A stretch of DNA of 64,000 nt from Vicinamibacteria bacterium. Its GTDB lineage: Bacteria; Acidobacteriota; Vicinamibacteria; Marinacidobacterales; Marinacidobacteraceae. Position numbers and translations under genes: made by a program. This document shows, in pieces, positions 1 through 64,000 of this stretch. The notes below the pieces were generated by a model, which was not told the DNA's origin, searched no databases, and worked only from the letters and a program-made list of their open reading frames with translations. Each line of letters starts with the position of its first letter. Position 1 is the first letter of the stretch. Location of the stretch: assembly GCA_964291235.2 (NCBI GenBank), contig OZ219815.1, positions 192,001 to 256,000 of the forward strand, written 5' to 3'.

Positions 1-729
1 CTCGCCATCCACGACGTGGTGGGGCGAGGCCACGTTGTCACGGCCTCGGGTCAGGGCAATCAGCGGCACCGTGCGTTCCATACCCAGTCGATCGAAGATG
101 CGGGAGTCCACGAAGTCGTGCCACGGCATCCCCGATACGCGCTTCACCACCTCGCCGGCGGTTGCGTACATAACGTTTTGGTAGATGAAACCGGACCGCA
201 TCGAGTACGCCGTTTCGACGTGACGAAGCCGCGAGAGCATCTCGTCCATGTCGGTGTCCTGCCCGTACCAGAAGAGGTCGGTGTTCGGCAGGCCCCCGCG
301 GTGGGTGAGGAGATCCCGTACTGTCATCGCCTCGCTGACCCAGGGATCGGCTACTTCGAACTCGGGGATGTGCTTCCGCACCGGGTCATCCCAGCCGAGC
401 TTTCCCTCGTCCACCAGGATCCCCAGCGTCGCCGCGGTCAGGGCCTTCGTGGTCGAGCCGATCGAGAACAGGGTGTCTGCATCCACGGCGTCGGGTTTGC
501 CGAGTTCGCGGGCGCCGTATCCACGCGCGAACAACAGTTCCTGACCCCGCACCACCGCGACGGCGAGCCCGGTGGCGTTCCAGTCGGAGACCGCCTGCTC
601 GACGTAGGCGTGGAACGCCTCGGCGTCGAACGTCTCGGCGGCGCCAACCGGGGGCGTCGCGAAGACGCACACCGCCAGCGATAGCGCGCACCAGACCCGG
701 CGAATTGCCGATTTCCCTCGTCGTTGCAT
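1..729 (-). CDS. Serine hydrolase, beta-lactamase/AmpC-like family (3' end truncated by window edge)
   Basis: Manual translation from ATG at 729: MQRRGKSAIRRVWCALSLAVCVFATPPVGA (signal peptide), then FSIGSTTK (SxxK motif) and TVRDLLTHRGG. It is absent from the ORF track because the stop lies outside the window. Confidence 0.9.
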   Translation of the reverse strand, partial: MQRRGKSAIRRVWCALSLAVCVFATPPVGAAETFDAEAFHAYVEQAVSDWNATGLAVAVVRGQELLFARGYGARELGKPDAVDADTLFSIGSTTKALTAATLGILVDEGKLGWDDPVRKHIPEFEVADPWVSEAMTVRDLLTHRGGLPNTDLFWYGQDTDMDEMLSRLRHVETAYSMRSGFIYQNVMYATAGEVVKRVSGMPWHDFVDSRIFDRLGMERTVPLIALTRGRDNVASPHHVVDGE

Positions 730-1086
730 CAGATGCCGGTCCTTTCCTCCGGTCAACTCCTTTCGTCAACTCCGCTTGTCCGGGGATGGAGCGCACCCTC
801 TCCGCCCGAACCCCAAAGGTATCGCACCCGCACCCATCCACGCCCATCCGGGAATTCGGTTCTGGAGCCGGTGAAGAGGCTGCAAATTGGACTTTTCGTG
901 TCACCCGTGCCATGTTGCAGGGGTGACACACATGACAAGCAATAGAGAGAGTTTGCGCACCACGATGCGTTCCCTATGGATGCTCATCGGGGCGATCGTT
1001 CGCTGGATCGGCTGGAGGCTGGGACTCCGCTAGATCGACAACGCCGAGCCGTTCTCGACTTCCAGAGGGCTGCCGGGCGTCGCTTC

Positions 1087-1986
1087 CTAACGCCCGGCCA
1101 CGCAGGGTTCTTCGCGGGGAAGGAGGGAGCGTGCGAGGAGTTGGTGCAGGGTTCCCTCGAAGTCCCATCGGGTGCCATGATTTGCGTCGGCGAAGATCTC
1201 CAGGAGATCGGCCGCGACCTGCCCCTCGTACACCCGGCACTCGAAGCCCTCCACGTCCTCCTCCGGGGGAGGCGGGTCCGGGAGCGGCCACGGCCGGTCG
1301 TTGAGCACTGACGGATCGGGAAGCATCGCCCCAGCGCTCACGTACACCTGCACGCGCTCCCCGGAGTAGGTCTCGGCGGCCGTATCCGCGGCCGCCCGGT
1401 CCAGCAGTGCCATCAAATCCCGGATCGCGGCGACGCGCGGATCGGTGTGAGCCGATGAAGCGAGCGCGTCCACCCGCAAGAGATGCAGGCCGCGCTGGTC
1501 CCGCAGATAGATCTCGGTGGCCGGGATGTCGGCGATGATCGGCCCGCTCTCCGGCTGGGGAATGTTCTCTTCCCCCACCTGGGAGACACCGGTGGCTGCC
1601 GTGGCCTCGATGATCGCCGCCAGATCCGCCTCGGAAACGCTCGCCTGCTGGATGTTCGGGAGGAGTGGGCCCGGAAAGATCGCGATGGTCGGCCCCTCGT
1701 AGAACAACTCGCCGCCCACGGTCAGCGCGTACTGGGGGGGCCGGCCCAGCAGGTACTCGATCGGGACGAAAGCCGGGCCCTCCCAGACTTCCAGAAAGAA
1801 ATGTCCGGCGTCATCGGGAAGATCGAGTGTGGCGGGCGGCGGCCCGACGGGGGGCGGCTCCGGAGGCGGCGGCGCCGTGGGAGCGGGAGCGTCGTCCGAT
1901 CCGCAGCCGGCAGCAGCCGCCAACACAACGAACAGCGCCAGCGGCCAGCCGCCGACCGGGCGCGATCGGGAACGGGAGTGCACCAT
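1087..1986 (-). CDS. Hypothetical lipoprotein with Pro-rich linker
   Basis: MVHSRSR...LFVVLAAAAGC lipobox followed by GSDDAPAPTAPPPPEPPP. Start re-assigned to the ATG at 1986, just after the upstream gene. Confidence 0.75.
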   Translation of the reverse strand: MVHSRSRSRPVGGWPLALFVVLAAAAGCGSDDAPAPTAPPPPEPPPVGPPPATLDLPDDAGHFFLEVWEGPAFVPIEYLLGRPPQYALTVGGELFYEGPTIAIFPGPLLPNIQQASVSEADLAAIIEATAATGVSQVGEENIPQPESGPIIADIPATEIYLRDQRGLHLLRVDALASSAHTDPRVAAIRDLMALLDRAAADTAAETYSGERVQVYVSAGAMLPDPSVLNDRPWPLPDPPPPEEDVEGFECRVYEGQVAADLLEIFADANHGTRWDFEGTLHQLLARSLLPREEPCVAGR

Positions 1987-2000
1987 GATTCCTCCGGGAT

Positions 2001-3107
2001 TCAGGCTCCGAGGGTTGCCCGGACGGCGAGACCGAGGCCGTAGAGGACACCCGAGAGCACGAGACCCACGGATGCCAGGCGGAGCCCGCTGCGCACCCCG
2101 GACCGTCCGGTGAACAGGCTGGTGGCGGCTCCTGAAATGAAGAGGGCCACCCCGCTCAGAGCCACCGCCCCCAGCACCGCGGCGTCGCTTCCCAGGCCGG
2201 CCGCCGGCAGCAGGGCGAGGGGCAGCAGCGGGACCAGCGCTCCGCTGCCGAAGCTCAGGAACGACGCCAGCGCCGAAGCCCATGGCGATCCCAGATCGTC
2301 CGGGTTCAGCCCCAGTTCCTCGCGCGTCAGGACATCCAGCGCCCGGGCCGGCTCGCTGATGAGACGCTTGCCGAGTTCCCGCGCCGTTTCGCGGTCCAGC
2401 CCGCGCGCCTCGAAGATCATGGCCAACTCTTCGGCCTCGTCGTCCGGATAGAGCCGCAGTTCCTCCTCCTCGAGAGCGATCTGGCGCTCGTAGAGTTCGA
2501 TCCGGGAGCGAACCCCGAGGTACTCCCCCGCGGCCATGGACACCGCTCCGGCGACCATCCCGGCGGCGCCGATGAGCAGCGCCGTCCCCGGAGCGGCGCC
2601 GGCGCCGCTGGCGGCCAGGATCAGGGCGGTGTTGGACACCAGTCCGTCGTTGGCTCCGAAGATGGCGGCATGGAGCGCCACCGCCCCGCGGGTGTAGAGG
2701 TGGCGCTGCTCCTCCCCGAGCAGATGATCGCGGGACTCCGGCCGGGAGAGCATTCCACCGGTCTCGCGCGCGAGGAGCACCTCGAGGCTCGACGGCGCCG
2801 ACCGGTACACGGAGAGGCCGCGCACCTTGAGAGCGGCAAGCGCCGGGAGCAGGGAACGGGGGCCGATCCTGCGGATGAGCGTTCCCACGAGCCGCACCCG
2901 AAAGGGCGCTTCGTAGGGCCCCGGCGGAGATCCCCCCGCCTCCTCGATCGCCTTGACCCAGGCTTTGCTCTGCTCGAGCGCGTCCGCCGACAGCGCCTTG
3001 AAGAGACGCTCGTTTTCACCGGTCTCGACTTCGGCGAGCACCAGGTAGAGCCAGGCGGCCTGGACCTCGCTCTCCCAACTGTCGAGCAGCGACGCCGTCT
3101 CCGCCAT
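2001..3107 (-). CDS. VIT1/CCC1 family Fe/Mn transporter with N-terminal ferritin/rubrerythrin-like region
   Basis: AIFGANDGLVS, AGAVSMAAGEY, LTREELGL and SFGSGALVPLLP motifs of the VIT1 family. Confidence 0.9.
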   Translation of the reverse strand: MAETASLLDSWESEVQAAWLYLVLAEVETGENERLFKALSADALEQSKAWVKAIEEAGGSPPGPYEAPFRVRLVGTLIRRIGPRSLLPALAALKVRGLSVYRSAPSSLEVLLARETGGMLSRPESRDHLLGEEQRHLYTRGAVALHAAIFGANDGLVSNTALILAASGAGAAPGTALLIGAAGMVAGAVSMAAGEYLGVRSRIELYERQIALEEEELRLYPDDEAEELAMIFEARGLDRETARELGKRLISEPARALDVLTREELGLNPDDLGSPWASALASFLSFGSGALVPLLPLALLPAAGLGSDAAVLGAVALSGVALFISGAATSLFTGRSGVRSGLRLASVGLVLSGVLYGLGLAVRATLGA

Positions 3108-3150
3108 CACCGAATCCCCAGGTCCGGGCAGCGCGGTCGAAGGATCCGCT

Positions 3151-4884
3151 TCATGGTGTCCCGGGCAGAGTACCCGACGGGAGTCCCATGCCCTTCGCCG
3201 CCTCCGGAAGTTCCAGCCGGTAGAGCGGCAGGGCGTCCACCCGGCGGATGATTTCCGCCTCGACATCGCGGAAACCCTCACCCCGCACCCCGCCGAATTC
3301 GGCTTCCAGCCGGGCGGCGCTCAGACCCTCGGGCAGACCTGAATTGCGTGGCGCGAGATCGTCCTCCCGCACCCCGTTCGCGAGCTGCGCCTGCATCCAG
3401 CGGGCGCCGGCCCGGTCCCGGGTCGCCACGAGCCCGAAGCGGGTTCCTGCCTCGTCCATAAGCAGATCGGCGAAGGAGAACCCGGTGCCGCCGGCCGCGG
3501 CATCGAGCTGTTCCTTCAGGAGTCCGGCTCCCTCGGAGACGTCTGGCGCCACCTGCACGATGCCGGCGCTCAGGAAGAAGTGGCGCGCCCAATCGCGACG
3601 CCCATGCAGGCTGAGCGGGAGACGGTCCAACAGACCGCGGGCTTCCTCGGCGCCGCCGGGGACCCGGGCCAGATCGAGCAGCGAGGGATGCCCGAAAGCA
3701 CCCCCGAGAGCCAGGAGCGCCGCCCGATTCTCGGCAACGGCGTCGCCGCCCACCGATCGGACCGCAGCCAGCGCGAACGTGCGCTGCAGCACCGCGGCGG
3801 TCCGGTCGGGCGCTTCCCGCAGGAGGTCCGCCTCACGGGCCAGCAGGGTGAGGTATCCGCCCACCCGGGAATGGACACCCGCGGCCGCCTCCCCGCCTTC
3901 CGTCCAGCGCACGACGATGGTCGAATCCGCGACGCGCACCTCATCGAAGGGCGCCAGCAGTACCCCTACCGCGGCATTGCGACGAAGCCAGCTCGAGAGC
4001 ATTCGCGAAGAAGATCGAACGACTACCGCTGGCGCCCCGAAGCCTCCGACCCGCAGCGAGCGGAACCCGACCCAAAATTCTCCGCCCTGGACCATCGGCT
4101 GGGCGATTGCGGAAATGTTCAGGAAGCGTTCTCCGAACACCGGAATCGTGACGGGGAGCGATCCCGCGATTTCCATCGAATCGCCGGCGGGCTGCGCGTG
4201 GACCCGGACCTCGGGATCCACGCCGACGGCGGCGAGCGCCAGCCGAAATCCGGCGGCAAAGGTCGCCGCGTTCAGGGTTGCCTCCGAACCGGGCGCCCCG
4301 TCCCGATAGAAATGGGTGAACGCCTCCCGGTACTGCCCGTCCGGGGATCCGGGCGGGCCGATGGGATCGGTTGCCGCAACCCGGTCGGTGAGCAGCAGGA
4401 GCAACACGGCCACCGCCGCCAGCAGGATCGCCGCCATGGCGATGAGCGCCGGAATCAGCAGCAGCGCCGAGCCGAACCCCCGGACCAGCACGGCGCCGAA
4501 CAGCACGCCGACGAACATCCCGGTGAGTGGGGCGAGGAGCGTCGCGAGTCCGGGAACGGCGAAGCTCTCGAACACCCGCCAGGGGGCGGCGTCCGGCGCG
4601 GCAATCACGAGCACCGTGACCACCGCTCCGACGAGCAGGGAAGGGAAAAGAACCAGAAAGAAACCGGTGACCACGCCCCGCACCCGGGGTAGGACCAGCG
4701 GAATGAGGATTCCGAGGGGCAAGAACCAAAGCCCCTGCCGGGACAATCCGTAGGCGAGCGAGCCGAAGTCGGATCCGGGGAAAGAGCCATCGGGTCCCCG
4801 CGCCGCCACGAACCAGCCGTAGCCGAGCAGGGCAGCGGCAGCCGCCAGGTTATGGAGGCCGATCCGGGAGCGCTCTTCCGTCAT
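3151..4884 (-). CDS. Hypothetical multi-pass membrane protein with C-terminal YfiM/DUF2279-like motifs
   Basis: About five N-terminal hydrophobic helices, then C-terminal DWARHFFLSAG...KEQLD...GTGFSFADLLMDEAG. Confidence 0.65.
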   Translation of the reverse strand: MTEERSRIGLHNLAAAAALLGYGWFVAARGPDGSFPGSDFGSLAYGLSRQGLWFLPLGILIPLVLPRVRGVVTGFFLVLFPSLLVGAVVTVLVIAAPDAAPWRVFESFAVPGLATLLAPLTGMFVGVLFGAVLVRGFGSALLLIPALIAMAAILLAAVAVLLLLLTDRVAATDPIGPPGSPDGQYREAFTHFYRDGAPGSEATLNAATFAAGFRLALAAVGVDPEVRVHAQPAGDSMEIAGSLPVTIPVFGERFLNISAIAQPMVQGGEFWVGFRSLRVGGFGAPAVVVRSSSRMLSSWLRRNAAVGVLLAPFDEVRVADSTIVVRWTEGGEAAAGVHSRVGGYLTLLAREADLLREAPDRTAAVLQRTFALAAVRSVGGDAVAENRAALLALGGAFGHPSLLDLARVPGGAEEARGLLDRLPLSLHGRRDWARHFFLSAGIVQVAPDVSEGAGLLKEQLDAAAGGTGFSFADLLMDEAGTRFGLVATRDRAGARWMQAQLANGVREDDLAPRNSGLPEGLSAARLEAEFGGVRGEGFRDVEAEIIRRVDALPLYRLELPEAAKGMGLPSGTLPGTP

Positions 4885-4890
4885 GCGGAA

Positions 4891-7800
4891 TCAGCGCGGG
4901 GCTCCCCGCGCCTCGGCGAGCGCCTGCCAGAACGGCGGGAGCTGTTCGTCCATCAGCCGGCGGTACTCCGTGCGGGCGGTCTCGAAGCGCTCCGTCAGCA
5001 TCTCGTGAACTTCGCGCTGCTGATCCGTCGGCGCGAAGTCCGCCCCGTCCCAGCCGGCGTCGTTCGCGAGGGCGCCGAGGCGGCCGTAGAGGCGCATGGG
5101 CGCGCGGAAAGCGTCCTCCCGGGCTCCGGTGAGCCCTACGTCGAAGAGGCGACCCTCAATGGCAACGGCCGTTCCGGCGATCTCCCCGGCGCTCTCGAGC
5201 AGCGCCTTGAATCGCTCGTCGCCGGCGTGGCGTTCCTGGAGTCCTTCGATCTCCCGGCGCACCCACTCGAGTTCATCCACCATCTCCGCCAGCTCGTTCA
5301 ACTGGGCGTGAATCGCGTCCAGAAACTCGTACTTTTGCCGGATGTCGTCGGCATTGGCGACGGATGCCGGATCCGCCTCCACCCGGAGCGTGGTTTCGGC
5401 GGAGTGCTCGCCCACGGTGACGCGCGCGGTGTAGGACCCCGGGGGCTGCAAAAGCCCGCGGTAGCCGGGGAAGATGTCGAGGTCCCAGGTCCGGATGCGG
5501 CGCTCCCCCTCTTCTCCCATCTGCACCCAATCCCGCTCCGGCGGCCGGGTGCGGAGCGTGGCCCGATCGGGCGTCTCGCCGCGGAGGTCCCAGTGGACCC
5601 GTGAGAGGCCGGCGGTTCCGGGTCCCCGCAAGGTGCGGATCACCTTGCCATCACCGTCGAGAATGGTGATCTCGGCGCCGGCGCCCGCCGCGTCCTCATC
5701 CAGCCACCACGAGATCGGCGCTCCGTAGGGAGCGTTCCGGCCGGTCACCAGGCTGCCGGGTTCGGACTTGATCGTTTGCCGGGGAAGAAATCTCCAGGCC
5801 GCGGGCGCATCGAAGACCCGGAGCTCCTCGTCCGAGACCTCGGCGAGCCCGCGGAGCGGCCCGATGCCGTCCAGGATGTAGAAGCCGCGTCCATAGGTCG
5901 CGACCACCAGGTCCTCGAAACGTTCCTGGACGACCATCCCGTAGATGGGAGCGGGCGGCATCCCGAGTTGGAGGGAAAACCAGGAGGCGCCGTCGTCGAG
6001 GCTGGCCCAGACCCGGTTGTCGGTACCCGCGAAGAGGAGGCCGGCACGCACGGGATCCTCCCGCACGATGTGGACGAACGAGAACGGGGACTCCCGGATC
6101 CCGCCGCCGATCCGCTCCCAGTTCTCGCCGAGGTCCCGGGTCCGGAAGATGTGCGGGCGGAAGTCTCCCGACTGGTGCCAACTCACCGCCAGGTAGGCCG
6201 TTTCCGGATCGTGGTGGGAAGGCTCGATGAACTTGACCCAGCCGTCCTGGTCGAGCCCGGGCACGTTCGCGCTGCGGTCGAGCCAGGTGTCGCCGCCGTC
6301 CGTCGTCACATGGACCTTCCCGTCCACGCTACCGGCCCAGAGCTGGCCGGCCCGGAGCGGTGACTCCGCGAGGGCGAAGAGGACGGACCCGTCGAAGGTG
6401 TAGAGGTTGTCGATGGTGACGCCCCCGGAATCCTGCTGGCGGGACTTGTCGTCGGTGGTCAGGTCGGGACTGACCGTCTCCCACGATTGGCCCCGGTTCC
6501 GGCTCCGGTGGACGAACTGGCTCCCGACCCAGGTGGTTCCCGGTTCGTGACGGGAAAGGACCATGGGGAAGTTCCAGTGCCAGCGCACCTTCAGATCGGC
6601 GGGGGCCCAGCCGTATCCGGCTTCCGGCCACACCCGGACGTCGCGGACGTGTCCGGTCCGGTCGTCGTAGATCTCGAGGCCGCCGTCGTAACACCCCGAC
6701 CAGACGACGTTGTCGTCGTGGGGCTCCGGGGTGGCCCAGCCGCTCTCGCAGCCTCCGACCCCGTGCCAGAGCCCGAGCGGGATCCCGCCGCCCGGCGTGC
6801 GGCTGGGTCCCCGGTAGGAGTAGCCGTCCTGGCGGTTCCCGTAGACCCGGTAGGGGATCCGGTCGTCCACGGTGACGTGGTACATCTGGGCGACCGGGGG
6901 GACCACCCGGCGCCAGCTCTCGCCGCGGTTCTCGGAGATGCTGCCGCCCCCGTCGTGTCCGACGAGGATGCGCTCCGGCATCCACGGGTCCACCCAGACG
7001 TCGTGGTTGTCGCCGCCCGCGCGGTACGAGGTTTCGATCAGCGTGCGGCCGCCGTCCACGGTGGTGCTGAAGAGCACCGAAGCGAAATAGACGCGGTCGG
7101 CGTTCGCCGAATCGATCGCGATGCGGACGTAGTAGGGCGCGCGTTCGGCGAGATCGTGGTGGGTCATCATGAGGCGCCAGGAGTCCCCACCATCGTCGGA
7201 GCGATAGAACCCGGGGCTCTCGTCCTCGATCAGGGCATACCAGCGGTCGGGGTCGCTGGGGGCGATCCCGACGGCGACCTTGCCGATGGGATGGGCTTCC
7301 CCGCCGGGGAGGCCCCGGCCGCCCTCTCCGCCGTCGGATCTCTCGCCCGAAATCCGCTCCCAGGACTCGCCCCCGTCGCTTGAGCGGTACATCCCGCTGC
7401 CCGGGCCCCCGCTCCGGAGGCCACCGGTGTCGATCTGGAGCTGCCACATCCCGGCGAGCAGCCGCTCGGGATGGCGAAGATCCATGGCGAGGTCGGAACA
7501 GCCGGTGTTCTCGTCCACGTGGAGGACCAACTCCCAGTTGGCGCCGCCGTCCCGGGTTCGATAGACCCCGCGCTCGGGCTGCGGCGCATAGGAGTGGCCG
7601 AGGGCGCAGGCGTAGACGAGGTTCGGGTCCTCGGGATGCACCAGGATGCGGGCGATGCGCCCGGTGGCTTCGAGGCCCCGATGGTGGAAGGAACGGCCGC
7701 CGTCGGTGGAACGGTAGATGCCGTTCCCCATCGCGAGCGCCGGCCGGATGATGAACGTCTCTCCGGTGCCGGCCCAGACCTGGCCGGGGTGCGACGGCGA

Positions 7801-8103
7801 GACCGCGAGCGCGCTGATCGAGGCCGCTTCCTGGTCGTCGAAGACCGGCTCCCAGGTGACCCCGCGGTCGCTCGTCTTCCAGATGCCTCCCGAGGCGGCG
7901 CCGAAGTAGATGACATCGGGGTTGCCCCACTCGCCGGCGGCGGCGCTCAGCCGGTTCCCGTCGGGACCGATGGTCCGCCAGGTGAGCCCCCCGAGCCGGG
8001 AAGGCTCGATCGTGCCTGGCTGGGCGGTGGCTACTGCCGGGAGGCTCAGCACGAGGCCCGGAACCAGAGCGAGGGTGAGACAGGCGGAGAGTCGGTCCGG
8101 CAT
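4891..8103 (-). CDS. Secreted VPS10/BNR-repeat (sialidase-like) glycosyl hydrolase
   Basis: Signal peptide, repeated Asp-boxes (SxDGGxSW/TW), WRTIGP, GGDNHDVWVDP and VVATYGRGFYILD. Confidence 0.85.
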   Translation of the reverse strand: MPDRLSACLTLALVPGLVLSLPAVATAQPGTIEPSRLGGLTWRTIGPDGNRLSAAAGEWGNPDVIYFGAASGGIWKTSDRGVTWEPVFDDQEAASISALAVSPSHPGQVWAGTGETFIIRPALAMGNGIYRSTDGGRSFHHRGLEATGRIARILVHPEDPNLVYACALGHSYAPQPERGVYRTRDGGANWELVLHVDENTGCSDLAMDLRHPERLLAGMWQLQIDTGGLRSGGPGSGMYRSSDGGESWERISGERSDGGEGGRGLPGGEAHPIGKVAVGIAPSDPDRWYALIEDESPGFYRSDDGGDSWRLMMTHHDLAERAPYYVRIAIDSANADRVYFASVLFSTTVDGGRTLIETSYRAGGDNHDVWVDPWMPERILVGHDGGGSISENRGESWRRVVPPVAQMYHVTVDDRIPYRVYGNRQDGYSYRGPSRTPGGGIPLGLWHGVGGCESGWATPEPHDDNVVWSGCYDGGLEIYDDRTGHVRDVRVWPEAGYGWAPADLKVRWHWNFPMVLSRHEPGTTWVGSQFVHRSRNRGQSWETVSPDLTTDDKSRQQDSGGVTIDNLYTFDGSVLFALAESPLRAGQLWAGSVDGKVHVTTDGGDTWLDRSANVPGLDQDGWVKFIEPSHHDPETAYLAVSWHQSGDFRPHIFRTRDLGENWERIGGGIRESPFSFVHIVREDPVRAGLLFAGTDNRVWASLDDGASWFSLQLGMPPAPIYGMVVQERFEDLVVATYGRGFYILDGIGPLRGLAEVSDEELRVFDAPAAWRFLPRQTIKSEPGSLVTGRNAPYGAPISWWLDEDAAGAGAEITILDGDGKVIRTLRGPGTAGLSRVHWDLRGETPDRATLRTRPPERDWVQMGEEGERRIRTWDLDIFPGYRGLLQPPGSYTARVTVGEHSAETTLRVEADPASVANADDIRQKYEFLDAIHAQLNELAEMVDELEWVRREIEGLQERHAGDERFKALLESAGEIAGTAVAIEGRLFDVGLTGAREDAFRAPMRLYGRLGALANDAGWDGADFAPTDQQREVHEMLTERFETARTEYRRLMDEQLPPFWQALAEARGAPR

Positions 8104-8251
8104 GCTACGGAGACGCTAACACCACCGGATCCGGGACAGGGCCTGGTGAGCCATACCGTGACGAACGCGACGGCCCGATACACAGCACCGCGTCGGCTGC
8201 CGCGGCGCCCCCTCCGGTACGATGGACAAACTCGCTTGGCGGAGGGAAACC

Positions 8252-9967
8252 ATGAAGAGATTTTCCGGGACAGCGCTCTTGATGACGGCGGCATGCCTTC
8301 TGGCCCCGTCCGCTCTGGCACAGCCCGCCTACGACGTGCTGCTCGTCGGCGGCATGGTGTTCGACGGAGGCGGCAACCCGGCGGTCCGGGCCGATGTCGG
8401 CATCCGGGGTGACGAGGTAGTCGCCATCGGGCGCCTGGCCGGCAAGGAGGGCCACGACGCCGCCCGGACCATCAACGTCACCGGTCTGTACGTAGCTCCC
8501 GGCTGGGTGGACCTCCACTCCCACGCCGACCGGTCGCTGGCCGGCGACAACATGGAGGAGCGAAGGGCGGTGAACCTGGTCGCCCAGGGCATCACCACCG
8601 TGGTGATGGGCGCCGACGGCCGGAACCCCGTCTGGCCGATCCGCGACGAGATCGCCGCCTACGAGAGCCAGGGAGTGGGCCTCAACGTGGTGCCGGTGGT
8701 GGGGCACTCCACCGTGCGCCTCCAGGTCATGGGCGACGACCACGAACGGCCCGCCACCGAAGACGAGGTGGCGCGGATGGCTGACCTCGTCCGCGAGGGC
8801 ATGGAGGACGGCGCCTGGGGTCTCGGGGCCGGTCCCGAGTACCGCCCGGCCCGCTTCTCGGAGACGAGCGAGATCATTGCGCTGGGGCACGTGATCGCCG
8901 ACTACGACGGGTTCTACTACTCGCACCAGCGGAGCCAGTCGCCGATGCCCCGCTGGCAGGTGCCGAGCATCGTGGACGGGCCGACCCTTACCGGGACCGA
9001 AGGGATGGCGGAAACCATCCAGATCGGCCGCGAGACCGGAATCCGGGTGGTCGGAACCCACATCAAGGCCAAGGGGCCGTCGAGCTGGGGCCATTCGGCG
9101 AAGGACGTGCAGGCGATCAACCTCGCGCGGGCGCAGGGGGTCCAGGTCTATCTGGACCAGTACCCGTTCGAGACCTTCGGCGGCGGCCCGGTGGGGGTGA
9201 TCCCCGTCTGGGGCTTCGCGCCTCCGGGAACCGACCGCTCCGGCGGACTCGATGATCCGAAGTGGCGGCGGACTCCGGGGCTCCTGAGTCTCGAGAACCT
9301 GGAGGCCAACCTCGCCGACGAGGCGACCCGCGCCGAACTGATGATGGACCTCGAGCAGCAGATCGACCTGTTCGGGGGCGCCAACCGGCTGATCGTCGTG
9401 CTTTTCCCGGAGGATCCGTCGCTCGTCGGGAAGACGGTGGCCACGGTGGCAGCGGACAGCGGCAAGAGCGTCGCCGAGACGCTGATCGACTTCGCCCGCA
9501 CAGGGAACGAGGAAATGCTCCACGGGGTGCTGATCCGCCCGATCGCGGGAGACCGGTTCGACGTGGAGACCTACATGGCGCAGGACTACACCGCGACGTC
9601 CACGGACGCCGGCATCGCGCTCGAGGCTTCTCCCGGGCGGCATCCCCGTTACTGGGGCAGCTACACGCGCAAGATCGCCCACTACACCCGCGACCGGGGA
9701 CTCATCACCCTGCCCTTCATGGTGCGTTCGTCCACCAGCCTGCCGGCCGCCATCGTGGGCATGACGGACCGCGGCTGCCTGCGGGTCGGCTGCAAGGCCG
9801 ACGTCGTGACGTTCGACTACGACCGAGTGGAAGACAACGCGACCATCATGAATCCGGACGGTCCCGTGGTGGGGATGCCCTGGGTGCTCGTCAACGGCCA
9901 GGTCGCGATCGAGAACGGCCAGGCCACCGGAGCGCTCGCGGGCGTAGTCATCAAGCGCGGCGAGTAG
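8252..9967 (+). CDS. N-acyl-D-amino-acid deacylase family amidohydrolase (secreted)
   Basis: Signal peptide MKRFSG, then PGWVDLHSHAD, QGITTVVMGADG, HPRYWGSY and DRGCLRVGCKADVVTFD. RBS GGAGGG upstream. Confidence 0.88.
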   Translation: MKRFSGTALLMTAACLLAPSALAQPAYDVLLVGGMVFDGGGNPAVRADVGIRGDEVVAIGRLAGKEGHDAARTINVTGLYVAPGWVDLHSHADRSLAGDNMEERRAVNLVAQGITTVVMGADGRNPVWPIRDEIAAYESQGVGLNVVPVVGHSTVRLQVMGDDHERPATEDEVARMADLVREGMEDGAWGLGAGPEYRPARFSETSEIIALGHVIADYDGFYYSHQRSQSPMPRWQVPSIVDGPTLTGTEGMAETIQIGRETGIRVVGTHIKAKGPSSWGHSAKDVQAINLARAQGVQVYLDQYPFETFGGGPVGVIPVWGFAPPGTDRSGGLDDPKWRRTPGLLSLENLEANLADEATRAELMMDLEQQIDLFGGANRLIVVLFPEDPSLVGKTVATVAADSGKSVAETLIDFARTGNEEMLHGVLIRPIAGDRFDVETYMAQDYTATSTDAGIALEASPGRHPRYWGSYTRKIAHYTRDRGLITLPFMVRSSTSLPAAIVGMTDRGCLRVGCKADVVTFDYDRVEDNATIMNPDGPVVGMPWVLVNGQVAIENGQATGALAGVVIKRGE

Positions 9968-9982
9968 TCGTTCGGGGCGGGC

Positions 9983-10012
9983 GGCTGCCCCCGGCCCGCT
10001 CCGGGGGCAGCC
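9983..10012 (+). terminator. GC-rich hairpin after the amidohydrolase (possible terminator, no U tract)
   Basis: GGCTGCCCCCGG-CCCGCT-CCGGGGGCAGCC forms a 12-bp perfect stem. Confidence 0.45.
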
Positions 10013-10035
10013 GGCCCCCTGCGACAGCGCGTTCT

Positions 10036-10062
10036 CCTTACGATGATATGCTAACAGTAAGG
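10036..10062 (+). promoter_or_regulatory. Promoter -10 (TATGCT) flanked by inverted repeat CCTTAC/GTAAGG, a likely TA autoregulatory operator
   Basis: ccttac-gatgaTATGCTaaca-gtaagg lies directly upstream of the antitoxin. Confidence 0.5.
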
Positions 10063-10079
10063 TAACAGGAGATCGCAAA

Positions 10080-10322
10080 ATGCTGGTCAAAGTCACGTCG
10101 AAACGCCAGGTGACCTTTCCGGCGCGCGTGTTGGACGCTTTGGGCGCGAAGCCGGGCGACCGGCTCCTACTCGAAGAAACTGCGGAGGGTTTCCTCCTCT
10201 GCCCACGGCGGATTGACGCCGGCCGCCTGGCGCCCCTTCGCAAGAAACTCCGGCGCGGTCAAGGAAGTTTCGACGTCCACACCTTCTGCGAAGAACCACA
10301 TGACCCGTCACTTCGGGATTGA
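10080..10322 (+). CDS. AbrB/MazE/SpoVT-type antitoxin (VapB-like)
   Basis: KVTSKRQVTFPARVLDALGAKPGDRL swapped-hairpin signature; overlaps the PIN gene. Confidence 0.85.
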   Translation: MLVKVTSKRQVTFPARVLDALGAKPGDRLLLEETAEGFLLCPRRIDAGRLAPLRKKLRRGQGSFDVHTFCEEPHDPSLRD

Positions 10323-10698
10323 CACCTCCGTTCTCGTCAGGCTGCTCACCGGAGATCCGCCAGCGGAGTTTGACCGCTGCGCCAACGCCCTCCGGCATCT
10401 GATCGAGGCCGAGGACGCAGTGATACTGGCCTCGAATCAGGTCATCGGCGAGGCGTACATCGCCGTCCAGCACCACTACGGCGTATCGCGGGCCGACGCT
10501 CGCTCCGGTCTGCTGGATGTGCTGCAGAGCGGTCTCGTGGGAGCCTTGAACGGTCGTCCCGTCTTGACGGCTATTGAGGCATCCGATTCTCCCGGGCTCA
10601 TGGATCGGCTGATCACGGACGACTACGCGAGCAACTCGCTCGAGGTGCTGATGCTCGACCGCCGAATGGCTTCTCTCCCGTCCGCTCGCCTCTTGTAG
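10300..10698 (+). CDS. vapC: PIN-domain toxin (VapC-like)
   Basis: IDTSVLVRLL, VIGEAY, MDRLI and LDRR acidic PIN residues; ATG at 10300. Confidence 0.85.
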   Translation: MTRHFGIDTSVLVRLLTGDPPAEFDRCANALRHLIEAEDAVILASNQVIGEAYIAVQHHYGVSRADARSGLLDVLQSGLVGALNGRPVLTAIEASDSPGLMDRLITDDYASNSLEVLMLDRRMASLPSARLL

Positions 10699-10784
10699 TC
10701 CGACTCGTACCCGCGAAACTCGAGAAATCACCGACGGGACGACGCTTCTTCCGTTCACCCTGCGCTTTGGTAGAGGGGCCCGAC

Positions 10785-11225
10785 ATGAGCCAAACCACAA
10801 GATTCCTTGCCGCGTTCGTCGTCTACACGGTCATCGACCTGGCGTGGAGCATGTCGCCTCCAGCGGGGGCCATGTATGCGAACCTGCACGAGGCCAGCGG
10901 CAACGACTGGAGCTTCGGGAAACCGATGGAAACCTGGGGCGGTGTCGAGCTGGTTGCGCTGGTGGTGTTTTTCGCGCTGATCGCGCTCGCGAACAGCCAC
11001 CTGGCGATCGGGCCCGCCATCCGGGAGCGGAACCTCCAGCGGGCGATGAAGAACGGGTTCCTGCTGGGCTGCGCGGCCTACGCCACCTACGTCGTGCCGA
11101 TCTTCATGAGCATCGCCAACTGGCCGGCGGCCCTCATTCCCATCGACATCCTGACCGGGGGACTGCTGAGTCTCATCACCTCGGGGATCGTCACCTGGTG
11201 GGCGCTGCGCCGCCAGAGCGCCTGA
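10785..11225 (+). CDS. Small membrane protein, DUF2177-like
   Basis: VIDLAW, GFLLGCAAYATY, NWPAALIPIDILTGG; about four TM helices. Confidence 0.7.
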   Translation: MSQTTRFLAAFVVYTVIDLAWSMSPPAGAMYANLHEASGNDWSFGKPMETWGGVELVALVVFFALIALANSHLAIGPAIRERNLQRAMKNGFLLGCAAYATYVVPIFMSIANWPAALIPIDILTGGLLSLITSGIVTWWALRRQSA

Positions 11226-11290
11226 AGACGAACCGGCCGGCGTACGGTCTTCGACGAGCCTGCCCGCGGCGATCGTCGGGATGACGGGAG

Positions 11291-11559
11291 CGATGCCGGC
11301 CGGAGGCTGGCGGTCCTGAACCTGCGGGACATCGTCCCTGGCGGGAGCTACTCCGAGACGAGGACCACCCGCGAGTGTGAGGGTCCGTCCCGCCGCCCCG
11401 CTTTGCGGGGCTATGCCGGCCTGGAGGCCGGCGTTCCCGTGCCGTGGCGCCGCAGGGCTGATGGGCAATGGGACTTTCGCGGTCCTGCAGACCGCGATGC
11501 CGGCCGGAGGCCGGCGGTCCCAAAGCCCTGACCGGGCAGGCCCTGACGGACCTGCCCGG
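11291..11559. repeat. Cluster of three REP-like palindromes plus a hairpin between convergent genes
   Basis: TGCCGGCC(T)GGAGGC(C/T)GGCG(G/T)TCC at about 11294, 11414 and 11498; hairpin CCGGGCAGG...CCTGCCCGG at 11532-11559. Confidence 0.8.
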
Positions 11560-11574
11560 AGGGAAGTTGCTTCG

Positions 11575-14502
11575 CTAGAACGAGTAGCGGAGGGCTAGTT
11601 CGAACTGGCGGGAGGGGGCGTTGATGTTCGACGCCAGCGAACCCTCGTTGTCACCGAACCCGCTCGCGCGCAGGTTGCCGCTCGGATTCCCGAAGTTCGC
11701 CCGGTCGAAGGCGTTCAACACCTGGAAGACCAGCTCGACCCCGTGGGTCCCGCTGAGGTAGAAGTTCTTCGAAGCTCGGAAGTCAAAGTTCAGGAAGTTC
11801 GAGCAGGCGAAGTCGGTCACCGGCGTGCGGCCCTGGTCCTGGCGGTAAGCATTCGCCAGACCGAGATCCAGGTTGCGGCATCCGTAGGTGTTCGCCGCAC
11901 TGAAGCCCGGGGCCAGGTCGCCCGAATAGTCGTCACCGTTCAGGTTCGTTCCGGACGTCGCCAAGACAGGCAGCGGCGAGCGGTAGTCCATGATCGTGGA
12001 GACCCGGATGTCGCCCGGCAGCACCAGGATTGCGCTGCTGACCAGCCGGTGGCGGCGGTCGGTGCCGCCCGGATGGGTCACCCGCGTGTATCCGGGGAAA
12101 CGGCTGTCCCAACCCGACGGCTCGATGTTCCGGGTCCAGAATTCCGTCGTGTCGCTCTTCGCCAGCGTGTAGCTGACCAGGAACTGCCAGCCGTCCGCGT
12201 AGCGCTTCTCGAACTTGGCGTAAAACGCCTGGTAGTCGTGATCGAGGAGCGAGTAGGTGGCGTTCACGTTCCGGAACTGGGGCCAGGGGCGCACGCCATC
12301 GATCGCGTAGTTGAGGTTGATATTCCGCATGGCGTCGGCGCGGGTCGCCACCCGGGTCAGGTCGAGCGAGAGCGCCATGTCATCCCGGAACTGATGCGCG
12401 ACGCCCAGGTTGAAGTGGTGGGCGTAGGGCTGTTCGTAGTCGTTATCGAGGACCGTGATGTTGGGCGGCGCCGTGGAGACGAACTCCTCGCGGGAGCGCC
12501 CGCCGAGCGGGTCCAGGAAGTCGGGGTTGTTGATGACGATCGTCTGTCCCTGGTGCCACCAGCGCTCGCCGAAGTTCGTGAGCGTTCGGATGTTCTCGAA
12601 GAACTTGCCGTAGCCGCCCTTGACGGTGGTTCGGCCCGTGTTGTCCCCGGAGAGGTCGTACACGAAACCGATCCGCGGTCCCCAGTTGTTCTTGTCGCCC
12701 CGCGCGTCCGCGCCATCGTGCCACGGGATCGGCAGGGGGAACTGGATGTCCCGGATGTCCTCGTTGATGGGGCCCACCTGGAGGTCGTAGCGGAGCCCGA
12801 GATTCAGGGTAAGACGATCGCTCGTCACGTCGTCCTGGGTGTAGATCGAGAAGTGATGCACCGGGACCCGGTCGAAGCGCGGCTGGGTCTGGCTGTACTG
12901 GATCGGGTGCGTGTCGGGGTTGTTCGGATCGAACGGCTCGTTGGTATCGAAGATGAACCGGCCGTTGTAGCGGCCCGTGCTGTCCGCCTCGAAGTCGATC
13001 CAGTTGTAGTCCACCCCGAACTTGACCTGGTGAGCGCCGCCTGGCCCCTGGGTGAACCAGGTGAAGTCGTCCTTGAACTGCCAGCGGGTCTCGGGACCCA
13101 TCTGGTCGTTGCAGGAACCGGTGCGCAGGTCGGGTCGACGGATTTCCTGATCACAAAGCGCGAGCCGCTCAGCGTTGAAGTCGCCGGCGGCAAAGGATCC
13201 GTGGCTGAACGCGGGACTCACCTCGTACTTCGAAAACGCCCGCTGGAAGCGGAATTCGTTCAGCGAATTGGCGCCGGTTACCGAGGTCACCCCGAAGACT
13301 TCCGCGTTCCGCGGCACCGCGAAGTCGAACCCCTCGGTGGTGATGCCCCTGGCATTCAGGTTGGGCCGGTACTCGTTCTCCCACGCCACCCGCAGCCAGA
13401 TCGAGTGGTCCTCGTTGAGCTGGTGGTTGATCCGGCCGAGCCACATGTAGCGCCACTCGTCCTTCGGGAACGTGCCATCGAATTCCGGGAACACTCCACG
13501 CGTATCGATGTCGTAGAACAGTTCCTCGTTCGTCCGCTCGTAGGCGAAGAAGAAGTGGGTGCGATCCTCGACGATGGGGCCACCGAAGGAACCGCCGAAC
13601 TGGTGCCGGCGGTACTCCGGCTTCTGGAAGCTGGAATCGTTCGCAGCGAACTCCTTCTGCTGGTGGGTCAGCTCGGTGAGCGCCTTGTCGCGGAAGAACC
13701 AGAAGGCGCTTCCCGCGAAGTCGTTGGTTCCCGATTTGGTCACCACCGTCATGAGGCCGCCGGTCGCGAGCCCGTACTCCGCCTTGAAATTGCTGGTCGT
13801 AACCTGGAACTCGCCGATGGCGTCCATCGGGAAGTTCTGCCGCGCCTCGCCCATCTCGGCCCAGGTGTTGTTCACCCCGTCCACGATGAAGGCGTTCGCG
13901 TAGTAGCGGCCGCCGGCGCCCATGTTCACGTTGCCGCGGTAGTAGAAGCCGCGGATCGCGTCCTGACTCGTGCCCGGCGTCAGCAGCGCGAGGTCCACCC
14001 AGCGGCGGGAGGCCACCGGAAGATCCTGGATCTGGAGGTCGGAAACCGAAGTCGAGATGTCCGAACGGCGGGTGTCCAGCAGCGGCGCCGCCCCGGTGAC
14101 GGTGACCGTCTCCTCGACCTGGGCGAGCGCCAGTGACTGGTTCATGACGATCGTCTGCTGAATCGTCAGGATGACTCCGGTGGTCTCCACCGTCTGGAAG
14201 CCGCCGAGTTCGGCCCGGACCGTATAGGTCCCGGGCAGCAGCGCCGGCAGGCGGTAGTCGCCTGTTGCGTCGGAGACGGAACTCCGGGAGACCCCGGTGT
14301 CCTCGTTCACGGCGGTGACAGTGGCGCCAGGCAGGACGGCCCCCGTCGAGTCCATGACCTGGCCCTCGATCTGCCCGTACTGGGCGAGGGCCGGTGTCGC
14401 GAAGAGGAGGGCGACCATCAGCACGGCCGCCCACGAACAGATACAAGCTCTCCAGCACCTCCCATTGGGCACTGTCCTGCTGTATCTCGTCGTGGTGGCC
14501 AT
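11575..14502 (-). CDS. TonB-dependent receptor with N-terminal carboxypeptidase-regulatory-like domain (Oar-like)
   Basis: GQVMDSTGAVLPGATVT, AIGEFQVTTSNFKAEYG, VVTKSGTNDF, NWGPRIGF and C-terminal LRYSF. RBS AGGAGG upstream of the ATG at 14502. Confidence 0.92.
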   Translation of the reverse strand: MATTTRYSRTVPNGRCWRACICSWAAVLMVALLFATPALAQYGQIEGQVMDSTGAVLPGATVTAVNEDTGVSRSSVSDATGDYRLPALLPGTYTVRAELGGFQTVETTGVILTIQQTIVMNQSLALAQVEETVTVTGAAPLLDTRRSDISTSVSDLQIQDLPVASRRWVDLALLTPGTSQDAIRGFYYRGNVNMGAGGRYYANAFIVDGVNNTWAEMGEARQNFPMDAIGEFQVTTSNFKAEYGLATGGLMTVVTKSGTNDFAGSAFWFFRDKALTELTHQQKEFAANDSSFQKPEYRRHQFGGSFGGPIVEDRTHFFFAYERTNEELFYDIDTRGVFPEFDGTFPKDEWRYMWLGRINHQLNEDHSIWLRVAWENEYRPNLNARGITTEGFDFAVPRNAEVFGVTSVTGANSLNEFRFQRAFSKYEVSPAFSHGSFAAGDFNAERLALCDQEIRRPDLRTGSCNDQMGPETRWQFKDDFTWFTQGPGGAHQVKFGVDYNWIDFEADSTGRYNGRFIFDTNEPFDPNNPDTHPIQYSQTQPRFDRVPVHHFSIYTQDDVTSDRLTLNLGLRYDLQVGPINEDIRDIQFPLPIPWHDGADARGDKNNWGPRIGFVYDLSGDNTGRTTVKGGYGKFFENIRTLTNFGERWWHQGQTIVINNPDFLDPLGGRSREEFVSTAPPNITVLDNDYEQPYAHHFNLGVAHQFRDDMALSLDLTRVATRADAMRNINLNYAIDGVRPWPQFRNVNATYSLLDHDYQAFYAKFEKRYADGWQFLVSYTLAKSDTTEFWTRNIEPSGWDSRFPGYTRVTHPGGTDRRHRLVSSAILVLPGDIRVSTIMDYRSPLPVLATSGTNLNGDDYSGDLAPGFSAANTYGCRNLDLGLANAYRQDQGRTPVTDFACSNFLNFDFRASKNFYLSGTHGVELVFQVLNAFDRANFGNPSGNLRASGFGDNEGSLASNINAPSRQFELALRYSF

Positions 14503-14602
14503 GTTCGGCGGTCCTCCTAAGGGGAATGAAACGACGTGGTGATGCCCGGCCAAGTGACCGCGCGGTTCAGAAAGTGTCAGATCCGTTGATGGTCCTCCGC
14601 TC

Positions 14603-15103
14603 CTAATTGGCCTTGAACATGGCCATGAGGATGGTCTCGCCCCACTCGAAATGGAGCATGCCGTCGTTCCCCTGTCCGCCGAGGACGACCGTGAACTGTT
14701 CGCGGGTCTCACCGCCGTGGGTCATGAGCGGGATCTCGGCGATGTCCATCGAGGCGTCGTGCTCGGTGCCCCACTGGCCGGTCTGGGAGTTCACGAGCAA
14801 CATCCAGCCGTCGCCGCTCTTCTTCGCGAAGAGACTGTAGGAGCCGGCCGCCACCTTGGTCCCGGCAAAGTCGAGGTCGCCGCTGGTGGTCAGCGTGGTG
14901 GAGGCGTCGGCGCCTAGCCTCCAGACCATCCCGTCGGTGGCCTGGCCGAGCATGTCGCGCCCGCTCAGGCTCGGGCGGCCGTACTCGATCGAGACCTTGG
15001 CGTCGCCCACCATGGCCTCGGCGGTGCCTCGGGGGCTCTGGGCGAAGGCCGGGACAGCAAAGAGAAGGGCGGCAAGCGCGCCACCAAGAATTTGGGTTTT
15101 CAT
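14603..15103 (-). CDS. DUF2911 domain secreted protein
   Basis: QSPRG, IEYGRPS, VWRLGADAST, GSYSLF and QWGT. Confidence 0.85.
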   Translation of the reverse strand: MKTQILGGALAALLFAVPAFAQSPRGTAEAMVGDAKVSIEYGRPSLSGRDMLGQATDGMVWRLGADASTTLTTSGDLDFAGTKVAAGSYSLFAKKSGDGWMLLVNSQTGQWGTEHDASMDIAEIPLMTHGGETREQFTVVLGGQGNDGMLHFEWGETILMAMFKAN

Positions 15104-15140
15104 GTCAACTCCGTAGTAGATGAAGAATGAGAGGCAATAA

Positions 15141-15704
15141 TCAAACGCCAACCGGGATTCGCGCGGGAATGGCCTTCGAAGAGGCGCGGCGGCGAATGCC
15201 GATGACCCGGCCCTTTTCGGGCGGTTCCGGCATCCCCTCGAGGCGTCGGGAAATCTCTTCGAGCAGAGCGTAGTACTCGGCGGGCATCACGGCCGACCGG
15301 CGGGTTCGCATGTCCACGTAAACGCCGATGTGTTCGCAGGTCGCGGCGAGCACCGGCTCGCCGCCCGGGGATTCGGGTTCGCCGAACAGACGCAGAAAGG
15401 CGTGCATCAGCTTGTCGCTGAAATCGAGAAGCTGGTAGGTGACGAAGAACGGGCGACCCGGATGCAACTCGTGCTGGTAGGTGACGTGGTCCTCCAGCGC
15501 AAACGTGGACCCGTAGTCGTTGTCGTTGTCCCAGAGTCCGATGCGACTCAGCATGTGCTGCGTGGCCTGATCGAAGGCGCGCCGGTAATAGACGACGTTC
15601 ATGTGCCCGTTCCGGTCGGTCCAGTCGGGGGCGACGGTGCCCTCATAGATGCGGAATCCCCGCTCGGGATCGAGAACGAGGTCGGAAGGCAGGCGGAACG
15701 GCAT
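15141..15704 (-). CDS. Thioesterase family (hot-dog fold) protein
   Basis: WTDRNGHMNVVYY...FDQA and FALEDHVTYQHEL. Confidence 0.85.
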   Translation of the reverse strand: MPFRLPSDLVLDPERGFRIYEGTVAPDWTDRNGHMNVVYYRRAFDQATQHMLSRIGLWDNDNDYGSTFALEDHVTYQHELHPGRPFFVTYQLLDFSDKLMHAFLRLFGEPESPGGEPVLAATCEHIGVYVDMRTRRSAVMPAEYYALLEEISRRLEGMPEPPEKGRVIGIRRRASSKAIPARIPVGV

Positions 15705-15799
15705 CGCAGCCCGGTAGATTACGTGAACGGGGAGCCGGGGCTTCCGGACGGGTCCCATAATGGGACCTGCAGTTCTACGTTTCGTTCGCCGGCGGCGGG

Positions 15800-15826
15800 C
15801 GATGCCGGCCGGAGGCCGGCGCTCCA
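15800..15826. repeat. Single REP-like palindrome
   Basis: CGATGCCGGCCGGAGGCCGGCGCTCCA, same family as the copy at 11498. Confidence 0.7.
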
Positions 15827-15838
15827 GGGAGGATCGCC

Positions 15839-18013
15839 ATGGGCCCATCCGTTCTTTTCTGCCCGCGTGTGCAGCGCTTTGCCGTGCCGATCGCGCTGCT
15901 GGCCTTCGGGTGCGCCCCCGATTGGCCGCCTCCGCCACAAACCCGGGTCGAGGTGGTCACCGACACCATCCACGGAGTCGAGATCCCCGACCCCTACCGG
16001 TGGCTCGAGGATCAGGACAGCCCGGAGACCCGGGCGTGGATCGACGCCCAGAACGCGTACGCAGAGGAGATCGTCTCGGACGAGGCGCTCGAAGCCCGGC
16101 TCGCGGCCCGCCTGACCCAACTCATGGAGGTCGCCTCGGTCTCGGCGCCGCGGGAAGCCGGCGAGTACGAGCTGTTCACCCTGCGGCGGCCGGGAGAACT
16201 CCAGGCGCGCATCTACCGACGCGCGAAGCCCGAGGGCGAACCGACCGGGGAGCGACCCGAACCGGACGGGGACTACGAGCTGCTGCTCGACGCCCAGGCA
16301 CTCGGGTTCGACGACTGGGCGAGCGTCGACATCGTGGACATCTCTCCGGACGGGAAGCTGCTCCTCTACCGGATCCGGGACGGCGGGCTCGACGAAATCA
16401 TGGTGCGCCTCTTCGACCTCGAGACGCTCGAGGATCGGCCCGACCGGCTGCCCGAGGCGCTCTACGGAACCGTCGCCTTCGACGGGGCGGGCGAGGGCTT
16501 CTACTACATCCACCGTTCCCGGGAGGACGGTCCGAGGATCCGTCACCACCGGATCGGTACGGAAATGAGCGAGGACCGGGAGATCTTCGGCGAGGGGTAC
16601 GGCCCGGAGACGTTTCTCCGGGTGGAGGAGATCGAGGGGGGGCGCCTGTTGCTGCTCGGCGTCCAGCACGGCTGGATGCGGAACGACATCTTCGTGATGG
16701 ACCGGGCGAGCGGCGAAGTCCATTCGGTCATCGAGGACGAACGCGCTCACGTCAACGCCCGCTACGAGGAAGGTCGGCTGCTCCTCACGACCGACCTCGA
16801 CGCATCCAACTACCGGGTGGTCGCGGTCCCGACCGAAGGCGTGGATCCGTCCCGCTGGTCGGACCGCTCGCGGTGGACCGACTGGATCCCCGAGCAGGAG
16901 CACCTGCTGCGCGGCTATACGACGATCGGGGAGCGAACCTATGTGGAGCTGCTCGCGAACGTCGCCTCGCGCATCCTGGTCTTCGAGGCGGGGGATGAGG
17001 CGGGCGCGCCGCTCGAGGCGGTGGGCGAGGTTCCCCTGCCCGAGTACCACACCGCCAGCCTGAGCAGGCTGGGCGAGGACGGGGCGATGCTGACCCTCTC
17101 TTCGTTCACCGTCCCGCAGACCCGCTACCGGCTGGATCTGGCGACCTACGAGCGAGAACGCATCGAACCCGCCCGTCCGGAATACGACGGGAGCGACGTC
17201 CTCGTGGAACAGGTCTGGTACACGTCGAAGGACGGGACCGAGGCGCCGATGTACATCATGCGGCCGCGCGGGGTCGAACTCGACGGCAACCTGCCCACCC
17301 TGCTCCACGGCTACGGCGGCTTCAACGTAAGCGTTACCCCCTCCTTCCGGGCGCAGGCGGCGGTCTGGGTGGAAGCCGGAGGCGTCTTCGCGGTGGCGAC
17401 GCTGCGGGGCGGCAGCGAGTTCGGCGAGAGCTGGCACCGGGACGGCATGCTGGAGAACAAGCAAAACGTCTTCGACGACTTCATTTCCTCAGCGGAGTGG
17501 CTGATCGAAAACGGCTACACGAACCCGGAACGGCTCGCGATCATGGGAGGGAGCAACGGCGGCCTGCTGGTGGCCAGCTCCTTCACCCAGCGGCCCGAGC
17601 TCTTCCGCGCGGTGTACTGCGGGTTCCCCGACCTCGACATGGTCCGCTTCTACACCTTCACCCACGCGAACAACATGCCGGCGCTACTGGAATACGGAAA
17701 CGCCGGAATCCCGGAACAGTTCGAGTTCCTGCGGCAGTACTCGCCCTACCAGGCGGTAAGGGACGGGACCGACTACCCCGCGGTGATGTTCACCCAGGGC
17801 GACCTCGACACCCGGGTGCCGCCGCTCCAGGGCCGGAAGATGGCGGCGCGGGTGCAGGCGGCGTCGTCGTCAGGCCTGCCGGTGATCCTCCGCTATCGCC
17901 CGCGGGCCGGGCACGCCGGGGGCCGCAGCCGGGTCCCGGACCGGGCGATGGACACCGCCTTTCTGATGATGCAGCTCGGCATGACCTACGGGGAGGAGTC
18001 CGCCCAGCCTTAG
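15839..18013 (+). CDS. Prolyl oligopeptidase (S9A), probable lipoprotein
   Basis: DPYRWLED, GYGGFNVS, GGSNGGLL (catalytic Ser), DTRV (Asp) and AGHAGG (His). Confidence 0.93.
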   Translation: MGPSVLFCPRVQRFAVPIALLAFGCAPDWPPPPQTRVEVVTDTIHGVEIPDPYRWLEDQDSPETRAWIDAQNAYAEEIVSDEALEARLAARLTQLMEVASVSAPREAGEYELFTLRRPGELQARIYRRAKPEGEPTGERPEPDGDYELLLDAQALGFDDWASVDIVDISPDGKLLLYRIRDGGLDEIMVRLFDLETLEDRPDRLPEALYGTVAFDGAGEGFYYIHRSREDGPRIRHHRIGTEMSEDREIFGEGYGPETFLRVEEIEGGRLLLLGVQHGWMRNDIFVMDRASGEVHSVIEDERAHVNARYEEGRLLLTTDLDASNYRVVAVPTEGVDPSRWSDRSRWTDWIPEQEHLLRGYTTIGERTYVELLANVASRILVFEAGDEAGAPLEAVGEVPLPEYHTASLSRLGEDGAMLTLSSFTVPQTRYRLDLATYERERIEPARPEYDGSDVLVEQVWYTSKDGTEAPMYIMRPRGVELDGNLPTLLHGYGGFNVSVTPSFRAQAAVWVEAGGVFAVATLRGGSEFGESWHRDGMLENKQNVFDDFISSAEWLIENGYTNPERLAIMGGSNGGLLVASSFTQRPELFRAVYCGFPDLDMVRFYTFTHANNMPALLEYGNAGIPEQFEFLRQYSPYQAVRDGTDYPAVMFTQGDLDTRVPPLQGRKMAARVQAASSSGLPVILRYRPRAGHAGGRSRVPDRAMDTAFLMMQLGMTYGEESAQP

Positions 18014-18024
18014 AAAACGGTGCG

Positions 18025-19647
18025 TTATCCCAAGGTCGGGGTGAGGGTCGGCGCCCGGCGCTGCTGGGTCGCCTGCTCGTAGGCGTAGGCGATCCGGATC
18101 AGCACCGGCTCACTCCAGGCGCGCCCAAAGAAGGAAACGCCCGCCGGCAACCCTGAGACGAACCCCATGGGCACGCTGATGTCCGGGTAGCCCGCGATGG
18201 CGGCCGGCCCGGCGCTGCTGCCGCCGTCGAGCCGGTCACCCTTGATGTGGTCGGTGACCCAAGGCAGGTCGCGGGTGGGCGCGACGATCGCGTCGAGTTG
18301 GTGCTCGTCCATGAGGGCGTCGATGCCGTCCTCCCGGTTGGCGCGCTGGATGGTCTGCTTCGCGTTCAGGTAGGCCTCGTCGGTCAGCGGGCCGCGGGCC
18401 TCGGACGCGATCATGCGCTGCTGCCCGAAATGGGGCATCTCCAGATCGGCGTTTTGCTCGTTGAACTCGATGATGTCGGCAAGAGTCTTCACCCGGACGT
18501 CGGGCCCCAGGGTTGCCAGATAGGCGTTCAGGTCGGCCTTGAACTCGTACTCGAGGAGGAGCAGGGGAAGTTCGTCGTTCCAGGCAGCCTCGGGCAAGTT
18601 CGCGGGATCCACGACCACCGCTCCCGCGTCGGCCATCGCCTGGATCGCATCCTCGAAGAGCGCCGTGACCCGCGGATCGAAGCCGGTGAAACTGCGCGCC
18701 ACGCCGATGCGCGCTCCCTGGAGGCCTGCCGGATCGCAGAACTGCGCGTAGTCGGTGTGGAAGTTGCCTTCGCTGCGAGAGGTGGCCTCGTCGCGCGGGT
18801 CCACGCCCACGGCTCCCCCCAGCAGGACGGCCGCATCGCGCACGGTGCGCGTCATGGGCCCCGCGGTGTCCTGGGAGTGGGAGATGGGGATGATCCCGGA
18901 GCGGCTCCAGAGGCCCACCGTGGGTTTGATGCCCACGATGCCGTTACTGGACGAGGGACACATGATGGAGCCGCCCGTTTCGGTACCCACCGTCAGAGCG
19001 CACAGGTTGGCGGAGGCCGCCGCCCCCGAGCCGGAACTCGACCCGCACGGGTTGCGGTCGAGGGCGTAGGGGTTCTTGCACTGGCCGCCCCGGGCACTCC
19101 AGCCGCTGGTCGCCCGCTCCCCGCGGAAGTAGGCCCATTCGCTCATGTTGAGCTTGCCCAGGATGATGGCGCCGGCCGCGCGCAGGCGCTCGGCCACGAA
19201 GGAATCCTGCGGCGGGATGGAGCCCTCGAGGGCGAGCGACCCCGCCGTGGTGGTCATCCGGTCGTGGGTGTCGAGGTTGTCCTTGAGCGCGACCGGGATT
19301 CCGTGGAGCGGCCCACGGACGCCTCCGGCGCTGCGCTCCGCGTCGAGTTCGTCAGCGATCTCGAGCGCGTCCGGGTTGATCTCGATCATCGAGCGCAGCT
19401 CGGGACCCTGCCGGTCCAGAGCTTCGATGCGCCCGAGGTACGCCTCCGTGATGGAGCGGGCGGTGTGTTCGCCCGACTCCATCAGGCGCTGGAGGTCGGC
19501 GGCGGTGATCTCATCGAATTCGAACGGCGGGATCTCCTGCGTGGTGGAGGCCGATGGCGCGTCCGAGGCGGACGGGGCACAGGCGAGGTTCGCGGTCAGG
19601 CCGGCGCCGCCGGCTGCGGTTGTCTTCAGGAATGCTCTTCGGTCCAT
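18025..19647 (-). CDS. Amidase (amidase signature family) with Tat signal
   Basis: MDRRAFLK twin-arginine signal, GPLHGIPVALKDN, GSSSGSG and GTETGGSI. Confidence 0.92.
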   Translation of the reverse strand: MDRRAFLKTTAAGGAGLTANLACAPSASDAPSASTTQEIPPFEFDEITAADLQRLMESGEHTARSITEAYLGRIEALDRQGPELRSMIEINPDALEIADELDAERSAGGVRGPLHGIPVALKDNLDTHDRMTTTAGSLALEGSIPPQDSFVAERLRAAGAIILGKLNMSEWAYFRGERATSGWSARGGQCKNPYALDRNPCGSSSGSGAAASANLCALTVGTETGGSIMCPSSSNGIVGIKPTVGLWSRSGIIPISHSQDTAGPMTRTVRDAAVLLGGAVGVDPRDEATSRSEGNFHTDYAQFCDPAGLQGARIGVARSFTGFDPRVTALFEDAIQAMADAGAVVVDPANLPEAAWNDELPLLLLEYEFKADLNAYLATLGPDVRVKTLADIIEFNEQNADLEMPHFGQQRMIASEARGPLTDEAYLNAKQTIQRANREDGIDALMDEHQLDAIVAPTRDLPWVTDHIKGDRLDGGSSAGPAAIAGYPDISVPMGFVSGLPAGVSFFGRAWSEPVLIRIAYAYEQATQQRRAPTLTPTLG

Positions 19648-19676
19648 GGGTGTTCTCCCGTTCGGCGCAGCATATA

Positions 19677-19975
19677 GGTCCGTCCCGTCGCCCCGCTTCG
19701 CGGGGCTGTGCCGGCCTGGAGGCCGGCGTTCCCGTGCCTGGGCGACACCAAGGCTACGGGGATCCACGCCGAGAGGGGAACCATCCTGTCGCTTGGGGGG
19801 TCCGTCCCGCCGCCCGCCTGCGGCGGGCTGTGCCGGCCTGGAGGCCGGCGTTCCCGTGCCTGGGCGACACCAAGGCTACGGGGATCCACGCCGAGAGGGG
19901 AACCGTCTTGGCGCTGGGGGGTCCGTCCCGCCGCCCCGCTTCGCGGGGCTGTGCCGGCCTGGAGGCCGGCGTTCC
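19677..19975. repeat. Tandem array of about 2.5 copies of a ~122-bp REP-containing unit
   Basis: Units begin GGTCCGTCCCG at 19677, 19799 and 19920; each has two hairpins. Confidence 0.9.
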
Positions 19976-20008
19976 AAGCCGCCCGGGGCGGTTGGTGTTT
20001 CCCCTGGA

Positions 20009-20881
20009 CTACGCCGTCCAGCCGGCTTCGGGGCGGTCGAACCAGATGTGGACCTGCCCGGTGCCGACGGCGTTCTCGTACTCCGAGAACAGCCGGCCGG
20101 GAGCGGAGCACCCCGCGCCGCCGGCGGCGGCGACCGCCATCAGGTAGTGCCCGAAGCGGCCCTCGGGTGCGAACTGCGCGTAGTCGTCCATCGCCTCGAT
20201 CACGCGGCGGTGGTCGCCGGCCTGCATCCATTCGATCCGTGCTTCGTCGGCGGCGCGGGCCTCCGGCGTGCGGACGTGGACGGGATCGGACGCTTCGTGC
20301 TGCGCGATCACCGGCAGCGGCCAGAACCGGTGGCTCATCCCTCCGGAAGCGAGAAGCACCGTGCGCCGGCCCGTCTCCTCGACCGCTTCGCCGATCGCCC
20401 GGCCCATGGCCAGGAAGTCAGGAGTGGTTCCCGTCTGGCAACTGCTCACCGAGACCACCCGCTCGCCGCGCCAGAGGTAGTGGAGCAGGTTGATCGTCGG
20501 GTAGTGGACGGGTAGATACGGGTCGTCGGAAGCGTGCGCCGGCTGCCCGGCCCGCTTGGCGGCCGCCTCGGCGGCGCGGGCCAGCTCGGGATCCCCCGGA
20601 TAGTCGTAGGGAACTCCGTGCATGCCCCGCGGCAGCTCGTCCGAGGTGTAGCGGCCGTGGCGGCGTTCCTGTGCCGTGAGCAGATGCTCCACGGTGCTTG
20701 CCCAGTGAGTGTCGAAGATGACGAAGGTCTCGGCCTCAAGCTCGTCGAGCACCTCGTTCCGAAGCCGGCGAAGTCCGGGAACGAGGCTGATCTCCTTGCC
20801 CTCGTTCAGTTCCCGCCGCACGTCCTCGGGCAGCATGATGGTCGGGACGTGCGAGAGGAGGCCGAAGCCGACAACCGCCAC
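20009..20881 (-). CDS. LigB/HpaD-like extradiol ring-cleavage dioxygenase
   Basis: SHVPTIML, FDTHW, YDYPGDPELA, HYPTINL, LASGGMSHRFWP and EGRFGHY; GTG start at 20881. Confidence 0.85.
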   Translation of the reverse strand: MAVVGFGLLSHVPTIMLPEDVRRELNEGKEISLVPGLRRLRNEVLDELEAETFVIFDTHWASTVEHLLTAQERRHGRYTSDELPRGMHGVPYDYPGDPELARAAEAAAKRAGQPAHASDDPYLPVHYPTINLLHYLWRGERVVSVSSCQTGTTPDFLAMGRAIGEAVEETGRRTVLLASGGMSHRFWPLPVIAQHEASDPVHVRTPEARAADEARIEWMQAGDHRRVIEAMDDYAQFAPEGRFGHYLMAVAAAGGAGCSAPGRLFSEYENAVGTGQVHIWFDRPEAGWTA

Positions 20882-20885
20882 GTCG

Positions 20886-21680
20886 CTACTCCCCGCCGGC
20901 CGACAGGCTCTCACCGCCCCGGAAGGTGAATCCGACCCGCCGCCAGCAGCCGCCAAGCATTTCGCGGGGCGCGAGCGACAAAAGCTCCTCGGTGGGCGAA
21001 GGAAAGACGCGAAGGGTGGCGCTTCCGGTGTGGGCGATCCCGAGTTCCACGTCGGCAGAGGCTACCTTGACGATCTCGTGAAGAGCGTCCGAGCCGTCGG
21101 CAGCGACCCCGGGCATCAGGCGGTGATGAAGCATGGGATGGGCGTTCACGAAACCGGTGGACTCCGCCTCGCCGGTGATCGTGAACTCCGCTTCCATGAG
21201 GCGGCGGGAACCGGCGGCCACGGTCGCCCCGAAGCGGCCGCCGGGAGCCAGCGGCGGCCCCGCCCGGCCGATGAGCGCGGGACGCGTCATCCAGATCTCG
21301 CCGAGCTTTTTGGGGTAGCCCTGGAAATGCCCGCGCACCAGCGAAGAGTCACTGTCCACCCAGATGAAGACGCAGCGCGACCAGTCGCGGCCCCGGTAGC
21401 GGCAGCGGACCACCAGCAGACACTCCTTGTACTGGGCGCGCACCGGATCGACCAGTTCGTCGCCCGCCTCGCTGCAGCACTGCCACTCAGCCCAGATGGC
21501 CGCCACCGCATCCGGGCGGTCGGCGACCGGTTCGAGCGGCGAAGGCAGCAGTGCCGCCACCGCGCCGGGCTCGGCGAGGTACTCGATGGTGAGCATCTCG
21601 CCCGAGTAGTACCAGGGGGGCGGCCGGAGCAGCGAGGCACCGCCCGAGGGAGTGCGGGGGAAGAGGAAACCGGTCGTCAT
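20886..21680 (-). CDS. Acetoacetate decarboxylase (Adc)-like family protein
   Basis: PPPWYY, QYKE, FIWVD and RGHFQGYPKKLG (Schiff-base Lys motif). Confidence 0.85.
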   Translation of the reverse strand: MTTGFLFPRTPSGGASLLRPPPWYYSGEMLTIEYLAEPGAVAALLPSPLEPVADRPDAVAAIWAEWQCCSEAGDELVDPVRAQYKECLLVVRCRYRGRDWSRCVFIWVDSDSSLVRGHFQGYPKKLGEIWMTRPALIGRAGPPLAPGGRFGATVAAGSRRLMEAEFTITGEAESTGFVNAHPMLHHRLMPGVAADGSDALHEIVKVASADVELGIAHTGSATLRVFPSPTEELLSLAPREMLGGCWRRVGFTFRGGESLSAGGE

Positions 21681-21688
21681 CCTGTGGT

Positions 21689-22858
21689 TCAGGCGTCCCA
21701 GGCCACCCTAACCCTCTTTGGACCCCGAAACTCGAAACCTCGGAGCGTCACCTCCTCCGTCGGGTGCAGTCGGAGGCCGGGAAGGTTCCGGAAGAGCCGC
21801 TCGGCGCCGATCCGGATCTCCTGGCGGCCGAGCCACTCGCCGATACAGCGGTGGACCCCGAGCGCGAAGGCGGCGTTCCCGCCCTCGGTGCGGGTCGGGT
21901 CGAGCCGTTCCGGATCACGGAAACGGGCGGGATCGAGATTCGCGGCGCGCAGGATGCCGGAGACGAGCACTCCTTCGGGAAGCCGGACCCCGCCGATTTC
22001 GGTTTCTCGGGTGGTGGTGCGGGTGATGGTGCCGACGGGGGTGTAGCGGCGGAGCACCTCGTCCACGAGCCGCCGCATCGCCGCGGGGCTCCCGAGTGCC
22101 TGCTCGCGGAGATGCTCGTCGGACAACATCGTCCACACCACGAGGCCGATCCCGTCGCGCGGCTCGTTGATGCCGCCCGAGATCATCAACCGGACGTTGT
22201 TCACGATCTCCGCGGCGGTGAGGTCCTGCTCGGCGCCCAGGATGTGGAGGAGTCCGCAGGCCTCGGGACGGTCGCGCAGTTCGTCGAGGCGGGCCAGCAC
22301 CGCCGCTTCGACAGCGTCGGCGGCGCGCTCGCCGACGGCGAACGCCTCGGGCTCCTGCTCGAAGTTCGCGACCCCGACGCAGAGGCCCTCGCACCAGTCC
22401 CAGACCTCCCGGAAGTCATAGGCATCGAGGCCGAGCACCGTAGCGAGCGACCCGGCGCTCACCAGCGCTGCATACCCGGCGATGATGTCGGCTTCGCCGT
22501 CGTCCCGCATGGATTCGATGAGCCGGTCGCACATCGCCGGCAGTTCGTGCTCGGCGAAGGCGCCGCTCCGTCCGGCCCGCAGGAACGGCGGCTTGCAGGC
22601 CTTTTGCAGCCGGGTGCAGGCCGGCGGATCGAGGGTCAGCATGTTCTCGCCGAGCGTCCGGGCCAGAAAGCTCGGCTCGGTGGCGGCGCTGAAGATCTCC
22701 GGCTGATCCTCCATCGCCTGGACATCGTCCCAGCGGGTCACGAACCACATCTGGAGCGCCGGAATCCAGGCGACGGGTTCCTCCTCGCGGAGCCGGGCCA
22801 GGATCGGGTCCGGATCGCGGTCGAGATCCTCGGCAGTGACGGTGGCGGCGAAACTCAC
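21689..22858 (-). CDS. Cytochrome P450 with non-canonical I-helix (GGINEP)
   Basis: Heme motif FALGVHRCIG, ExxR motif EVLRRY and ANLDPARF. Confidence 0.92.
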   Translation of the reverse strand: MSFAATVTAEDLDRDPDPILARLREEEPVAWIPALQMWFVTRWDDVQAMEDQPEIFSAATEPSFLARTLGENMLTLDPPACTRLQKACKPPFLRAGRSGAFAEHELPAMCDRLIESMRDDGEADIIAGYAALVSAGSLATVLGLDAYDFREVWDWCEGLCVGVANFEQEPEAFAVGERAADAVEAAVLARLDELRDRPEACGLLHILGAEQDLTAAEIVNNVRLMISGGINEPRDGIGLVVWTMLSDEHLREQALGSPAAMRRLVDEVLRRYTPVGTITRTTTRETEIGGVRLPEGVLVSGILRAANLDPARFRDPERLDPTRTEGGNAAFALGVHRCIGEWLGRQEIRIGAERLFRNLPGLRLHPTEEVTLRGFEFRGPKRVRVAWDA

Positions 22859-22877
22859 AGACGGGTTGCCGTAAACG

Positions 22878-24158
22878 TCAGAGATAGGGGATGTACTCCC
22901 GCTTCTCCCAGTCGGTGGTGTGGGCGCGGAAGCGCTCCCATTCCCGGCGCTTCACCGTGACGTGCATCTGCACGAACTCCTCGCCGAACGCCGCCACCAG
23001 GTCCTTGTCGGCCTCCAGGTCGTCAAGCGCGCGGGCCAGGTCGTCGGCCACGGTGACGTCGGTGTCCGATCCCTCGAGGCAGTCCCCGGTCTCCTCGGGA
23101 GGAGGCTCGAGTTCCTGTGCGATGCCGAGGTGAGCGGCGAGCAGGGTGGCCGCCACCGCGAGGTGCGGACCGCAGGCGCCGTCCGCGAGCCGGTGTTCGA
23201 CCCGCGCCCCTTCCCCGCGTTCGAGTGGAATCCGCACCGCGCAACCGCGGTGGTCGTGGCCCCAGTTGGCCCAGTAGCCGCTCATCTGACCGGGACGGAG
23301 CCGGCGGTAGGAGTTCACGGTCGGCGCCACCGCGCCGGCGAGCCCCCGGTGGTGACGGAGCAGGCCGGCGACCGCGGACCAGGCAAGCTTCGAAAGCCCG
23401 CCGTCGCCGTCCGGATCGTCGAAGACGTTCTTTACGCCGTCTTCGAGGCTCAAGTTGACGTGAAGCCCGGAACCGCCGCGGTCGGTGAACGGCTTCCCGA
23501 TGAAGGTGAGGTGGTACCCGCGCTCGGCGGCCACCTCCCTGGCCAGGAGCTTGAAGAGAAAGGCCTCGTCGGCGGCGGCGAGGGCGTCGTTCTTGCCGAG
23601 CGTCAGTTCGAACTGCCCGTCGTCGTACTCGCTGTGGAAGGACTCGATCTCGATCCCGGCACGCTCGGCGGCGTCGAGCACATCCTCCATGATTCCGTCA
23701 GGGTCCGTCAGGGGCCCGGAGCCGTAAACATGCGAACCGGGAGTGCGGATCGGGTTGAAAGCACCTTCCAGGTCAGGCTGGAGCAGAAACGCCTCGAGTT
23801 CGATGCCCACCACCGGACGGCGTCCGTCGGCCTCGTGCTCGGCGATGGCCCGCTTCAGGATGCGGCGGGGCGAGCGTTCGAGCGGCTTCCCGCCGGCCTC
23901 CAGGTCGGCGACCACCACGCCGACTCCGTCGGTCCAGCCGTCGCGGACCGCCTCCGGATCGAAGACGGCGCGCATGTCGGGGAGACCCTCGAGGAGTCCG
24001 GAACCCGGATAGGCGTCCATCTCCCGGTCGAAACCAAGCGCGAAGGTGGCGAGGCAGTGACCGGTGGCGGCGGCGTTCGGCAGGAGGACCTTGCCGCGCG
24101 CGAGGCCGAGGTGGTCGGGCCAGAGCGGGCGGATGCGGCGGTAGTCGGGGTCGGTCAC
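22878..24158 (-). CDS. Glutamine synthetase-like gamma-glutamyl-amine ligase (PuuA/GlnA3-like)
   Basis: DHLGLARGK, GIELEAF, EYDDGQFE, GSGLHVNLS, NSYRRL and RVEHRLAD; GTG start at 24158. Confidence 0.88.
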   Translation of the reverse strand: MTDPDYRRIRPLWPDHLGLARGKVLLPNAAATGHCLATFALGFDREMDAYPGSGLLEGLPDMRAVFDPEAVRDGWTDGVGVVVADLEAGGKPLERSPRRILKRAIAEHEADGRRPVVGIELEAFLLQPDLEGAFNPIRTPGSHVYGSGPLTDPDGIMEDVLDAAERAGIEIESFHSEYDDGQFELTLGKNDALAAADEAFLFKLLAREVAAERGYHLTFIGKPFTDRGGSGLHVNLSLEDGVKNVFDDPDGDGGLSKLAWSAVAGLLRHHRGLAGAVAPTVNSYRRLRPGQMSGYWANWGHDHRGCAVRIPLERGEGARVEHRLADGACGPHLAVAATLLAAHLGIAQELEPPPEETGDCLEGSDTDVTVADDLARALDDLEADKDLVAAFGEEFVQMHVTVKRREWERFRAHTTDWEKREYIPYL

Positions 24159-24171
24159 GGCGGGGGTTGTA

Positions 24172-24744
24172 TCACTTCGGTCGCGGGCGCAGGACCAGCG
24201 CCGCGATGGTCCCGCTGGCGAGGAAGAAGTAGATCGGATAGATCGCGATGGCGAACTCCCAGCGATCCACCGCCAGCAGATTGCAGGTGTTCCCGGCGAT
24301 GAAGAGCGCCCAGGCGAGGCGGTCTTCGGTGTGCGGGGCGACGTAGGCCTTCCGGATGGTCGGGAGCGCCCCCGCGAAATCGACGCCGAGCGTGGTGACC
24401 AGCGCGACCACCGGAGAGTCGAAGAGCCACCAGAGCAGAAGACCCGCGCCGGCGCCCATGAGGCAACGGCGGTCGAGTGGCGTCGAGCCACCCTCGCCGT
24501 AGCGGATGCTCAGCAGCGCCGTCACCAGGGAGGCGACGAAGTAGCTGACCGCGACCCAGATGGTGGTGTCGGCGCCGGAGAAGTAGTAGCTGGCCAGCAG
24601 GACCGCGCCGGTCGTCGTCCAGATCCACCAGGTGGCCCGGTTCGGACGGGTCTCGCCGCGGAGAATCGCCGCGATGTAGGGGACGAACGCCACCAGCGAC
24701 AGGACGCCGGCCACCCAGCCGAACAGGACTGGCAGCGGCGGCAT
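24172..24744 (-). CDS. Small multi-pass membrane protein (PQ-loop/SemiSWEET-like duplication, uncertain)
   Basis: Two similar halves (FVPYIAAILRGETRP and ALPTIRKAYVAPHTE); six to seven TM helices. Confidence 0.65.
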   Translation of the reverse strand: MPPLPVLFGWVAGVLSLVAFVPYIAAILRGETRPNRATWWIWTTTGAVLLASYYFSGADTTIWVAVSYFVASLVTALLSIRYGEGGSTPLDRRCLMGAGAGLLLWWLFDSPVVALVTTLGVDFAGALPTIRKAYVAPHTEDRLAWALFIAGNTCNLLAVDRWEFAIAIYPIYFFLASGTIAALVLRPRPK

Positions 24745-24893
24745 CAATCGGTTTCGCGGAGCGTGCGGGTGGGTGGGGCCGGGTTCCTCACGGTACCGAG
24801 GCGCCTCCGAGCGTACAACGCGTGAGCCGAAGGGGTTGGAGGGTGTCCCGCTGGCCGGTGGGTGAAGGTGGGAGCGGTGGGCCGATACGCTAG

Positions 24894-26459
24894 GTGTTTG
24901 TGACCCAACTGCATTTCGCCTGGACGACGCTATGTCTGGTAGCTGCTTGCGCGTCAGCGGGCTGCGGGACGGCGGAAGAGACGCCGGGGACCCCGCTCGA
25001 CGTGCCCGCCGAGCAGTTGGGGACACTCTTCGACGAGATCATCGAAAAGACGGAGCGCCGCGAGGCGTTTTCCCAGTTCAAGGAGGATGGGCTCTCCTTC
25101 GCGCCACTCGCGGCGATGAAGGATCTCCGGTCGGAGTTCGTCGCCGCCGAGACCGAAGAGGACCTCTTCTACGCGCTCGTCAAGCTCAGCAACGCCCGCC
25201 GCGACCGCCACCTGAGCGTGAACCCGGTGGAGGGCGGACTGGAGGTTCCCGACACCCCGGATCTCGCGGCCCCGGTCCTCGTCCTGCCCGACTTCTCCGA
25301 TCTGGACGACCCGCAGTTCTTTGTCGCCAGGGTTGGGATGGACCTTCCCTCCCCGCAACCCGGGGATCTCATCGTCGCCGTGAACGGCCGGCCCACCGCC
25401 GAGTACGTCGCCGAGTTCACCCAGTGGATCCGGCATTCGACGCTCTACGGCCTCTACTGGCACATGGCGCGCGAACTGCCCCTGATCGTGCGGAACGTTC
25501 CGCCGCACCTCTACTCCGAAACCCTGGACCTGACGCTCGAGGATGCCGCCGGCGACCGCTACGAGGTGTCCCTGCCCTACGGGGACCCCGACACCCACCA
25601 CGTCGGGCCGGAAGCGGAATACGAGGGGTTCGCGGAGGCCATGGCACGGGAGAACTTCCACGTCCACGTGAACGAGGAGGAGCGGATCGTCCTGCTCCAG
25701 TGGCTCGACTTCGAGCGCTCGCTGATCCAGGACGTCATGGACCTGATGGACCTCGCGGAGCAGGAGGAACTCCTCGACCACGACCTCATCATCGACGTCC
25801 GGGGGAGCAGCGGTGGCTCCTTCGGCGCGTATGCGATCCAGCGCCTCGTCAGCCGGCCCTTCCGCACGACGTTTGGAAATGTCCGGATCAGCGACGCCGG
25901 GGAGGCGCTCATCGAGCGGTTCCAGAATCTCGAGGTTGACGAGAGCGCGCCCGACATCTTCGGGCTGAACCTCAGCCGGAGCTGGTTGATCGACTGGGCG
26001 CGGACCGACGCTGCGGAAGCGATCCGGAGAGGCGACCAATACACCCCTCCGACTCCGTTCAAGCTGGCCCACCTGCCCCGGGACGCCGGCGGCACGCTGG
26101 AGCCGGCTCCCGTCCATTTCCGGGGCCGCGCCGCCATCGTCGGCGGACCGCACGGGGGCTCGCATCTCGACCAGTTCCTGTCGATGTTCGCGGACAACGA
26201 CCTCGCGGTGGTCATCGGGATGCCGACCGGCGGCTACAGCAACACCTGGGAACACGAGGAAGTGCTCTATTTCCCCGGGACCGATCGGCCGGTCGCGGAG
26301 TTCATGTGGAACATCGGCCACACCCTCCGCCCGAACACCGAGATCCTGGAGGGCAATCCGGTGCTCCCCGACGTTCCCCTTCCGCTCACCCGCGACAACT
26401 TCCGGACCTACGATCGGGAACTCCTCGAACTGGCGGTGGACGCATTGCGAGGCCAATGA
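24894..26459 (+). CDS. S41-family (tail-specific protease-like) lipoprotein
   Basis: Lipobox ASAGC, LIIDVRGSSGG, GGSHLDQF and VIGMPTGG. Confidence 0.7.
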   Translation: MFVTQLHFAWTTLCLVAACASAGCGTAEETPGTPLDVPAEQLGTLFDEIIEKTERREAFSQFKEDGLSFAPLAAMKDLRSEFVAAETEEDLFYALVKLSNARRDRHLSVNPVEGGLEVPDTPDLAAPVLVLPDFSDLDDPQFFVARVGMDLPSPQPGDLIVAVNGRPTAEYVAEFTQWIRHSTLYGLYWHMARELPLIVRNVPPHLYSETLDLTLEDAAGDRYEVSLPYGDPDTHHVGPEAEYEGFAEAMARENFHVHVNEEERIVLLQWLDFERSLIQDVMDLMDLAEQEELLDHDLIIDVRGSSGGSFGAYAIQRLVSRPFRTTFGNVRISDAGEALIERFQNLEVDESAPDIFGLNLSRSWLIDWARTDAAEAIRRGDQYTPPTPFKLAHLPRDAGGTLEPAPVHFRGRAAIVGGPHGGSHLDQFLSMFADNDLAVVIGMPTGGYSNTWEHEEVLYFPGTDRPVAEFMWNIGHTLRPNTEILEGNPVLPDVPLPLTRDNFRTYDRELLELAVDALRGQ

Positions 26460-27556
26460 CGACCCTGCCCAACCGCCTCCGCTCCCTCGACGCCTTCCGC
26501 GGGGCCACGATCGCCGGGATGATCCTGGTGAACAACCCGGGAAGCTGGGATCACGTGTACCCGGCGCTCCTCCACGCCCCGTGGCACGGCTGGACGCCAA
26601 CGGACCTCATCTTTCCCTTCTTCCTGTTCATCGTCGGGGTGGCGATCCCGTTCTCGCTGGGGCGGCGGGTGGAGGCGGGCGCCAAACGCGGGAAGCTCTT
26701 CCTGCGGGTGCTGCGGCGGAGCGCGATCCTGATCGGGCTGGGCCTCTTGCTCGCGGCCTGGCCGTATTTCGATCTCGGCTCGCTCCGGCTGCCGGGGGTG
26801 CTGCAGCGCATCGGCGTCGTCTATCTGGTGGCCGGGGCGGCGTTCCTGTGGCTGGGCCGCCGGGGGCTCGCCGTCCTGACCGGCGTCTGTCTGGTCGGCT
26901 TCGCCGCCGTCATGCGGTTCGTCCCCGCACCGGGCGGCGTCGCGGGTGACCTGGAGCCCGGAACGAACCTCGCGGCCTATCTGGACCGACTCCTCCTCCC
27001 GGGAACCCTCTACCAGGGCACCTGGGACCCGGAGGGGGTGCTTTCCACGGTTCCGGCGATCGCGAGCGCGCTGCTCGGGATTTTCTGCGGGCAGTGGCTC
27101 CGGTCGAAAGACCCCCCGCTGCTGAAGACGACGGGCCTCCTGACCAGCGGATTCACCTTCCTGACCGCCGGCTGGATCTGGAGCTTCTGGCTGCCGATCA
27201 ACAAGAACCTCTGGACGAGCTCCTACGTGCTGTTCACGGCCGGGATCGCGCTGTGCCTGCTGCCCCGCTTCGTCCTGATCATGGACCTGAGGAAGCCGCC
27301 ACGCTGGACGGCGCCGCTGGAGGCGCTCGGGAAGAACGCGATCCTGGCGTTCGTGGGGTCGGGGCTCGTCATCAAGACCATGCTGCTCTTCCCCGAACCG
27401 GGCCACGGATCGGCCTACACCTGGACCTACGAGGTCTTCTTCGCCTCCTGGCTCGGCCCGCTCAACGGATCGCTCGGATTCGCGCTCGCGAACGTGGCGG
27501 TGTGGACAGCGATCGCCGTGTTCCTCGACCGGAAGCGGATCTACCTGAAGGTCTGA
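26456..27556 (+). CDS. Heparan-alpha-glucosaminide N-acetyltransferase-like membrane acyltransferase
   Basis: RLRSLDAFRG, DLIFPFFLFIVG, GVLQRIG, DPEGVLST and PINKNLWTSSY. Confidence 0.9.
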   Translation: MTTLPNRLRSLDAFRGATIAGMILVNNPGSWDHVYPALLHAPWHGWTPTDLIFPFFLFIVGVAIPFSLGRRVEAGAKRGKLFLRVLRRSAILIGLGLLLAAWPYFDLGSLRLPGVLQRIGVVYLVAGAAFLWLGRRGLAVLTGVCLVGFAAVMRFVPAPGGVAGDLEPGTNLAAYLDRLLLPGTLYQGTWDPEGVLSTVPAIASALLGIFCGQWLRSKDPPLLKTTGLLTSGFTFLTAGWIWSFWLPINKNLWTSSYVLFTAGIALCLLPRFVLIMDLRKPPRWTAPLEALGKNAILAFVGSGLVIKTMLLFPEPGHGSAYTWTYEVFFASWLGPLNGSLGFALANVAVWTAIAVFLDRKRIYLKV

Positions 27557-27581
27557 CCGCACGGCGGAAGGAGGCGTTTCG

Positions 27582-29009
27582 ATGCTCCACAGAAACCTGA
27601 TCCTGGCGGTGGTTGTGTTCGCTCTGGCTACCGGCGCCTGCGCGCCTTCCGGAACCGGCGGTGCACCGGACGACACGGGACGTCCCACCGACACCCTGCA
27701 GATCCCCGGCGCCCAGGAACGTTTCGAGATCCGGAAGGACCTCATCGGGCAGCGGCTGGACACCGTCCTGCTCCCGGCCATGCGCGCGCACGGCATCGAT
27801 CTGTGGCTCGTCTTCAGCCGCGAGCATGACGTGGACCCGATCCTCTCGGAGATCGGCGGCGGCTGGGGTGGGGTGCGGAACGCCTATGTCTTCTTCGACC
27901 ACGGTGGGGACAGGCCCGAGAAGATCTTCATCGGGTCCCACGAGCTGCGCGACACCACCATCTACGAGACCTACGACGAACACATCCACTACGGATACAC
28001 CGAGGAAGGGGTGCGGCCGCACCTGAGGAAGGTGATCGAGGACCGTGATCCGCAGCGGATCGGGATCAACGTGTCACCGACGCTGCCGATGGCCGACGGG
28101 CTGACCTGGACGCTGAGGAACTTTCTGGAGGACACGCTTGGCGAGAAGTACGCGTCGCGCATGGTCTCGGCGGAGTTGCTGGTCCGCGACTTCCGGACCA
28201 TGCACGTTCCCGACGAGGTGCAGGTCTTCGCCGATCTCTGCGCCTGGACGGTCGCCTGGGAGGAAGAGGCGTTTTCGGACGCCGTGGTGAAGGTCGGGGA
28301 AACGACCGCGAACGACATCCACTGGTGGATGCGGCAGCGGACCATGGAGCTCGGGCTGATCAACGAGTTTCTGCCCGGCGTGCGGATCACCCGGAACGGG
28401 GAGACCCTGCCCACGAACACGCCCGATCACGCCGTGATGCCCGGGGACATCCTTTCGGTGGACGCCGGACTCGGCTATCTCGACTACCGCACCGACATCA
28501 AGCGGACCGCCTACGTGCTGCGGCCGGGTGAGACGGAGCCGCCGGAGAGCATCCGGAACGCGTTCGACAAGGCGCTCGAGGTGACCGACATCCTGACCGG
28601 CAACTGGATGCCCGGGGCCATCGCCCACGAGGTCTGGGAGCAGACGATGGAGGACGCCGGGATGCTCGGCTACCAGCCCGGCCAGCCCAAGACCGGAGGG
28701 GTGGTGGAGACGGATCCAACCCGGCCCGAGGTCGGTGTCTATTCCCACTCGGTCGGGAACTCCACCCACGACATCGGGGCGCGGGTCGCGGTGGACTGGC
28801 CGTTCGCCTACGGCGACCGGGTGCGGTATCCGCTGGCGGCCGGAGCCTGGTACTCGGTCGAGTTGCACGTGAGCACCCCCATCCCGGAGTGGGGCGGGCT
28901 GGTGCTGCCCATCCGCATCGAGGAGGACGCCCAGGTGCTCCCGGAGGGCGACGTCGAGTACTTCGTGCCGCGGCAGACGGAACTGCTCCTGATCGGCGGC
29001 GCCCGGTAG
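27582..29009 (+). CDS. M24 family metallopeptidase (Xaa-Pro aminopeptidase-like), lipoprotein
   Basis: Lipobox ATGAC, SVDAG, TDIKR, HSVGNSTH, SVELH and RIEED metal ligands. Confidence 0.85.
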   Translation: MLHRNLILAVVVFALATGACAPSGTGGAPDDTGRPTDTLQIPGAQERFEIRKDLIGQRLDTVLLPAMRAHGIDLWLVFSREHDVDPILSEIGGGWGGVRNAYVFFDHGGDRPEKIFIGSHELRDTTIYETYDEHIHYGYTEEGVRPHLRKVIEDRDPQRIGINVSPTLPMADGLTWTLRNFLEDTLGEKYASRMVSAELLVRDFRTMHVPDEVQVFADLCAWTVAWEEEAFSDAVVKVGETTANDIHWWMRQRTMELGLINEFLPGVRITRNGETLPTNTPDHAVMPGDILSVDAGLGYLDYRTDIKRTAYVLRPGETEPPESIRNAFDKALEVTDILTGNWMPGAIAHEVWEQTMEDAGMLGYQPGQPKTGGVVETDPTRPEVGVYSHSVGNSTHDIGARVAVDWPFAYGDRVRYPLAAGAWYSVELHVSTPIPEWGGLVLPIRIEEDAQVLPEGDVEYFVPRQTELLLIGGAR

Positions 29010-29040
29010 GGACACCGCACCCTTCCCGCCGGAGACGAAC

Positions 29041-29937
29041 ATGGAAACCCCCGATCCCCGAAATGCCGACATCCTGATCCATGTCGGCGGCGAGCTGCAG
29101 CCGCGGTCGGAGGCGAAGGTCTCCGTGTTCGACAGTTCGGTGCAAGGTGGCGACGCGGTCTGGGAGGGCTTGCGGATCTATCGGGGCCGCGTTGCGGATC
29201 TCGACCGGCACCTGGACCGGCTGTTCGGATCCGCGCATGCCATGGCCTTTCGCGAGGTGCCGCCGCGGGAAACGGTGCGGACCGCCCTCTTCGAGACCCT
29301 GCGGGCCAACGGCATGACTGATGGCGTGCATGTCCGCCTGACGCTTTCCCGCGGGGAGAAGGTGACTTCGGGAATGAGCCCCGAGTGGAACCGGTCCGGC
29401 TGCACGCTCATCGTGTTGGCCGAGTGGAAACCGCTCGTGTACGACCCCGCAGGCATCCGCCTGATCACCTCCGCGATCCGCCGGAACAGCCCCCAGTGCA
29501 TCGATTCGAAGATCCACCACGCCAACCTGATCAACAACATTCTCGCCAAGATCGAGGCGAATCACGCCGGCGTGGACGACGCTCTGATGCTCGACCTCGA
29601 CGGCTTCGTCTCCGAGACGAACGCCACGAACGTCTTCCTGATCCGAAGGGGCGCGCTAGAGACACCGCACACCCACAGTTGCCTGCCCGGAGTCACGCGG
29701 GCGACGGTGATCGAGGCGGCCCGGGAGGACGGTCTGCAGGTGGAGGAGAAGAACCTCTCCCTGACGGAGGTGTACACCGCTGACGAGATGTTCACGACCG
29801 GCACCGCGGGCGCACTGACGCCCGTGCTCGAGGTGGACGGGCGGCGGATCGGCAGCGGGTCACGCGGCCCGCTGACGCGCAGGCTTCAGGGGCTGCACCG
29901 CGAGCGCGCGTACGCGGACGGCGAGCCGATCGCCTGA
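29041..29937 (+). CDS. Aminotransferase class IV (branched-chain/D-amino acid aminotransferase-like)
   Basis: GDAVWEGLR, KIHHANL, ETNATNVF, LPGVTR and ADEMFTTGT. Confidence 0.9.
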   Translation: METPDPRNADILIHVGGELQPRSEAKVSVFDSSVQGGDAVWEGLRIYRGRVADLDRHLDRLFGSAHAMAFREVPPRETVRTALFETLRANGMTDGVHVRLTLSRGEKVTSGMSPEWNRSGCTLIVLAEWKPLVYDPAGIRLITSAIRRNSPQCIDSKIHHANLINNILAKIEANHAGVDDALMLDLDGFVSETNATNVFLIRRGALETPHTHSCLPGVTRATVIEAAREDGLQVEEKNLSLTEVYTADEMFTTGTAGALTPVLEVDGRRIGSGSRGPLTRRLQGLHRERAYADGEPIA

Positions 29938-29994
29938 GGGGATGGGAACGCCGGTTCACACCGCACCGGGAGAACTGGCCGCCGGCGCTCCGGG

Positions 29995-31692
29995 CTAGTA
30001 CCCCTTGACAACGCCGAGGCGCCTGGGGTCGGTCGCCCCGTGGAGCTTGCCGTCCTCCCCCATCCAGACGATCTGCATGGAGCCGGTGTGCCAGTTGTAG
30101 GCACCGAGATCGGTCACCTTGATCCCGCTCTTCTTCATGCCCTCGCGGACGGCGTCCGAGATGCGGGATTCGATCTGGACTCCCCGTTCATCGCCCCGGA
30201 AGGCCCAAAAGCGCGGCGCGTCGGCCGCGTCCTTCGGGTGCATGCCGTAGTCGATGATGTTCACCAGCACCTCGGTCACCGGCTGCGGCGGCGAGCCCGG
30301 CGTTCCCATCGCGAGCCAGGGTTTCCCTTCCTTCGCGATGATGATCCCGGTGATCGGCAGCACCAGGCGCCGTCCCGGACCGGCAGTGGAGGCCCGCGCT
30401 GTGCTTCCCGTCGCCCGCACGCCGTCGATGAAGATTCCCGGGGCGCCGCCGTGCCCGGTGTGGAGCATGGACACCCAGTTCCCGTGGGAGTCCACGATCA
30501 CGTTGTGGTTGCTCCCGAGATCGGCGGTGTCCGCGCCGCCGGCGCCCGTCGGAAACAGGGAGGCGGTCATGTCGGGAGCCTCGCTACCCGACAGATCCAC
30601 GCCGGGTAGCAGCATCGTGTTCTCGACGAACGCGGCGCCGAGCTTTCCGTATTCGTCCGACAACCAGAGCTCGATGGGCATCTGGAAGTTGAGCGGATCC
30701 TTGATGACCCAACGGGTTTCGTCGGCGACCCGGCCAAAGGCGCGGATCATGATCTCGAGGGCCTCGGAGGACTCGCTGTAGTGCCCCAGGCCCTTCAGGT
30801 CGAAGTTCTCGAGGATCTTGAGGTTGCTACCCACGATGACCCCGCCGGTGTCCGGCGGCGGTGAGCCGTAGAAGTCGAGGTCCCGGTAGGTGAACTTCGT
30901 CGGGTCGTCCCAGTGGGGCCGGTATTCGGCCATGTCCTGCATGCTGACCGCGAAGCCCTTCTTGTTCGCGGCCTCCACGAACTTTTGGGCCCAGGCCCCG
31001 GTGTACAGGTAGTCGGCGCCCTCGGAGGCGACTTTCTTCAAGTGCTCGGCCATTCGCGGCCGCTTCCAGCGCTCGCCTACCGGCACCAGGTGGCCGTCCG
31101 GCATGTACGCCGCGCGAGCCTCGGGGTTGCTGACGAGGTCCCCCTGCTCCATGAGCGCGTAGTTGATGCCGTACATGAACGAGGTGACGATGGCGCCCTC
31201 CTCGGCCGAGGCGATGGCCGGCTGCAGGTAGCTCGACCACTCCATGGTCCCGCTGCCGTAGCGCTCCGCGATCGCCTCGAGGCCGCGTACCACCCCGCCG
31301 ATGGCGACCTTGGAGACGTCGCCGTGGTCGTGCCGGTCGGCGCGGGGCCGCTCGGACACAGCGTTCAGTGACCAGTACTTGTCGGTGGCGGCGTCGTAGC
31401 CGATCACCGACATCGAGCCGAAGTGCGAGACCTGGTGGAAGTCCTGAACGTGCTGCACGAAGACGGCGGTCACCATGGCGTCCACCGCATTCCCGCCCTC
31501 TTTCAGCACCTGGAGCGCGGCCTCGCTCACCACCGGAAGCTGGGTAGCCACCATGACCGAGTCGCCAGTCGCTACCGGCTTCGGCCCCTGGTTGAGCTGC
31601 GGGTCGGGCTCGTTCTGCGCGGTCCCGGTGGCGGCGAGGGCCAATGTCGCCAGCGCCGCGAGCAGGCAAGTCAGTCGAAAGCTTCTTGTCAT
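29995..31692 (-). CDS. Gamma-glutamyltransferase-fold Ntn hydrolase, secreted (paralog 1)
   Basis: GGNAVDAM, PAIASAEEG, SPPPDTGG, GTPGS, APRF and GATDPRR. The processing site reads GSNHNVIVD. Confidence 0.85.
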   Translation of the reverse strand: MTRSFRLTCLLAALATLALAATGTAQNEPDPQLNQGPKPVATGDSVMVATQLPVVSEAALQVLKEGGNAVDAMVTAVFVQHVQDFHQVSHFGSMSVIGYDAATDKYWSLNAVSERPRADRHDHGDVSKVAIGGVVRGLEAIAERYGSGTMEWSSYLQPAIASAEEGAIVTSFMYGINYALMEQGDLVSNPEARAAYMPDGHLVPVGERWKRPRMAEHLKKVASEGADYLYTGAWAQKFVEAANKKGFAVSMQDMAEYRPHWDDPTKFTYRDLDFYGSPPPDTGGVIVGSNLKILENFDLKGLGHYSESSEALEIMIRAFGRVADETRWVIKDPLNFQMPIELWLSDEYGKLGAAFVENTMLLPGVDLSGSEAPDMTASLFPTGAGGADTADLGSNHNVIVDSHGNWVSMLHTGHGGAPGIFIDGVRATGSTARASTAGPGRRLVLPITGIIIAKEGKPWLAMGTPGSPPQPVTEVLVNIIDYGMHPKDAADAPRFWAFRGDERGVQIESRISDAVREGMKKSGIKVTDLGAYNWHTGSMQIVWMGEDGKLHGATDPRRLGVVKGY

Positions 31693-31713
31693 GTCGCTCT
31701 GCCTCCTGGTTGC

Positions 31714-33408
31714 TCAGTGGCCCGCGACGTGTCCCAGCCGCCGTGGATCACTGACCCCGTAGAGTTTTCCGTCGTCACCGCGCCAGATGATCTGCATCGA
31801 GCCGGTGTGCCAGTTGTAGTCGCCGAGCTCTTCCATCGCGATGCCGCTCCTCGCCATCCCCCGGCGGACCTCCTCCGAAATGCGGGACTCGATGCGCAGC
31901 ACCCGCCGGTCGGTCTGTCCGTAGAGGAAGGCCCAAAAGCGCGGCGCTTCCGCCGCCGCCTTCGGAGGCATTCCGAAGTCGAGGATGTTCACGAGCACCT
32001 CGGTCACCGGCTGCGGCGGAAACCCGGGGGTCCCGAGCGAGAGCCAGGGCCTGCCGTCCTTCATCACGAAGACCCCGGTGACCTCGGCCAGGATGCGCCG
32101 TCCGGGACCCATCGTCTCGGCCTTCACGCCGCTGCCGGTGGCGCGGACGCCGTCGATGAAGATCCCCGGAGCGCCGCCGTGCCCGGTGTGGAGCGAGCTG
32201 ATCCAGTTCCCCTCGGCGTCCACGATCACGTTGTGGTTGCTGCCGAGGGTCATCGAGGATGCGACGTTCGCCTCCGTGGTTTCGAGTTCCACCGCCGCCG
32301 TCAGGTCCACCCCCGGCTGCGGCATCGTCTGCCGCACGAATTCGGCGCTCAGCCGCGCGTATTCCTTGGAGTTCCAGAGCTCGTAGGGGTTTCGGTAAGC
32401 GGCCGGGTCCTGGATGGACCACTTCATGTCGGACTCCACCTTGCCGAAGCTCCGGACCATGATCTCGAGGGTCTCCGGGGACTCGGCGTAGTGGCCGGTG
32501 GCCCTGAGATCGAACTGCTCCAGCACATTCAGGTTCTGCCCGACCAGCAGCCCGCCCTTGTTGGGAGGCGGCTCGACCAGGATTTCGTATCCCCGGTAGG
32601 AGAAGCGCGCCGGCTCCAACCAGCGCGTCTCGTACTCGGCGAGGTCTTCCAGGGTGACGCAGAAACCGCGCCTGGTCGCCTGCTCCACGAACTTCTTCGC
32701 CCAGTCGCCCTTGTAGAGGTGATCGGCGCCGTTCTCGGCGACCGCGCGCAGGGTTCCGGCGAGTGCCGGCATCTTCCAGGTTCCTCCCACCGGAACCAGG
32801 TATCCCTCGGGCATGTAGAAGGCGCGCGCTTCTTCGTTCTCCCGAATCAGGCCACCGCCCTCCCAGAGGCTGTAGTTGTTCGCGTACTGGAAGTTGGTGA
32901 CCAGGACCCCCTCTTCGGCGGCGGTAATCGCCGGTTCCAGGTAGCTGGCCCAGGGACGGGTCCCGAACCGCTCCGCGAGGGATTCGAGACCACGGACCGT
33001 GCCTCCGATGGCGAGCCGGCCGACCCGCTTGCCCTCCCCGCAGCGGTCGGCTCGCGGCCGCTCCGAAAACGCGTTGAAGGCGTAGGTGGTCCCGGTGGCG
33101 GCCTCGAAATAGAGGCCGGACATTGCGCCGAAGTGCGAAACCTGGTGGAAATCCTCGACGTGCTGCAGGAAGACGGCGGTGACGAAGGCGTCCACCGCGT
33201 TCCCGCCGTTCTCAAGCACGCGGAGCGCCGCGCCCGTGACGTTCGGGAGCTGGGTCGCCACCATGCCCCCGTCGGCCGTGGCGACCGCCTTCGGCCCCTG
33301 GTTCAGCAGCGGATCCCGGGAGCCCGTGGGCTCCTGGGACCGGGCCGCAGGCGTGGCGGCCACGACCGCAAACACCAGGAACAGGACAAGCCGCGAAGCT
33401 TTCTTCAT
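31714..33408 (-). CDS. Gamma-glutamyltransferase-fold Ntn hydrolase, secreted (paralog 2)
   Basis: GGNAVDAF, PPPNKGG, GSNHNVIVD, GTPGF and GVSDPRR; collinear with paralog 1. Confidence 0.85.
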   Translation of the reverse strand: MKKASRLVLFLVFAVVAATPAARSQEPTGSRDPLLNQGPKAVATADGGMVATQLPNVTGAALRVLENGGNAVDAFVTAVFLQHVEDFHQVSHFGAMSGLYFEAATGTTYAFNAFSERPRADRCGEGKRVGRLAIGGTVRGLESLAERFGTRPWASYLEPAITAAEEGVLVTNFQYANNYSLWEGGGLIRENEEARAFYMPEGYLVPVGGTWKMPALAGTLRAVAENGADHLYKGDWAKKFVEQATRRGFCVTLEDLAEYETRWLEPARFSYRGYEILVEPPPNKGGLLVGQNLNVLEQFDLRATGHYAESPETLEIMVRSFGKVESDMKWSIQDPAAYRNPYELWNSKEYARLSAEFVRQTMPQPGVDLTAAVELETTEANVASSMTLGSNHNVIVDAEGNWISSLHTGHGGAPGIFIDGVRATGSGVKAETMGPGRRILAEVTGVFVMKDGRPWLSLGTPGFPPQPVTEVLVNILDFGMPPKAAAEAPRFWAFLYGQTDRRVLRIESRISEEVRRGMARSGIAMEELGDYNWHTGSMQIIWRGDDGKLYGVSDPRRLGHVAGH

Positions 33409-33445
33409 GATGGCCTCCCGCGACATTTCCCCCGCCGGGTCGGTG

Positions 33446-35524
33446 TCAGTGTGTCACTCGCGGGTTCCGCATCCCCAGGTGACGCTCAAAGAAGTCGGCG
33501 CTGCGACGGAAGACCTCCAGCCAGTTCTCGTGGCGGAGAAAGCCGTGGACCTCATCCGGGAAGATGAGCAGTTCGTGCTCGACGCCGAGTTCGCGGAGCT
33601 TCTCCACGAGTTCAATCGTCTCGTTGAAGGGCACGTTCCGGTCGTCGTCGCCGTGGACCAGGAGCACCGGCGAACGCCAGCCGTCCACCGTCGAGAGGGG
33701 TGACGACTCGAACGCCAGCCGCGCCGCTTCCGGGTGGTGATCCGGTTCGTAGGACGGATTGAACCCCTGGATCGTGCGGTTCCAGTCGTGGACCCCGTGG
33801 ATGTCCACTCCGGCGGCGAACAGATCGGATGCCCGTGACAAGCCCATCGCGGTCAGGTAACCCCCGTAGGAGCCACCCCAGAGACCCAGGCGGTCTCCGT
33901 CCACGCCGGCCATGTCGGCCAGGGTGCGTCCCGCCCCGAGCACGTCCTGATGCTCGGCGCCCCCGGTGGCCCCGTAGTTGAGCGCTTCCCGGAACTCCAT
34001 GCCGTAGCCGGTGCCGCTCCGGTAGTTCACCGAAATCACCGTGACGCCGCGGCTCGCCAGGTACTGGTGGAAGGCGTAGCAGTTCGAGTAGTAGCCCATG
34101 TAGTGCCAGCCGAGCAGCATCTGCCGGCGGGACCCGCCGTGCAGAAAGAGCACGCCCGGCCCCGGAGTTTCGGACCCGTTCGCGGGCCGGAAGAGTTGGC
34201 CGTGGATCTCCATGCCGTCCGCGGAGGCGAAGACCACGGGTTCGGGATCGACCAGGTGGTCGAGCGGGAAGTCCGCCGGGAAAGCGTCCGGCGCGAGAGC
34301 CCGCGGATCCGCGCCGTCGAGCTGCACCATCGGCTGGAGGGGGCGGCGCCCGTCGCCCCCCAGGAAAGCCACGCCTCCCTGGACGGCGACCGGCAGCGTT
34401 TCGATCCCCGTTCCCGAGGTCAGGGCCTCGGCGGCCGATCCCGCGGTGAGCCGCCAGAGGTGCCGGCGGTCGATGTCGTCCTGGTTGGTGGCGGCGATGA
34501 GCCCGCCCTGCCCGTCGCCGACGGCGTACTCGATCTCGAACATTCCCGAGGTGAGCGCCTCGGGATCCCCGCCGGCGGCGGAAACCGCGTAGTAGTGCCG
34601 GTACCCGGTTCGCTCCCAGGGAAAGAGGAGCTGTCCGTCACCGGTCCAGTGGAGCTGGTTCGCGGAAGCGGTCCCGGAGAAGACGCTTCCCATACCCGGC
34701 TCGGCGCGGAAGACCTCCCGGCTGACGCCGGGGTCATCCACCGCGGCCACCCGAATGCTCCACGGCGGGCCTTCCCGGTTCGGAGCGAACATGGGGCGCT
34801 CGAGCACCGGCGGGACGCGCAGGAACGCCACTTCGCTCCCGTCCGGCGAGAAAGCCGGGGATCCGTCCCGGTCCACCGCGGGATCCAGCCAGCGGACGGT
34901 TCCGGCGTCGAAGTCGTGGACCCCGACGAAGGAGTGGGCGCCGCGGCTCGACACGAAAGCGAGCCGCGAACCGTCGGGAGACAGCCGCAGGCTTCCGAGC
35001 GATCCGCGCACGTCGATCACCGGTTCGGCCTCCGCACCAGGGTCGAGGCCGATCCGCCAGATCTTGCCCCGCCGGACGAAGAGGAGCGCGTTCCCATCGG
35101 CGGTGAACACCGGGCTGCCGGCAGGTTCGGTAAGCCGGCGCGGGCGGTCCTCGATGACCCACAGCGCCCGTTCCACCCCCTCCGGACGGCTCAGCGGGTT
35201 GGGCAACTCGCCGGCCCGATTGGGGCCGTCGCCGCGTACGAAGGCGATTCGGGAGCCGTCGGGGCTGAACGCCAGAGCGGAAATCGTGGTGCCGTCGTCA
35301 CCCGAGAAATCGGTCAGCCGGCGCCCCTGAAAGTCGGGCGCAGCGGCGGCCCAGACGTTCCGGGCCCCCTGTTCGTCGAAGACCCAGGCGACCCGGTCGC
35401 CGTCCGGGGACGCGGTCAGGCTCGTCGGGAACGGTGCCGAGAAGACCTGTTCGAGGGTGAACTGGGCCTCGGCGCCGGAGGCGCCGAAGATGCCGAGCCA
35501 GAGAAGGATGGCGATGCGTCGCAT
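33446..35524 (-). CDS. S9 family peptidase (beta-propeller plus alpha/beta hydrolase), secreted
   Basis: SPDG repeats, GLWGGSYGG, HGDDDRNV and DEVHGF. Confidence 0.92.
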   Translation of the reverse strand: MRRIAILLWLGIFGASGAEAQFTLEQVFSAPFPTSLTASPDGDRVAWVFDEQGARNVWAAAAPDFQGRRLTDFSGDDGTTISALAFSPDGSRIAFVRGDGPNRAGELPNPLSRPEGVERALWVIEDRPRRLTEPAGSPVFTADGNALLFVRRGKIWRIGLDPGAEAEPVIDVRGSLGSLRLSPDGSRLAFVSSRGAHSFVGVHDFDAGTVRWLDPAVDRDGSPAFSPDGSEVAFLRVPPVLERPMFAPNREGPPWSIRVAAVDDPGVSREVFRAEPGMGSVFSGTASANQLHWTGDGQLLFPWERTGYRHYYAVSAAGGDPEALTSGMFEIEYAVGDGQGGLIAATNQDDIDRRHLWRLTAGSAAEALTSGTGIETLPVAVQGGVAFLGGDGRRPLQPMVQLDGADPRALAPDAFPADFPLDHLVDPEPVVFASADGMEIHGQLFRPANGSETPGPGVLFLHGGSRRQMLLGWHYMGYYSNCYAFHQYLASRGVTVISVNYRSGTGYGMEFREALNYGATGGAEHQDVLGAGRTLADMAGVDGDRLGLWGGSYGGYLTAMGLSRASDLFAAGVDIHGVHDWNRTIQGFNPSYEPDHHPEAARLAFESSPLSTVDGWRSPVLLVHGDDDRNVPFNETIELVEKLRELGVEHELLIFPDEVHGFLRHENWLEVFRRSADFFERHLGMRNPRVTH

Positions 35525-35534
35525 GGGAGGGCTC

Positions 35535-36803
35535 CTACCGGGAAACCAGCCGCACCGGGAGGTGCTTGATTCCGTGGATGAAGTTGGAACGGAGACGGTC
35601 GGGCGGGCCGGTGCGTTCGATGGCGCGCACCCGGCGAAAGAGTTCCTCGAAGGTGACCCGGACCTCGAGGCGGGCCAGCCAGGCGCCGAGGCAGACATGG
35701 CGTCCGGCGCCGAAGGCGAGGTGGGGATTCGGATCCCGGCGGAGGTCGAAGCGTTCGGGCTCCGGGAAGGCCTCCGGGTCGCGGTTCGCGGCGATGTACC
35801 AGAGGACGGCCTTGTCGCCGCGCCGCAAGCGGGCGCCGTCGAGGTCGAGATCCCGGGTCAGGGTCCTTCGGAAGTGCATGGTCACCGAGGTCCAGCGGAG
35901 GATCTCCTCGGTCGCCGACTCGTAGAGGTCGCGGTCGCCCGGGGCCGCGCTCAGCTCGCCATAGGCGGCGGGATGTTCCAGCAGGGCGAGGAGGCCGTGC
36001 GAGATCGTGTGCCGGGTGGTCTCGTTCCCGGCCACGATGAGCAGCAGGAAGAAGTTCTGAAACTCCAGCTCGGTCAACGGGCGGCCGCCGGCGTCCTCGG
36101 CCAGCATTCCGGAGAGGACATCCTCCGTCGGCCGGCGCAACCGCTCCTTCCGGATGCGGCTTGCGTAGTCGAAGACGGAACGCGCCGCCGGGCTCCGGAA
36201 AGGCAGCAGGCGGAACGCTTCGGTGTCCTCCTGATCGATCACCGCCATCGAAAACTCGGGATCGGCGTTCGAGATCAGCGCGTCGCCCCACTCCACGAGC
36301 TCGCCAGCGTCCGTCTCGGGCACGCCGAGGATGCGACAGAGCATCCGGATCGGCAGCTCGCGGGCGACTTCTTCGACGAAATCCAGCTCGCCGAGTTCGA
36401 GAGCGCGGTCGAGCACCAGCGCGGCGAGTTCGCGCACCGACGCTTCGTAGGCCGCGATCGATTTCCGCGAAAAGCCGGCTCCCACCAGCCGGCGGAGACG
36501 GGCGTGCTCGGCGCCGTCGTACTCCATCATCGTGCGGCGGGCTTCCAGTTCGTCCTGGTCGAGCTCTTCGAGGCGGATGCCGCGGGCGCAGGAAAAGTCC
36601 CGGGGGGTGGAACTCGCGCGGAACACGTGGGCGTGGCGGGTGAGCGCCCAGAAGCCGGCGCCGTCCTCTTCCTCGATCCAGCACGGGGAACCCCGTTCCC
36701 GGAGCCGCCGGAAGAGGTCCCAGGGGACGCCCTTTGTATAGGTGTCGTGGGAGACGATGGCCTCGAAGCCGGCTGGGGACCCGTTCCGCGCGTTCGTCGT
36801 CAC
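35535..36803 (-). CDS. Cytochrome P450 (canonical; CYP125-like appearance)
   Basis: VAGNETTR, EEILRW and HLAFGAGRHVCLG. The start is uncertain (GTG at 36803 chosen). Confidence 0.9.
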   Translation of the reverse strand: MTTNARNGSPAGFEAIVSHDTYTKGVPWDLFRRLRERGSPCWIEEEDGAGFWALTRHAHVFRASSTPRDFSCARGIRLEELDQDELEARRTMMEYDGAEHARLRRLVGAGFSRKSIAAYEASVRELAALVLDRALELGELDFVEEVARELPIRMLCRILGVPETDAGELVEWGDALISNADPEFSMAVIDQEDTEAFRLLPFRSPAARSVFDYASRIRKERLRRPTEDVLSGMLAEDAGGRPLTELEFQNFFLLLIVAGNETTRHTISHGLLALLEHPAAYGELSAAPGDRDLYESATEEILRWTSVTMHFRRTLTRDLDLDGARLRRGDKAVLWYIAANRDPEAFPEPERFDLRRDPNPHLAFGAGRHVCLGAWLARLEVRVTFEELFRRVRAIERTGPPDRLRSNFIHGIKHLPVRLVSR

Positions 36804-36906
36804 GAGCCGGATGGTACGCCGGGGAGAGCGGCCAACAGTGACGCACTTCCCATCGCGAAAACGGTGCGGGGCGCTTTCACCACCTGCTATAGGCTCTCGG
36901 GTTCCG

Positions 36907-37638
36907 ATGAACCCGAGCAAAATTCTCTGTGTTCATCTCAACTACTCGAGCCGGGTCGAGGAGTTCGGGGCGCGGCTTCCGAAGGCGCCCACCTACTTCC
37001 TGAAGCCTCCCTCCGCCCTGATCCGCAGCGGCGAGCCGGTCATCCGTCCGCGGGGTTGCCGGTATCTGAACTTCGAGGGAGAAATCGTCGCGGTGATCGG
37101 ATCCAACTGCCGGGGAATCGAGCCGGAAGACGCCGGCCGTTTCGTCGCCGGGTACACGATCGGCAACGATTTCGGCCTTCACGACTTCCGCGACACCGAT
37201 GCCGGGTCCATGCTCCGGGTGAAGGGGTCGGACACCATGTGTCCGGTGCTGGACGAGGTCGTTTCCGGGTGGGACTTCCGGGGGAAGACCATCCGCACCC
37301 TGGTGAACGGCGAGGTGCGGCAGTCCGGCAACACCGACGAGATGGCGTGGAACCCCCACTACCTGATCGCGGATCTCGCCCGGACCCACACGCTGTTTCC
37401 GGGGGACCTGGTCTTCACGGGCACTCCGGCCGGCTCGCGGCCGGTGGAGCCGGGCGACGAGGTCGCCGTCGAGGTGGAGGGACTCGGCCGTCTCGTGAAC
37501 CCGGTGGTCGCCGCCGAGTGGGGGATTCCAGCGGGCTACGGGGCGCAGCCGACCGAGTCGGAGGAGGTGCGCTCGACGGCGCTGGGCGGCGATTGGGAAT
37601 TCAGAGGCATCCGGCCTCCGAGAGCGGCGGCACGATGA
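36907..37638 (+). CDS. Fumarylacetoacetate hydrolase family protein (HpaG/HpcE-like)
   Basis: FLKPPSAL, NFEGEI, GYTIGNDF, KGSDT and GDLVFTGTP. Confidence 0.9.
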   Translation: MNPSKILCVHLNYSSRVEEFGARLPKAPTYFLKPPSALIRSGEPVIRPRGCRYLNFEGEIVAVIGSNCRGIEPEDAGRFVAGYTIGNDFGLHDFRDTDAGSMLRVKGSDTMCPVLDEVVSGWDFRGKTIRTLVNGEVRQSGNTDEMAWNPHYLIADLARTHTLFPGDLVFTGTPAGSRPVEPGDEVAVEVEGLGRLVNPVVAAEWGIPAGYGAQPTESEEVRSTALGGDWEFRGIRPPRAAAR

Positions 37639-38405
37639 GCAGGCGGACGCTTCCCGAACGGCCCCGGATCGGACTCAGCTCCTGGAAACGGCCGGTGCAC
37701 ACCATCGTCGGGGCCCCGGAACAGCTCTTCACGCTCGCCGAGGAATATGTGGATTGCGTCCGGGCCGCCGGTGGCGTCCCGCTCATCCTGCCCCCGGCGC
37801 CCCTCAGCGCGGCGGCCGACGCGGTCGCCTCGGTGGACGCGCTGGTGCTCACCGGCGGCGGAGACTTCTCGCCGTCGTCCTACGCGGAGCCCGACGAGGG
37901 CGTGAGTTCGGAGATCGATCTCCAGGAGGACGCCTGGGACGTCGCGCTGACGCTCGCCGCCCGGGACGCGGGCATTCCCTTCTTCGGCATCTGTCGCGGG
38001 ATGCAGGCGCTGAACATCGCACTCGGCGGGACACTCCATCAGGACATCGGCGACCGGGAGCACCACCCGCCCATCCCGGAGGTCCCGGCGGATGCGGTCG
38101 CCTTCCGGCACCCGGTCACGATCAAGGCGGAGAGCCGGCTCGGCCGGATTCTCGGGGTCACCGAGCGAAGCGTGAACAGCATCCACCACCAGGCGGTGAA
38201 CCGGCTCGGACAAGGGCTCGTTCCCGTCGCCCACGCCCCGGACGGGATCATCGAGGGCGTCGAGTACAACGGGGCCGCGGCGGGCGCCGGGTGGCAATGT
38301 CTGGGGGTGCAGTGGCACCCCGAGCGCATGGGGCACACCCTGGACCAGCTCATCTTCGATGAGGTGGTCCGAATGGCCGCGGAGCGGGGACGCGACGGGG
38401 AGTAG
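37635..38405 (+). CDS. Gamma-glutamyl-gamma-aminobutyrate hydrolase family (peptidase C26, PuuD-like)
   Basis: LVLTGGGD, FGICRGMQ, VNSIHHQ and GVQWHPE; ATG at 37635 overlaps the FAH gene stop. Confidence 0.92.
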   Translation: MSRRTLPERPRIGLSSWKRPVHTIVGAPEQLFTLAEEYVDCVRAAGGVPLILPPAPLSAAADAVASVDALVLTGGGDFSPSSYAEPDEGVSSEIDLQEDAWDVALTLAARDAGIPFFGICRGMQALNIALGGTLHQDIGDREHHPPIPEVPADAVAFRHPVTIKAESRLGRILGVTERSVNSIHHQAVNRLGQGLVPVAHAPDGIIEGVEYNGAAAGAGWQCLGVQWHPERMGHTLDQLIFDEVVRMAAERGRDGE

Positions 38406-38430
38406 CCGGTTAGAACGTCTTCGCCCGCTC

Positions 38431-38751
38431 TTGATGATGCCGGGAGGAACGCGCCAGGCGCGGACCCCGACCGCACGGACAGCGTGTAGGCACGGGAACG
38501 CCGACCTCCAGGTCGGCACAGCGGCGCGGAGCGCCGCGGGCGGTTCCTCGCCGCTCGCGCTCACGGGGTCCCTCCGAGAGAGAGCCATCCCGGCCAGCCA
38601 AGTCCGCCCCGCCGCCCGCCTACGGCGGGCTGTGCCGGCCTGGAGGCCGGCGTTCCCGTGCCTTTCCGACATCAAGGCTGGTGGGGTTCCCGCCGAGAGG
38701 GGAACCATCCTGCATCGATCTCTGCGGCGGAGGAATGAGAAATCCCGGCTA
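38431..38751. mobile_element. Left-truncated copy of a MITE-like REP-containing element
   Basis: About 320 bp collinear with 48662-48985; ends ATGAGAAATCCCGGCTA. Confidence 0.75.
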
Positions 38752-39003
38752 AGCGCCCGGAGCGGCAAACCGATCGTCCGACTGGTTCTGTACCGGGCCC
38801 GCGGAAAGCGACAGTTCGGAGAACTCAAGGGACGCTTGGCGGTCCCTGCCATCGCCTCCGATCCGCATCCAGAGAGCGAACTAGAGGCATGGGAACGACG
38901 GCCGGGATTCTGCATTCCCCGATGATCCAGACCGACGCTCCAACGTGATGATGATGATGTAAAGCGGCCCGTTCGATCATCAAAACTGATACAGCGCAAC
39001 CAG

Positions 39004-39032
39004 TTGCTGGACGCGGAGGCGCGGGCTAGGCT
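39004..39032 (+). promoter_or_regulatory. Sigma70-type promoter of the riboswitch transcript
   Basis: TTGCTG-17 nt-TAGGCT, ending 8 nt before riboswitch P1. Confidence 0.7.
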
Positions 39033-39040
39033 GCCTCTCA

Positions 39041-39133
39041 ACATCCAGAGGGGGGCAACCCCCGCCAACCTGCCCGGTCCGGGCAAGGTGGCGTCCGATT
39101 CGGAGATGTGGCCGTGAGGCAACCAAGCGGACC
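39041..39133 (+). ncRNA. SAM-I/IV-type riboswitch
   Basis: P1 ACATC/GATGT; J1/2 CAGAG; P2 GGGGG-GCAA-CCCCC; P3 GCC-AA-CC...GG-T-GGC (SAM-binding asymmetric loop); P4 TCCG-ATT-CGGA; P5 GCC-GTGA-GGC; pseudoknot of L3 GGTCC with 3' GGACC. Confidence 0.85.
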
Positions 39134-39178
39134 CACGGGGCTTCGGCCCTCCTCGGATGACATCCAAGGAGAGACACC

Positions 39179-39562
39179 ATGCCCCACCATCACGCCGCTG
39201 CAATCCGGGTCCCTGAAATCCGGGTCCCTGACGACCCGAGTCCGCCGGGGGGCCGTCCGGAAGACCCCCTGGCCGACGCGGTTTCGGCCACCTCCCTGAG
39301 CTTCGTGGCCTGCGGCGCCGCGGTCGCCGAACTCGGTGATCTGCTGCGGGACCTCCGGCTGGCGCTTCACGTTGCGGGGCCACCCGATGCGAGCGAAGAC
39401 CGCGATGCAAGGCTGCTCGCGACCCGGCTCGAGACCGTGCGGCGGGCGCTCCACGAGACCACGGCCGCGGTCGGCGCGTTGCTGGAGGAGTGTGTTCCGT
39501 CCGGCGATGCGCCGCCTTCGCCTGCGGCGGGCCGCGCCGGCCGGGCGCGGGCGGTTTCCTAG
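39179..39562 (+). CDS. Orphan hypothetical protein (127 aa) downstream of the SAM riboswitch
   Basis: RBS AAGGAGAG before the ATG; amphipathic helical core; no recognised motif. Confidence 0.55.
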   Translation: MPHHHAAAIRVPEIRVPDDPSPPGGRPEDPLADAVSATSLSFVACGAAVAELGDLLRDLRLALHVAGPPDASEDRDARLLATRLETVRRALHETTAAVGALLEECVPSGDAPPSPAAGRAGRARAVS

Positions 39563-39888
39563 AGGAAGCCGAGTTTGAGCTTGGCGGCTTCGGACATGCG
39601 GTCCGGGTTCCAGGGAGGATCCCAGACCAGGTCCACACGGACGTTCGAGACGCCCTCGAGGCGGCTGATCTTCCCCTCGACCTCGGGAGGGAGGGTGCCG
39701 GCGACCGGACAGGCCGGCGAGGTCAGCGTCATGTCCACCGCCACCTTGCCGGCGTCATCCACGTCGATCTTGTAGATGAGGCCGAGGTCGTAGATGTCCA
39801 CGGGGATCTCGGGGTCGTAGCAGGTCTTCAGCACGTCCACGACCTGGTCGTGGAGGGTCGCGCCGTTCGTAGCTTCTTCGCTGGTCAT
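39559..39888 (-). CDS. sufT: Fe-S assembly protein SufT (DUF59)
   Basis: DPEIPVDIYDLGLIY, MTLTSPACP and VWDPPW. Confidence 0.9.
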   Translation of the reverse strand: MTSEEATNGATLHDQVVDVLKTCYDPEIPVDIYDLGLIYKIDVDDAGKVAVDMTLTSPACPVAGTLPPEVEGKISRLEGVSNVRVDLVWDPPWNPDRMSEAAKLKLGFL

Positions 39889-39890
39889 GA

Positions 39891-40340
39891 TTACTCCGTC
39901 CGGACGGTCTCCTGGCTCTGTTTGATCGCCGCCCGCAGGGTGTGCCAGGCGAGCGTCGCGCACTTGACGCGCGTCGGGTAGTCGCGCACTCCGGCGAACA
40001 CGGTCAGCTTGCCGAGGCTTTCGTCGTCGGGCTCGGTCTCGCCGGAGACCATGCCGCGAAAGTCCTCGACGAGCTGCAGCGCTTCGTCCTCGGGCCGTCC
40101 CCGCATCGCTTCCGTCAGTAGCGAGGCCGAGGCGGTCGAGATCGCGCAGCCGTCCCCCACGAACGAGGCCTGCTGGACAGCGCCGTCCTCCACCCGCAGG
40201 AACAGCCGCAGCCGGTCGCCGCAGAGCGGGTTGAAGCCGTCGGACTGCCGGTTGGCGGCGTCCATCGCGCCGAAGTTCCGGGGCCGCCGGCTGTGATCGA
40301 GGATCACCTCCCGGTAGAGATCGCGAAGCGCGTCGTTCAC
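39891..40340 (-). CDS. sufU: SUF system NifU-like protein SufU
   Basis: LYREVILDH, NPLCGD, GCAISTAS and RVKCATLAW; GTG start at 40340. Confidence 0.92.
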   Translation of the reverse strand: MNDALRDLYREVILDHSRRPRNFGAMDAANRQSDGFNPLCGDRLRLFLRVEDGAVQQASFVGDGCAISTASASLLTEAMRGRPEDEALQLVEDFRGMVSGETEPDDESLGKLTVFAGVRDYPTRVKCATLAWHTLRAAIKQSQETVRTE

Positions 40341-41572
40341 GGGCGGAAAACCTCCAGCGCGGTGTGGAGCCCGGCGGCCAGCCGGTCCACTTCGGCCTCG
40401 GTGTTGTAAAGGCCGAACGAGGCGCGCGCGGTCGCGGGCACGCCGAAGCGCGCCATCAGCGGCTGGGTGCAGTGGTGGCCGGTGCGCACCGCGACGCCCT
40501 CCTGGTCCAGCACCGTGCCGAGATCGTGCGGATGCACCCCGTCCACCACGAAGGAAACCACCGCCGCCTTTTCCGGGGCGGTGCCCACCACCCGGAGGCC
40601 GGGGATCTCCGCGAGCCGGGCCTCCGCGTACTCGCGAACCCGGGACTCGTGCGCCGCTACCTCGGGAATCCCGAGCCTGTCGAGGTAGTCCGCCGCCGCC
40701 GCGAGCCCCACCGGGCCCGCGATGTTGGGCGTTCCCGCCTCGAACTTGGCCGGCGGTTCGGCGTAGGTGGTGCGCTCGAAGCTCACCGTGCGGATCATCT
40801 CGCCGCCGCCCTGGTACGGGGGGATTGCTTCCAGCAGGCGCTTTTTGCCCCACAGCAGCCCGATCCCCGAAGGGCCGTACATCTTGTGGCCGGAGAGACA
40901 GTAGAAATCGCACCCGAGGGCCATCACGTCGAGGGTGAGGTGGGGCGCCGCCTGGGCGCCGTCGAGCACCAGGTAGGCGCCGCGTTCCTTCGCGAGCCGG
41001 GAGATCTCTTCGACCGGGTTCACGGTACCGAGGGCGTTCGAGACGTGGACCACTGAGACGATGCGGGTGCGGTCGTTCAGCAGGGCGGCGAACGCGTCCA
41101 TGTCCACTTCGCCCTGGTCGGTGACCGGAGCGGCCACAACCTTCGCGCCGGTCAGCTCGGCGACCATCTGCCAGGGCACGATGTTGGAGTGGTGCTCCAT
41201 CTCGGTGAGGAGCACCTCGTCGCCCTCGCCGAGGGCGTAACGCCCGAGCGAAGAGGCCACCAGGTTCAGCCCCTCGGTGGTGCCCCGGACGAAGATCACC
41301 TCGTCGGCGGACGGCGCGCCGATGAACTTCGCCATCCGGCGCCGCGAGCGCTCGTAGTACTCGGTCGCCCGTTCCGAGAGGACGTGGACACCGCGGTGGA
41401 TGTTCGCGTAGCCGTGTTCGTAAACGTGGTCCACCGCATCCAGCACCGCACGCGGCTTCTGGGAGCTGGCGGCGTTATCGAGGTACGCGATGGGCTGGCC
41501 GTGCACCTCCTCCGCCAGGATCGGGAAGTCGGCGCGAACCTTTTCGAGGTTGTAGGCGGGAGCGGCAATCAT
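40337..41572 (-). CDS. sufS: Cysteine desulfurase SufS
   Basis: YLDNAASSQKP, EHHSN, SGHKMYGP and RTGHHCTQP. Confidence 0.95.
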   Translation of the reverse strand: MIAAPAYNLEKVRADFPILAEEVHGQPIAYLDNAASSQKPRAVLDAVDHVYEHGYANIHRGVHVLSERATEYYERSRRRMAKFIGAPSADEVIFVRGTTEGLNLVASSLGRYALGEGDEVLLTEMEHHSNIVPWQMVAELTGAKVVAAPVTDQGEVDMDAFAALLNDRTRIVSVVHVSNALGTVNPVEEISRLAKERGAYLVLDGAQAAPHLTLDVMALGCDFYCLSGHKMYGPSGIGLLWGKKRLLEAIPPYQGGGEMIRTVSFERTTYAEPPAKFEAGTPNIAGPVGLAAAADYLDRLGIPEVAAHESRVREYAEARLAEIPGLRVVGTAPEKAAVVSFVVDGVHPHDLGTVLDQEGVAVRTGHHCTQPLMARFGVPATARASFGLYNTEAEVDRLAAGLHTALEVFRP

Positions 41573-42906
41573 GCGGCGAAGCTCCGGCTCTCGCGGACGC
41601 GCTGGAGCCCGGCCGCCGCCAGGGCGCGGACCGCCTCCACCGGCACCTTTTCGACGACCTCGCCGGCGAAACCCCGGACGAGAATCTCGTGCGAATCCAT
41701 GCGGCCCAGCCCGCGGGAGCGCAGGTAGAAGAGGGCGTCCTCGTCCAGCCGGCCGATGGCCGCCCCGTGGGCGCACTTCACGTCGTCGGCGTTGATCTCG
41801 AGCCGGGGACGGGTGTGGACCGCCGCCTTCCGCGAGAGCAGCAGGTTGCGGTTCGCCTGGGTCGCGTCGGTTCCGATCGCCCCGGGCGCCACCACCACCT
41901 TGCCGTCGAACACGGCGCTCGACTCGTCGGCGAGCACGTTCTTGAAGAGCTGACGGCTCGTGGTGTGCCGGGCGGCGTGGATGGCGAGGGTGTGCTGGTC
42001 GGCCTTGGCGGCGTTCACGCCGAGGAAGAGGCCGTCGAGATCCACCTCGGCGCCCTCCGCGGTGAGCACGGCGGTGGTGTCGGTGCGCGACCGGCCGCTG
42101 GTGAGCGACAGCACCGTGGAGTGGACCCGCGCATTTCGCCCGAGCTGGAAGGTGACGCGGCCGGTATGGGCGACGTTTCCGGTTTCCAGCTCCACGCGGA
42201 CGTAGCGGAGGTCGGCGCCCTCACCGAGCCGGCAGAGGGTGCTCGGGTTCGTCCAGCCCGCCGTCTCGGACGCGCCGTCATGGGCTTCGATGACGGTCAG
42301 CCGGCTACCCGGCCCGAGTTCGATGACGGAGCGCGGGTGGAGCATGTGCGGGTGGCCGCTTTCGCGCCGGAGCGAATAGAGGAGGATGGGCCCGGCGTCC
42401 TCGTCGCGGCCGACCCGAACCCGGAATCCGCAGTCGAAGAGGCCCGCGTTCAGGATCTCGAGAGGATGACGGAGCGGCGCGTCGAGGTCCGCCGCGGTTG
42501 TGTTCGGGACGGCCCCGGGAACCACGAAACCCCAATCGCCCTCTTCGTCGTCGGACGGCACGATGGGCAGGTTGCCGAACGCGACGCCGTTCGTGTTCCG
42601 GAAGTCGCCGGCATTCAACGGGACTCCCTCCGACAGCAGGACCCGGTGCTCGAAGCCCGAAGTCCAGGCCGGCAGATCATCGGCCCCGGCCCGTGGCATA
42701 CCGACCAGGTCGGAACGCCGCCGATACGCGGTGCGCTCCAGTCCGCCGAGGTCCGAGAACCGCCAGTCTTCCTGGGTCGCGGTCGGGAAACCACCGGACC
42801 GGAAGAACTCCTGAACGGCTTCCCGCCGCCGGATGGCGTAGCGGTCACCCTCCCGGAGCGGGATCTCGTCGTGGTAGTGCGCCTCGACGGCGGCCGGTTC
42901 GATCAT
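41569..42906 (-). CDS. sufD: Fe-S cluster assembly protein SufD
   Basis: EDWRF, PRLEINADDVKCAHGAAIG and LFYLRSRG. Confidence 0.92.
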   Translation of the reverse strand: MIEPAAVEAHYHDEIPLREGDRYAIRRREAVQEFFRSGGFPTATQEDWRFSDLGGLERTAYRRRSDLVGMPRAGADDLPAWTSGFEHRVLLSEGVPLNAGDFRNTNGVAFGNLPIVPSDDEEGDWGFVVPGAVPNTTAADLDAPLRHPLEILNAGLFDCGFRVRVGRDEDAGPILLYSLRRESGHPHMLHPRSVIELGPGSRLTVIEAHDGASETAGWTNPSTLCRLGEGADLRYVRVELETGNVAHTGRVTFQLGRNARVHSTVLSLTSGRSRTDTTAVLTAEGAEVDLDGLFLGVNAAKADQHTLAIHAARHTTSRQLFKNVLADESSAVFDGKVVVAPGAIGTDATQANRNLLLSRKAAVHTRPRLEINADDVKCAHGAAIGRLDEDALFYLRSRGLGRMDSHEILVRGFAGEVVEKVPVEAVRALAAAGLQRVRESRSFAA

Positions 42907-42910
42907 GCCC

Positions 42911-43672
42911 TCAGGCGGCGGAAGCCGCCGCCGGCTTCGTGTAGCCCTCGGCCTCGAGCCGGAGCGCCAGCTCCCGCCCGCCGGACTCGACGATCCGACC
43001 CTCCTGGAGCACGTGCACCCGGTCCGGCACGATGTGGTTCAGGAGACGCTGGTAGTGGGTGATCACCAGGAAGGACCGCTCCGGCGAACGCATGCGGTTC
43101 ACGCCCTCGGCGACGATCCGGAGGGCGTCGATGTCGAGGCCGGAGTCGGTCTCGTCGAGGACGCCGAGCGTCGGCTCGAGCACGGTCATCTGGAGGATCT
43201 CGTTGCGCTTTTTCTCGCCCCCCGAGAAGCCCTCGTTGACCGGCCGCTTGATGAGATCCACATCGAAATCGAGCAGCTTGACCCGGTCCTTCATCAGACC
43301 CAGGAAATCCACCGCGTCGAGTTCCGGCTGGCCGCGGTGCTTTCTGATCTCGTTCACGGCCGCCTTCAGGAAGTAGGTGTTGTTCACCCCGGGGATCTCG
43401 ACCGGGTACTGGAAGGCGAGGAAGATGCCCTTCCGGGCTCGATCCTCGGGCTCCATCTCGGAGATGTCCTCGCCGCGGTAGCGAAGGACTCCACCAGTGA
43501 TCTGGTACCCCTCGCGGCCGGCGATCACGTGGGCGAGGGTGCTCTTCCCGGAACCGTTCGGACCCATCACCGCGTGGGTCTCGCCCACCGGGATCTCCAG
43601 ATTGAGGCCGCGCAGGATTTGGCGGCCCTCGACCTCGACGCGGAGGTCGCAGATTTCGAGCAGGTTCGTCAT
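42911..43672 (-). CDS. sufC: Fe-S cluster assembly ATPase SufC
   Basis: [22 protein letters not shown] and LDETDSGLD. Confidence 0.97.
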
Positions 43673-45135
43673 CCCACGGCTCCTTCGAGGCTCACGCCAA
43701 GCAGTTTCTGAGCTTCCACCGCGAACTCCATGGGGAGTTCCGAGAGCACGTCGCGGGCGAACCCGTTGACGATCAACGACACCGCTTCCTCCGGGTCAAT
43801 GCCGCGCTGGCGGCAGTAAAAGAGCTGGTCCTCGCCGATGCGCGAGGTGGATGCCTCGTGTTCGAGCTGCGCCTCGGGGTTCGCGACGTCAATGTAGGGG
43901 ACGGTGTGCGCTCCCGAGTCGGGCCCGATGAGCAGTGAATCGCACTGCGAGAAGTTCCGCGCGTTCCACGCCCCGGGGAGCACCTTCACCTGCCCGCGGT
44001 AGGTGTTTTGCCCGTGGCCGGCGGAGATGCCCTTGGAGATGATGGTGCTCTTGGTGTTCTTGCCGATGTGGATCATCTTGGTCCCGGTATCGGCCTGCTG
44101 GCGGTTCGCAGTGAGCGCCACCGAGTAGAACTCGCCGATCGAGTCGTCTCCGAGCAGGATGCAGCTCGGGTACTTCCAGGTGATGGCGGAGCCGGTTTCG
44201 ACCTGGGTCCAGGAGATGTGGGAACGTGCGCCCGCGCATTTCCCGCGCTTGGTGACGAAGTTGTAGATGCCGCCCACCCCGTTCTTGTCGCCGGGGTACC
44301 AGTTCTGGACCGTCGAGTACTTGATGCGGGCGTCGTCGAGGGCGACCAGTTCGACAACCGCGGCGTGGAGCTGGTTCTCGTCGCGCATCGGGGCGGTGCA
44401 GCCCTCGAGATAGCTGACGTAGCTCCCTTCCTCGGCGACGATCAGCGTGCGTTCGAACTGGCCGGTCTCGGACGCGTTGATCCGGAAGTAGGTGGAAAGC
44501 TCCATCGGGCAGCGGACGCCCTTCGGCACGTAAACGAAGGAGCCGTCCGAGAAGACCGCCGAGTTGAGGCTCGCGAAGAAGTTGTCGGTATGCGGCACCA
44601 CCGTGCCCAGGTACTTGCGGACCAGTTCGGGGTGTTCCTTCACCGCGTCCGAAAAACTGCAGAAGATGACGCCGAGTTCGCCGAGCTTCTCCTTGAAGGT
44701 GGTCGCCACCGAGACGCTGTCGAACACCGCGTCCACGGCGATCCCCGCGAGGCGCTGCTGCTCGACGAGCGGGATGCCGAGCTTCTCGTAGGTCCGGCGA
44801 AGTTCGGGATCGATGTCGTCGAGACTCTGCGGCCCGTCCTTGACCGCGCTCTTGGGCGCCGCGTAGTAGCTGATCTCGTTGTAGTTGATCTTCGGGTAGC
44901 TGACCTTGGCCCAGTCGGGCTCGGTCATCCCCTGCCAGATCTCGTACGCCTTGAGGCGCCAGTCGAGGAGCCACTGGGGCTCTTCCTTCTTCTCCGAGAT
45001 CAACCGGATCACGTCCTCGGAGAGTCCCGGGGGAACGCGCTCGGTCTCGATGTCGGTGACGAAGCCGTAGGCGTACTCGCGTTCGACGAGCTGTTCGACT
45101 TCGGCGGCGCCGAGGGTTCGTTGCTGTTCAGGCAT
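43669..45135 (-). CDS. sufB: Fe-S cluster assembly protein SufB
   Basis: [33 protein letters not shown] and TWKYPSC. Confidence 0.97.
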
Positions 45136-45139
45136 GAGG

Positions 45140-45595
45140 CTACTGGAGTACCGGGAGTTCGGGACCGCTCGCGCGCGGCCCGGAAAGATCGCTGTCGGCG
45201 ACGATCTGGGCGAGGGTCAAGTCCGTCAGGGTGGCGAGCACCCGCTCGTGGACCCGGGTGAGCGGGGTGCGCACCGAGCAGGTCGAGGTGAGGTTGCAGT
45301 TGCCGTCCTCGAGCATGCACTCAACGAGGGCGAGCGGCCCCTCCACCGACTCGATCACGTCGGTGATGCGGATGTCCTCGGGCGCTCGGGCAAGGCGGTA
45401 GCCGCCCCGGATCCCCTGCCGGGTTTCCACGATCCCGCTCTTCTTGAGCCCCTGGAGCACCTTGGCGGCGAGCTCGGGAGGCAGGTTGTGGCTTTCGGCG
45501 ACCCGCCGGGCGCTCACTGTCTCCCCCGCCGGCAGGAGGGCGAGATCGGCCAGCGCCATCAGGGCGTAGTCGGTGCTCTTGGAGAGTCGGATCAT
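45140..45595 (-). CDS. Rrf2 family transcriptional regulator (IscR/SufR-like)
   Basis: [22 protein letters not shown] and [16 protein letters not shown] (three Cys). Confidence 0.92.
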
Positions 45596-45705
45596 GAGGA
45601 AGCCTGGGTGCCGGATCCGCGAGCACCTAACCCGAACGTCATCTCGAGGGCCGCACCGTGCGGCGGCCGGGGAAGATCAATCCGTAAGGTCAGAGTGCCA
45701 ATCTA

Positions 45706-45730
45706 AATCCGACTAATTAGGTCGCACATT
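45706..45730. promoter_or_regulatory. IscR type-1-like Rrf2 operator upstream of the suf operon
   Basis: AAATCCGACTAATTAGGTCGCACAT, a dyad with an AT-rich core in otherwise GC-rich DNA. Confidence 0.6.
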
Positions 45731-45807
45731 CTAGCACGAGGCCGCCCCCGCTGGAAGGGGTGAAAAGCGGTGGTGGAGAACCGGCGGGCCGAGGCGAGAA
45801 GGAGGCC

Positions 45808-45833
45808 GGGGACCGCCGACCTCCAGGTCGGCA
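45808..45833. repeat. Single REP-like palindrome
   Basis: GGGACCGCCGACCTCCAGGTCGGCA. Confidence 0.7.
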
Positions 45834-45890
45834 CCGCGGCCCCCCGGGCCGCGAAGGTCGCGCACCTCCAGGCGGGCCGGCGGCGTCCAG

Positions 45891-46796
45891 CTACCGGGTC
45901 CGGCAGCGGCCGCGATCGTCGCAGTGCAGCTCGACCTGAGGGCAACCGGGAATCGCCGCGCGGAGCCGGAGCTCGTCGAACCAGCCGAGCGAGAGGGTCT
46001 GCTCGAATCCGTCGCCGCGCGCCTCGAGATCGAGACCGAACGCGAACATGACGGGGACCAGGTTGTAGGCGTCGCCGAAATCACGGTACGGCAGAGGCTG
46101 GTAGGCCGACACGAGACGCAGTTCCGCACCGCGCCCCGAAGACCTGAAGACCAGGTCCGCCGACCGGAAGTCGCGGCCGAGTTCTCCGAACCAGTTCTCG
46201 CCAACCGCGCCGCCGTCGCCCCGACGAACGGCCCCTGACCGGGTGAGCGAGAGCCCGTTGCAGTCGGCCGGTTCCGCGCCGGGGTCCGCCAGCCGGACCC
46301 GGATCGGTTCCGCTTCCAGCCGGAAGGAGAGCCCGAAGCGTTCGGGGAAACCCGTGGGCGGTGGTTCGAGCCGGATCGTGTACGTCGCCTCGAAATCCGC
46401 GGGTCCCTCCGGCTCGAGCGCGCGGATCGTCAACAGCGCGGGCTCGTGCCAGCCCTGGGCCGCGACGTCCCCTGGCACGGCAAGAACGCTCGCCGGCGCG
46501 TCGGTGACGACGCGGACCGGAATGCCGGTCCAGCCGGTGCGCCGCTCGTAGTCGCTCAGGTCGCCATCGGCCATCACGGGAACGAGGAACTCGGCTCCCG
46601 GATGGAGGATGAGAACCCCGCCCGGCGCGGGCAGCACCCCGCCGAATCCGATCGGAATCGCGTCGGGCCCGGGCGCCGGCGCGGGTGGGGGCACGGGCGC
46701 CGGCGGGGGGAGGGGGGCGGGCGTGACCGGCGCATCGTCCCCGCACCCGGCAAGCGCGAAGAACGCGAGGAGGAGCCCGGCGCGGAATCGGATCAC
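45891..46796 (-). CDS. Hypothetical lipoprotein with Pro-rich linker
   Basis: FFALAGC lipobox followed by GDDAPVTPAPLPPPAPVPPP. Confidence 0.7.
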   Translation of the reverse strand: MIRFRAGLLLAFFALAGCGDDAPVTPAPLPPPAPVPPPAPAPGPDAIPIGFGGVLPAPGGVLILHPGAEFLVPVMADGDLSDYERRTGWTGIPVRVVTDAPASVLAVPGDVAAQGWHEPALLTIRALEPEGPADFEATYTIRLEPPPTGFPERFGLSFRLEAEPIRVRLADPGAEPADCNGLSLTRSGAVRRGDGGAVGENWFGELGRDFRSADLVFRSSGRGAELRLVSAYQPLPYRDFGDAYNLVPVMFAFGLDLEARGDGFEQTLSLGWFDELRLRAAIPGCPQVELHCDDRGRCRTR

Positions 46797-47893
46797 GGGT
46801 CCGACCTCCGGCGGTCCTCGGCGGCGTGCACCGTGATGTCCGGCGCCCGGGTGGTTTTTCCGCGGCGAATGTCGAACCAGCGCTGTTCGTGCTGGAGCTC
46901 CAGCGAACCCGCCATCGCGGCCTCGCCGATGAACGAATGGGCGAGCAGTTGGTGCAGCGGGCGAACCCAGAAATGGCGAAGACCGGGCTCCAGACCCTCG
47001 AGGAGAAACTGGCCCCAGGAGTCGGTGAACGTGCCGGGGCCGAAGCGCGCGCCGCCAGCGGTGTACATCACGCTGCTCACGTACACGAACGGGGCCGGGT
47101 CACCGCTCGCGAACACCACCCGGCCGGTCAGCGTCCCGCGAGATTCGAGGAAACCCGCGGACGGGTAGAGAAGCGACGCCCCGATCTCGTCATCGGGTTC
47201 AAGCACTACCGTGCGGATCGTGCCGTAGGACATGCGCGGATGGGGCTGGAGACTCGTCACCCCGTCCGGGAAGTGGCCCACCGGCCGCTCCATCCCCTCC
47301 GGGCGTGCCAGCCAGGTCGGATTCATCGCGCTGTGGGCGAGCCCCAGGCAGTGCCCGACTTCGTGCATGACGGTGCGGGCGAGATGGTCCGCAACCTGCG
47401 CGAGCGCATCCGGATCTTCGGAGGACCAGTCTTCGAGATAGCCGGGGCTGAAGTGGACATCGCAGCCGGTGATCCGTCCCCGGGTGTACTGGATGTCCGC
47501 CGTCGCGAAGGGCCCACCCGCAACGCGTTCGGCGGAAGAGAAACCGATCGTGTTGATCCCGTCGCCGGCACGACCCTGGTCGTCGGCGAGCGTTCCCTCC
47601 TCCAGCACGAGTTCGAGATCGGAGGTTTCCACCTCCGCCCAGGCGCGCAGGCCGCGTTCCACGCTCTCGCGCCAGAGCGCGGTGTCCACCCCCGGAAGAT
47701 CCGGCAGATTCCCGTTTTCGAGCAGCCGGAAACGGAGCGGCAGATCCGCGGGACCCCACCGGATCGCCCCTGCCACCGAGGCGATTCTGGTCAACCCGCC
47801 GTGGCGGGCAATGAACCGGTAGCCGTCCGCCGGGGTGGTCAGCACTCCCGCCGTGACGGCGGTCAGCAGGGTCCCGGTCCAGCGGAGGCGCAT
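46793..47893 (-). CDS. Secreted metzincin (matrixin/M10-like) metalloprotease with C-terminal carboxypeptidase-regulatory-like domain
   Basis: HEVGHCLGLAH zinc motif, Met-turn RMSY and GTLTGRVV...TDSWGQFLLEGLEPG. Confidence 0.85.
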   Translation of the reverse strand: MRLRWTGTLLTAVTAGVLTTPADGYRFIARHGGLTRIASVAGAIRWGPADLPLRFRLLENGNLPDLPGVDTALWRESVERGLRAWAEVETSDLELVLEEGTLADDQGRAGDGINTIGFSSAERVAGGPFATADIQYTRGRITGCDVHFSPGYLEDWSSEDPDALAQVADHLARTVMHEVGHCLGLAHSAMNPTWLARPEGMERPVGHFPDGVTSLQPHPRMSYGTIRTVVLEPDDEIGASLLYPSAGFLESRGTLTGRVVFASGDPAPFVYVSSVMYTAGGARFGPGTFTDSWGQFLLEGLEPGLRHFWVRPLHQLLAHSFIGEAAMAGSLELQHEQRWFDIRRGKTTRAPDITVHAAEDRRRSDP

Positions 47894-47936
47894 GGTTCCG
47901 CAGTATCGCACTGCCCCCGCTTAGACTCCGGCGCCC

Positions 47937-48608
47937 ATGACGCCGGAGGAAGGACCGTGGAGCGCATCGGCGGACCGCGAACCCAATTGGTCCGAAGCGA
48001 CCGGACAACTGTCCCGGAACGACGCGGTGCTCGGGGCGCTGATTCAGCGGATCGGGCCCTGCACCCTCGGCCCCCGCCCCAACGTGTTCGGGACCCTGGT
48101 GGGCGCCATCGTGGCGCAGCAGATCTCGGCGGCGGCGGCGCGGACGATCCACCAGCGACTCTGGTCGCTCACCCGCGGGGAGCCGCCCACCCCGCGAGAC
48201 ATCCTGCGGCGGCGGGAGAAAACGCTCCGCCGGGTCGGGCTCTCGCGGCAGAAGGTCGCCTACCTGCGCGACCTGGCGACGCGGATCGAGAGCGGCGAGC
48301 TGGATCTGGCGGGGCTGGAATCCATGGAGGACGACGCGGTGCGCGCGGCGCTCACCGCGGTCAAGGGCATCGGCGACTGGACGGCCGACATGCACCTCAT
48401 CTTCACGCAGAACCGGCCGGATGTCTTTGCCCCGGGGGATGCGGCGGTGCTCGCCGCGATGCGGGATCTCTACGGGCTGGCAACCAATGCCGGGGCGGAG
48501 GAATTCGAGCGGATCAGCGACGGCTGGCGGCCGTTCCGCAGCATCGGCGTCTGGTACATGTACGAGCACATCCACGCCCTGCGCGCCGCCCGGGCGAAGG
48601 GGGGTTAG
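47937..48608 (+). CDS. alkA: DNA-3-methyladenine glycosylase II (AlkA family)
   Basis: IVAQQISAAAA, GLSRQK, VKGIGDWTADM (HhH motif) and WRPFRS. Confidence 0.9.
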   Translation: MTPEEGPWSASADREPNWSEATGQLSRNDAVLGALIQRIGPCTLGPRPNVFGTLVGAIVAQQISAAAARTIHQRLWSLTRGEPPTPRDILRRREKTLRRVGLSRQKVAYLRDLATRIESGELDLAGLESMEDDAVRAALTAVKGIGDWTADMHLIFTQNRPDVFAPGDAAVLAAMRDLYGLATNAGAEEFERISDGWRPFRSIGVWYMYEHIHALRAARAKGG

Positions 48609-48985
48609 CCCGGATTTCTCATACTCATGGCCCAAGGTGCCGCGCGGATCACGTCAACCTGTTGATGATGTCGGGAGAAACGCGGCAGGTGCGGACCCCG
48701 ACCGCACGGACAGCGTGTAGGCACGGGAACGCCGACCTCCAGGTCGGCACAGCGGCGCGCAGCGCCGCGGGCGATTCCTCGCTGCTCGCGCTCACGGGGT
48801 CCTCTCCGAGAGAGGGAGCCATCCTGGCCAACCAGGTCCGTCCCGCCGCCCGCCTGCGGCGGGCTGTGCCGGCCTGGAGGCCGGCGTTCCCGTGCCTGTG
48901 CGACATCAAGGCTGGTGGGGTTCTCGCCGAGAGGGGAACCATCCTGCATCGATCTCTACGACGGAGGGATGAGAAATCCGGGCTA
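48606..48985. mobile_element. MITE-like element with perfect 17-bp terminal inverted repeats
   Basis: TAGCCCGGATTTCTCAT (48606-48622) and ATGAGAAATCCGGGCTA (48969-48985); internal inverted REP pair; second copy at 38431. Confidence 0.8.
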
Positions 48986-49218
48986 TTAGCAGCCGGTGGC
49001 AAAACCCCCGCGGCCCAGTTCTCCCGGTGGGGGCCTCGCTCACGCGGGTTTCAGCACAGGCTGCCAGGCGTAGGAGCCGCCCCGCGGGCGTCCTGCTTCA
49101 GCCCGACTTTTCCACATTCCTGCGCTCGGCGGGAAGAAATCGGCGCGGTCTTCGTCCGGAGTCATGGAGGGACTACCCGTGGACCAACCCAAAGAACAGC
49201 CGAGGCCTACCGGGGCCG

Positions 49219-49247
49219 TTGCCGCGGCCGGCAAAGCGCCCTACACT
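49219..49247 (+). promoter_or_regulatory. Sigma70-type promoter of coiled-coil gene 1
   Basis: TTGCCG-17 nt-TACACT; conserved in front of the paralog. Confidence 0.7.
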
Positions 49248-49274
49248 GCGGCGCGTGAGAGGAAGGATCGGTCA

Positions 49275-49964
49275 GTGAACGGAGCGGCAGCCGACGGGTT
49301 CCCCCAGGCGCTCGACCGCCGGCTCACCGAGGGGCTGAACCTGCTCCACGGGCGGCTTGATCTGATCCACGAGGACGTCCGCGAGAACCGGGGGGACATC
49401 AAGGGACTCCGGAAGGAGTTGTGGGACGGGCTCAAGGAGGCTGCCGCGGACCGGGCGGGACTGGCGGAGAAAGCGGAACTCGCTGCGATTACAGACTCGC
49501 AGCAGCAGCTCGTCGGGTCCGTCAACCGGTTGCTGGAGCACGCCGGGAACACGGACCGGCGATTCGAGGCCGTGGATCGCCGGCTCGCCGCTCTCGAAGA
49601 GGGACAGGAACAGCTTGTCGCGTCGGTCAACCGGTTGGTGGAGCACGCCGCAAACGCGGACCGGCGATTCGAGGTCGTGGATCGCCGGCTCGCCACTCTC
49701 GAAGAGGGGCAGCAGCAGCTGGTCGGGTCCGTCAACCGATTGCTGGAGCACGCCGCGAACACGGACCTGCGGCTCACCGCTCTTGAAGGGGGGCAGCGGG
49801 AACTCATCGCGAAGGTCAGTACCTCCCTGGAGCGGAGCGAAGGGGTTGCCTGGACCCGGCGTCAGGTTCTGGCCGGGGTGGCCGCTGGCATCACCTTGTT
49901 GGTCGTCGGCGCGCTCCTGCAGCCGCTGCTGGAACGGGTGGTCGCGGCGCTCGCCGGGGGGTAA
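49275..49964 (+). CDS. C-terminally anchored coiled-coil protein (paralog 1) with 35-aa repeats
   Basis: GTG start after AGGAAGGA; heptad repeats QQQLVGSVNRLLEHA...; C-terminal TM helix. Confidence 0.75.
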   Translation: MNGAAADGFPQALDRRLTEGLNLLHGRLDLIHEDVRENRGDIKGLRKELWDGLKEAAADRAGLAEKAELAAITDSQQQLVGSVNRLLEHAGNTDRRFEAVDRRLAALEEGQEQLVASVNRLVEHAANADRRFEVVDRRLATLEEGQQQLVGSVNRLLEHAANTDLRLTALEGGQRELIAKVSTSLERSEGVAWTRRQVLAGVAAGITLLVVGALLQPLLERVVAALAGG

Positions 49965-50029
49965 CCCCCGCGCGACCGCCGCTTCGGAGCAGGCGGCTGG
50001 CGGGCGCGAACGGACTAGAGTTCATACAA

Positions 50030-50737
50030 ATGAAGAGTGACGTTCGCCACTACCGGGGCAATCAGGCTTCGGTCACGTTTGATGTGCCGCGCTGCATTCA
50101 TGCGGAGGTCTGCGTCAGGGGACAGCCGCAGGTATTCGATGTGTCGCGCCGCCCCTGGATCCTGCCGGACGCGGGAGAGCCCAAACGCCTCGAACGGGTC
50201 GTGCAGGGCTGTCCCACCGGAGCGCTCCGCATGGCGCCCCCGACCGACCAGAAGGTCGAGAAGGGCGCCGCCGCGGCCGCGACCATCCTGCCGGAGGAGC
50301 CGCGGAAGAAGAACTCGGTCTCCGTGGTCGCGGACGGGCCGTTTTACGCGCGCGGCAACCTCGAAATCGAAGCGGCGCCCAGCGCCGAGGCCGTGAGCTC
50401 CGAGATCGTGAAGGACACCCGGGTCGCCTTCTGCCGCTGCGGGCATTCGGAGAACAAGCCGCTCTGCGACCAGTCGCACGAGCGCGTCGGATTCCGCTGC
50501 GAAGCCGCGGTTCCGCCCCGTCCCGAAGCGGCGCCGCCGGTCGGCGACGAGTCGGCGCCGGTCCGCTTCACCCCTTTTCCGAACGGACCGCTGGCCTTCC
50601 GCGGCCCCCTCACCATCTCGGGACGCGGGGGCGCGAGGGTGACGCTCGACCAGGGGAAACTCTGCCGGTGCGGGCATTCGAAGAACAAGCCGTTCTGCGA
50701 CGGTTCGCATCGGGACGCGGGGTTTACGGCACCTTAG
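50030..50737 (+). CDS. Divergent 4Fe-4S mono-cluster domain fused to two CDGSH-type Fe-S domains
   Basis: CIHAEVC...RPWI.PD...CPTGAL, CRCGHSENKPLCDQSH and CRCGHSKNKPFCDGSH. Confidence 0.9.
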   Translation: MKSDVRHYRGNQASVTFDVPRCIHAEVCVRGQPQVFDVSRRPWILPDAGEPKRLERVVQGCPTGALRMAPPTDQKVEKGAAAAATILPEEPRKKNSVSVVADGPFYARGNLEIEAAPSAEAVSSEIVKDTRVAFCRCGHSENKPLCDQSHERVGFRCEAAVPPRPEAAPPVGDESAPVRFTPFPNGPLAFRGPLTISGRGGARVTLDQGKLCRCGHSKNKPFCDGSHRDAGFTAP

Positions 50738-50951
50738 GCGCTGACGGCGGGCGGGCTCCCGCCGGGCCGAATCACGGGCGCTCCTCCGGCGGTTTCCCGT
50801 GCCGGAACGCCGCCTGCCGCACGGGCGCACTCCAATCCGACTTTTCCACATCGCTGCGCCGCGGTGGGAAGAAATCTGCGCGGTTCTCGTCTGTAGTAGT
50901 GAGGGAACCGAGTGATGAACCAACCGAAGACGAAACCGCTGGCCGCGGCCG

Positions 50952-50980
50952 TTGCTCCGAATCCAAAGTCGCCCTACACT
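50952..50980 (+). promoter_or_regulatory. Sigma70-type promoter of coiled-coil gene 2
   Basis: TTGCTC-17 nt-TACACT. Confidence 0.7.
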
Positions 50981-51007
50981 GCGGCGCAGCGCGGTAAGGA
51001 TAAAGTG

Positions 51008-51784
51008 GTGAACGGAGCGGAAGCCAACTCGCTCGAAGCGCTGGACCGCCGGACGACCGAGGGTTTCAATCTGATCCACGGCCGGCTCGACGTAATCCAG
51101 GAAGATGTCCGCGAGAACCGGCGGGACATCAAGGGCCTCCGCAAAGAGCTCTGGGACGGACTCCGAGAGGCTGCCGTCGACCGGGCGCAACTCGCGTCCA
51201 AGGCCGATCTCGAAAGGTTCGCGGAATCCGCCGAAGCCGATCGACGCAGGATCGAGACGGAGGCGGCCGCCCAGCGAGCGCAACTCGCGTCCAAGGCCGA
51301 TCTCGAAAGGCTCGCGGAGGACGCCGCCGCCGATCGGCACAGAATCGAGACGGAGGCGGCCGCCCAGCGAGCGCAACTCGCGCCGAGGGTTGATCTCGAA
51401 AAGGTTGCGGAAAACGCCGCCGCGGATCGGCGCAGGATCGAAACCGAAGCCGCCGCCGATCGGCGCAGGATCGAAACCGAAGCCGCCGCCGATCGGCGCA
51501 GGATCGAAACCGAGGCCGCCGCGGATCGGCGCAGGATCGAGAACAAGTTGGACGCTGCGCTTGCGGCGTTTCGAGCAGAAATGAACGAGCGGTTCGCTGC
51601 CCAGGAAAGCTCGCAGCGGGAGTTGATCGCGATGGTCAGCACCTTGGTCGAGCGGACCGAAGCCGCCACCTGGACTCATCGCAGGCTGTGGGTTGCGGTA
51701 GCGGCGGGAACGAGTCTTCTGGTGATCGGGGCCGTGATGCGACCGCTGCTCGAGCGGGCGGTCGCGGCGCTGCTCGGGGGATAG
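51008..51784 (+). CDS. C-terminally anchored coiled-coil protein (paralog 2) with 31-aa and 11-aa repeats
   Basis: GTG start (51005 or 51008) after TAAGGA; ASKADL and DRRRIETEAAA repeats; C-terminal TM helix. Confidence 0.75.
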   Translation: MNGAEANSLEALDRRTTEGFNLIHGRLDVIQEDVRENRRDIKGLRKELWDGLREAAVDRAQLASKADLERFAESAEADRRRIETEAAAQRAQLASKADLERLAEDAAADRHRIETEAAAQRAQLAPRVDLEKVAENAAADRRRIETEAAADRRRIETEAAADRRRIETEAAADRRRIENKLDAALAAFRAEMNERFAAQESSQRELIAMVSTLVERTEAATWTHRRLWVAVAAGTSLLVIGAVMRPLLERAVAALLGG

Positions 51785-51894
51785 CGCCTTTCCCGTGCCA
51801 GCGTGCCGCGGCGTGGCCTACCGGGGTTCGCGCTGACGCTGGGGGAGTCCGTCCACCGTCCGACCAGCGTGCGGCGTCGGGCGGGAGCCCCGCG

Positions 51895-52968
51895 TCAGGG
51901 CGTCAGGGCGCGGGCGTCGAAGAGCCGGTAGGCGCGTTCCACCGCGATCTGAGGGGCGCCCGGTTCCGTGACCGACGGGAAGTGCTCCCCGTGGGCGGTG
52001 AGATCGAGGGCGCCGGCTGCTTCCGCCGCCGGGACGCCCTCCGCGTGCGCGGCCTCCGCCTGCGCCCAGAAGTCATCCAGGTAGGCGGCGAGGTATTCGA
52101 GCTTCGCCTTGTCCTCGAACGGCGGGCCGTGACCGGGGAGCACGAGGTCGAAGTCCAACTCGGCGAAGGCCCGGATCGTCTCGCCCCATTCGGGATACCC
52201 GTCCCCCATGAACGGCAGCCCGAAGGGGATCAGGTCACCCGTCATCAACACCTTCTGCTCCGGCATGAAGACCACCACGTCGCCCGCGGTGTGGCCGAGT
52301 CCCATGAACAGGAGCTGGATCTCCTGGCCGCCCCGGTGGAGGGTCATCCGCCGCTCCAGGGTGAGGGTCGGAGGCACCGGGGTCACCGCCGCCGTCGCCT
52401 CCTGGTAGGCCCGCGTCATGGCCAGCGCTTCGGCGAGGTCGGCGCGATCGGCCTCCGAAGCCGCCTCCAGCCGGCTCTCGAGCGTCGCGATCTGCTCCGG
52501 CAGGGTGCCGACGAAGGCGTCCCAGGCGGTCCCCGAATTCGATCCGCCGCCCGCGACCACGTCGTAGGTGGTCTCGTGGCCGAGGATTTCCACCTCGTCG
52601 CCGAAGACCTGGTTCCCGTGGATGTGGTCGAAGTGGAAGTGTGTGTTCACCACGTAGCGGACGGGCTTGGGGGTCAGCGGCGAGAGTTCGTCGAGGAGCA
52701 CCCACGCCGCCGCCGGGGTGATGTGCGAGTCCACCAGCAGCAACGAGGCGCCGAGATCGACGACCGTGGCGTTCGCACCCACGTTCATGGCGCCGGTTCC
52801 CACCGCGTGCCAGATGCCGGGGCGCACCTCGGTGATCTCGAAGGCCGCCCCCTCATGGGCCATCGAGCCGGGCGGCGGCGGGTCCTCCGCTGGCGGCGGC
52901 GTGCCGCAGGCGGCCAGCAACGCGAAGAGCGCGAGAGGAGCGAGCGGCTCCAGATTCCGATACGTCAT
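51895..52968 (-). CDS. MBL-fold metallo-hydrolase lipoprotein
   Basis: LLAAC lipobox, THFHFDHIHGN, GHTAGD, TGD and PGHG. Confidence 0.9.
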   Translation of the reverse strand: MTYRNLEPLAPLALFALLAACGTPPPAEDPPPPGSMAHEGAAFEITEVRPGIWHAVGTGAMNVGANATVVDLGASLLLVDSHITPAAAWVLLDELSPLTPKPVRYVVNTHFHFDHIHGNQVFGDEVEILGHETTYDVVAGGGSNSGTAWDAFVGTLPEQIATLESRLEAASEADRADLAEALAMTRAYQEATAAVTPVPPTLTLERRMTLHRGGQEIQLLFMGLGHTAGDVVVFMPEQKVLMTGDLIPFGLPFMGDGYPEWGETIRAFAELDFDLVLPGHGPPFEDKAKLEYLAAYLDDFWAQAEAAHAEGVPAAEAAGALDLTAHGEHFPSVTEPGAPQIAVERAYRLFDARALTP

Positions 52969-54389
52969 GAATCCTGCCTCCGTGAGGCCATCTTGCCAGA
53001 AGCCGGCAGCTCGTGCTCCAGCGCGTCGGCGAGTTGGAGTACCCCGAAGTCACCGCGGGGACGGCCGACGATCTGGAGCCCCACCGGAAGCCCCTCGGGC
53101 GTGGTCCCCGCGGGAACGGAGACGGCGGGACAGCCCAGCAGCGACACCCAGGCGCAGGACGCCATCCAGTCGGTGTAGGTCTTCATCGGCACCCCGGCGA
53201 TCTCGGTCGGGTACTCGACGGTGAGGTCGAACGGCGGCACCTGCGAGACCGGCAGCGCCAGGAATTCGTGCCGGTCGAAGAAGGTGTGCATCCGGCGCAG
53301 CAGCGCCGTCCAGCAGCGGGTGGCTTCCCCCAGTGCCGGCGCGTCGAGCGCCCTGCCCTGCTCGATGTTCCAGATCACCGTGTCCTTCATCGCCTCGCGG
53401 TGGCGGTCGAGCAGCGGGCCCCACTGGAATTCGAAGTACCAGGCCCGCCAGCGGTCGAAGGCCAGCGCGGCGCCCTCCATGTCCGGCGCCGCGTCCTCGA
53501 CGGCGCAGCCGAGCCCTTCGAGGGTGCGCCGCGCCGGGGCGAGCGCCGCCGGCACCCGCGGATCGAAGGGGACGCCCCCAAAATCGGTGCTCCACGCCAC
53601 CCGGACTCCGGCGAAGTCCCGCGCCAGCGGCTGCCGGAAGACGGCTCCCGGTTCCGCCAGCGAGAGCGGCGCTCGCGGATCCGGCCCCGCGATGGCGCTC
53701 AGCATGAGCGCCGCGTCCGCCGCGCTCCGGGCCATCGGCCCCTGCACCGGCACCGGGAACCACGGCGTCTCATCGGGCCATACGGGCACCCGCCCGGGCG
53801 AAGGCCGGAAGCCGACCACCCCGCAAAAGCTCGCCGGGTTCCGCAGCGAGCCGCCGTAGTCGCTCCCGTCGGCGAGCGGGACCATCCCCGCGGCGAGCGC
53901 CACCGCCGCACCCCCGCTGCTCCCGCCGCAGGTCTTCGTCTCGTCCCACGGATTCCGGGTGGGTCCGAACACCGGGTTGAAGGTCTGGGAGCCCGCGCCG
54001 AACTCGGGAGTGTTCGTCTTGCCGATGGAGATCGCCCCCGCCGCCCGCAGGCGTTCCACGATCAGCGCGTCCTCGTCCGGGACGAAGTCGGCGAAGATCG
54101 GCGACCCGAAGGTCGTCCGGATACCCTGGGTGAGGGTCAGGTCCTTGTGGGCGACGGGCAGGCCGTGGAGCGGCCCCAGCGTCTCGCCCGCGGCCACCAC
54201 CCGATCGGCCTTCGCAGCATCGGCGAGCAGTGTCTCCTCCGGCCGGAGGGTGACGATCGCGTTGAGGCGCGGGTTCACCTCCTCGATCCGGGCGAGATGC
54301 GCCTTCATCACCTCCACGGCGGATACCTCGCGGCGCACCATGAGCCGGACCAGCTCACGCGCCGGCGTGGCGCACAGACCGGACATCAC
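52965..54389 (-). CDS. Amidase (amidase signature family)
   Basis: GPLHGLPVAHKD, GKTNTPEF, GGSSGGAA and GSDYGGSLRNPA. Confidence 0.93.
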   Translation of the reverse strand: MMSGLCATPARELVRLMVRREVSAVEVMKAHLARIEEVNPRLNAIVTLRPEETLLADAAKADRVVAAGETLGPLHGLPVAHKDLTLTQGIRTTFGSPIFADFVPDEDALIVERLRAAGAISIGKTNTPEFGAGSQTFNPVFGPTRNPWDETKTCGGSSGGAAVALAAGMVPLADGSDYGGSLRNPASFCGVVGFRPSPGRVPVWPDETPWFPVPVQGPMARSAADAALMLSAIAGPDPRAPLSLAEPGAVFRQPLARDFAGVRVAWSTDFGGVPFDPRVPAALAPARRTLEGLGCAVEDAAPDMEGAALAFDRWRAWYFEFQWGPLLDRHREAMKDTVIWNIEQGRALDAPALGEATRCWTALLRRMHTFFDRHEFLALPVSQVPPFDLTVEYPTEIAGVPMKTYTDWMASCAWVSLLGCPAVSVPAGTTPEGLPVGLQIVGRPRGDFGVLQLADALEHELPASGKMASRRQDS

Positions 54390-56014
54390 GAACAGGACGT
54401 GGTCAGCCGCGTAGTCAGTTCGACGAGGCCTCCCCGGCCGGGCAGGGCGCCGTCCAGCCAGAGCACCCGGCGCCCGCGACGCTTGAGTTCCTCGTAGTCC
54501 GCCGCCGCCTGGAGCCGGGCGAAGGCGCCGAGGCCGAGCCCGGCCAGGGTGGAGGGCAAATCAGGGCTCGCCGGGATGACGACATCCGGTCCGGGACTCC
54601 AGGTCAGCATCAGGACCGCGAGGTCCGGGGGGCCGCCCTTTTCGATCTGACCGAGCGAGTGCAGGAGCGCGGACCCGAACCCGAGCGCCGGCGTCACCCG
54701 GAACCGCGCGGCGAACTGCCGCTGGAGCGCGTGGAGCAACCCTTCTGAAATCCGGCTCCGGTGGCCGAAGGCGTTGATGACGAGCCCTCCTTCCGCCGCC
54801 TGCGCGAGGAACTCCCGGATCTCGGAATCGGAGACCGCCGCCGGCAGCGGAGCCGACCCCGGATTCGCCGCCAGCCGGCGGGCGGCATCCTTCGTGCCCT
54901 CGACGTCCGGCTGGTCGTAGGGATCCACCCCCATCCGGAAGGCCGCGACGGAGACCGCGATCTGCCAGCGGAAAATGAAGGACAGGCGGCCGGACTCGTC
55001 CGGTGGGCAGTGAATCGCCGGGACCCCCTCGCCCGCTCCGCTCTCGAGCCGCTCCCGGTCCTTGCCCTCCGCCGGACCCAGATGGATCACCAGGGTGGTG
55101 TCCGCCAGGCGCTCGGGGTGCGGCGGCTCGCAGACCACCGGCAGGATCCCGGTTCCCGCCTTCCCGCTGGTCTCCGCGAAGAGCTGCTCCAGCCAGGGGA
55201 GCACTCCCTCCGACCCGGGCGACGCGGTGAGGTGCGCGTGCCAGCGTCCCGCCGCCCGTAACCGGGCGAGCAGCGCGCCCAGCCGGAAGGCGGGCTCCGT
55301 CTCCGGATGACCCGCATCGAGCGCCTCCCGCAGGCGGCGCACTCCGTCGAGCTCCCCATTCAACTCGCACCCGGCGAGGACCGCCGGCAGGAGTCCGAAG
55401 GCGCTGAGGGCCGAGAAACGCCCGCCCACGTCTTCCCTGCCGGCGAACCGCCGCCGGTAGCCGGCCCGCTCGGCCCACCGGTAGAGCGGCGACCCCGCGT
55501 CGCTGACCGCCAGGAAATGGCGGCCGGGCGCGGCGCCGGCCTCCCGGAGCCGCTCGAAGATCACCGCTTCGAGCGCCCGGGTCTCCACCGTGGTCCCCGA
55601 TTTCGAGGCAATCAGGAACACGGTCTTCAGGAGGCGGTGCGGCGGAACGACCTCCCGGACCGCTTCGGGCGCGAGGCTGTCGAGGAACTGCACTGCGAGC
55701 CCGCGAGCCCGGGGAAGTCCCGAGAGGAGCGCCCGCGGGGCAAGGGCGGAACCGCCCATCGCCACCACCACCAGATGCTCGAAGCCGTCGGCGAGCAGTT
55801 CCTCGCGAAGCCGGACGTACTCGGGCAGTTCCCGGGTGGCGGTGAGCGGCAGGTCCACCCAGCCGAGGCGGTCCTCCGCGCCCCGCGAGCCGGTCGCGCC
55901 CAGCCCGCCGGGAGGCTGCCAGTCGGTCCACGGCTCGGCTTCGCCTGCCGGGAGGGAGGCCAGCGGGCGCACCGACGGGCGGCCGTCGGTGGTGTCCCAG
56001 AGGCTCCAGGTCAT
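54386..56014 (-). CDS. Glucose-6-phosphate isomerase-like protein (SIS domains; divergent)
   Basis: RLGWVD, MGGSAL, SKSGTTVET, VGGRFSALS, EQLFAETSGK, DPYDQPDVE and LHSLGQ. The start is uncertain. Confidence 0.8.
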   Translation of the reverse strand: MTWSLWDTTDGRPSVRPLASLPAGEAEPWTDWQPPGGLGATGSRGAEDRLGWVDLPLTATRELPEYVRLREELLADGFEHLVVVAMGGSALAPRALLSGLPRARGLAVQFLDSLAPEAVREVVPPHRLLKTVFLIASKSGTTVETRALEAVIFERLREAGAAPGRHFLAVSDAGSPLYRWAERAGYRRRFAGREDVGGRFSALSAFGLLPAVLAGCELNGELDGVRRLREALDAGHPETEPAFRLGALLARLRAAGRWHAHLTASPGSEGVLPWLEQLFAETSGKAGTGILPVVCEPPHPERLADTTLVIHLGPAEGKDRERLESGAGEGVPAIHCPPDESGRLSFIFRWQIAVSVAAFRMGVDPYDQPDVEGTKDAARRLAANPGSAPLPAAVSDSEIREFLAQAAEGGLVINAFGHRSRISEGLLHALQRQFAARFRVTPALGFGSALLHSLGQIEKGGPPDLAVLMLTWSPGPDVVIPASPDLPSTLAGLGLGAFARLQAAADYEELKRRGRRVLWLDGALPGRGGLVELTTRLTTSCS

Positions 56015-56163
56015 GGTGTTGGTCGGTCGGAAAGTCGGAGGAACCGGCCCGCCAGTGACCTGGACACCCGGTGATCCCGCCAACCCGCGTCGGCAGCCGG
56101 CGTCGGGCTACCATTGACGAGCCGGCTTCCGCGCCGTCGGCGGGCAGCCGGGGGAGCGTACCA

Positions 56164-57204
56164 ATGAGCCATCTCGTCAAGACTTCGAAACGAACGCGAT
56201 TCGAAAAAAGCCCGGTCGGCGGTTCCGTCACCGACCCCAAGGTTTTCTTCAACCGCCGGTCCATCGTGAAGGCGCTCGGCAGCGCCGCGCTGGTCGGGCC
56301 CTACACGATGGCCTGCAGCAGCGACGCCGAGGGCGCGGAACTGCTCGATATCCCGTATTCCCGTCCCGACGTGTTTCCGGCCCAGAGGAACGAGGCCTAC
56401 CAGGTTCCCGAGATGATCGAGCGCAAGGACCTGATGGCGCGCGAGGTCGCGGGTTCGCACAACAACTTCTACGAGTTCCTCGCGGGCCGCGGCGGCGCGG
56501 TGTGGAAGCTCTCCGGCGACTACAAGCCGGTGCCCTGGGCGGTCGAGGTGACCGGCGAGTGCAACAAGCCGCAGACCTTCGACCTCGACGACCTGCTCAA
56601 GTTCGAGCACGAGGAGCGGATCTACCACTTCCGCTGCGTCGAGCGCTGGGCGATGAACGTGCCCTGGACGGGATTTCCGCTCTCCGCGCTGCTGAACGCG
56701 GTGGAGCCGAACTCAAACGCCCGCTACGTGGGGTTCACCAGCCTCAACCGCCCCGAGGAGATGCCCGGACTGGCCTCGAGCAATTGGTACCCGTGGCCGT
56801 ATCACGAGGCGCTGCGGATGGACGAGGCGATGAATCCGTTGGCGCTCGTGGTCACCGGCATTTACGGCGACCCGCTGGTGCGCCAGCACGGGGCTCCCAT
56901 CCGGCTCGCGATCCCCTGGAAGTACGGCTACAAGGGTCCCAAGGCGGTGGTGAAGATCGAGCTGACCACCCGGCAGCCGCCCTTCTTCTGGGAGATGCAG
57001 GAGCACGAGTACGGGTTCTTGTCGAACATCAATCCGAACATCCCGCACCCCCGCTGGAGCCAGGCGGAGTCCTACTGGCTGGACAACCGGGCGCCCTTCC
57101 CGACCCCGCTCTTCAACGGCTACGCGGACCAGGTGGCGTCGCTCTACCCGGACGAGCCGATGACTCCGCAGCGGGCGCTGCGGATGGGCCAGAAAGCGCG
57201 CTGA
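56164..57204 (+). CDS. msrP: Protein-methionine-sulfoxide reductase catalytic subunit MsrP
   Basis: FFNRRSIVK Tat motif, NNFYEF, RCVERW, LRMDEAMN, PWKYGYK and HPRWSQ. Confidence 0.92.
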   Translation: MSHLVKTSKRTRFEKSPVGGSVTDPKVFFNRRSIVKALGSAALVGPYTMACSSDAEGAELLDIPYSRPDVFPAQRNEAYQVPEMIERKDLMAREVAGSHNNFYEFLAGRGGAVWKLSGDYKPVPWAVEVTGECNKPQTFDLDDLLKFEHEERIYHFRCVERWAMNVPWTGFPLSALLNAVEPNSNARYVGFTSLNRPEEMPGLASSNWYPWPYHEALRMDEAMNPLALVVTGIYGDPLVRQHGAPIRLAIPWKYGYKGPKAVVKIELTTRQPPFFWEMQEHEYGFLSNINPNIPHPRWSQAESYWLDNRAPFPTPLFNGYADQVASLYPDEPMTPQRALRMGQKAR

Positions 57205-57216
57205 CCGCGGCTACCG

Positions 57217-57573
57217 ATGCCCTGGCTTGCGGTCGGCGCCGCCGCGATGCTGCTCGGAGTGATCGCCGGCGCTTTCGGCGCCCACGGTCTGGCGTCCCAG
57301 CTTGACGCCCGTTCGCTCCAGACCTTCGAGACCGCGGTCCGCTATCACCTGATCCACGGGTTGGGCCTGCTGGCGGTCGGGGCGCTGGCGGGCGGCCCCC
57401 TCGGCTGGGCGGCCGGGGCCCTGATGACCGCCGGCATCGTGCTGTTTTCGGGAAGCCTCTACTGGCTCGCGGTCGGCGGCCCGTCCTGGCTGGGGCCGGT
57501 GACGCCGCTCGGCGGACTCTGCCTGATCGCCGCCTGGGGCTGTCTTCTCGTGGACTTCCACCGCCAGTCATGA
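57217..57573 (+). CDS. DUF423 family membrane protein
   Basis: GAFGAHG, TAVRYHLIH, GIVLFSGSLY and TPLGG. Confidence 0.9.
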   Translation: MPWLAVGAAAMLLGVIAGAFGAHGLASQLDARSLQTFETAVRYHLIHGLGLLAVGALAGGPLGWAAGALMTAGIVLFSGSLYWLAVGGPSWLGPVTPLGGLCLIAAWGCLLVDFHRQS

Positions 57574-58067
57574 GCGCGCCGGACGGGCGGAAGGCGTTTC
57601 AGGACCACTACCCGGCAGCCACGCAGCACTGCTACGGGTGTGGGTCGCGGAACCGCGACGGCTACCGGATCCGGAGCTTCGCCGAGGGTGACGAGGCGGT
57701 TTGCCGCTTCACTCCCGAGCCGTTCCACACCGCGGTCCCGGGCGCCGTGTACGGAGGGCTGATCGCCTCGCTGATCGACTGCCACGGCACCGGAACGGCG
57801 GCCTGGGAAGCGTACCGGGCAGCCGGTCGGCCGATGGACAGCGAGCCGTCGCTGCGGTTCGTCACCGGATCGCTCCAGGTGACCTACCGGAAGCCCACGC
57901 CGCTCGGCGTGGAGCTGATCCTCCGGGCCCGGGCGACCGAGGTCACCGACCGGAAGGTGCGGGTGCGGGTTCAGGTCGAAGCCGACGGGGTGGTCACCGC
58001 CGAGGGAGAAGTGGTGGCGGTGCGGATCCCGGAGGCCTGGCTGGAGAGCCTCGCCGGCGGAGCCTGA
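57570..58067 (+). CDS. PaaI family thioesterase
   Basis: CYGCG, YGGLIASLIDCHG and VTGSLQVTYRKPTP. Confidence 0.85.
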   Translation: MSAPDGRKAFQDHYPAATQHCYGCGSRNRDGYRIRSFAEGDEAVCRFTPEPFHTAVPGAVYGGLIASLIDCHGTGTAAWEAYRAAGRPMDSEPSLRFVTGSLQVTYRKPTPLGVELILRARATEVTDRKVRVRVQVEADGVVTAEGEVVAVRIPEAWLESLAGGA

Positions 58068-58118
58068 CGCAGGGGCCGTCCAACCCGCATCGCAGGCCAC
58101 CGGGCCGCGAAGGTCAGT

Positions 58119-58139
58119 TAGACTAGTTTGACTAGTCAA
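58119..58139 (+). promoter_or_regulatory. TA operator/promoter: tandem GACTAGT sites with perfect palindrome TTGACTAGTCAA
   Basis: TAGACTAGTTTGACTAGTCAA immediately upstream of the antitoxin; TAGACT could serve as the -10. Confidence 0.65.
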
Positions 58140-58147
58140 TCTTGATC

Positions 58148-58423
58148 ATGAACCTGACCTTTTCCACCTACGAGGCCAAGGCCCGCTTTTCCGAAGTCAT
58201 CCGACTGGTCCGCGAGGGACGCACCGTGCAGATCTCCTACCACGGCAAACCAGTGGCCGAAGTCCGGCCCCTCGAGGAAAAGAAGAAGTCCATCGAAGAG
58301 CACTTTGCCGATCTGGAGCGTCGCGGGATCGTTTCGCCGCCGGCAGAGCCGGGTCCGTTCCGTCCCGGGCCGGTGGTTCGCAGGCCGGGAGCGCTCCAAC
58401 GCTTCCTTGACGAACGCGACTGA
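58148..58423 (+). CDS. Phd/YefM family antitoxin
   Basis: STYEAKARFSEVIRLVREG...ISYHGKPVAEV. Confidence 0.9.
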   Translation: MNLTFSTYEAKARFSEVIRLVREGRTVQISYHGKPVAEVRPLEEKKKSIEEHFADLERRGIVSPPAEPGPFRPGPVVRRPGALQRFLDERD

Positions 58424-58446
58424 CGAACGCGACTGACGAACGCGAA
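58408..58446 (+). repeat. 13-bp tandem repeat, three copies, at the antitoxin-toxin junction
   Basis: TGACGAACGCGAC TGACGAACGCGAC TGACGAACGCGAA. Confidence 0.9.
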
Positions 58447-58826
58447 TGAGCGCCGCGTATGTGGATTCTTCCGTCCTCGTTGCGATCGCTCTGGGGGAGC
58501 CCGGGAGCGATGCGGTCCTCCGCAGACTGGCAGATTTCCCCCTGCTGTATTCCTCAAACCTCCTCGAGGCCGAACTGCGGAGCGCGTTGGCCCGAGAGGG
58601 GGTTCCCTGGTCGTATCAGCATGTGACGCAGATCCGCTGGATCTGGACAGATCGTCCACTCGGTGATGAGATGCAGACCATTCTGGACGTCGGGTATCTG
58701 AAGGGTGCGGATCTCTGGCATCTCGCCGTGGCTCTGGCCTCCACCCCGGACCCGCGCGACATGGCGTTCCTTACGCTGGACGAACGGCAGCGGGCGGTGG
58801 CGGCACAGCTCGGGTTCCACGTCTGA
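58446..58826 (+). CDS. vapC: PIN-domain toxin (VapC-like)
   Basis: YVDSSVLV, LEAEL, GADLWHLA and TLDERQ. Confidence 0.88.
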   Translation: MSAAYVDSSVLVAIALGEPGSDAVLRRLADFPLLYSSNLLEAELRSALAREGVPWSYQHVTQIRWIWTDRPLGDEMQTILDVGYLKGADLWHLAVALASTPDPRDMAFLTLDERQRAVAAQLGFHV

Positions 58827-58851
58827 GGCCGGCCCCCGGGCCTCGGCCGCC

Positions 58852-59493
58852 TCAGGCGGATTCGCCCGTGTAGAACGCAGCCGTGCGCCGTGCCGCGGTG
58901 CGGGCGGCCTTGGGATCCGCTCCCGCGGCAACCGCCGCGCGTCCCCATCCCTCGCTGCTCCCGTTGAGGAACGCCCGGCCGTCCGGCGAAGCCGCGAAGG
59001 CGGCTTCATCCGGATTCGGGGCGGTCGGGTCCGCGAGATGGAGCGCGAGTCCCAGCAGGCCGAGTTCCCAGCCCACGCCGGTCGCTCCGGGCCCGTAGGT
59101 GTCCCAGTGCTCCGGGAGGTGGGCGGTGTGCGTGAGTGTCAGCCGCGTGCCGCTGGCGCCGTCGTCACTCAGGTGGATCTCCACCCAGCTCACGTCCTCG
59201 CCGAACTCCCAGGTGAGGGCGAAGGACGACGACGGTTCACACGCGGTGATGACGCCGCCCGCGTTGCCCTCGAGCTGATAGCGACCGCCGGCTTCGAGTT
59301 CGCCGCTGACGGGCCCGAACCAGCGCGGGAGGCGGTCGGGGTTCGTCACCGCGTCCCAGAGATCATTGGCACTCGTCCGGAAACTGCGGGCGAGCCGGAC
59401 CGCCGCGGCGGGTTTCCCGGCGCGCTCGACGGCCGCTACGGAGCGCTCTACGGCAAGGAGGTGGGTGGGGATGTCGGAACTCACGGGAAGCAC
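58852..59493 (-). CDS. SRPBCC (AHSA1/START-like) domain protein
   Basis: LWDAVTNPDRLPRWF and GPGATGVGWE. Confidence 0.85.
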   Translation of the reverse strand: MLPVSSDIPTHLLAVERSVAAVERAGKPAAAVRLARSFRTSANDLWDAVTNPDRLPRWFGPVSGELEAGGRYQLEGNAGGVITACEPSSSFALTWEFGEDVSWVEIHLSDDGASGTRLTLTHTAHLPEHWDTYGPGATGVGWELGLLGLALHLADPTAPNPDEAAFAASPDGRAFLNGSSEGWGRAAVAAGADPKAARTAARRTAAFYTGESA

Positions 59494-59501
59494 GGCCTTT
59501 G

Positions 59502-62033
59502 CTAGTCGGCGAGGACGCCGAGGGGTTTCCGCCGCAGGATGTCCACCGCGGCGAGGGCGCCGACTGCGGCAGCGCCGAGCGCGGGGAAAACGATCGCGAA
59601 CAACAGCAGGGCCGGGTCCGCCTCGAAGGGGAGCTGCATGATCTGCCGCACCACGAACCAGGCCGTCGCCGAGGCTCCCACCGCGGCGGCGGCCCCGGCG
59701 ACCGCACCGATGACGCTGTGCTCCAGCAGCGTGATCGCTACCACCCGGTTGCGGCCCGCCCCGAAGACCCGGAGCACCGCGGTCTCCCGGCGGCGAGCCC
59801 CGATGTGGACCGCCACGGTGCCGATCAGGATCAGCAGGCCGCCGACCAGCGCGATCAGACCCACGATGCGGATCGCGAGCGCGACGCTGTCCGCCACCTG
59901 TTGCATGGTGTCCAGCACGTCGCGGAGATCCACCACCGACACGTTGGGGAACTCACCGACCACGGCTCCCTGGAAGCGGGCCCGCTCCACCACGTCGTCC
60001 GGGCCGCGGACGAAGCCCGCGTAGGACATCGGGAAGTCCGCCACGCTGTCCGGATGGAAGAGGAACGTGAAACCGCCGTTCCGCGCGTTGCGCCACTCCA
60101 CGTCGCGGATCGACGTCACCCGGGCGTCCAGCGTCTCGCCCATGATCTCGAAGCGCATCGTGTCCCCGAGCTGAACGCCGCGGTCCTCCTGCACCCAGTT
60201 CTCGATGGAAACCTCGGCGCCGTCCGCCGGACGATCGCCCCAGAACTCGCCCTCGGTCACGACTTCGTTGTCTTCGAGCCAGTCGCGCGAGCTCACGGTG
60301 TACTCCCGCGACAGCCCGCCGGCGCGCCGCACCGCCGCCCGGTCCTCGAGGTGCACGTCGCGGCCGAAGATCCCGTGAATCCGTGTCTGGAGCACCGGAA
60401 TCAGGTTGATGTCGGGAATGCCCCGCGCGGCCGCGTTCCGCCGCACCCCCTCGACCTGATCCGCCTGGATGTCCAGGAAGAACAGATCCGGGTCGTCGCT
60501 GCTCTCCTGGAAGCTGAACTCCCGTTGCACGTTCCGCTCGATACCCACGGTCGCGAGCACCAGGAACACCCCTACCCCGAGCGCGACGAGCACCACCCGG
60601 ATCTGGCGCGCGCCCCGCAGCACGGTCCGCACCGCGTGGCGCACCGCGAAGGTGCGGGCGGCGGCGAGCGGCGCGAGGGCGCGCAGGATCAACCCGCCGA
60701 GGACCCAGAGGAGGACCGCCACCAACAGGAATCCGCCGGTCACCGCGAGCGTGATCCGCAAGGATCCCGACTGCCAGCCGGCGAACCCGAAGAAGGACAG
60801 GATGGCGCCGGCGGCGACCGCCACCTCGAGCCGGCGAGCGCCCGGCGTGCCCCGCTCGTCCAGCATGTCCCCGCTCCGGAGCAGGCCGAGCGGACGGACG
60901 CGACGGAGCGGCAACAGCGGGAAGACGGCCGAGAGCAGCGACACGAGCCCCCCGGTGAGCGCCCCCTGGAGCGCCGCCGCCGGGGTGAGGCGCGCCGCGA
61001 CCTGCAGGCCGCCCACCTCCACCTCGGGGATGAAGATCCCGAGCGCCAGCGCTCCCACGGCGATTCCGAAAGCGCTCGCGAGGCCCGCGAGCACCGCCAT
61101 CTGCAGCAGGGCGATCCCCAAAATGGTGCGGGACGGCACCCCGAGGCAGCGTTCGATGGCGGCCGACGGAAGACTCTGGCGGGTGAAGGCCCGCGCCACG
61201 CTGAAGACGCCGATGCCGCCGAGCAGCAGGATCACGAACCCGGCGAGGCTCAGGTAGTCCTCGCCGCGGCGAATGCGGCGGGCGATGCGGTCTCCCGTCT
61301 GCCGGTAGGTCCGCACCCGGACCGGCTGGTCCTCGAGCGCCGCCCGCAGTCCCGCGGCGAGCCCGGGGACCGCCTCGTCGCTGCTCACCGCGAACAGGAC
61401 CTCCCAGCGGGCTCGCTCCGGCACGTCGAGCAGGCCGGTCTCCTCAAGGTCGGACAGCGCCACCAGCACCCGCGGGCCGCGCCGGAAGAAGTCGATCCCC
61501 GCCCCCGGCTCCTTGAGCAGGTCCCCGCGCACCTCGAAGAGCTCTCCGCCCAGGACGATCGGGTCCCCGATCTCGAGGCCCAGCCGGACCCGGATCTCGG
61601 GCCGGACCAGCGCGCCGCGCCCGGAAAGCAGTTCGGGCCCGAAACGTTCGCCCTCCACCTCCATCTCGCCGTAGAGCGGGAAAGCGCCGTCCACGCCCTT
61701 GAGTTCCACCATCGCGCCCCGGATCGGGTCGGCGGCCGAACGCGCGAGGGTCGCGATCTGCGCCGAGCGCGCCACCCCGGAGAGCGAGTGGCCGGAGGCG
61801 ACATCGTCGAAGATGACCTCGATCTCGTCGGTGAACCCCTCTCCGGTGGAAACGTTGACGTCGGCGGCCAGCAGGAAACGGGACTCGCTGGTCAGCGCCG
61901 ACTGGAGGCTGTCGGCCGCCGAACGGAGCACCACGATGGCCGCGACGCCGATGCCGACGGCGACGAAGAAGAGCGAGAGCCGGCGGGCCGAGGAGCGAAG
62001 CTCCCGGAACGCCATCCGGATCGCGAACCGCAC
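59502..62033 (-). CDS. ABC transporter permease, FtsX-like (YbbP-like)
   Basis: AFRELRS, LLAADV, ELKGVDGAFPLYG, LFFLDIQADQ and RRETAVLRVFGA. Confidence 0.9.
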   Translation of the reverse strand: MRFAIRMAFRELRSSARRLSLFFVAVGIGVAAIVVLRSAADSLQSALTSESRFLLAADVNVSTGEGFTDEIEVIFDDVASGHSLSGVARSAQIATLARSAADPIRGAMVELKGVDGAFPLYGEMEVEGERFGPELLSGRGALVRPEIRVRLGLEIGDPIVLGGELFEVRGDLLKEPGAGIDFFRRGPRVLVALSDLEETGLLDVPERARWEVLFAVSSDEAVPGLAAGLRAALEDQPVRVRTYRQTGDRIARRIRRGEDYLSLAGFVILLLGGIGVFSVARAFTRQSLPSAAIERCLGVPSRTILGIALLQMAVLAGLASAFGIAVGALALGIFIPEVEVGGLQVAARLTPAAALQGALTGGLVSLLSAVFPLLPLRRVRPLGLLRSGDMLDERGTPGARRLEVAVAAGAILSFFGFAGWQSGSLRITLAVTGGFLLVAVLLWVLGGLILRALAPLAAARTFAVRHAVRTVLRGARQIRVVLVALGVGVFLVLATVGIERNVQREFSFQESSDDPDLFFLDIQADQVEGVRRNAAARGIPDINLIPVLQTRIHGIFGRDVHLEDRAAVRRAGGLSREYTVSSRDWLEDNEVVTEGEFWGDRPADGAEVSIENWVQEDRGVQLGDTMRFEIMGETLDARVTSIRDVEWRNARNGGFTFLFHPDSVADFPMSYAGFVRGPDDVVERARFQGAVVGEFPNVSVVDLRDVLDTMQQVADSVALAIRIVGLIALVGGLLILIGTVAVHIGARRRETAVLRVFGAGRNRVVAITLLEHSVIGAVAGAAAAVGASATAWFVVRQIMQLPFEADPALLLFAIVFPALGAAAVGALAAVDILRRKPLGVLAD

Positions 62034-62051
62034 TTGAATCGTTCCGGGCGG

Positions 62052-62753
62052 CTATACGGCAGCGAGCTCCGGCTCGAGGACGGGCGCGTCTTCGTGCAAC
62101 CGGCCGCTGCGGAGCAGCAGCCGGCGGTCGGCGCGGGAGGCGAGTTCGGGGTCATGGGTGGCGACCAGCACGGTGGCGCCGGTCCGGTCGCGCACCCCCA
62201 CGAGCAGTTCCGCGATCCGGGCGCCGGTCTCCTCGTCGAGATTGCCGGTGGGCTCGTCGGCGAACACCACCCGCGGCTCGTTGGAGATCGCCCGGGCGAT
62301 CGCCACCCGTTGCTGCTCGCCGCCGGACATCTGGGAGGGAAGATGATGCCCGCGCTCGCCGATCCCGAAGGACTCCAGCAGCTCACGGGCCCGCGGGACC
62401 GCATCGGGCGCCCCCGCGATCTCGAGCGGCACCGCCACGTTCTCAAGCGCGGTCAGGTTGGGCAGCAGGTGGAACGACTGGAAGACGAACCCGATGTTCT
62501 CGGAGCGGAACTGGGCCAGGCGCTCCTCGTCGAGTCCCGTGATGTCGGTGCCGGCGACCTCCACGGTGCCGACGGTCGGCCGATCGAGCCCCGCGAGCAG
62601 GCCGAAGAGCGTGGATTTTCCGCTCCCCGAAGGTCCGCGGACGCAGACGATCTCTCCCGCCGGAACTTCGAGTTCGAGTCCGCTCAGGATCGTCAGATCG
62701 CGGTCACCGCTCCGGACCGTCTTCTCGAGCCCGGTCGCGTGGATCATCGGCAC
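62052..62753 (-). CDS. ABC transporter ATP-binding protein (YbbA/LolD-like)
   Basis: [23 protein letters not shown] and ADEPTGNLD. Confidence 0.93.
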
Positions 62754-62788
62754 GGCTCGTCGGGTTCCTTTCGCTTCGTGGGCGGCGG

Positions 62789-63547
62789 CTAGCGCGGTTC
62801 GCCTGCTGAGGAAACGCCGGCCGCCCCGGGAGGTTCCCTGAGGAGGGGTTTCACGGCCGCGAAGGCGTTTTCCGCCAACCGGAGCGCCCCCTCGGCAGTC
62901 GGGTGAATCCCGTCCCGCTGGTTCAGCTCGGCCACGCCCGCTACCCCTTCGAGCAGGCTCGGCAGCAGGGGGACCCCGGTCTCGCCGGCGACTTCCCGGA
63001 AGGTGTCCCGGAAACCGTCTTCGTAGTCCTGCCCCAGCTCGGGGGGCGCCGGAACGCCCGCCAGCAGCACCTTGAGGCCGCGCCCCTCGGCCTCCCGGAT
63101 CATCTCCCCGAGGTTGTCCATCATCACGTCCACGGGGACGCCCCGGAGGCCGTCGTTACCGCCGAGCGCGATGACCACCACTTCCGCGGCGGGATTGCGG
63201 TCAAGCACCCAGGGAAGCCGGCGCAGCCCGCCCGAGGTGGTCTCCCCCGACACCCCGGAGTTCACGACCCGGTACGGGAACCCCTCGGCATCGAGGCGTT
63301 CCTGGAGGCGGGCCGGCCAGGCCTCGTCAACTTCGATCCCGTAGCCGGCGGTGAGGCTGTCCCCGAAGGCGATGAGCGCGGGTCGGGGGTCCTCCTCCGC
63401 GGGCGCGGGAGGCGGGGCGGCGGTCTCACGGGGCTCGGAGAGGCGCTCGGCCACCTCCGGGTCGGCGCAGGCCGCGAGCCCGGCGGCGACCATCACGGCA
63501 AGCAGCCGAAGCGTGGGCGCGGGGAACGGCGGAACGCGACGGAGCAT
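62789..63547 (-). CDS. Arylesterase/acyl-CoA thioesterase I (GDSL, TesA-like) lipoprotein
   Basis: [24 protein letters not shown] and DGIHP; lipobox LAAC. Confidence 0.9.
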
Positions 63548-63666
63548 CGGCGGGGAAACGGGCAGCCGCGGGCGCGGGCGCGGGGCACGGCGGGCGGCGT
63601 GCCGGAACGCGCCGGGGGTGCCCCAGGCGGGGACGAAGGATAGCGCCCATAGAATCCAAGCCGACC

Positions 63667-64000
63667 GTGGCCGCACAAGACCGGAAACTCCCCCGGACCA
63701 TCGTGTTTCTCTGCGTCGCCAACTCGGCGCGCAGCCAGCTCGCGGAGGCGCTCGCCCGGCGGATCGCGCCCCCGGGGGCGATCGTGCTGAGCGCCGGATC
63801 GAACCCCTGGCAAGTCCACCCGATGGCGGTGCGCGTCCTGGACGAGGTCGGGATCGATATCAGCGGCGCCCGCTCGAAGGGGATGGACGAAATCCACATC
63901 GAACGCGCCGACCTGGTGGTCACGCTCTGCGCCGACGAGGTGTGCCCGGTGGTGCCCGCCGCGGTGCGGCGGCTCCACTGGCCGCTCGAGGACCCGGCCG
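63667..64000 (+). CDS. arsC: Arsenate reductase ArsC / LMW-PTP family (3' end truncated by window edge)
   Basis: Manual translation gives [14 protein letters not shown]...SAGS...[11 protein letters not shown]...HWPLEDP. Confidence 0.85.

Follow-up and report, generated by a model that had tools for sequence, protein, structure and literature searches.

A widespread gene cluster that joins a glutamine synthetase-like ligase to extradiol ring cleavage: a possible glutamylation-dependent route for aromatic amine catabolism

The genes and their arrangement

The window, by which we mean the whole 64,000-nucleotide stretch of DNA analysed here, belongs to a genome of the Vicinamibacteria (Acidobacteriota) and contains a run of five co-directional genes on the minus strand, which we call locus 1 (Table 1). 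The original prediction had described a tight run with gaps of 4 to 19 nt, and the intergenic gaps measured are 13, 19, 8 and 4 nt. It had also named the five products; Pfam matches bear this out for the glutamine synthetase (GS)-like ligase, the cytochrome P450, the ADC-superfamily enzyme and the LigB-type dioxygenase, and a hydropathy scan does so for the membrane protein. Third-position GC is 0.82-0.86 across all five frames, and GGGGAG lies upstream of the GTG start of the LigB-like gene. In corresponding stretches from 14 relatives ADC adjoins LigB every time, GS is found in 11, P450a in 8 and the membrane protein in 7, so the arrangement is not due to chance.

A second locus, 11 kb from the first, encodes another P450 (P450b), an HpaG-like FAA hydrolase (FAH) and a PuuD-like Peptidase_C26. 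Locus 1 is half of a split system, and locus 2 supplies the missing parts. The interpretation first offered for the run is thus supported in part: the gene identities and their co-occurrence stand, but it covered only half of the system.

Table 1. Coordinates and family matches of the genes of the two loci in the window
Feature	Position	Strand	Remarks
Multi-pass membrane protein	24172..24744	-	190 aa, ATG start, first gene in run
GS-like ligase	22878..24158	-	426 aa, GTG start; Gln-synt_C 1.1e-87 (Pfam)
Cytochrome P450 'a' (P450a)	21689..22858	-	389 aa; PF00067 p450 1.4e-14 (Pfam)
ADC-superfamily, MppR/Sbi00515-like enzyme	20886..21680	-	264 aa; PF06314 ADC 2.5e-53 (Pfam)
LigB-type extradiol dioxygenase, HpaD-like	20009..20881	-	290 aa, GTG start; PF02900 LigB 9.2e-23 (Pfam)
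Cytochrome P450 'b' (P450b), CYP125/124-like	35535..36920	-	PF00067 3e-24
FAA-hydrolase-family enzyme (FAH), HpaG-like	36742..37638	+	PF01557 7.6e-53
Peptidase_C26 / class-I GATase-fold amidohydrolase, PuuD-like	37620..38405, start codon uncertain	+	Peptidase_C26 1.3e-54

Predicted functions of the products

Every NCBIfam equivalog score falls under its cut-off, and all the functions that we assign rest on analogy. The best NCBIfam match of the GS-like ligase is gamma-glutamylputrescine synthetase (235.8 bits, cut-off 650), followed by type III GS (235.1 bits, cut-off 469.6). In an alignment with GlnA of the same genome, the residues for metal, ATP and glutamate are invariant. The ammonium-site DGSS is replaced by DR.M/L in the GS-like proteins (DR.M in that of the window), with an insertion of 6-7 residues following the Asp, and the flap PGFEAP reads PGQMSG in the window protein. 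The Ser of the ammonium site and the Glu of the flap are therefore both gone; Met or Leu stands at the latter position in all five cluster orthologues. Such a loss is expected of a ligase acting on organic amines, as had originally been proposed, and we predict that this protein is a gamma-glutamyl-organic-amine synthetase. According to the NpaA1 paper, this domain has an additional N-terminal motif in GoaS/GmaS enzymes, and GoaS enzymes have lost Asp50 (PMC11335346). The insertion is at most suggestive of that motif; the Asp50 equivalent is retained, which counts against the pathway proposed below. So do the scores of the protein, 196 bits against archaeal GS and GmaS and 130 bits against NpaA1.

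The ADC-like enzyme matches TIGR04460 MppR at 215 bits (cut-off 380), and its solved relatives are MppR itself (4jm3, 5e-52) and 4zbo/6eej (~4e-44). Its K124 aligns with K156 of MppR and K122 of 4zbo, the Schiff-base lysine. MppR and Sbi00515 act on 2-oxo acids, catalysing aldol and dehydration reactions, and a Schiff-base hydratase-aldolase acting on a 2-oxo acid that arises after ring fission is the predicted function here. A comparable pairing is described for S. solfataricus, where phenol induces ADC-like genes that adjoin catechol 2,3-dioxygenase and an aldolase role was proposed (PMC7820114).

The LigB-like protein scores 130 bits with TIGR02298 HpaD_Fe (cut-off 316). Its top solved structure is 3,4-dihydroxyphenylacetate 2,3-dioxygenase (8iq8, 7e-19); beta subunits of 2-aminophenol 1,6-dioxygenase come next (3e-12 to 5e-10). 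The residues H11, H59, H184 and E240 are unchanged across seven orthologues.

P450a carries the heme motif FALGVHRCIG. Among its solved relatives 6g71 ranks first (1.4e-58) and the P450 subunits of the aromatic O-demethylase GcoA come next (~1e-33), so that P450a may be an aromatic O-demethylase. Methoxylated substrates had been suggested from the start, and the presence of GcoA enzymes among its closest named solved relatives fits this. P450b is related to CYP125MRCA (8vxi, 2e-110) and is 48.6% identical to a P450 that adjoins ADC in another genome (locus L062). Its closest solved relatives, however, are terminal hydroxylases of steroids and branched lipids (CYP125/124), not ring hydroxylases, which counts against our preferred pathway. 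The same is true of the lack of a ferredoxin or reductase gene in Pfam scans of loci 1 and 2.

The two best NCBIfam matches of FAH are NF009399, the generic fumarylacetoacetate hydrolase family (212 bits, cut-off 444), and TIGR02303 HpaG-C-term (166.5, cut-off 276); a decarboxylase/isomerase or a hydratase is predicted. The sole NCBIfam match of the Peptidase_C26 enzyme is gamma-glutamyl-GABA hydrolase (83.9 bits, cut-off 266), and it is a predicted gamma-glutamyl-amide hydrolase. No close HpaE-like aldehyde dehydrogenase is encoded in the genome, where the top matches reach 33-36% identity. In this organism the step that follows ring opening and the oxidation of the last aldehyde thus have no assigned enzyme, and this too counts against the pathway.

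The membrane protein has at least four hydrophobic segments in a hydropathy scan and may be a transporter. It matches nothing in Pfam or NCBIfam, and Atlas gives unnamed clusters only.

Occurrence in other genomes

Over 61 related genomes the orthologues of ADC, LigB, GS and FAH show near-identical patterns of presence and absence. ADC and LigB occur in the same 31 genomes, GS in 33, FAH in 32 and P450b in 29. Outside the family labelled f1, the first four are found only in G031, G044, G047 and G054. Of these, G031 has a frameshift in ADC and a stop in LigB, so the two genes appear to decay together. Since the counted relatives are kin, the matching profiles represent only a few independent events.

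A collection with one genome per species has at least 596 stretches with ADC-like orthologues, and we counted neighbours in the best 80 of these loci. P450b occurs in 57, FAH in 56 (in 39 of them next to ADC), LigB in 47, GS in 43, MarR in 39, an HpaE-like aldehyde dehydrogenase in 32, a GATase or C26 protein in 28 and a PLP decarboxylase in 10. The co-occurrence of the genes in other genomes, including other phyla, is thereby established, and the original prediction withstands the refutation set for it on this point. P450a orthologues (at least 40% identity) are present in six, four of them adjoining GS. The P450 named in the original prediction is thus an accessory enzyme, and the CYP125-like P450b is the common partner. 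Likewise the membrane protein, though part of the run and 80-91% identical in the 7 relatives' stretches that have it, was found at none of these 80 distant loci; it is lineage-specific and lies outside the conserved system. With it, the amidase and the GGT of the window make up three unrelated neighbours that were seen in none of the 80.

Within the same 80 loci, GS lies no more than 400 nt from a gene of the aromatic module in 27 of the 43 that have it. The order ADC-P450b-LigB is found in 16 loci, with GATase next in 11, and in 10 of 18 cases GATase is the very next gene after LigB, on the same strand. The clustering, although frequent, has exceptions: the flanks examined lack GS in 37 of the 80 and LigB in 33, which speaks against our preferred pathway, as does the rarity of PLP decarboxylases, which belong to more than one subfamily. 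Where LigB was missing near ADC, five genomes out of five had an orthologue elsewhere (53-60% identity), in four of them on the contig that carries ADC, at a distance of 12-32 kb.

Transporters are further usual partners, along with MarR and class-I GATase, and the decarboxylase that sometimes accompanies ADC is of the aromatic type. The MarR neighbour is weakly HpaR-like; the other closest curated families are HpaD, HpaE, HpaG, PuuC and PuuD, which suggests an Hpa-like module combined with a Puu-like one. The gene cluster is widespread among bacteria. About 15 kb of the Streptomyces lunaelactis plasmid pSLUN1 hold an amino-acid permease, GS, MarR, ADC, PuuD-like and PuuC-like (aldehyde dehydrogenase) genes, an HpaE-like aldehyde dehydrogenase, LigB, FAH and a PLP decarboxylase whose top curated matches are tyrosine decarboxylases. 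There is no P450 in this cluster, which fits a substrate that is a catechol from the outset. A cluster on a Novosphingobium plasmid has two aldehyde dehydrogenases, a 2Fe-2S ferredoxin, GS, P450, LigB and MarR.

A proposed pathway

We suggest that these genes serve a glutamylation-dependent catabolism of aromatic amines by way of an Hpa-like meta-cleavage, a reading to which we give a probability of roughly 0.55. The gene identities, the conserved catalytic residues, the clustering and the common phyletic distribution are observed; the individual reactions and the substrate are inferred from them. The more specific choice of tyramine or dopamine as substrate is tentative, and we would rather bet against it than for it. 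The GS-like ligase would use ATP to join an arylalkylamine to the gamma-carboxyl of glutamate. Tyramine or dopamine would be the likeliest such amine, and a methoxylated relative, e.g. 3-methoxytyramine or vanillylamine, is possible instead. A P450 would then provide the catechol, either P450b through hydroxylation of the ring or the accessory P450a through O-demethylation, and the HpaD-like LigB dioxygenase would open the ring beside the diol with the amide still attached. Lower steps would resemble those for homoprotocatechuate, with an HpaE-like dehydrogenase where present and the HpaG-like FAA-family enzyme as decarboxylase/isomerase. The ADC/MppR-like enzyme would form a Schiff base between its lysine and the 2-oxo acid and, as a hydratase-aldolase, release pyruvate and an N-gamma-glutamyl-aminoaldehyde, which in the case of dopamine would be gamma-glutamyl-4-aminobutanal. 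In a Puu-like finish an aldehyde dehydrogenase would act first and the Peptidase_C26 hydrolase second, to yield GABA and glutamate.

What might be the use of such a cap? It would block cyclisation of the free amine onto the carbonyls produced by ring fission. If correct, this would account for a cluster that has no amine oxidase or transaminase.

Alternative explanations

Several other readings can be weighed against this one. The cluster might be a catabolic island of two unrelated modules, an Hpa-like one (P450, LigB, aldehyde dehydrogenase, FAH, ADC-like) for a hydroxy- or methoxy-phenylacetate-type acid, so that the ring substrate has no nitrogen, and a Puu-like one (GS-like, aldehyde dehydrogenase, C26) for an aliphatic amine or polyamine. 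The loci without GS in their flanks are in keeping with this, as are the frequent cases where GS is encoded on the other strand or at a distance of several kb from ADC, and the top curated matches of the GS-like and C26 proteins are indeed Puu-type enzymes. Nevertheless, GS, P450, ADC and LigB make up a single compact co-directional run, spaced 4-19 nt apart, both in the window and in genomes of family f3, the profiles of ADC, LigB, GS and FAH match, and GATase often follows LigB directly. Moreover, a stand-alone Puu route would need a PuuB-like oxidase or an aminotransferase, and neither turned up when Pfam was run on five distant clusters and on representatives of the 28 neighbour families met most often. 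We regard two separate modules as unlikely, though as the strongest of the competing readings. Somewhat less probable is a pathway of the aniline type, in which an arylamine (an aniline, aminobenzoate or aminophenol derivative) would be glutamylated in the manner of the Atd/Tdn/Npa systems, hydroxylated by P450 ortho to the nitrogen and de-glutamylated by GATase before an AmnB-like LigB cleaves the 2-aminophenol. The second-best structural matches of LigB are 2-aminophenol dioxygenases, and GS-like proteins are paired with class-I GATases in AtdA1/AtdA2 and NpaA1/NpaA2 (PMC11335346). Yet the best matches are HpaD, HpaE and HpaG, not Amn enzymes; the neighbourhood scans turned up no 2-aminomuconate deaminase-like gene; among the genes found with the cluster are PuuC/PuuD-like ones, an amino-acid permease and amino-acid decarboxylases of the aromatic type; and GmaS and archaeal GS are closer to the GS-like protein than NpaA1 is.

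About equally improbable is that an amino acid is capped, with the alpha-amine of tyrosine or L-DOPA being gamma-glutamylated, and hydroxylation and ring cleavage then leading to pyruvate and gamma-glutamyl-glutamate semialdehyde, and finally to two glutamates. Seco-DOPA cyclises, and a cap would prevent cyclisation of this type. A branched-chain-type ABC transporter with its binding protein and an amino-acid permease are common neighbours, and the scarcity of decarboxylases points the same way. Where a decarboxylase is present, however, its aromatic amino-acid type argues for an amine as substrate, and those characterised GS-like amide synthetases that PMC11335346 names use amines that have no alpha-carboxylate. 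We find it hardest to believe that the cluster is biosynthetic, making a small N-heterocycle or a pigment from a catechol after ring opening, with an MppR-like cyclase, in the manner of betalamic acid or enduracididine. A P450 and a LigB-type DOPA dioxygenase also act together in plant betalain synthesis, and biosynthetic MppR is the closest curated family of the ADC-like enzyme. Against this, the MppR score is below its cut-off, neither an MppP- nor an MppQ-like partner is adjacent, and no NRPS, PKS, tailoring or export genes were seen; the neighbours are catabolic (MarR/HpaR-like, uptake transporters, HpaE, HpaG, PuuC and PuuD-like).

Relation to known systems

The literature searched holds no description of the pathway proposed here, and the gene cluster has apparently not been described before. 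Glutamylation followed by a P450 is not in itself new. In the Ipu pathway of Pseudomonas sp. KIE171, isopropylamine is reportedly gamma-glutamylated, the amide is hydroxylated by a P450 and an amidohydrolase follows. The likeness is one of pathway logic; the Ipu substrate is aliphatic and there is no ring cleavage. Citing literature names ipuC as gamma-glutamylisopropylamide synthetase.

The aniline and naphthylamine systems AtdA1-A5, TdnQTA1A2B and NpaA1-A5 start with a GS-like gamma-glutamyl ligase and have a GATase-like hydrolase, as the present one does (PMC11335346). In them a Rieske dioxygenase forms the catechol with loss of the glutamylated nitrogen, whereas here P450s are found in place of a Rieske oxygenase and the nitrogen is predicted to be retained through ring fission; the relationship of our GS-like protein to NpaA1 is only distant. 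In comparison with the homoprotocatechuate (Hpa/Hpc) meta-cleavage system (HpaD, HpaE, HpaF, HpaG, HpaH, HpaI, HpaR), to which LigB, the aldehyde dehydrogenase, the FAA-family enzyme and, weakly, MarR are related as described above, neither an HpaH/HpaI pair nor an HpaBC hydroxylase was seen in the cluster; it has an ADC-superfamily enzyme and P450s instead, with a glutamylation module attached. The ADC-like enzyme shares its fold family and Schiff-base lysine with MppR and Sbi00515 (4jm3, 4zbo) but is paired with LigB, FAH and P450 genes and has no enduracididine context.

The putrescine utilisation (Puu) system of E. coli (PuuA, PuuB, PuuC, PuuD) differs in its partners, which here are P450s and a ring-cleavage dioxygenase, and in its PuuB-type oxidase, the place of which would be taken here by aldol cleavage after ring fission as the source of the aldehyde. 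GS-like gamma-glutamylation of an amine and a Peptidase_C26 hydrolase are common to both, a PuuC-like aldehyde dehydrogenase is present in some of our clusters too, and the predicted last intermediates, gamma-Glu-aminobutanal and gamma-Glu-GABA, would be those of Puu.

A split gene cluster

The five minus-strand genes that the original prediction had assigned to a gamma-glutamylation pathway for aromatic amine catabolism are separated by gaps of 13, 19, 8 and 4 nt. Third-position GC is 0.82-0.86 in every one of their reading frames, in a window of 64-73% GC. Pfam agrees with four of the five labels proposed for them (Gln-synt_C 1.1e-87, p450 1.4e-14, ADC 2.5e-53 and LigB 9.2e-23), and the first gene does encode a multi-pass membrane protein, one without a Pfam family match; the observation of the run is thereby confirmed. 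Atlas matches of the membrane protein are unnamed clusters only. The closest named records among the matches listed are Vicinamibacteria (Acidobacteriota) MAGs carrying the same genes. No promoter or terminator signal exceeding shuffled controls was found between 19.5 and 25.2 kb of the window.

This run (locus 1) is half of a split cluster. The remainder is locus 2, 11 kb away, with genes for a second P450 (P450b), an FAA-hydrolase family protein (FAH) and a Peptidase_C26 protein. A related Vicinamibacteria genome has C26, FAH, P450b, GS, ADC and LigB genes together in 9 kb. FAH scores 212 bits against the generic model NF009399 (cut-off 444) and 166.5 against the HpaG C-terminal model (cut-off 276), while the sole curated match of the Peptidase_C26 protein is gamma-glutamyl-GABA hydrolase (PuuD), at 83.9 bits under a cut-off of 266. 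No HpaE- or PuuC-like dehydrogenase is encoded near either locus, and the best matches genome-wide reach only 33-36% identity.

Table. Position and character of features in the window
Feature	Coordinates	Strand	Remarks
Amidase-signature enzyme	18025-19767	minus	immediately downstream of LigB, same strand
Repeats in LigB-amidase spacer	19672-19975		122-nt GC-rich unit repeated in tandem, about 2.5 copies at 92% identity
Five-gene run (locus 1)	20009-24744	minus	membrane protein, GS-like ligase, P450a, ADC-like, LigB-like
Gamma-glutamyltranspeptidase	29995-31692	minus	between loci 1 and 2
Gamma-glutamyltranspeptidase	31714-33426	minus	tandem paralogue of the preceding, mutual identity 57.5%
P450b (locus 2)	35535-36920	minus	strongly CYP125/124-like; 8vxi, 2e-110
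FAH (locus 2)	36742-37638	divergent from P450b	NF009399 and HpaG C-terminal are the two top NCBIfam rows
Peptidase_C26 (locus 2)	about 37620-38405		domain match 1.3e-54
Suf region	39891-45676	minus	Rrf2 regulator, SufB, SufC, SufD, class-V aminotransferase (SufS-like), NifU-like
Ferredoxin-CDGSH ORF	49787-50737	plus	Fer4_19 mono-cluster ferredoxin domain joined to CDGSH iron-sulfur domains

Co-occurrence of the genes

ADC adjoins LigB in 14/14 stretches from relatives, the corresponding figures being 11/14 for GS, 8/14 for P450a and 7/14 for the membrane protein. The 61 related genomes compared are kin, so that they represent few independent events rather than 61. Beyond family f1, only four of them (G031, G044, G047 and G054) have ADC, LigB, GS and FAH; FAH is beside the cluster in three, whereas G044 carries it on a short contig of its own. 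G041 retains only a split GS remnant adjoining a P450b. Some lineages seem to be losing the cluster: the ADC-like gene of G031 is frameshifted over three frames and its LigB has an internal TGA (L023, C11:21000-39000), and LigB is broken into two in G027 (C1:2473457-2474322).

Of 6968 candidates, 2152 are homologues of the ADC-like protein at E <= 1e-10, and at least 596 ADC-like stretches were confirmed among at least 600 pattern matches in a one-genome-per-species collection. The best 80 of these at least 596 loci are from Acidimicrobiia and other Actinomycetota, Acidobacteriota, and Alpha- and Gammaproteobacteria. Since ORF gene calling took some antisense ORFs, all counts are from tblastn with defined queries, in the 80 loci and in the 49 of them with at least 6 kb on each side.

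Table. Cluster components in related genomes (orthologues) and at the best 80 ADC loci
Component	Related genomes	Best ADC loci	Well-flanked loci
ADC	31/61		
LigB	31/61 (identical set to ADC)	47/80	30/49
GS	33/61	43/80	32/49
FAH	32/61	56/80	39/49
P450b	29/61	57/80	43/49
MarR		39/80	28/49
HpaE-like aldehyde dehydrogenase		32/80	26/49
GATase or C26		28/80	22/49
PLP decarboxylase		10/80	9/49
P450a		6/80	4/49
Ferredoxin reductase		5/80	4/49
Window's amidase, GGT, membrane protein		0/80	0/49

Clustering of the components is frequent, not universal. Among the best 80 loci FAH adjoins ADC in 39, and the order ADC-P450b-LigB recurs in 16, with GATase next in 11. GS is 400 nt or less from an aromatic-module gene in 27 of the 43 loci that have it. 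Five genomes lacking LigB near ADC were checked, and each has the orthologue elsewhere (53-60% identity; four on the same contig, 12-32 kb off). Five distant clusters analyzed with Pfam have the same cast together with branched-chain-type ABC transporters or amino-acid permeases.

Two cultured bacteria carry the genes on plasmids. Plasmid pABRDHK22 of Novosphingobium sp. EMRT-2 encodes a 2Fe-2S ferredoxin, an aldehyde dehydrogenase, FAH, ADC and a second, HpaE-like aldehyde dehydrogenase, as well as GS, a P450, a LigB enzyme and MarR. Streptomyces lunaelactis pSLUN1 has an amino-acid permease, GS, MarR and ADC. On the same plasmid a PuuD-like hydrolase adjoins an aldehyde dehydrogenase nearest to PuuC (554 bits), and another, nearest to HpaE (519 bits), is followed by a LigB enzyme and FAH; there is no P450 in the pSLUN1 cluster. 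The top curated matches of its PLP decarboxylase are tyrosine decarboxylases. A second cluster-linked type of decarboxylase, at L069, has aromatic amino-acid (DOPA, tyrosine) decarboxylases among its nearest solved relatives, the top match being 4obu, presumably a tryptophan decarboxylase.

Departures from this layout were also seen. In a variant from unclassified Actinomycetota (L044, L048, L049, L054, L058, L069, L075, L077, L079, L081, L094 and L101) ADC is followed by another FAA-family gene, and LigB is absent within 8 kb; four of these loci have the layout permease, PLP decarboxylase, MarR, P450b, GS. In gammaproteobacterial clusters (L060:9451-11428) MarR is followed by genes for an M24/creatinase-like peptidase and an arylmalonate-decarboxylase-like (Amdase) protein.

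The enzymes

The cluster proteins miss all NCBIfam equivalog cut-offs. The genome has two GS-family genes only, true GlnA and the GS-like ligase. The latter (PF00120, catalytic domain) was aligned with GlnA and four cluster orthologues. No variation is seen at the metal, ATP and glutamate ligands (equivalents of E130, E132, E207, E212, E220, H269, R322, R340, R345, E359 and R361). In true GS the ammonium site includes the flap Glu, Ser53 and Asp50. All five cluster proteins differ from GlnA here: its 'FDGSS' becomes 'FDREM', 'FDRNM', 'HDREL', 'YDRSL' or 'FDKQM', that is, 'GSS' becomes 'R/K-x-M/L'. An insertion of 6-7 residues comes after the Asp. In the flap, 'PGFEAP' is replaced by 'PGQMSG' or a similar sequence, with Met or Leu in place of the flap Glu in 5/5. 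The Asp50 equivalent is retained, in contrast to NpaA1-type enzymes; according to PMC11335346, GoaS enzymes (GS-like glutamyl-organic-amide synthetases, a class with PuuA, AtdA1, NpaA1, IpuC and GlnA3/4) have lost Asp50 as well as the flap Glu. These features fit an active ligase with a third substrate other than ammonium. Its scores are 235.8 bits for PuuA (NF045547, gamma-glutamylputrescine synthetase; cut-off 650) and 235 for type III GS (cut-off 470); among solved structures it matches archaeal GS and glutamate-methylamine ligase (both ~7e-57) and, at 1e-36, 8wwu. PMC11335346 identifies 8wwu as NpaA1 and describes GS-like ligases as the first step of aniline, naphthylamine, isopropylamine and putrescine catabolism.

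In the LigB protein (PF02900) H11, H59, H184 and E240 are invariant among seven orthologues; we take them to correspond to H12, H61, H195 and E242 of LigB, its catalytic His and its metal ligands, two His and one Glu. It scores 130 bits against TIGR02298 (HpaD_Fe; cut-off 315.95). The ADC-like protein (PF06314) scores 215.3 bits against TIGR04460 (MppR; cut-off 380), and its solved relatives are MppR (5e-52) and 4zbo/6eej (~4e-44). Its K124 aligns with MppR K156 and 4zbo K122, presumably the catalytic Schiff-base lysines. No MppP/MppQ-type PLP partner is encoded in the run, where the neighbours of the ADC-like gene are LigB, P450 and GS. In S. solfataricus, according to PMC7820114, MppR-like genes are induced beside catechol 2,3-dioxygenase and an aldolase role has been proposed.

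P450a (PF00067) has the heme Cys motif FALGVHRCIG. Its best solved chain is 6g71 (202 bits, 1.4e-58), an unnamed entry which we assume to be an O-demethylating CYP1232; many chains of GcoA, an aromatic O-demethylase (CYP255A), are lower (~120 bits, ~1e-33). P450b looks, from its sequence, like an aliphatic terminal hydroxylase. Neither the five-gene run nor its flanks contain a GcoB-type reductase or ferredoxin gene, and the window's two loci have no redox partner genes for the P450s. The ferredoxin-CDGSH ORF could be a redox partner of both P450s, which have no partner genes alongside.

A proposed pathway

The cluster cast couples a Puu-like module of GS-like ligase, PuuC-like dehydrogenase and PuuD-like hydrolase to an Hpa-like meta-cleavage module of HpaD-, HpaE- and HpaG-like enzymes; the P450s and the ADC-superfamily enzyme are additions. 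The Ipu pathway, too, pairs a ligase with a P450. The cast showed neither an amine oxidase nor a transaminase, a Rieske oxygenase, HpaBC or HpaH/HpaI, and no PuuB-like oxidase was seen in the clusters scanned.

The simplest chemistry employing every part would be as follows. An arylethylamine would be gamma-glutamylated, a P450 would form the catechol, and the ring would be opened. The ring-fission product would be oxidised and then decarboxylated, after which the ADC-like enzyme would hydrate and split it into pyruvate and an N-gamma-glutamyl-aminoaldehyde. For a dopamine skeleton this aldehyde would be the Puu intermediate gamma-glutamyl-4-aminobutanal. The glutamyl cap would keep the amine from condensing with fission carbonyls.

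A bolder and more tentative reading, to which we give a probability of about 0.3, is that the nitrogen keeps its gamma-glutamyl group, as protection, while the ring is opened. Breakdown of a catecholamine to pyruvate, CO2, GABA and glutamate would then need no amine oxidase and would join the Puu route at gamma-glutamyl-4-aminobutanal, and the ADC-superfamily enzyme would be a natural meta-cleavage hydratase-aldolase.

Alternative readings

Several points weaken the case for the proposed pathway: the missed equivalog cut-offs, the aliphatic-type look of P450b, the window loci being without a redox partner, the lack in this genome of a close HpaE- or PuuC-like dehydrogenase, clustering that is not universal, and decarboxylases being present in a minority of loci. 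Glutamylation and ring cleavage might be two independent modules. An aniline or aminophenol route is another reading. The solved chain nearest to the LigB protein is 8iq8, a 3,4-dihydroxyphenylacetate 2,3-dioxygenase (7e-19), followed by 2-aminophenol dioxygenase beta subunits. The Atd, Tdn and Npa aniline systems have Rieske large and small subunits encoded beside the GS-like gene; the proteins scanned from the window's two loci and five distant clusters contain no Rieske domain.

The substrate might instead be an alpha-N-glutamyl amino acid. Finally, the genes might serve biosynthesis instead of catabolism.

Novelty and significance

Literature outside subscription-only journals yielded no description of the cluster, or of bacterial catabolism via gamma-glutamyl-tyramine or -dopamine; gamma-glutamyltyramine was met only in methanofuran/methylofuran cofactor and metabolomics contexts. 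We file the glutamate-capped route as a combination of glutamylation-dependent amine catabolism with Hpa-type meta-cleavage, each of a known kind. Tyramine, dopamine and similar amines occur commonly as biogenic compounds, and in the bacterial routes for them known to us the first enzyme is an amine oxidase or a transaminase. If correct, the bolder reading would mean that Acidobacteriota, Actinomycetota and Proteobacteria of soil and sea have a widespread, so far unrecognised way of degrading biogenic aromatic amines. Keeping the glutamate cap during ring opening would be a new handling of the reactive ring-fission products of amino-aromatics, and the MppR/Sbi00515 branch of the ADC superfamily would gain a physiological role. 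It would also give a function to the cluster in hundreds of mostly uncultured species, sponge-associated Acidimicrobiia among them. The cluster offers candidate enzymes for gamma-glutamyl amide synthesis and for demethylation of lignin-type aromatics.

Neighbouring genes

The flanking TAT-signal amidase and both gamma-glutamyltranspeptidases were weighed as possible members of the pathway and set aside: close relatives have them in synteny, but none of the 80 distant loci does. The amidase exceeds the NF006006 cut-off and its TAT-signal match is weak; freeing amines from amides in the periplasm is a possible role for it. The repeat units between LigB and the amidase contain short palindromes and look REP-like; in one close relative only about 4 nt separate the LigB and amidase matches. 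Beyond locus 2, the Suf region looks complete.

What the first reader, a model, noticed from the sequence alone, without database searches (positions are those of the whole stretch)
39004..39562. SAM-I/IV riboswitch controlling an orphan gene rather than a methionine or SAM gene
Seen: a complete unit of promoter TTGCTG-17-TAGGCT, an aptamer with the SAM-clan core (P1 AUC/GAU, J1/2 AGAG, P3 AA/U loop in a GCC/GGC variant), minimal GCAA-capped P2, P4, P5 and an L3 pseudoknot (GGTCC/GGACC). A cUUCGg hairpin follows, then a stem where CTCCT (39149-39153) pairs with the RBS AGGAG (39167-39171). Established: SAM-clan riboswitches usually precede sulfur, methionine or SAM genes. Inference: the 127-aa helical orphan is a translationally SAM-controlled protein of unknown function, perhaps a new sulfur or SAM homeostasis factor.
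Basis: partly seen in the sequence, partly recalled or inferred. Interest (0 to 1): 0.85.

Follow-up and report, generated by a model that had tools for sequence, protein, structure and literature searches.

The report
SAM riboswitch before conserved small protein
A genuine SAM-sensing riboswitch here controls a small, conserved, lineage-specific protein of unknown function; in related bacteria the same protein leads a normal methionine-synthesis operon, which this genome has lost.

Summary
Window 39036-39136 (+) matches Rfam RF01725 (SAM-I/IV) at 58.8 bits against a cut-off of 41.1, and it is the only such match in the 3.45-Mb genome. An expression platform follows that can sequester the Shine-Dalgarno AAGGAG. 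The 127-aa ORF (39179-39562) is a real gene. It has 25 homologues at 51-80% identity, all in one acidobacterial (Vicinamibacteria / "Ca. Marinacidobacterium") family. Pairwise dN/dS is 0.28-0.53. It has no Pfam, NCBIfam or PDB relative, and the predicted fold is a two-helix hairpin. All 17 related loci carry RF01725 above cut-off just upstream.

The gene is an orphan only in a derived sense. In 6 of the 17 loci its stop codon overlaps the start (ATGA/GTGA) of aspartate kinase, followed by asd and metY. This genome and 9 others of the genus lack that trio, and I found no aspartate kinase or asd anywhere in this genome. All 10 keep the riboswitch and the ORF intact.

Most likely this is a translational SAM OFF switch. 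Its ancestral output was ORF-ask-asd-metY, and its remaining output here is the small protein. What the protein does is unknown.

The parts
39004..39032 (+). Promoter-like site: TTGCTG, 17 nt, TAGGCT
   Evidence: Read. Each hexamer matches at 3 of 6 positions (my count), and the consensus scan does not call it. The TAnnnT of the second hexamer is invariant in 13 of 13 aligned loci. No transcription start data exist.
39036..39136 (+). SAM-I/IV riboswitch aptamer: P1 39041-45/39105-09; P2 39050-54/39059-63 with a GCAA loop; P3 39064-75/39081-92; 3' hairpin 39111-13/39118-20
   Evidence: RF01725 at 58.8 bits against a cut-off of 41.1, model positions 1-99 of 99. It is the only RF01725 match in the genome. 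The structure is paired in 98.2% of cells over 17 sequences.
39076..39133 (+). Pseudoknot between L3 GGUCC (39076-39080) and the 3' tail GGACC (39129-39133)
   Evidence: 5 complementary bases. One pair changes G-C to A-U in 1 of 17 sequences (L010), and 98.8% of cells in this helix are paired.
39094..39104 (+). Extra hairpin UCCG-AUU-CGGA inserted between P3 and the 3' strand of P1, where SAM-I carries its P4 (that placement is recalled)
   Evidence: cmscan aligns it as an insertion relative to the RF01725 consensus. The closing pair covaries: C-G in 9, U-A in 7, unpaired in 1 of 17.
39137..39171 (+). Expression platform: cUUCGg hairpin (39137-39150), anti-SD CUCCUCGGAU (39149-39158), SD AAGGAG (39166-39171)
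   Evidence: In the minimum-energy fold (-71.4 kcal/mol) the SD is paired, with P(unpaired) 0.00-0.05 for 39167-39171. The SD region is mostly paired in the MFE of all 17 homologues. 2 of the 5 outer SD-helix pairs show changes on both sides.
39042..39159 (+). Predicted alternative (ON) helix: P1 5' strand, J1/2 and P2 5' strand (39042-39056) paired with the anti-SD region (39146-39159)
   Evidence: With the SD forced single-stranded, the best fold (-68.3 kcal/mol, about 3 kcal/mol above the MFE) contains this 14-pair helix. The same partner is chosen in 15 of 17 homologues. RNAalifold's consensus also picks this helix. This is thermodynamic prediction only.
39179..39562 (+). 127-aa ORF of a small lineage-specific protein: disordered N-terminus, two long helices (residues 30-65 and 71-105), invariant motif SFVxCGAA
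   Evidence: 25 homologues at 51-80% identity. 22 columns are invariant. Variable sites by codon position are 68, 62 and 95 of 104 core codons, and dN/dS is 0.28-0.53. No Pfam, NCBIfam or PDB sequence match. AlphaFold2 mean pLDDT is 72, with 75-88 over the two helices.
39509..39562 (+). C-terminal tail unique to this genome; probable junction left by the loss of downstream genes
   Evidence: The alignment with relatives is lost after about residue 110. The stop TAG (39560-39562) overlaps the stop of the convergent gene (39559-39561, minus strand). The deletion itself is inferred.
39559..39888 (-). Convergent last gene of the SUF Fe-S assembly operon (FeS_assembly_P / SufT-like); a neighbour, not part of the unit
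   Evidence: PF01883, E 3.3e-21. The same neighbour is found in 8 other loci at a variable distance of 0.2-3.7 kb.

Best explanation
This is a translational SAM OFF switch of the SAM-I/IV class, followed by a genuine small protein gene. When SAM is bound, the aptamer (P1 to P3 plus the pseudoknot) is closed. The anti-SD segment CUCCUCGGAU is then free to pair with AUCC..AAGGAG and hides the ribosome-binding site. When SAM is low, the 5' strand of P1, J1/2 and the 5' strand of P2 pair with that same anti-SD segment. The SD is then free and the ORF is translated. Ancestrally the ORF was the first cistron of ORF-ask-asd-metY, and overlapping stop and start codons passed the switch's decision on to those genes. 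In this genome and in most of its genus the three biosynthetic genes were lost. The riboswitch and the ORF were kept under purifying selection, so here the only output is the small helical-hairpin protein. Shown: the aptamer match, its conserved linkage to the ORF, the coding signature of the ORF, the operon in relatives, and the absence of the trio here. Inferred: SAM binding, the two-state mechanism, the direction of change (loss rather than gain), and any function of the protein. My best guess for the protein is a partner-binding regulator made when SAM runs low.
For: RNA: RF01725 scores 58.8 bits against a cut-off of 41.1, and 17 of 17 related loci carry it above cut-off on the ORF's strand. 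In all 16 genomes of the order that hold the ORF, the riboswitch ends 50 nt or less before it (coordinates). The two predicted folds lie about 3 kcal/mol apart and exchange the anti-SD segment between the SD and P1/J1-2/P2; 15 of 17 homologues repeat this. No terminator-like site follows the aptamer. ORF. Operon: in 6 of 17 loci the ORF stop overlaps the ask start (ATGA 4 times, GTGA twice). Those genes match aspartate kinase (catalytic part only, model positions 3-247 of 407), asd_EA at 351 bits (cut-off 301) and OAH sulfhydrylase at 624 bits (cut-off 495). Loss: the trio's Ask occurs in 7 of 28 genomes of the family and not in G000. The trio's MetY occurs in the same 7. G000 gives no asd match with a model that rings in 14 of 14 control genomes, and only a 25.9-bit partial aspartate kinase match. 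Retention: 10 of the 15 genomes of the genus that carry riboswitch and ORF lack the trio's Ask. dN/dS in trio-less pairs (0.28-0.47) is no higher than in trio pairs (0.42-0.48). In another genus (G017) the same riboswitch, platform and start codon lead directly into aspartate kinase and asd.
Against: No experiment or RNA data bear on ligand binding, transcription or translation. The 17 RNAs are 88% identical on average, so covariation is thin: 4 of 45 pairs change on both sides, and the ON helix has no covariation at all. RNAalifold prefers the ON helix over P1, so the energy balance is uncertain. The tree of riboswitch plus ORF is unrooted, and one change in either direction explains the trio's distribution. 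Loss is favoured only by the G017 arrangement and by the usual association of SAM riboswitches with met genes. The genome is 90% complete, so absence of ask and asd is not proven, though G033, a single contig, also lacks both. dN/dS of 0.3-0.5 is a weak constraint for a protein. The G017 form shows that the helical domain is not needed to control ask.
Confidence: 0.77

Rival explanations
1. The ORF is essentially a translated leader. Its job was to relay the riboswitch's decision to ask-asd-metY by termination-reinitiation. In this genome riboswitch and ORF are a functionless relic that has not yet decayed.
For: Stop and start codons overlap in 6 of 6 trio loci. The trio is lost here. The C-terminal tail is replaced here. 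G017 regulates ask without the helical domain. dN/dS is only moderately low. Riboswitch-controlled leader ORFs needed for downstream expression are known in M. tuberculosis ppe2 (PMC11260477, abstract and outline read).
Against: The ORF is intact, with 22 invariant columns, in every locus, including at least 8 trio-less ones separated by dS 0.2-0.9. dN/dS is not raised in trio-less pairs. The aptamer and platform are almost invariant in trio-less loci. A relay leader has no need for 110 or more conserved residues.
Confidence: 0.17
2. In this genome the riboswitch-driven transcript runs antisense into the end of the SUF operon, because the two stop codons overlap. This would couple SAM status to Fe-S cluster assembly.
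For: The two genes converge with overlapping stop codons, and no terminator-like site lies between them. Contigs of two runs of one study bridge the junction (they may come from the window's own source sample).
Against: The overlap is peculiar to this genome. In other loci the gap is 0.2 to 3.7 kb and holds other genes or repeats. The platform controls translation, not obviously transcription. There are no RNA data.
Confidence: 0.04
3. The ORF is a chance open frame in GC-rich DNA and the riboswitch now controls nothing.
For: The window is about 70% G+C and full of long spurious frames. GC at codon position 1 (0.83) exceeds position 3 (0.80).
Against: Homologues are conserved with the same start, the same SD and about the same length. 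Third codon positions vary most (95 against 68 and 62 of 104) and dN/dS is below 1.
Confidence: 0.02

Closest known systems
SAM-I/IV variant riboswitch (Rfam RF01725; Weinberg et al. 2010, PMC2864571, passages read)
   Same: Full-length match above the curated cut-off. P2 lacks the internal loop of SAM-I and SAM-IV, which is the feature the paper's passage gives. A 3' hairpin and an L3-to-tail pseudoknot are present. It is found in marine or metagenome-derived bacteria. In relatives it precedes methionine genes.
   Different: It carries an extra covarying hairpin between P3 and the 3' strand of P1 that is not in the family consensus. That this is where SAM-I has its P4 is recalled, not tested. 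Here it precedes an unannotated small protein instead of a met or SAM gene. The paper's additional files, which list gene contexts, could not be opened.
Riboswitch-controlled translated leader ORFs (M. tuberculosis B12 switches at metE and ppe2; Kipkorir et al. 2024, PMC11260477, abstract and outline read)
   Same: A translational OFF switch governs an upstream ORF. Translation of that ORF is tied to the next gene through closely spaced stop and start codons. Here the overlap is ATGA or GTGA in 6 of 6 trio loci.
   Different: Those leaders are short. This one has 109-155 codons, is conserved as a protein, and persists in genomes where the downstream genes are gone. Coupling has not been tested here.
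metY under a SAM riboswitch (SAM-V of 'Ca. Pelagibacter ubique'; PMC6061858, abstract read in a search listing)
   Same: O-acetylhomoserine sulfhydrylase under translational SAM control in a marine bacterium.
   Different: It is a different aptamer class, and no leading ORF is described in what I read.
Generic antiparallel two-helix hairpin proteins (WXG100 EsxB 4iyh, FlgN 5b3d, CesA 1xou)
   Same: The best structural matches of the model have Z 5.6-6.6 over 71-87 residues. Such hairpins usually act by binding partner proteins.
   Different: Scores are in the range the tool calls a common arrangement for helical proteins. Sequence identity is 6-18%. Foldseek finds nothing. No W-x-G motif is seen in the turn. 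This is no evidence of kinship.

Membership tests
SAM-I/IV riboswitch (RF01725) | Covariance-model score at or above the curated gathering score over the full model | tested here: met
   58.8 bits against 41.1, model positions 1-99 of 99. 17 of 17 related loci score 44.2-61 bits.
SAM-I/IV riboswitch (RF01725) | P2 without the internal loop found in SAM-I and SAM-IV (Weinberg 2010 passage) | tested here: met
   In the window P2 is 5 G-C pairs capped by GCAA. 14 of 17 relatives have a P2 about 11 nt longer with a second short helix. I did not examine those for a K-turn.
SAM-I/IV riboswitch (RF01725) | 3' hairpin after P1 and a pseudoknot between the P3 loop and the 3' tail | tested here: met
   The hairpin at 39111-39120 is invariant. 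The pseudoknot is 5 bp, with 98.8% of cells paired and one compensatory G-C to A-U change. Covariation support is thin.
SAM-I/IV riboswitch (RF01725) | Selective binding of SAM | not testable with these tools
   Needs in-line probing, ITC or a reporter.
SAM-I/IV riboswitch (RF01725) | Location upstream of methionine, SAM or sulfur genes | tested here: not met
   The window has only the 127-aa ORF and then a convergent SUF gene. The feature is met in 6 of 17 related loci and in G017. Genomic context is typical of the family, not a structural requirement.
SAM-I (RF00162) / SAM-IV (RF00634) | Match to those covariance models | tested here: not met
   Neither model matches anywhere in the genome at E <= 0.001, while the positive controls ring. 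Only 150 candidates were scored per search.
Relay leader ORF (termination-reinitiation coupling) | Leader stop codon overlapping or abutting the start of the regulated gene | tested here: not met
   In the window no gene follows on the same strand. The feature is met in 6 of 6 trio loci of relatives.
WXG100 / ESAT-6-like hairpin proteins | W-x-G motif in the turn, with sequence or fold kinship | tested here: inconclusive
   No W-x-G appears in the alignment. There is no Pfam hit. The fold match has Z 6.6, which is within the generic range.

The most novel reading that the evidence does not exclude
In this genus the small helical protein, not the biosynthetic genes, is the riboswitch's essential output. 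It would be a protein made on SAM starvation that acts in trans on methionine, cysteine or sulfur metabolism or its regulation, for example by binding an enzyme or a regulator. That would explain why riboswitch and ORF survive intact in 10 genomes that discarded their only aspartate kinase and asd together with the linked metY copy. It would be a riboswitch whose conserved target is a regulatory protein of a new family.
Probability: 0.3. Interest if true: 0.7.

Novelty: new variant of a known kind. Interest (0 to 1): 0.5.

Why it matters
Linkage to a riboswitch is one of the few sequence-only clues to the function of unknown genes. Here a validated class of SAM sensor is tied to an unannotated protein family in 16 of 16 genomes that have it. 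The tie outlasts the loss of the methionine genes downstream. This marks the protein as a candidate new player in SAM or methionine physiology of marine and sponge-associated Acidobacteria, and it gives a clear, testable reporter system. The locus also shows how a riboswitch regulon can shrink to a single leading cistron. In this lineage the only aspartate kinase and asd sit under SAM control and are dispensable in most genomes, which bears on amino-acid dependence in these bacteria.

Tried and rejected
Function by homology led nowhere:
- Pfam, 0 families.
- NCBIfam, 0 families.
- PDB profile search, best E 0.099.
- Foldseek against PDB, 0 matches.
- VIA-align wide, only generic helical hairpins at Z <= 6.6.
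- ESM Atlas, no usable hit.
- Profile search of 1.84 billion representatives: 13 clusters, all small proteins except one 868-aa protein at E 2.8e-05 that I did not follow.
- 400 further genomes sampled across the phylum: not found, with only 11 candidates scored per genome.
- Two weak matches in G012 and G037 (E 2-4e-4) were not followed.

Homodimer test (complex prediction, residues 25-112, two copies): no answer, score 0.02. This is no evidence either way.

RNA evidence: no RNA holder is listed among the 23 runs. The laid contigs show only that the ORF/SUF junction is contiguous in two runs of one study, which may be the window's own source.

SAM-II and SAH riboswitch searches of the genome were negative, but their controls rang nowhere, so they are uninformative.

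I considered an Ask-specific regulatory subunit, because the linked kinase lacks ACT domains. I set it aside because the ORF persists, equally constrained, in genomes without that kinase.

I considered persulfide or metal chemistry on the single invariant cysteine. Nothing supports or excludes it.

Supplementary files of PMC2864571, which hold the SAM-I/IV gene contexts and consensus drawing, could not be seen.

Literature: the search 'SAM-I IV' plus 'riboswitch' found 0 papers, probably because the slash in 'SAM-I/IV' cannot be entered as a search term. The searches listed nothing on this ORF family. I did not search for the family by any other name, so I do not claim that it is absent from print.

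Full report
**1. The observation**

The Rfam scan of the whole window returns one match above a curated threshold. It is RF01725, SAM-I/IV, at 39036-39136 on the + strand, with 58.8 bits (cut-off 41.1), full model length and E 4e-07. The same search over the 3.45-Mb, two-contig genome that holds the window finds this site and no other. SAM-I and SAM-IV models find nothing in the genome while their control genomes ring. SAM-II and SAH searches were uninformative because nothing rang anywhere.

The proposed promoter is weak. By my count each hexamer matches at 3 of 6 positions, and the consensus scan calls none in 38700-40000. However, the T, A and final T of the second hexamer are invariant in 13 of 13 aligned loci.

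**2. The RNA**

The minimum-energy fold of 39036-39200 (-71.4 kcal/mol) contains these elements:
- P1 (39041-45/39105-09).
- A minimal P2 capped by GCAA.
- P3.
- A small hairpin at 39094-39104.
- A 3' hairpin at 39111-39120.
- A helix in which CUCCU..GGAU (39149-39158) pairs with AUCC..AGGAG (39162-39171), hiding the Shine-Dalgarno sequence. P(unpaired) is 0.00-0.05 for 39167-39171.

The L3 loop GGUCC (39076-80) is complementary to GGACC (39129-33). If the SD and AUG are forced single-stranded, the best fold is only about 3 kcal/mol higher (-68.3). It contains a 14-pair helix between 39042-39056 (P1 5' strand, J1/2, P2 5' strand) and 39146-39159 (the anti-SD segment). The anti-SD segment can therefore pair either with the SD or with the aptamer's 5' side, which is the usual logic of a translational OFF switch.

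The same alternative partner appears in 15 of 17 homologous leaders, and the SD region is mostly paired in the MFE of all 17. RNAalifold's consensus for the 17 sequences in fact chooses the alternative helix.

On the 17-sequence alignment the ligand-bound structure is paired in 98.2% of cells. 4 of 45 pairs change on both sides: one pseudoknot pair, the closing pair of the 39094-39104 hairpin (C-G 9, U-A 7, unpaired 1) and two SD-helix pairs. The sequences are 88% identical on average, so this is modest support; the family match rests mainly on the covariance model.

cmscan treats the 39094-39104 hairpin as an insertion relative to the family consensus. It lies where, as I recall, SAM-I carries its P4. 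No terminator-like site follows the aptamer.

**3. The ORF is a gene**

The 127-aa frame (39179-39562) has AAGGAG 7 nt before its ATG. A search of 5.8 billion proteins finds 25 homologues at 51-80% identity, 109-155 aa long. The one name given among them is 'hypothetical protein [Acidobacteria bacterium]'. A profile search of 1.84 billion cluster representatives finds only 13 clusters. The alignment has 22 invariant columns, concentrated in VSAxSxSFVACGAA...G..LR.LR..L.

Over 104 codons present in all 17 loci, variable sites by codon position are 68, 62 and 95. Pairwise dN/dS is 0.28-0.53 at dS 0.14-0.99. AlphaFold2 with this alignment gives a hairpin of two long helices (residues 30-65 and 71-105; mean pLDDT 72, with 75-88 over the helices) and disordered ends. 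Pfam, NCBIfam, PDB sequences, Foldseek and the ESM Atlas give nothing. The wide structural search gives only generic hairpins at Z <= 6.6.

**4. Linkage to the riboswitch**

Fourteen loci from species-representative genomes and three metagenome contigs encode a homologue; L002 and L017 look like the same sequence. All 17 carry RF01725 above the cut-off (44.2-61 bits) on the same strand, ending about 42 nt before the start codon.

Across the 55 genomes of the order, RF01725 matches in 19, once each, and all 19 belong to one family of 28 genomes. The ORF profile matches strongly in 16 genomes: G000, 14 of the 15 other genomes of its genus, and G013 of a second genus. In all 16 the riboswitch lies 50 nt or less upstream (coordinates). 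One genome of the genus lacks both. The record titles of the named loci are Vicinamibacteria, 'Candidatus Marinacidobacterium' and Acidobacteria MAGs.

**5. What follows the ORF elsewhere**

The flanks are syntenic: P450, FAA hydrolase and a C26 amidotransferase upstream, and the convergent SufT-SufU-SufS downstream. The space between the ORF and sufT varies from 0 in the window to about 3.7 kb.

In 6 of 17 loci (L004, L010-L014) the ORF is followed on the same strand by three genes:
- An aspartate kinase that matches only the catalytic part of the models (positions 3-247 of 407, so no ACT domains).
- An archaeal-type asd (TIGR00978, 351 bits against 301).
- An O-acetylhomoserine sulfhydrylase (TIGR01326, 624 bits against 495).

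In all six the ORF's stop overlaps the kinase's start (ATGA four times, GTGA twice). In G017, of another genus, the same aptamer, platform and start context lead into a kinase whose first ~21 residues resemble the ORF's N-terminus by eye. There is no helical domain, and asd follows. In G018 the riboswitch (53.2 bits) precedes a 531-aa protein with no family.

**6. What is missing here**

The trio's kinase is found in 7 of 28 genomes of the family, always at this locus, and not in G000. The trio's metY (92-100% identical among them) is in the same 7, while all 28 have a 46-49% paralogue.

In G000 an asd model that rings in 14 of 14 control genomes finds nothing. The archaeal-type model finds nothing either. 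The aspartate kinase model gives only a 25.9-bit partial match. G033, a single-contig genome, is the same. In the three trio genomes tested, the trio's genes are the only asd and the only strong kinase match. All five tested genomes keep homoserine dehydrogenase. G000 also keeps metX next to the metY paralogue and metK.

So 10 of the 15 genomes of the genus that carry riboswitch and ORF (G000 included) lack the trio's kinase, and the metY copy linked to it is missing from the same 10. I tested asd in only two of them, G000 and G033, and it is absent from both. G000 is 90% complete, so its absences are 'not found' rather than proven.

**7. Direction of change**

A maximum-likelihood tree of riboswitch plus ORF puts the six trio loci in one clade (support 98/98). 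The window sits with L016 and L002 in a trio-less clade (100/100). The tree is unrooted, so one loss or one gain would do. I favour loss for three reasons:
- The riboswitch-kinase link is shared with a third genus (G017).
- Short stretches resembling the start of the downstream gene survive after the ORF in trio-less loci (read by eye).
- The region is littered with palindromic repeats that could mediate deletion.

In the window, similarity to relatives ends near codon 110. The frame then runs through a unique tail until it meets the stop of sufT.

**8. Reading**

The unit is a SAM-I/IV translational OFF switch. Its ancestral regulon was ORF-ask-asd-metY, that is, the route from aspartate to homocysteine, with the switch's decision probably relayed by stop-start coupling. 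A comparable arrangement with short leaders is described for B12 switches in M. tuberculosis (PMC11260477, abstract and outline read). metY under a SAM riboswitch is known from Pelagibacter (PMC6061858, abstract in a search listing).

Here the regulon has shrunk to the ORF alone. The ORF and the RNA stay intact and equally constrained in trio-less genomes. The pure 'relay leader, now relic' reading is therefore less likely (0.17) than a protein with a function of its own. That function is not revealed by any search. A two-helix hairpin with a small-residue motif and one invariant cysteine suggests a partner-binding protein, but this is a guess. A homodimer prediction gave no answer.

**9. Verdict**

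The riboswitch is an ordinary member of a known class, with a small structural variation. The gene association is new and conserved, but derived from a canonical methionine operon. Interest is moderate (0.5), and confidence in the overall reading is 0.77.

Noticed in passing
G000 genome-wide; G029, G032, G013, G033: In this family the only aspartate kinase and aspartate-semialdehyde dehydrogenase found sit in the SAM-riboswitch operon. The kinase is missing from 21 of 28 genomes. Both enzymes are missing from G000 and from the single-contig G033. Homoserine dehydrogenase is kept in all five genomes tested, and G000 also keeps metX, a metY paralogue and metK. This suggests dependence on an outside source of aspartate-family intermediates.
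   Followed up: partly
window 38457-38522 and 38629-38694; L004 7700-8040; L005 4737-5820: These are GC-rich palindromic repeat elements with a core like GCCGGNCTSSAGNCCGGC. Two inverted copies, 76% complementary, lie upstream of the riboswitch here. Tandem copies fill the space between the ORF region and sufT in relatives. One exact form occurs 12 times in the genome. They may have mediated the rearrangements at this locus.
   Followed up: partly
L003 3608-4327 and 4477-4737; L005 4300-4733; L006 4415-4978: In some trio-less loci the ORF is followed by a gene for a cysteine-rich protein (CxxC...CxxC) with no Pfam or NCBIfam family. It is split by a frameshift in L005 and disrupted in L006. 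In L003 it is fused to a second copy of the ORF's helical domain.
   Followed up: partly
L021 / L057 (G018:C100), riboswitch about 148-251, ORF 308-1900 in L057: In a sister genus RF01725 (53.2 bits), with a similar SD-sequestering platform, precedes a single 531-aa protein with no known family. This is a second unexplained SAM-regulated gene. A sub-threshold match (35.9 bits) in G019 precedes a MoxR-like AAA ATPase.
   Followed up: partly
L002 685-1875 (-) and L016 4466-5656 (-): In the window's two closest relatives a 396-aa ATPase-like gene on the opposite strand sits between the ORF and sufT. The window has nothing there, so the locus has been remodelled more than once.
   Followed up: no
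window 39137-39141 and 39181-39185: GGGGC just after the aptamer can pair with GCCCC, which overlaps the G of the start codon and the next four bases. It encloses the SD hairpin in the predicted fold. The invariant ATGCCCC (Met-Pro) may therefore be conserved partly for RNA reasons.
   Followed up: no
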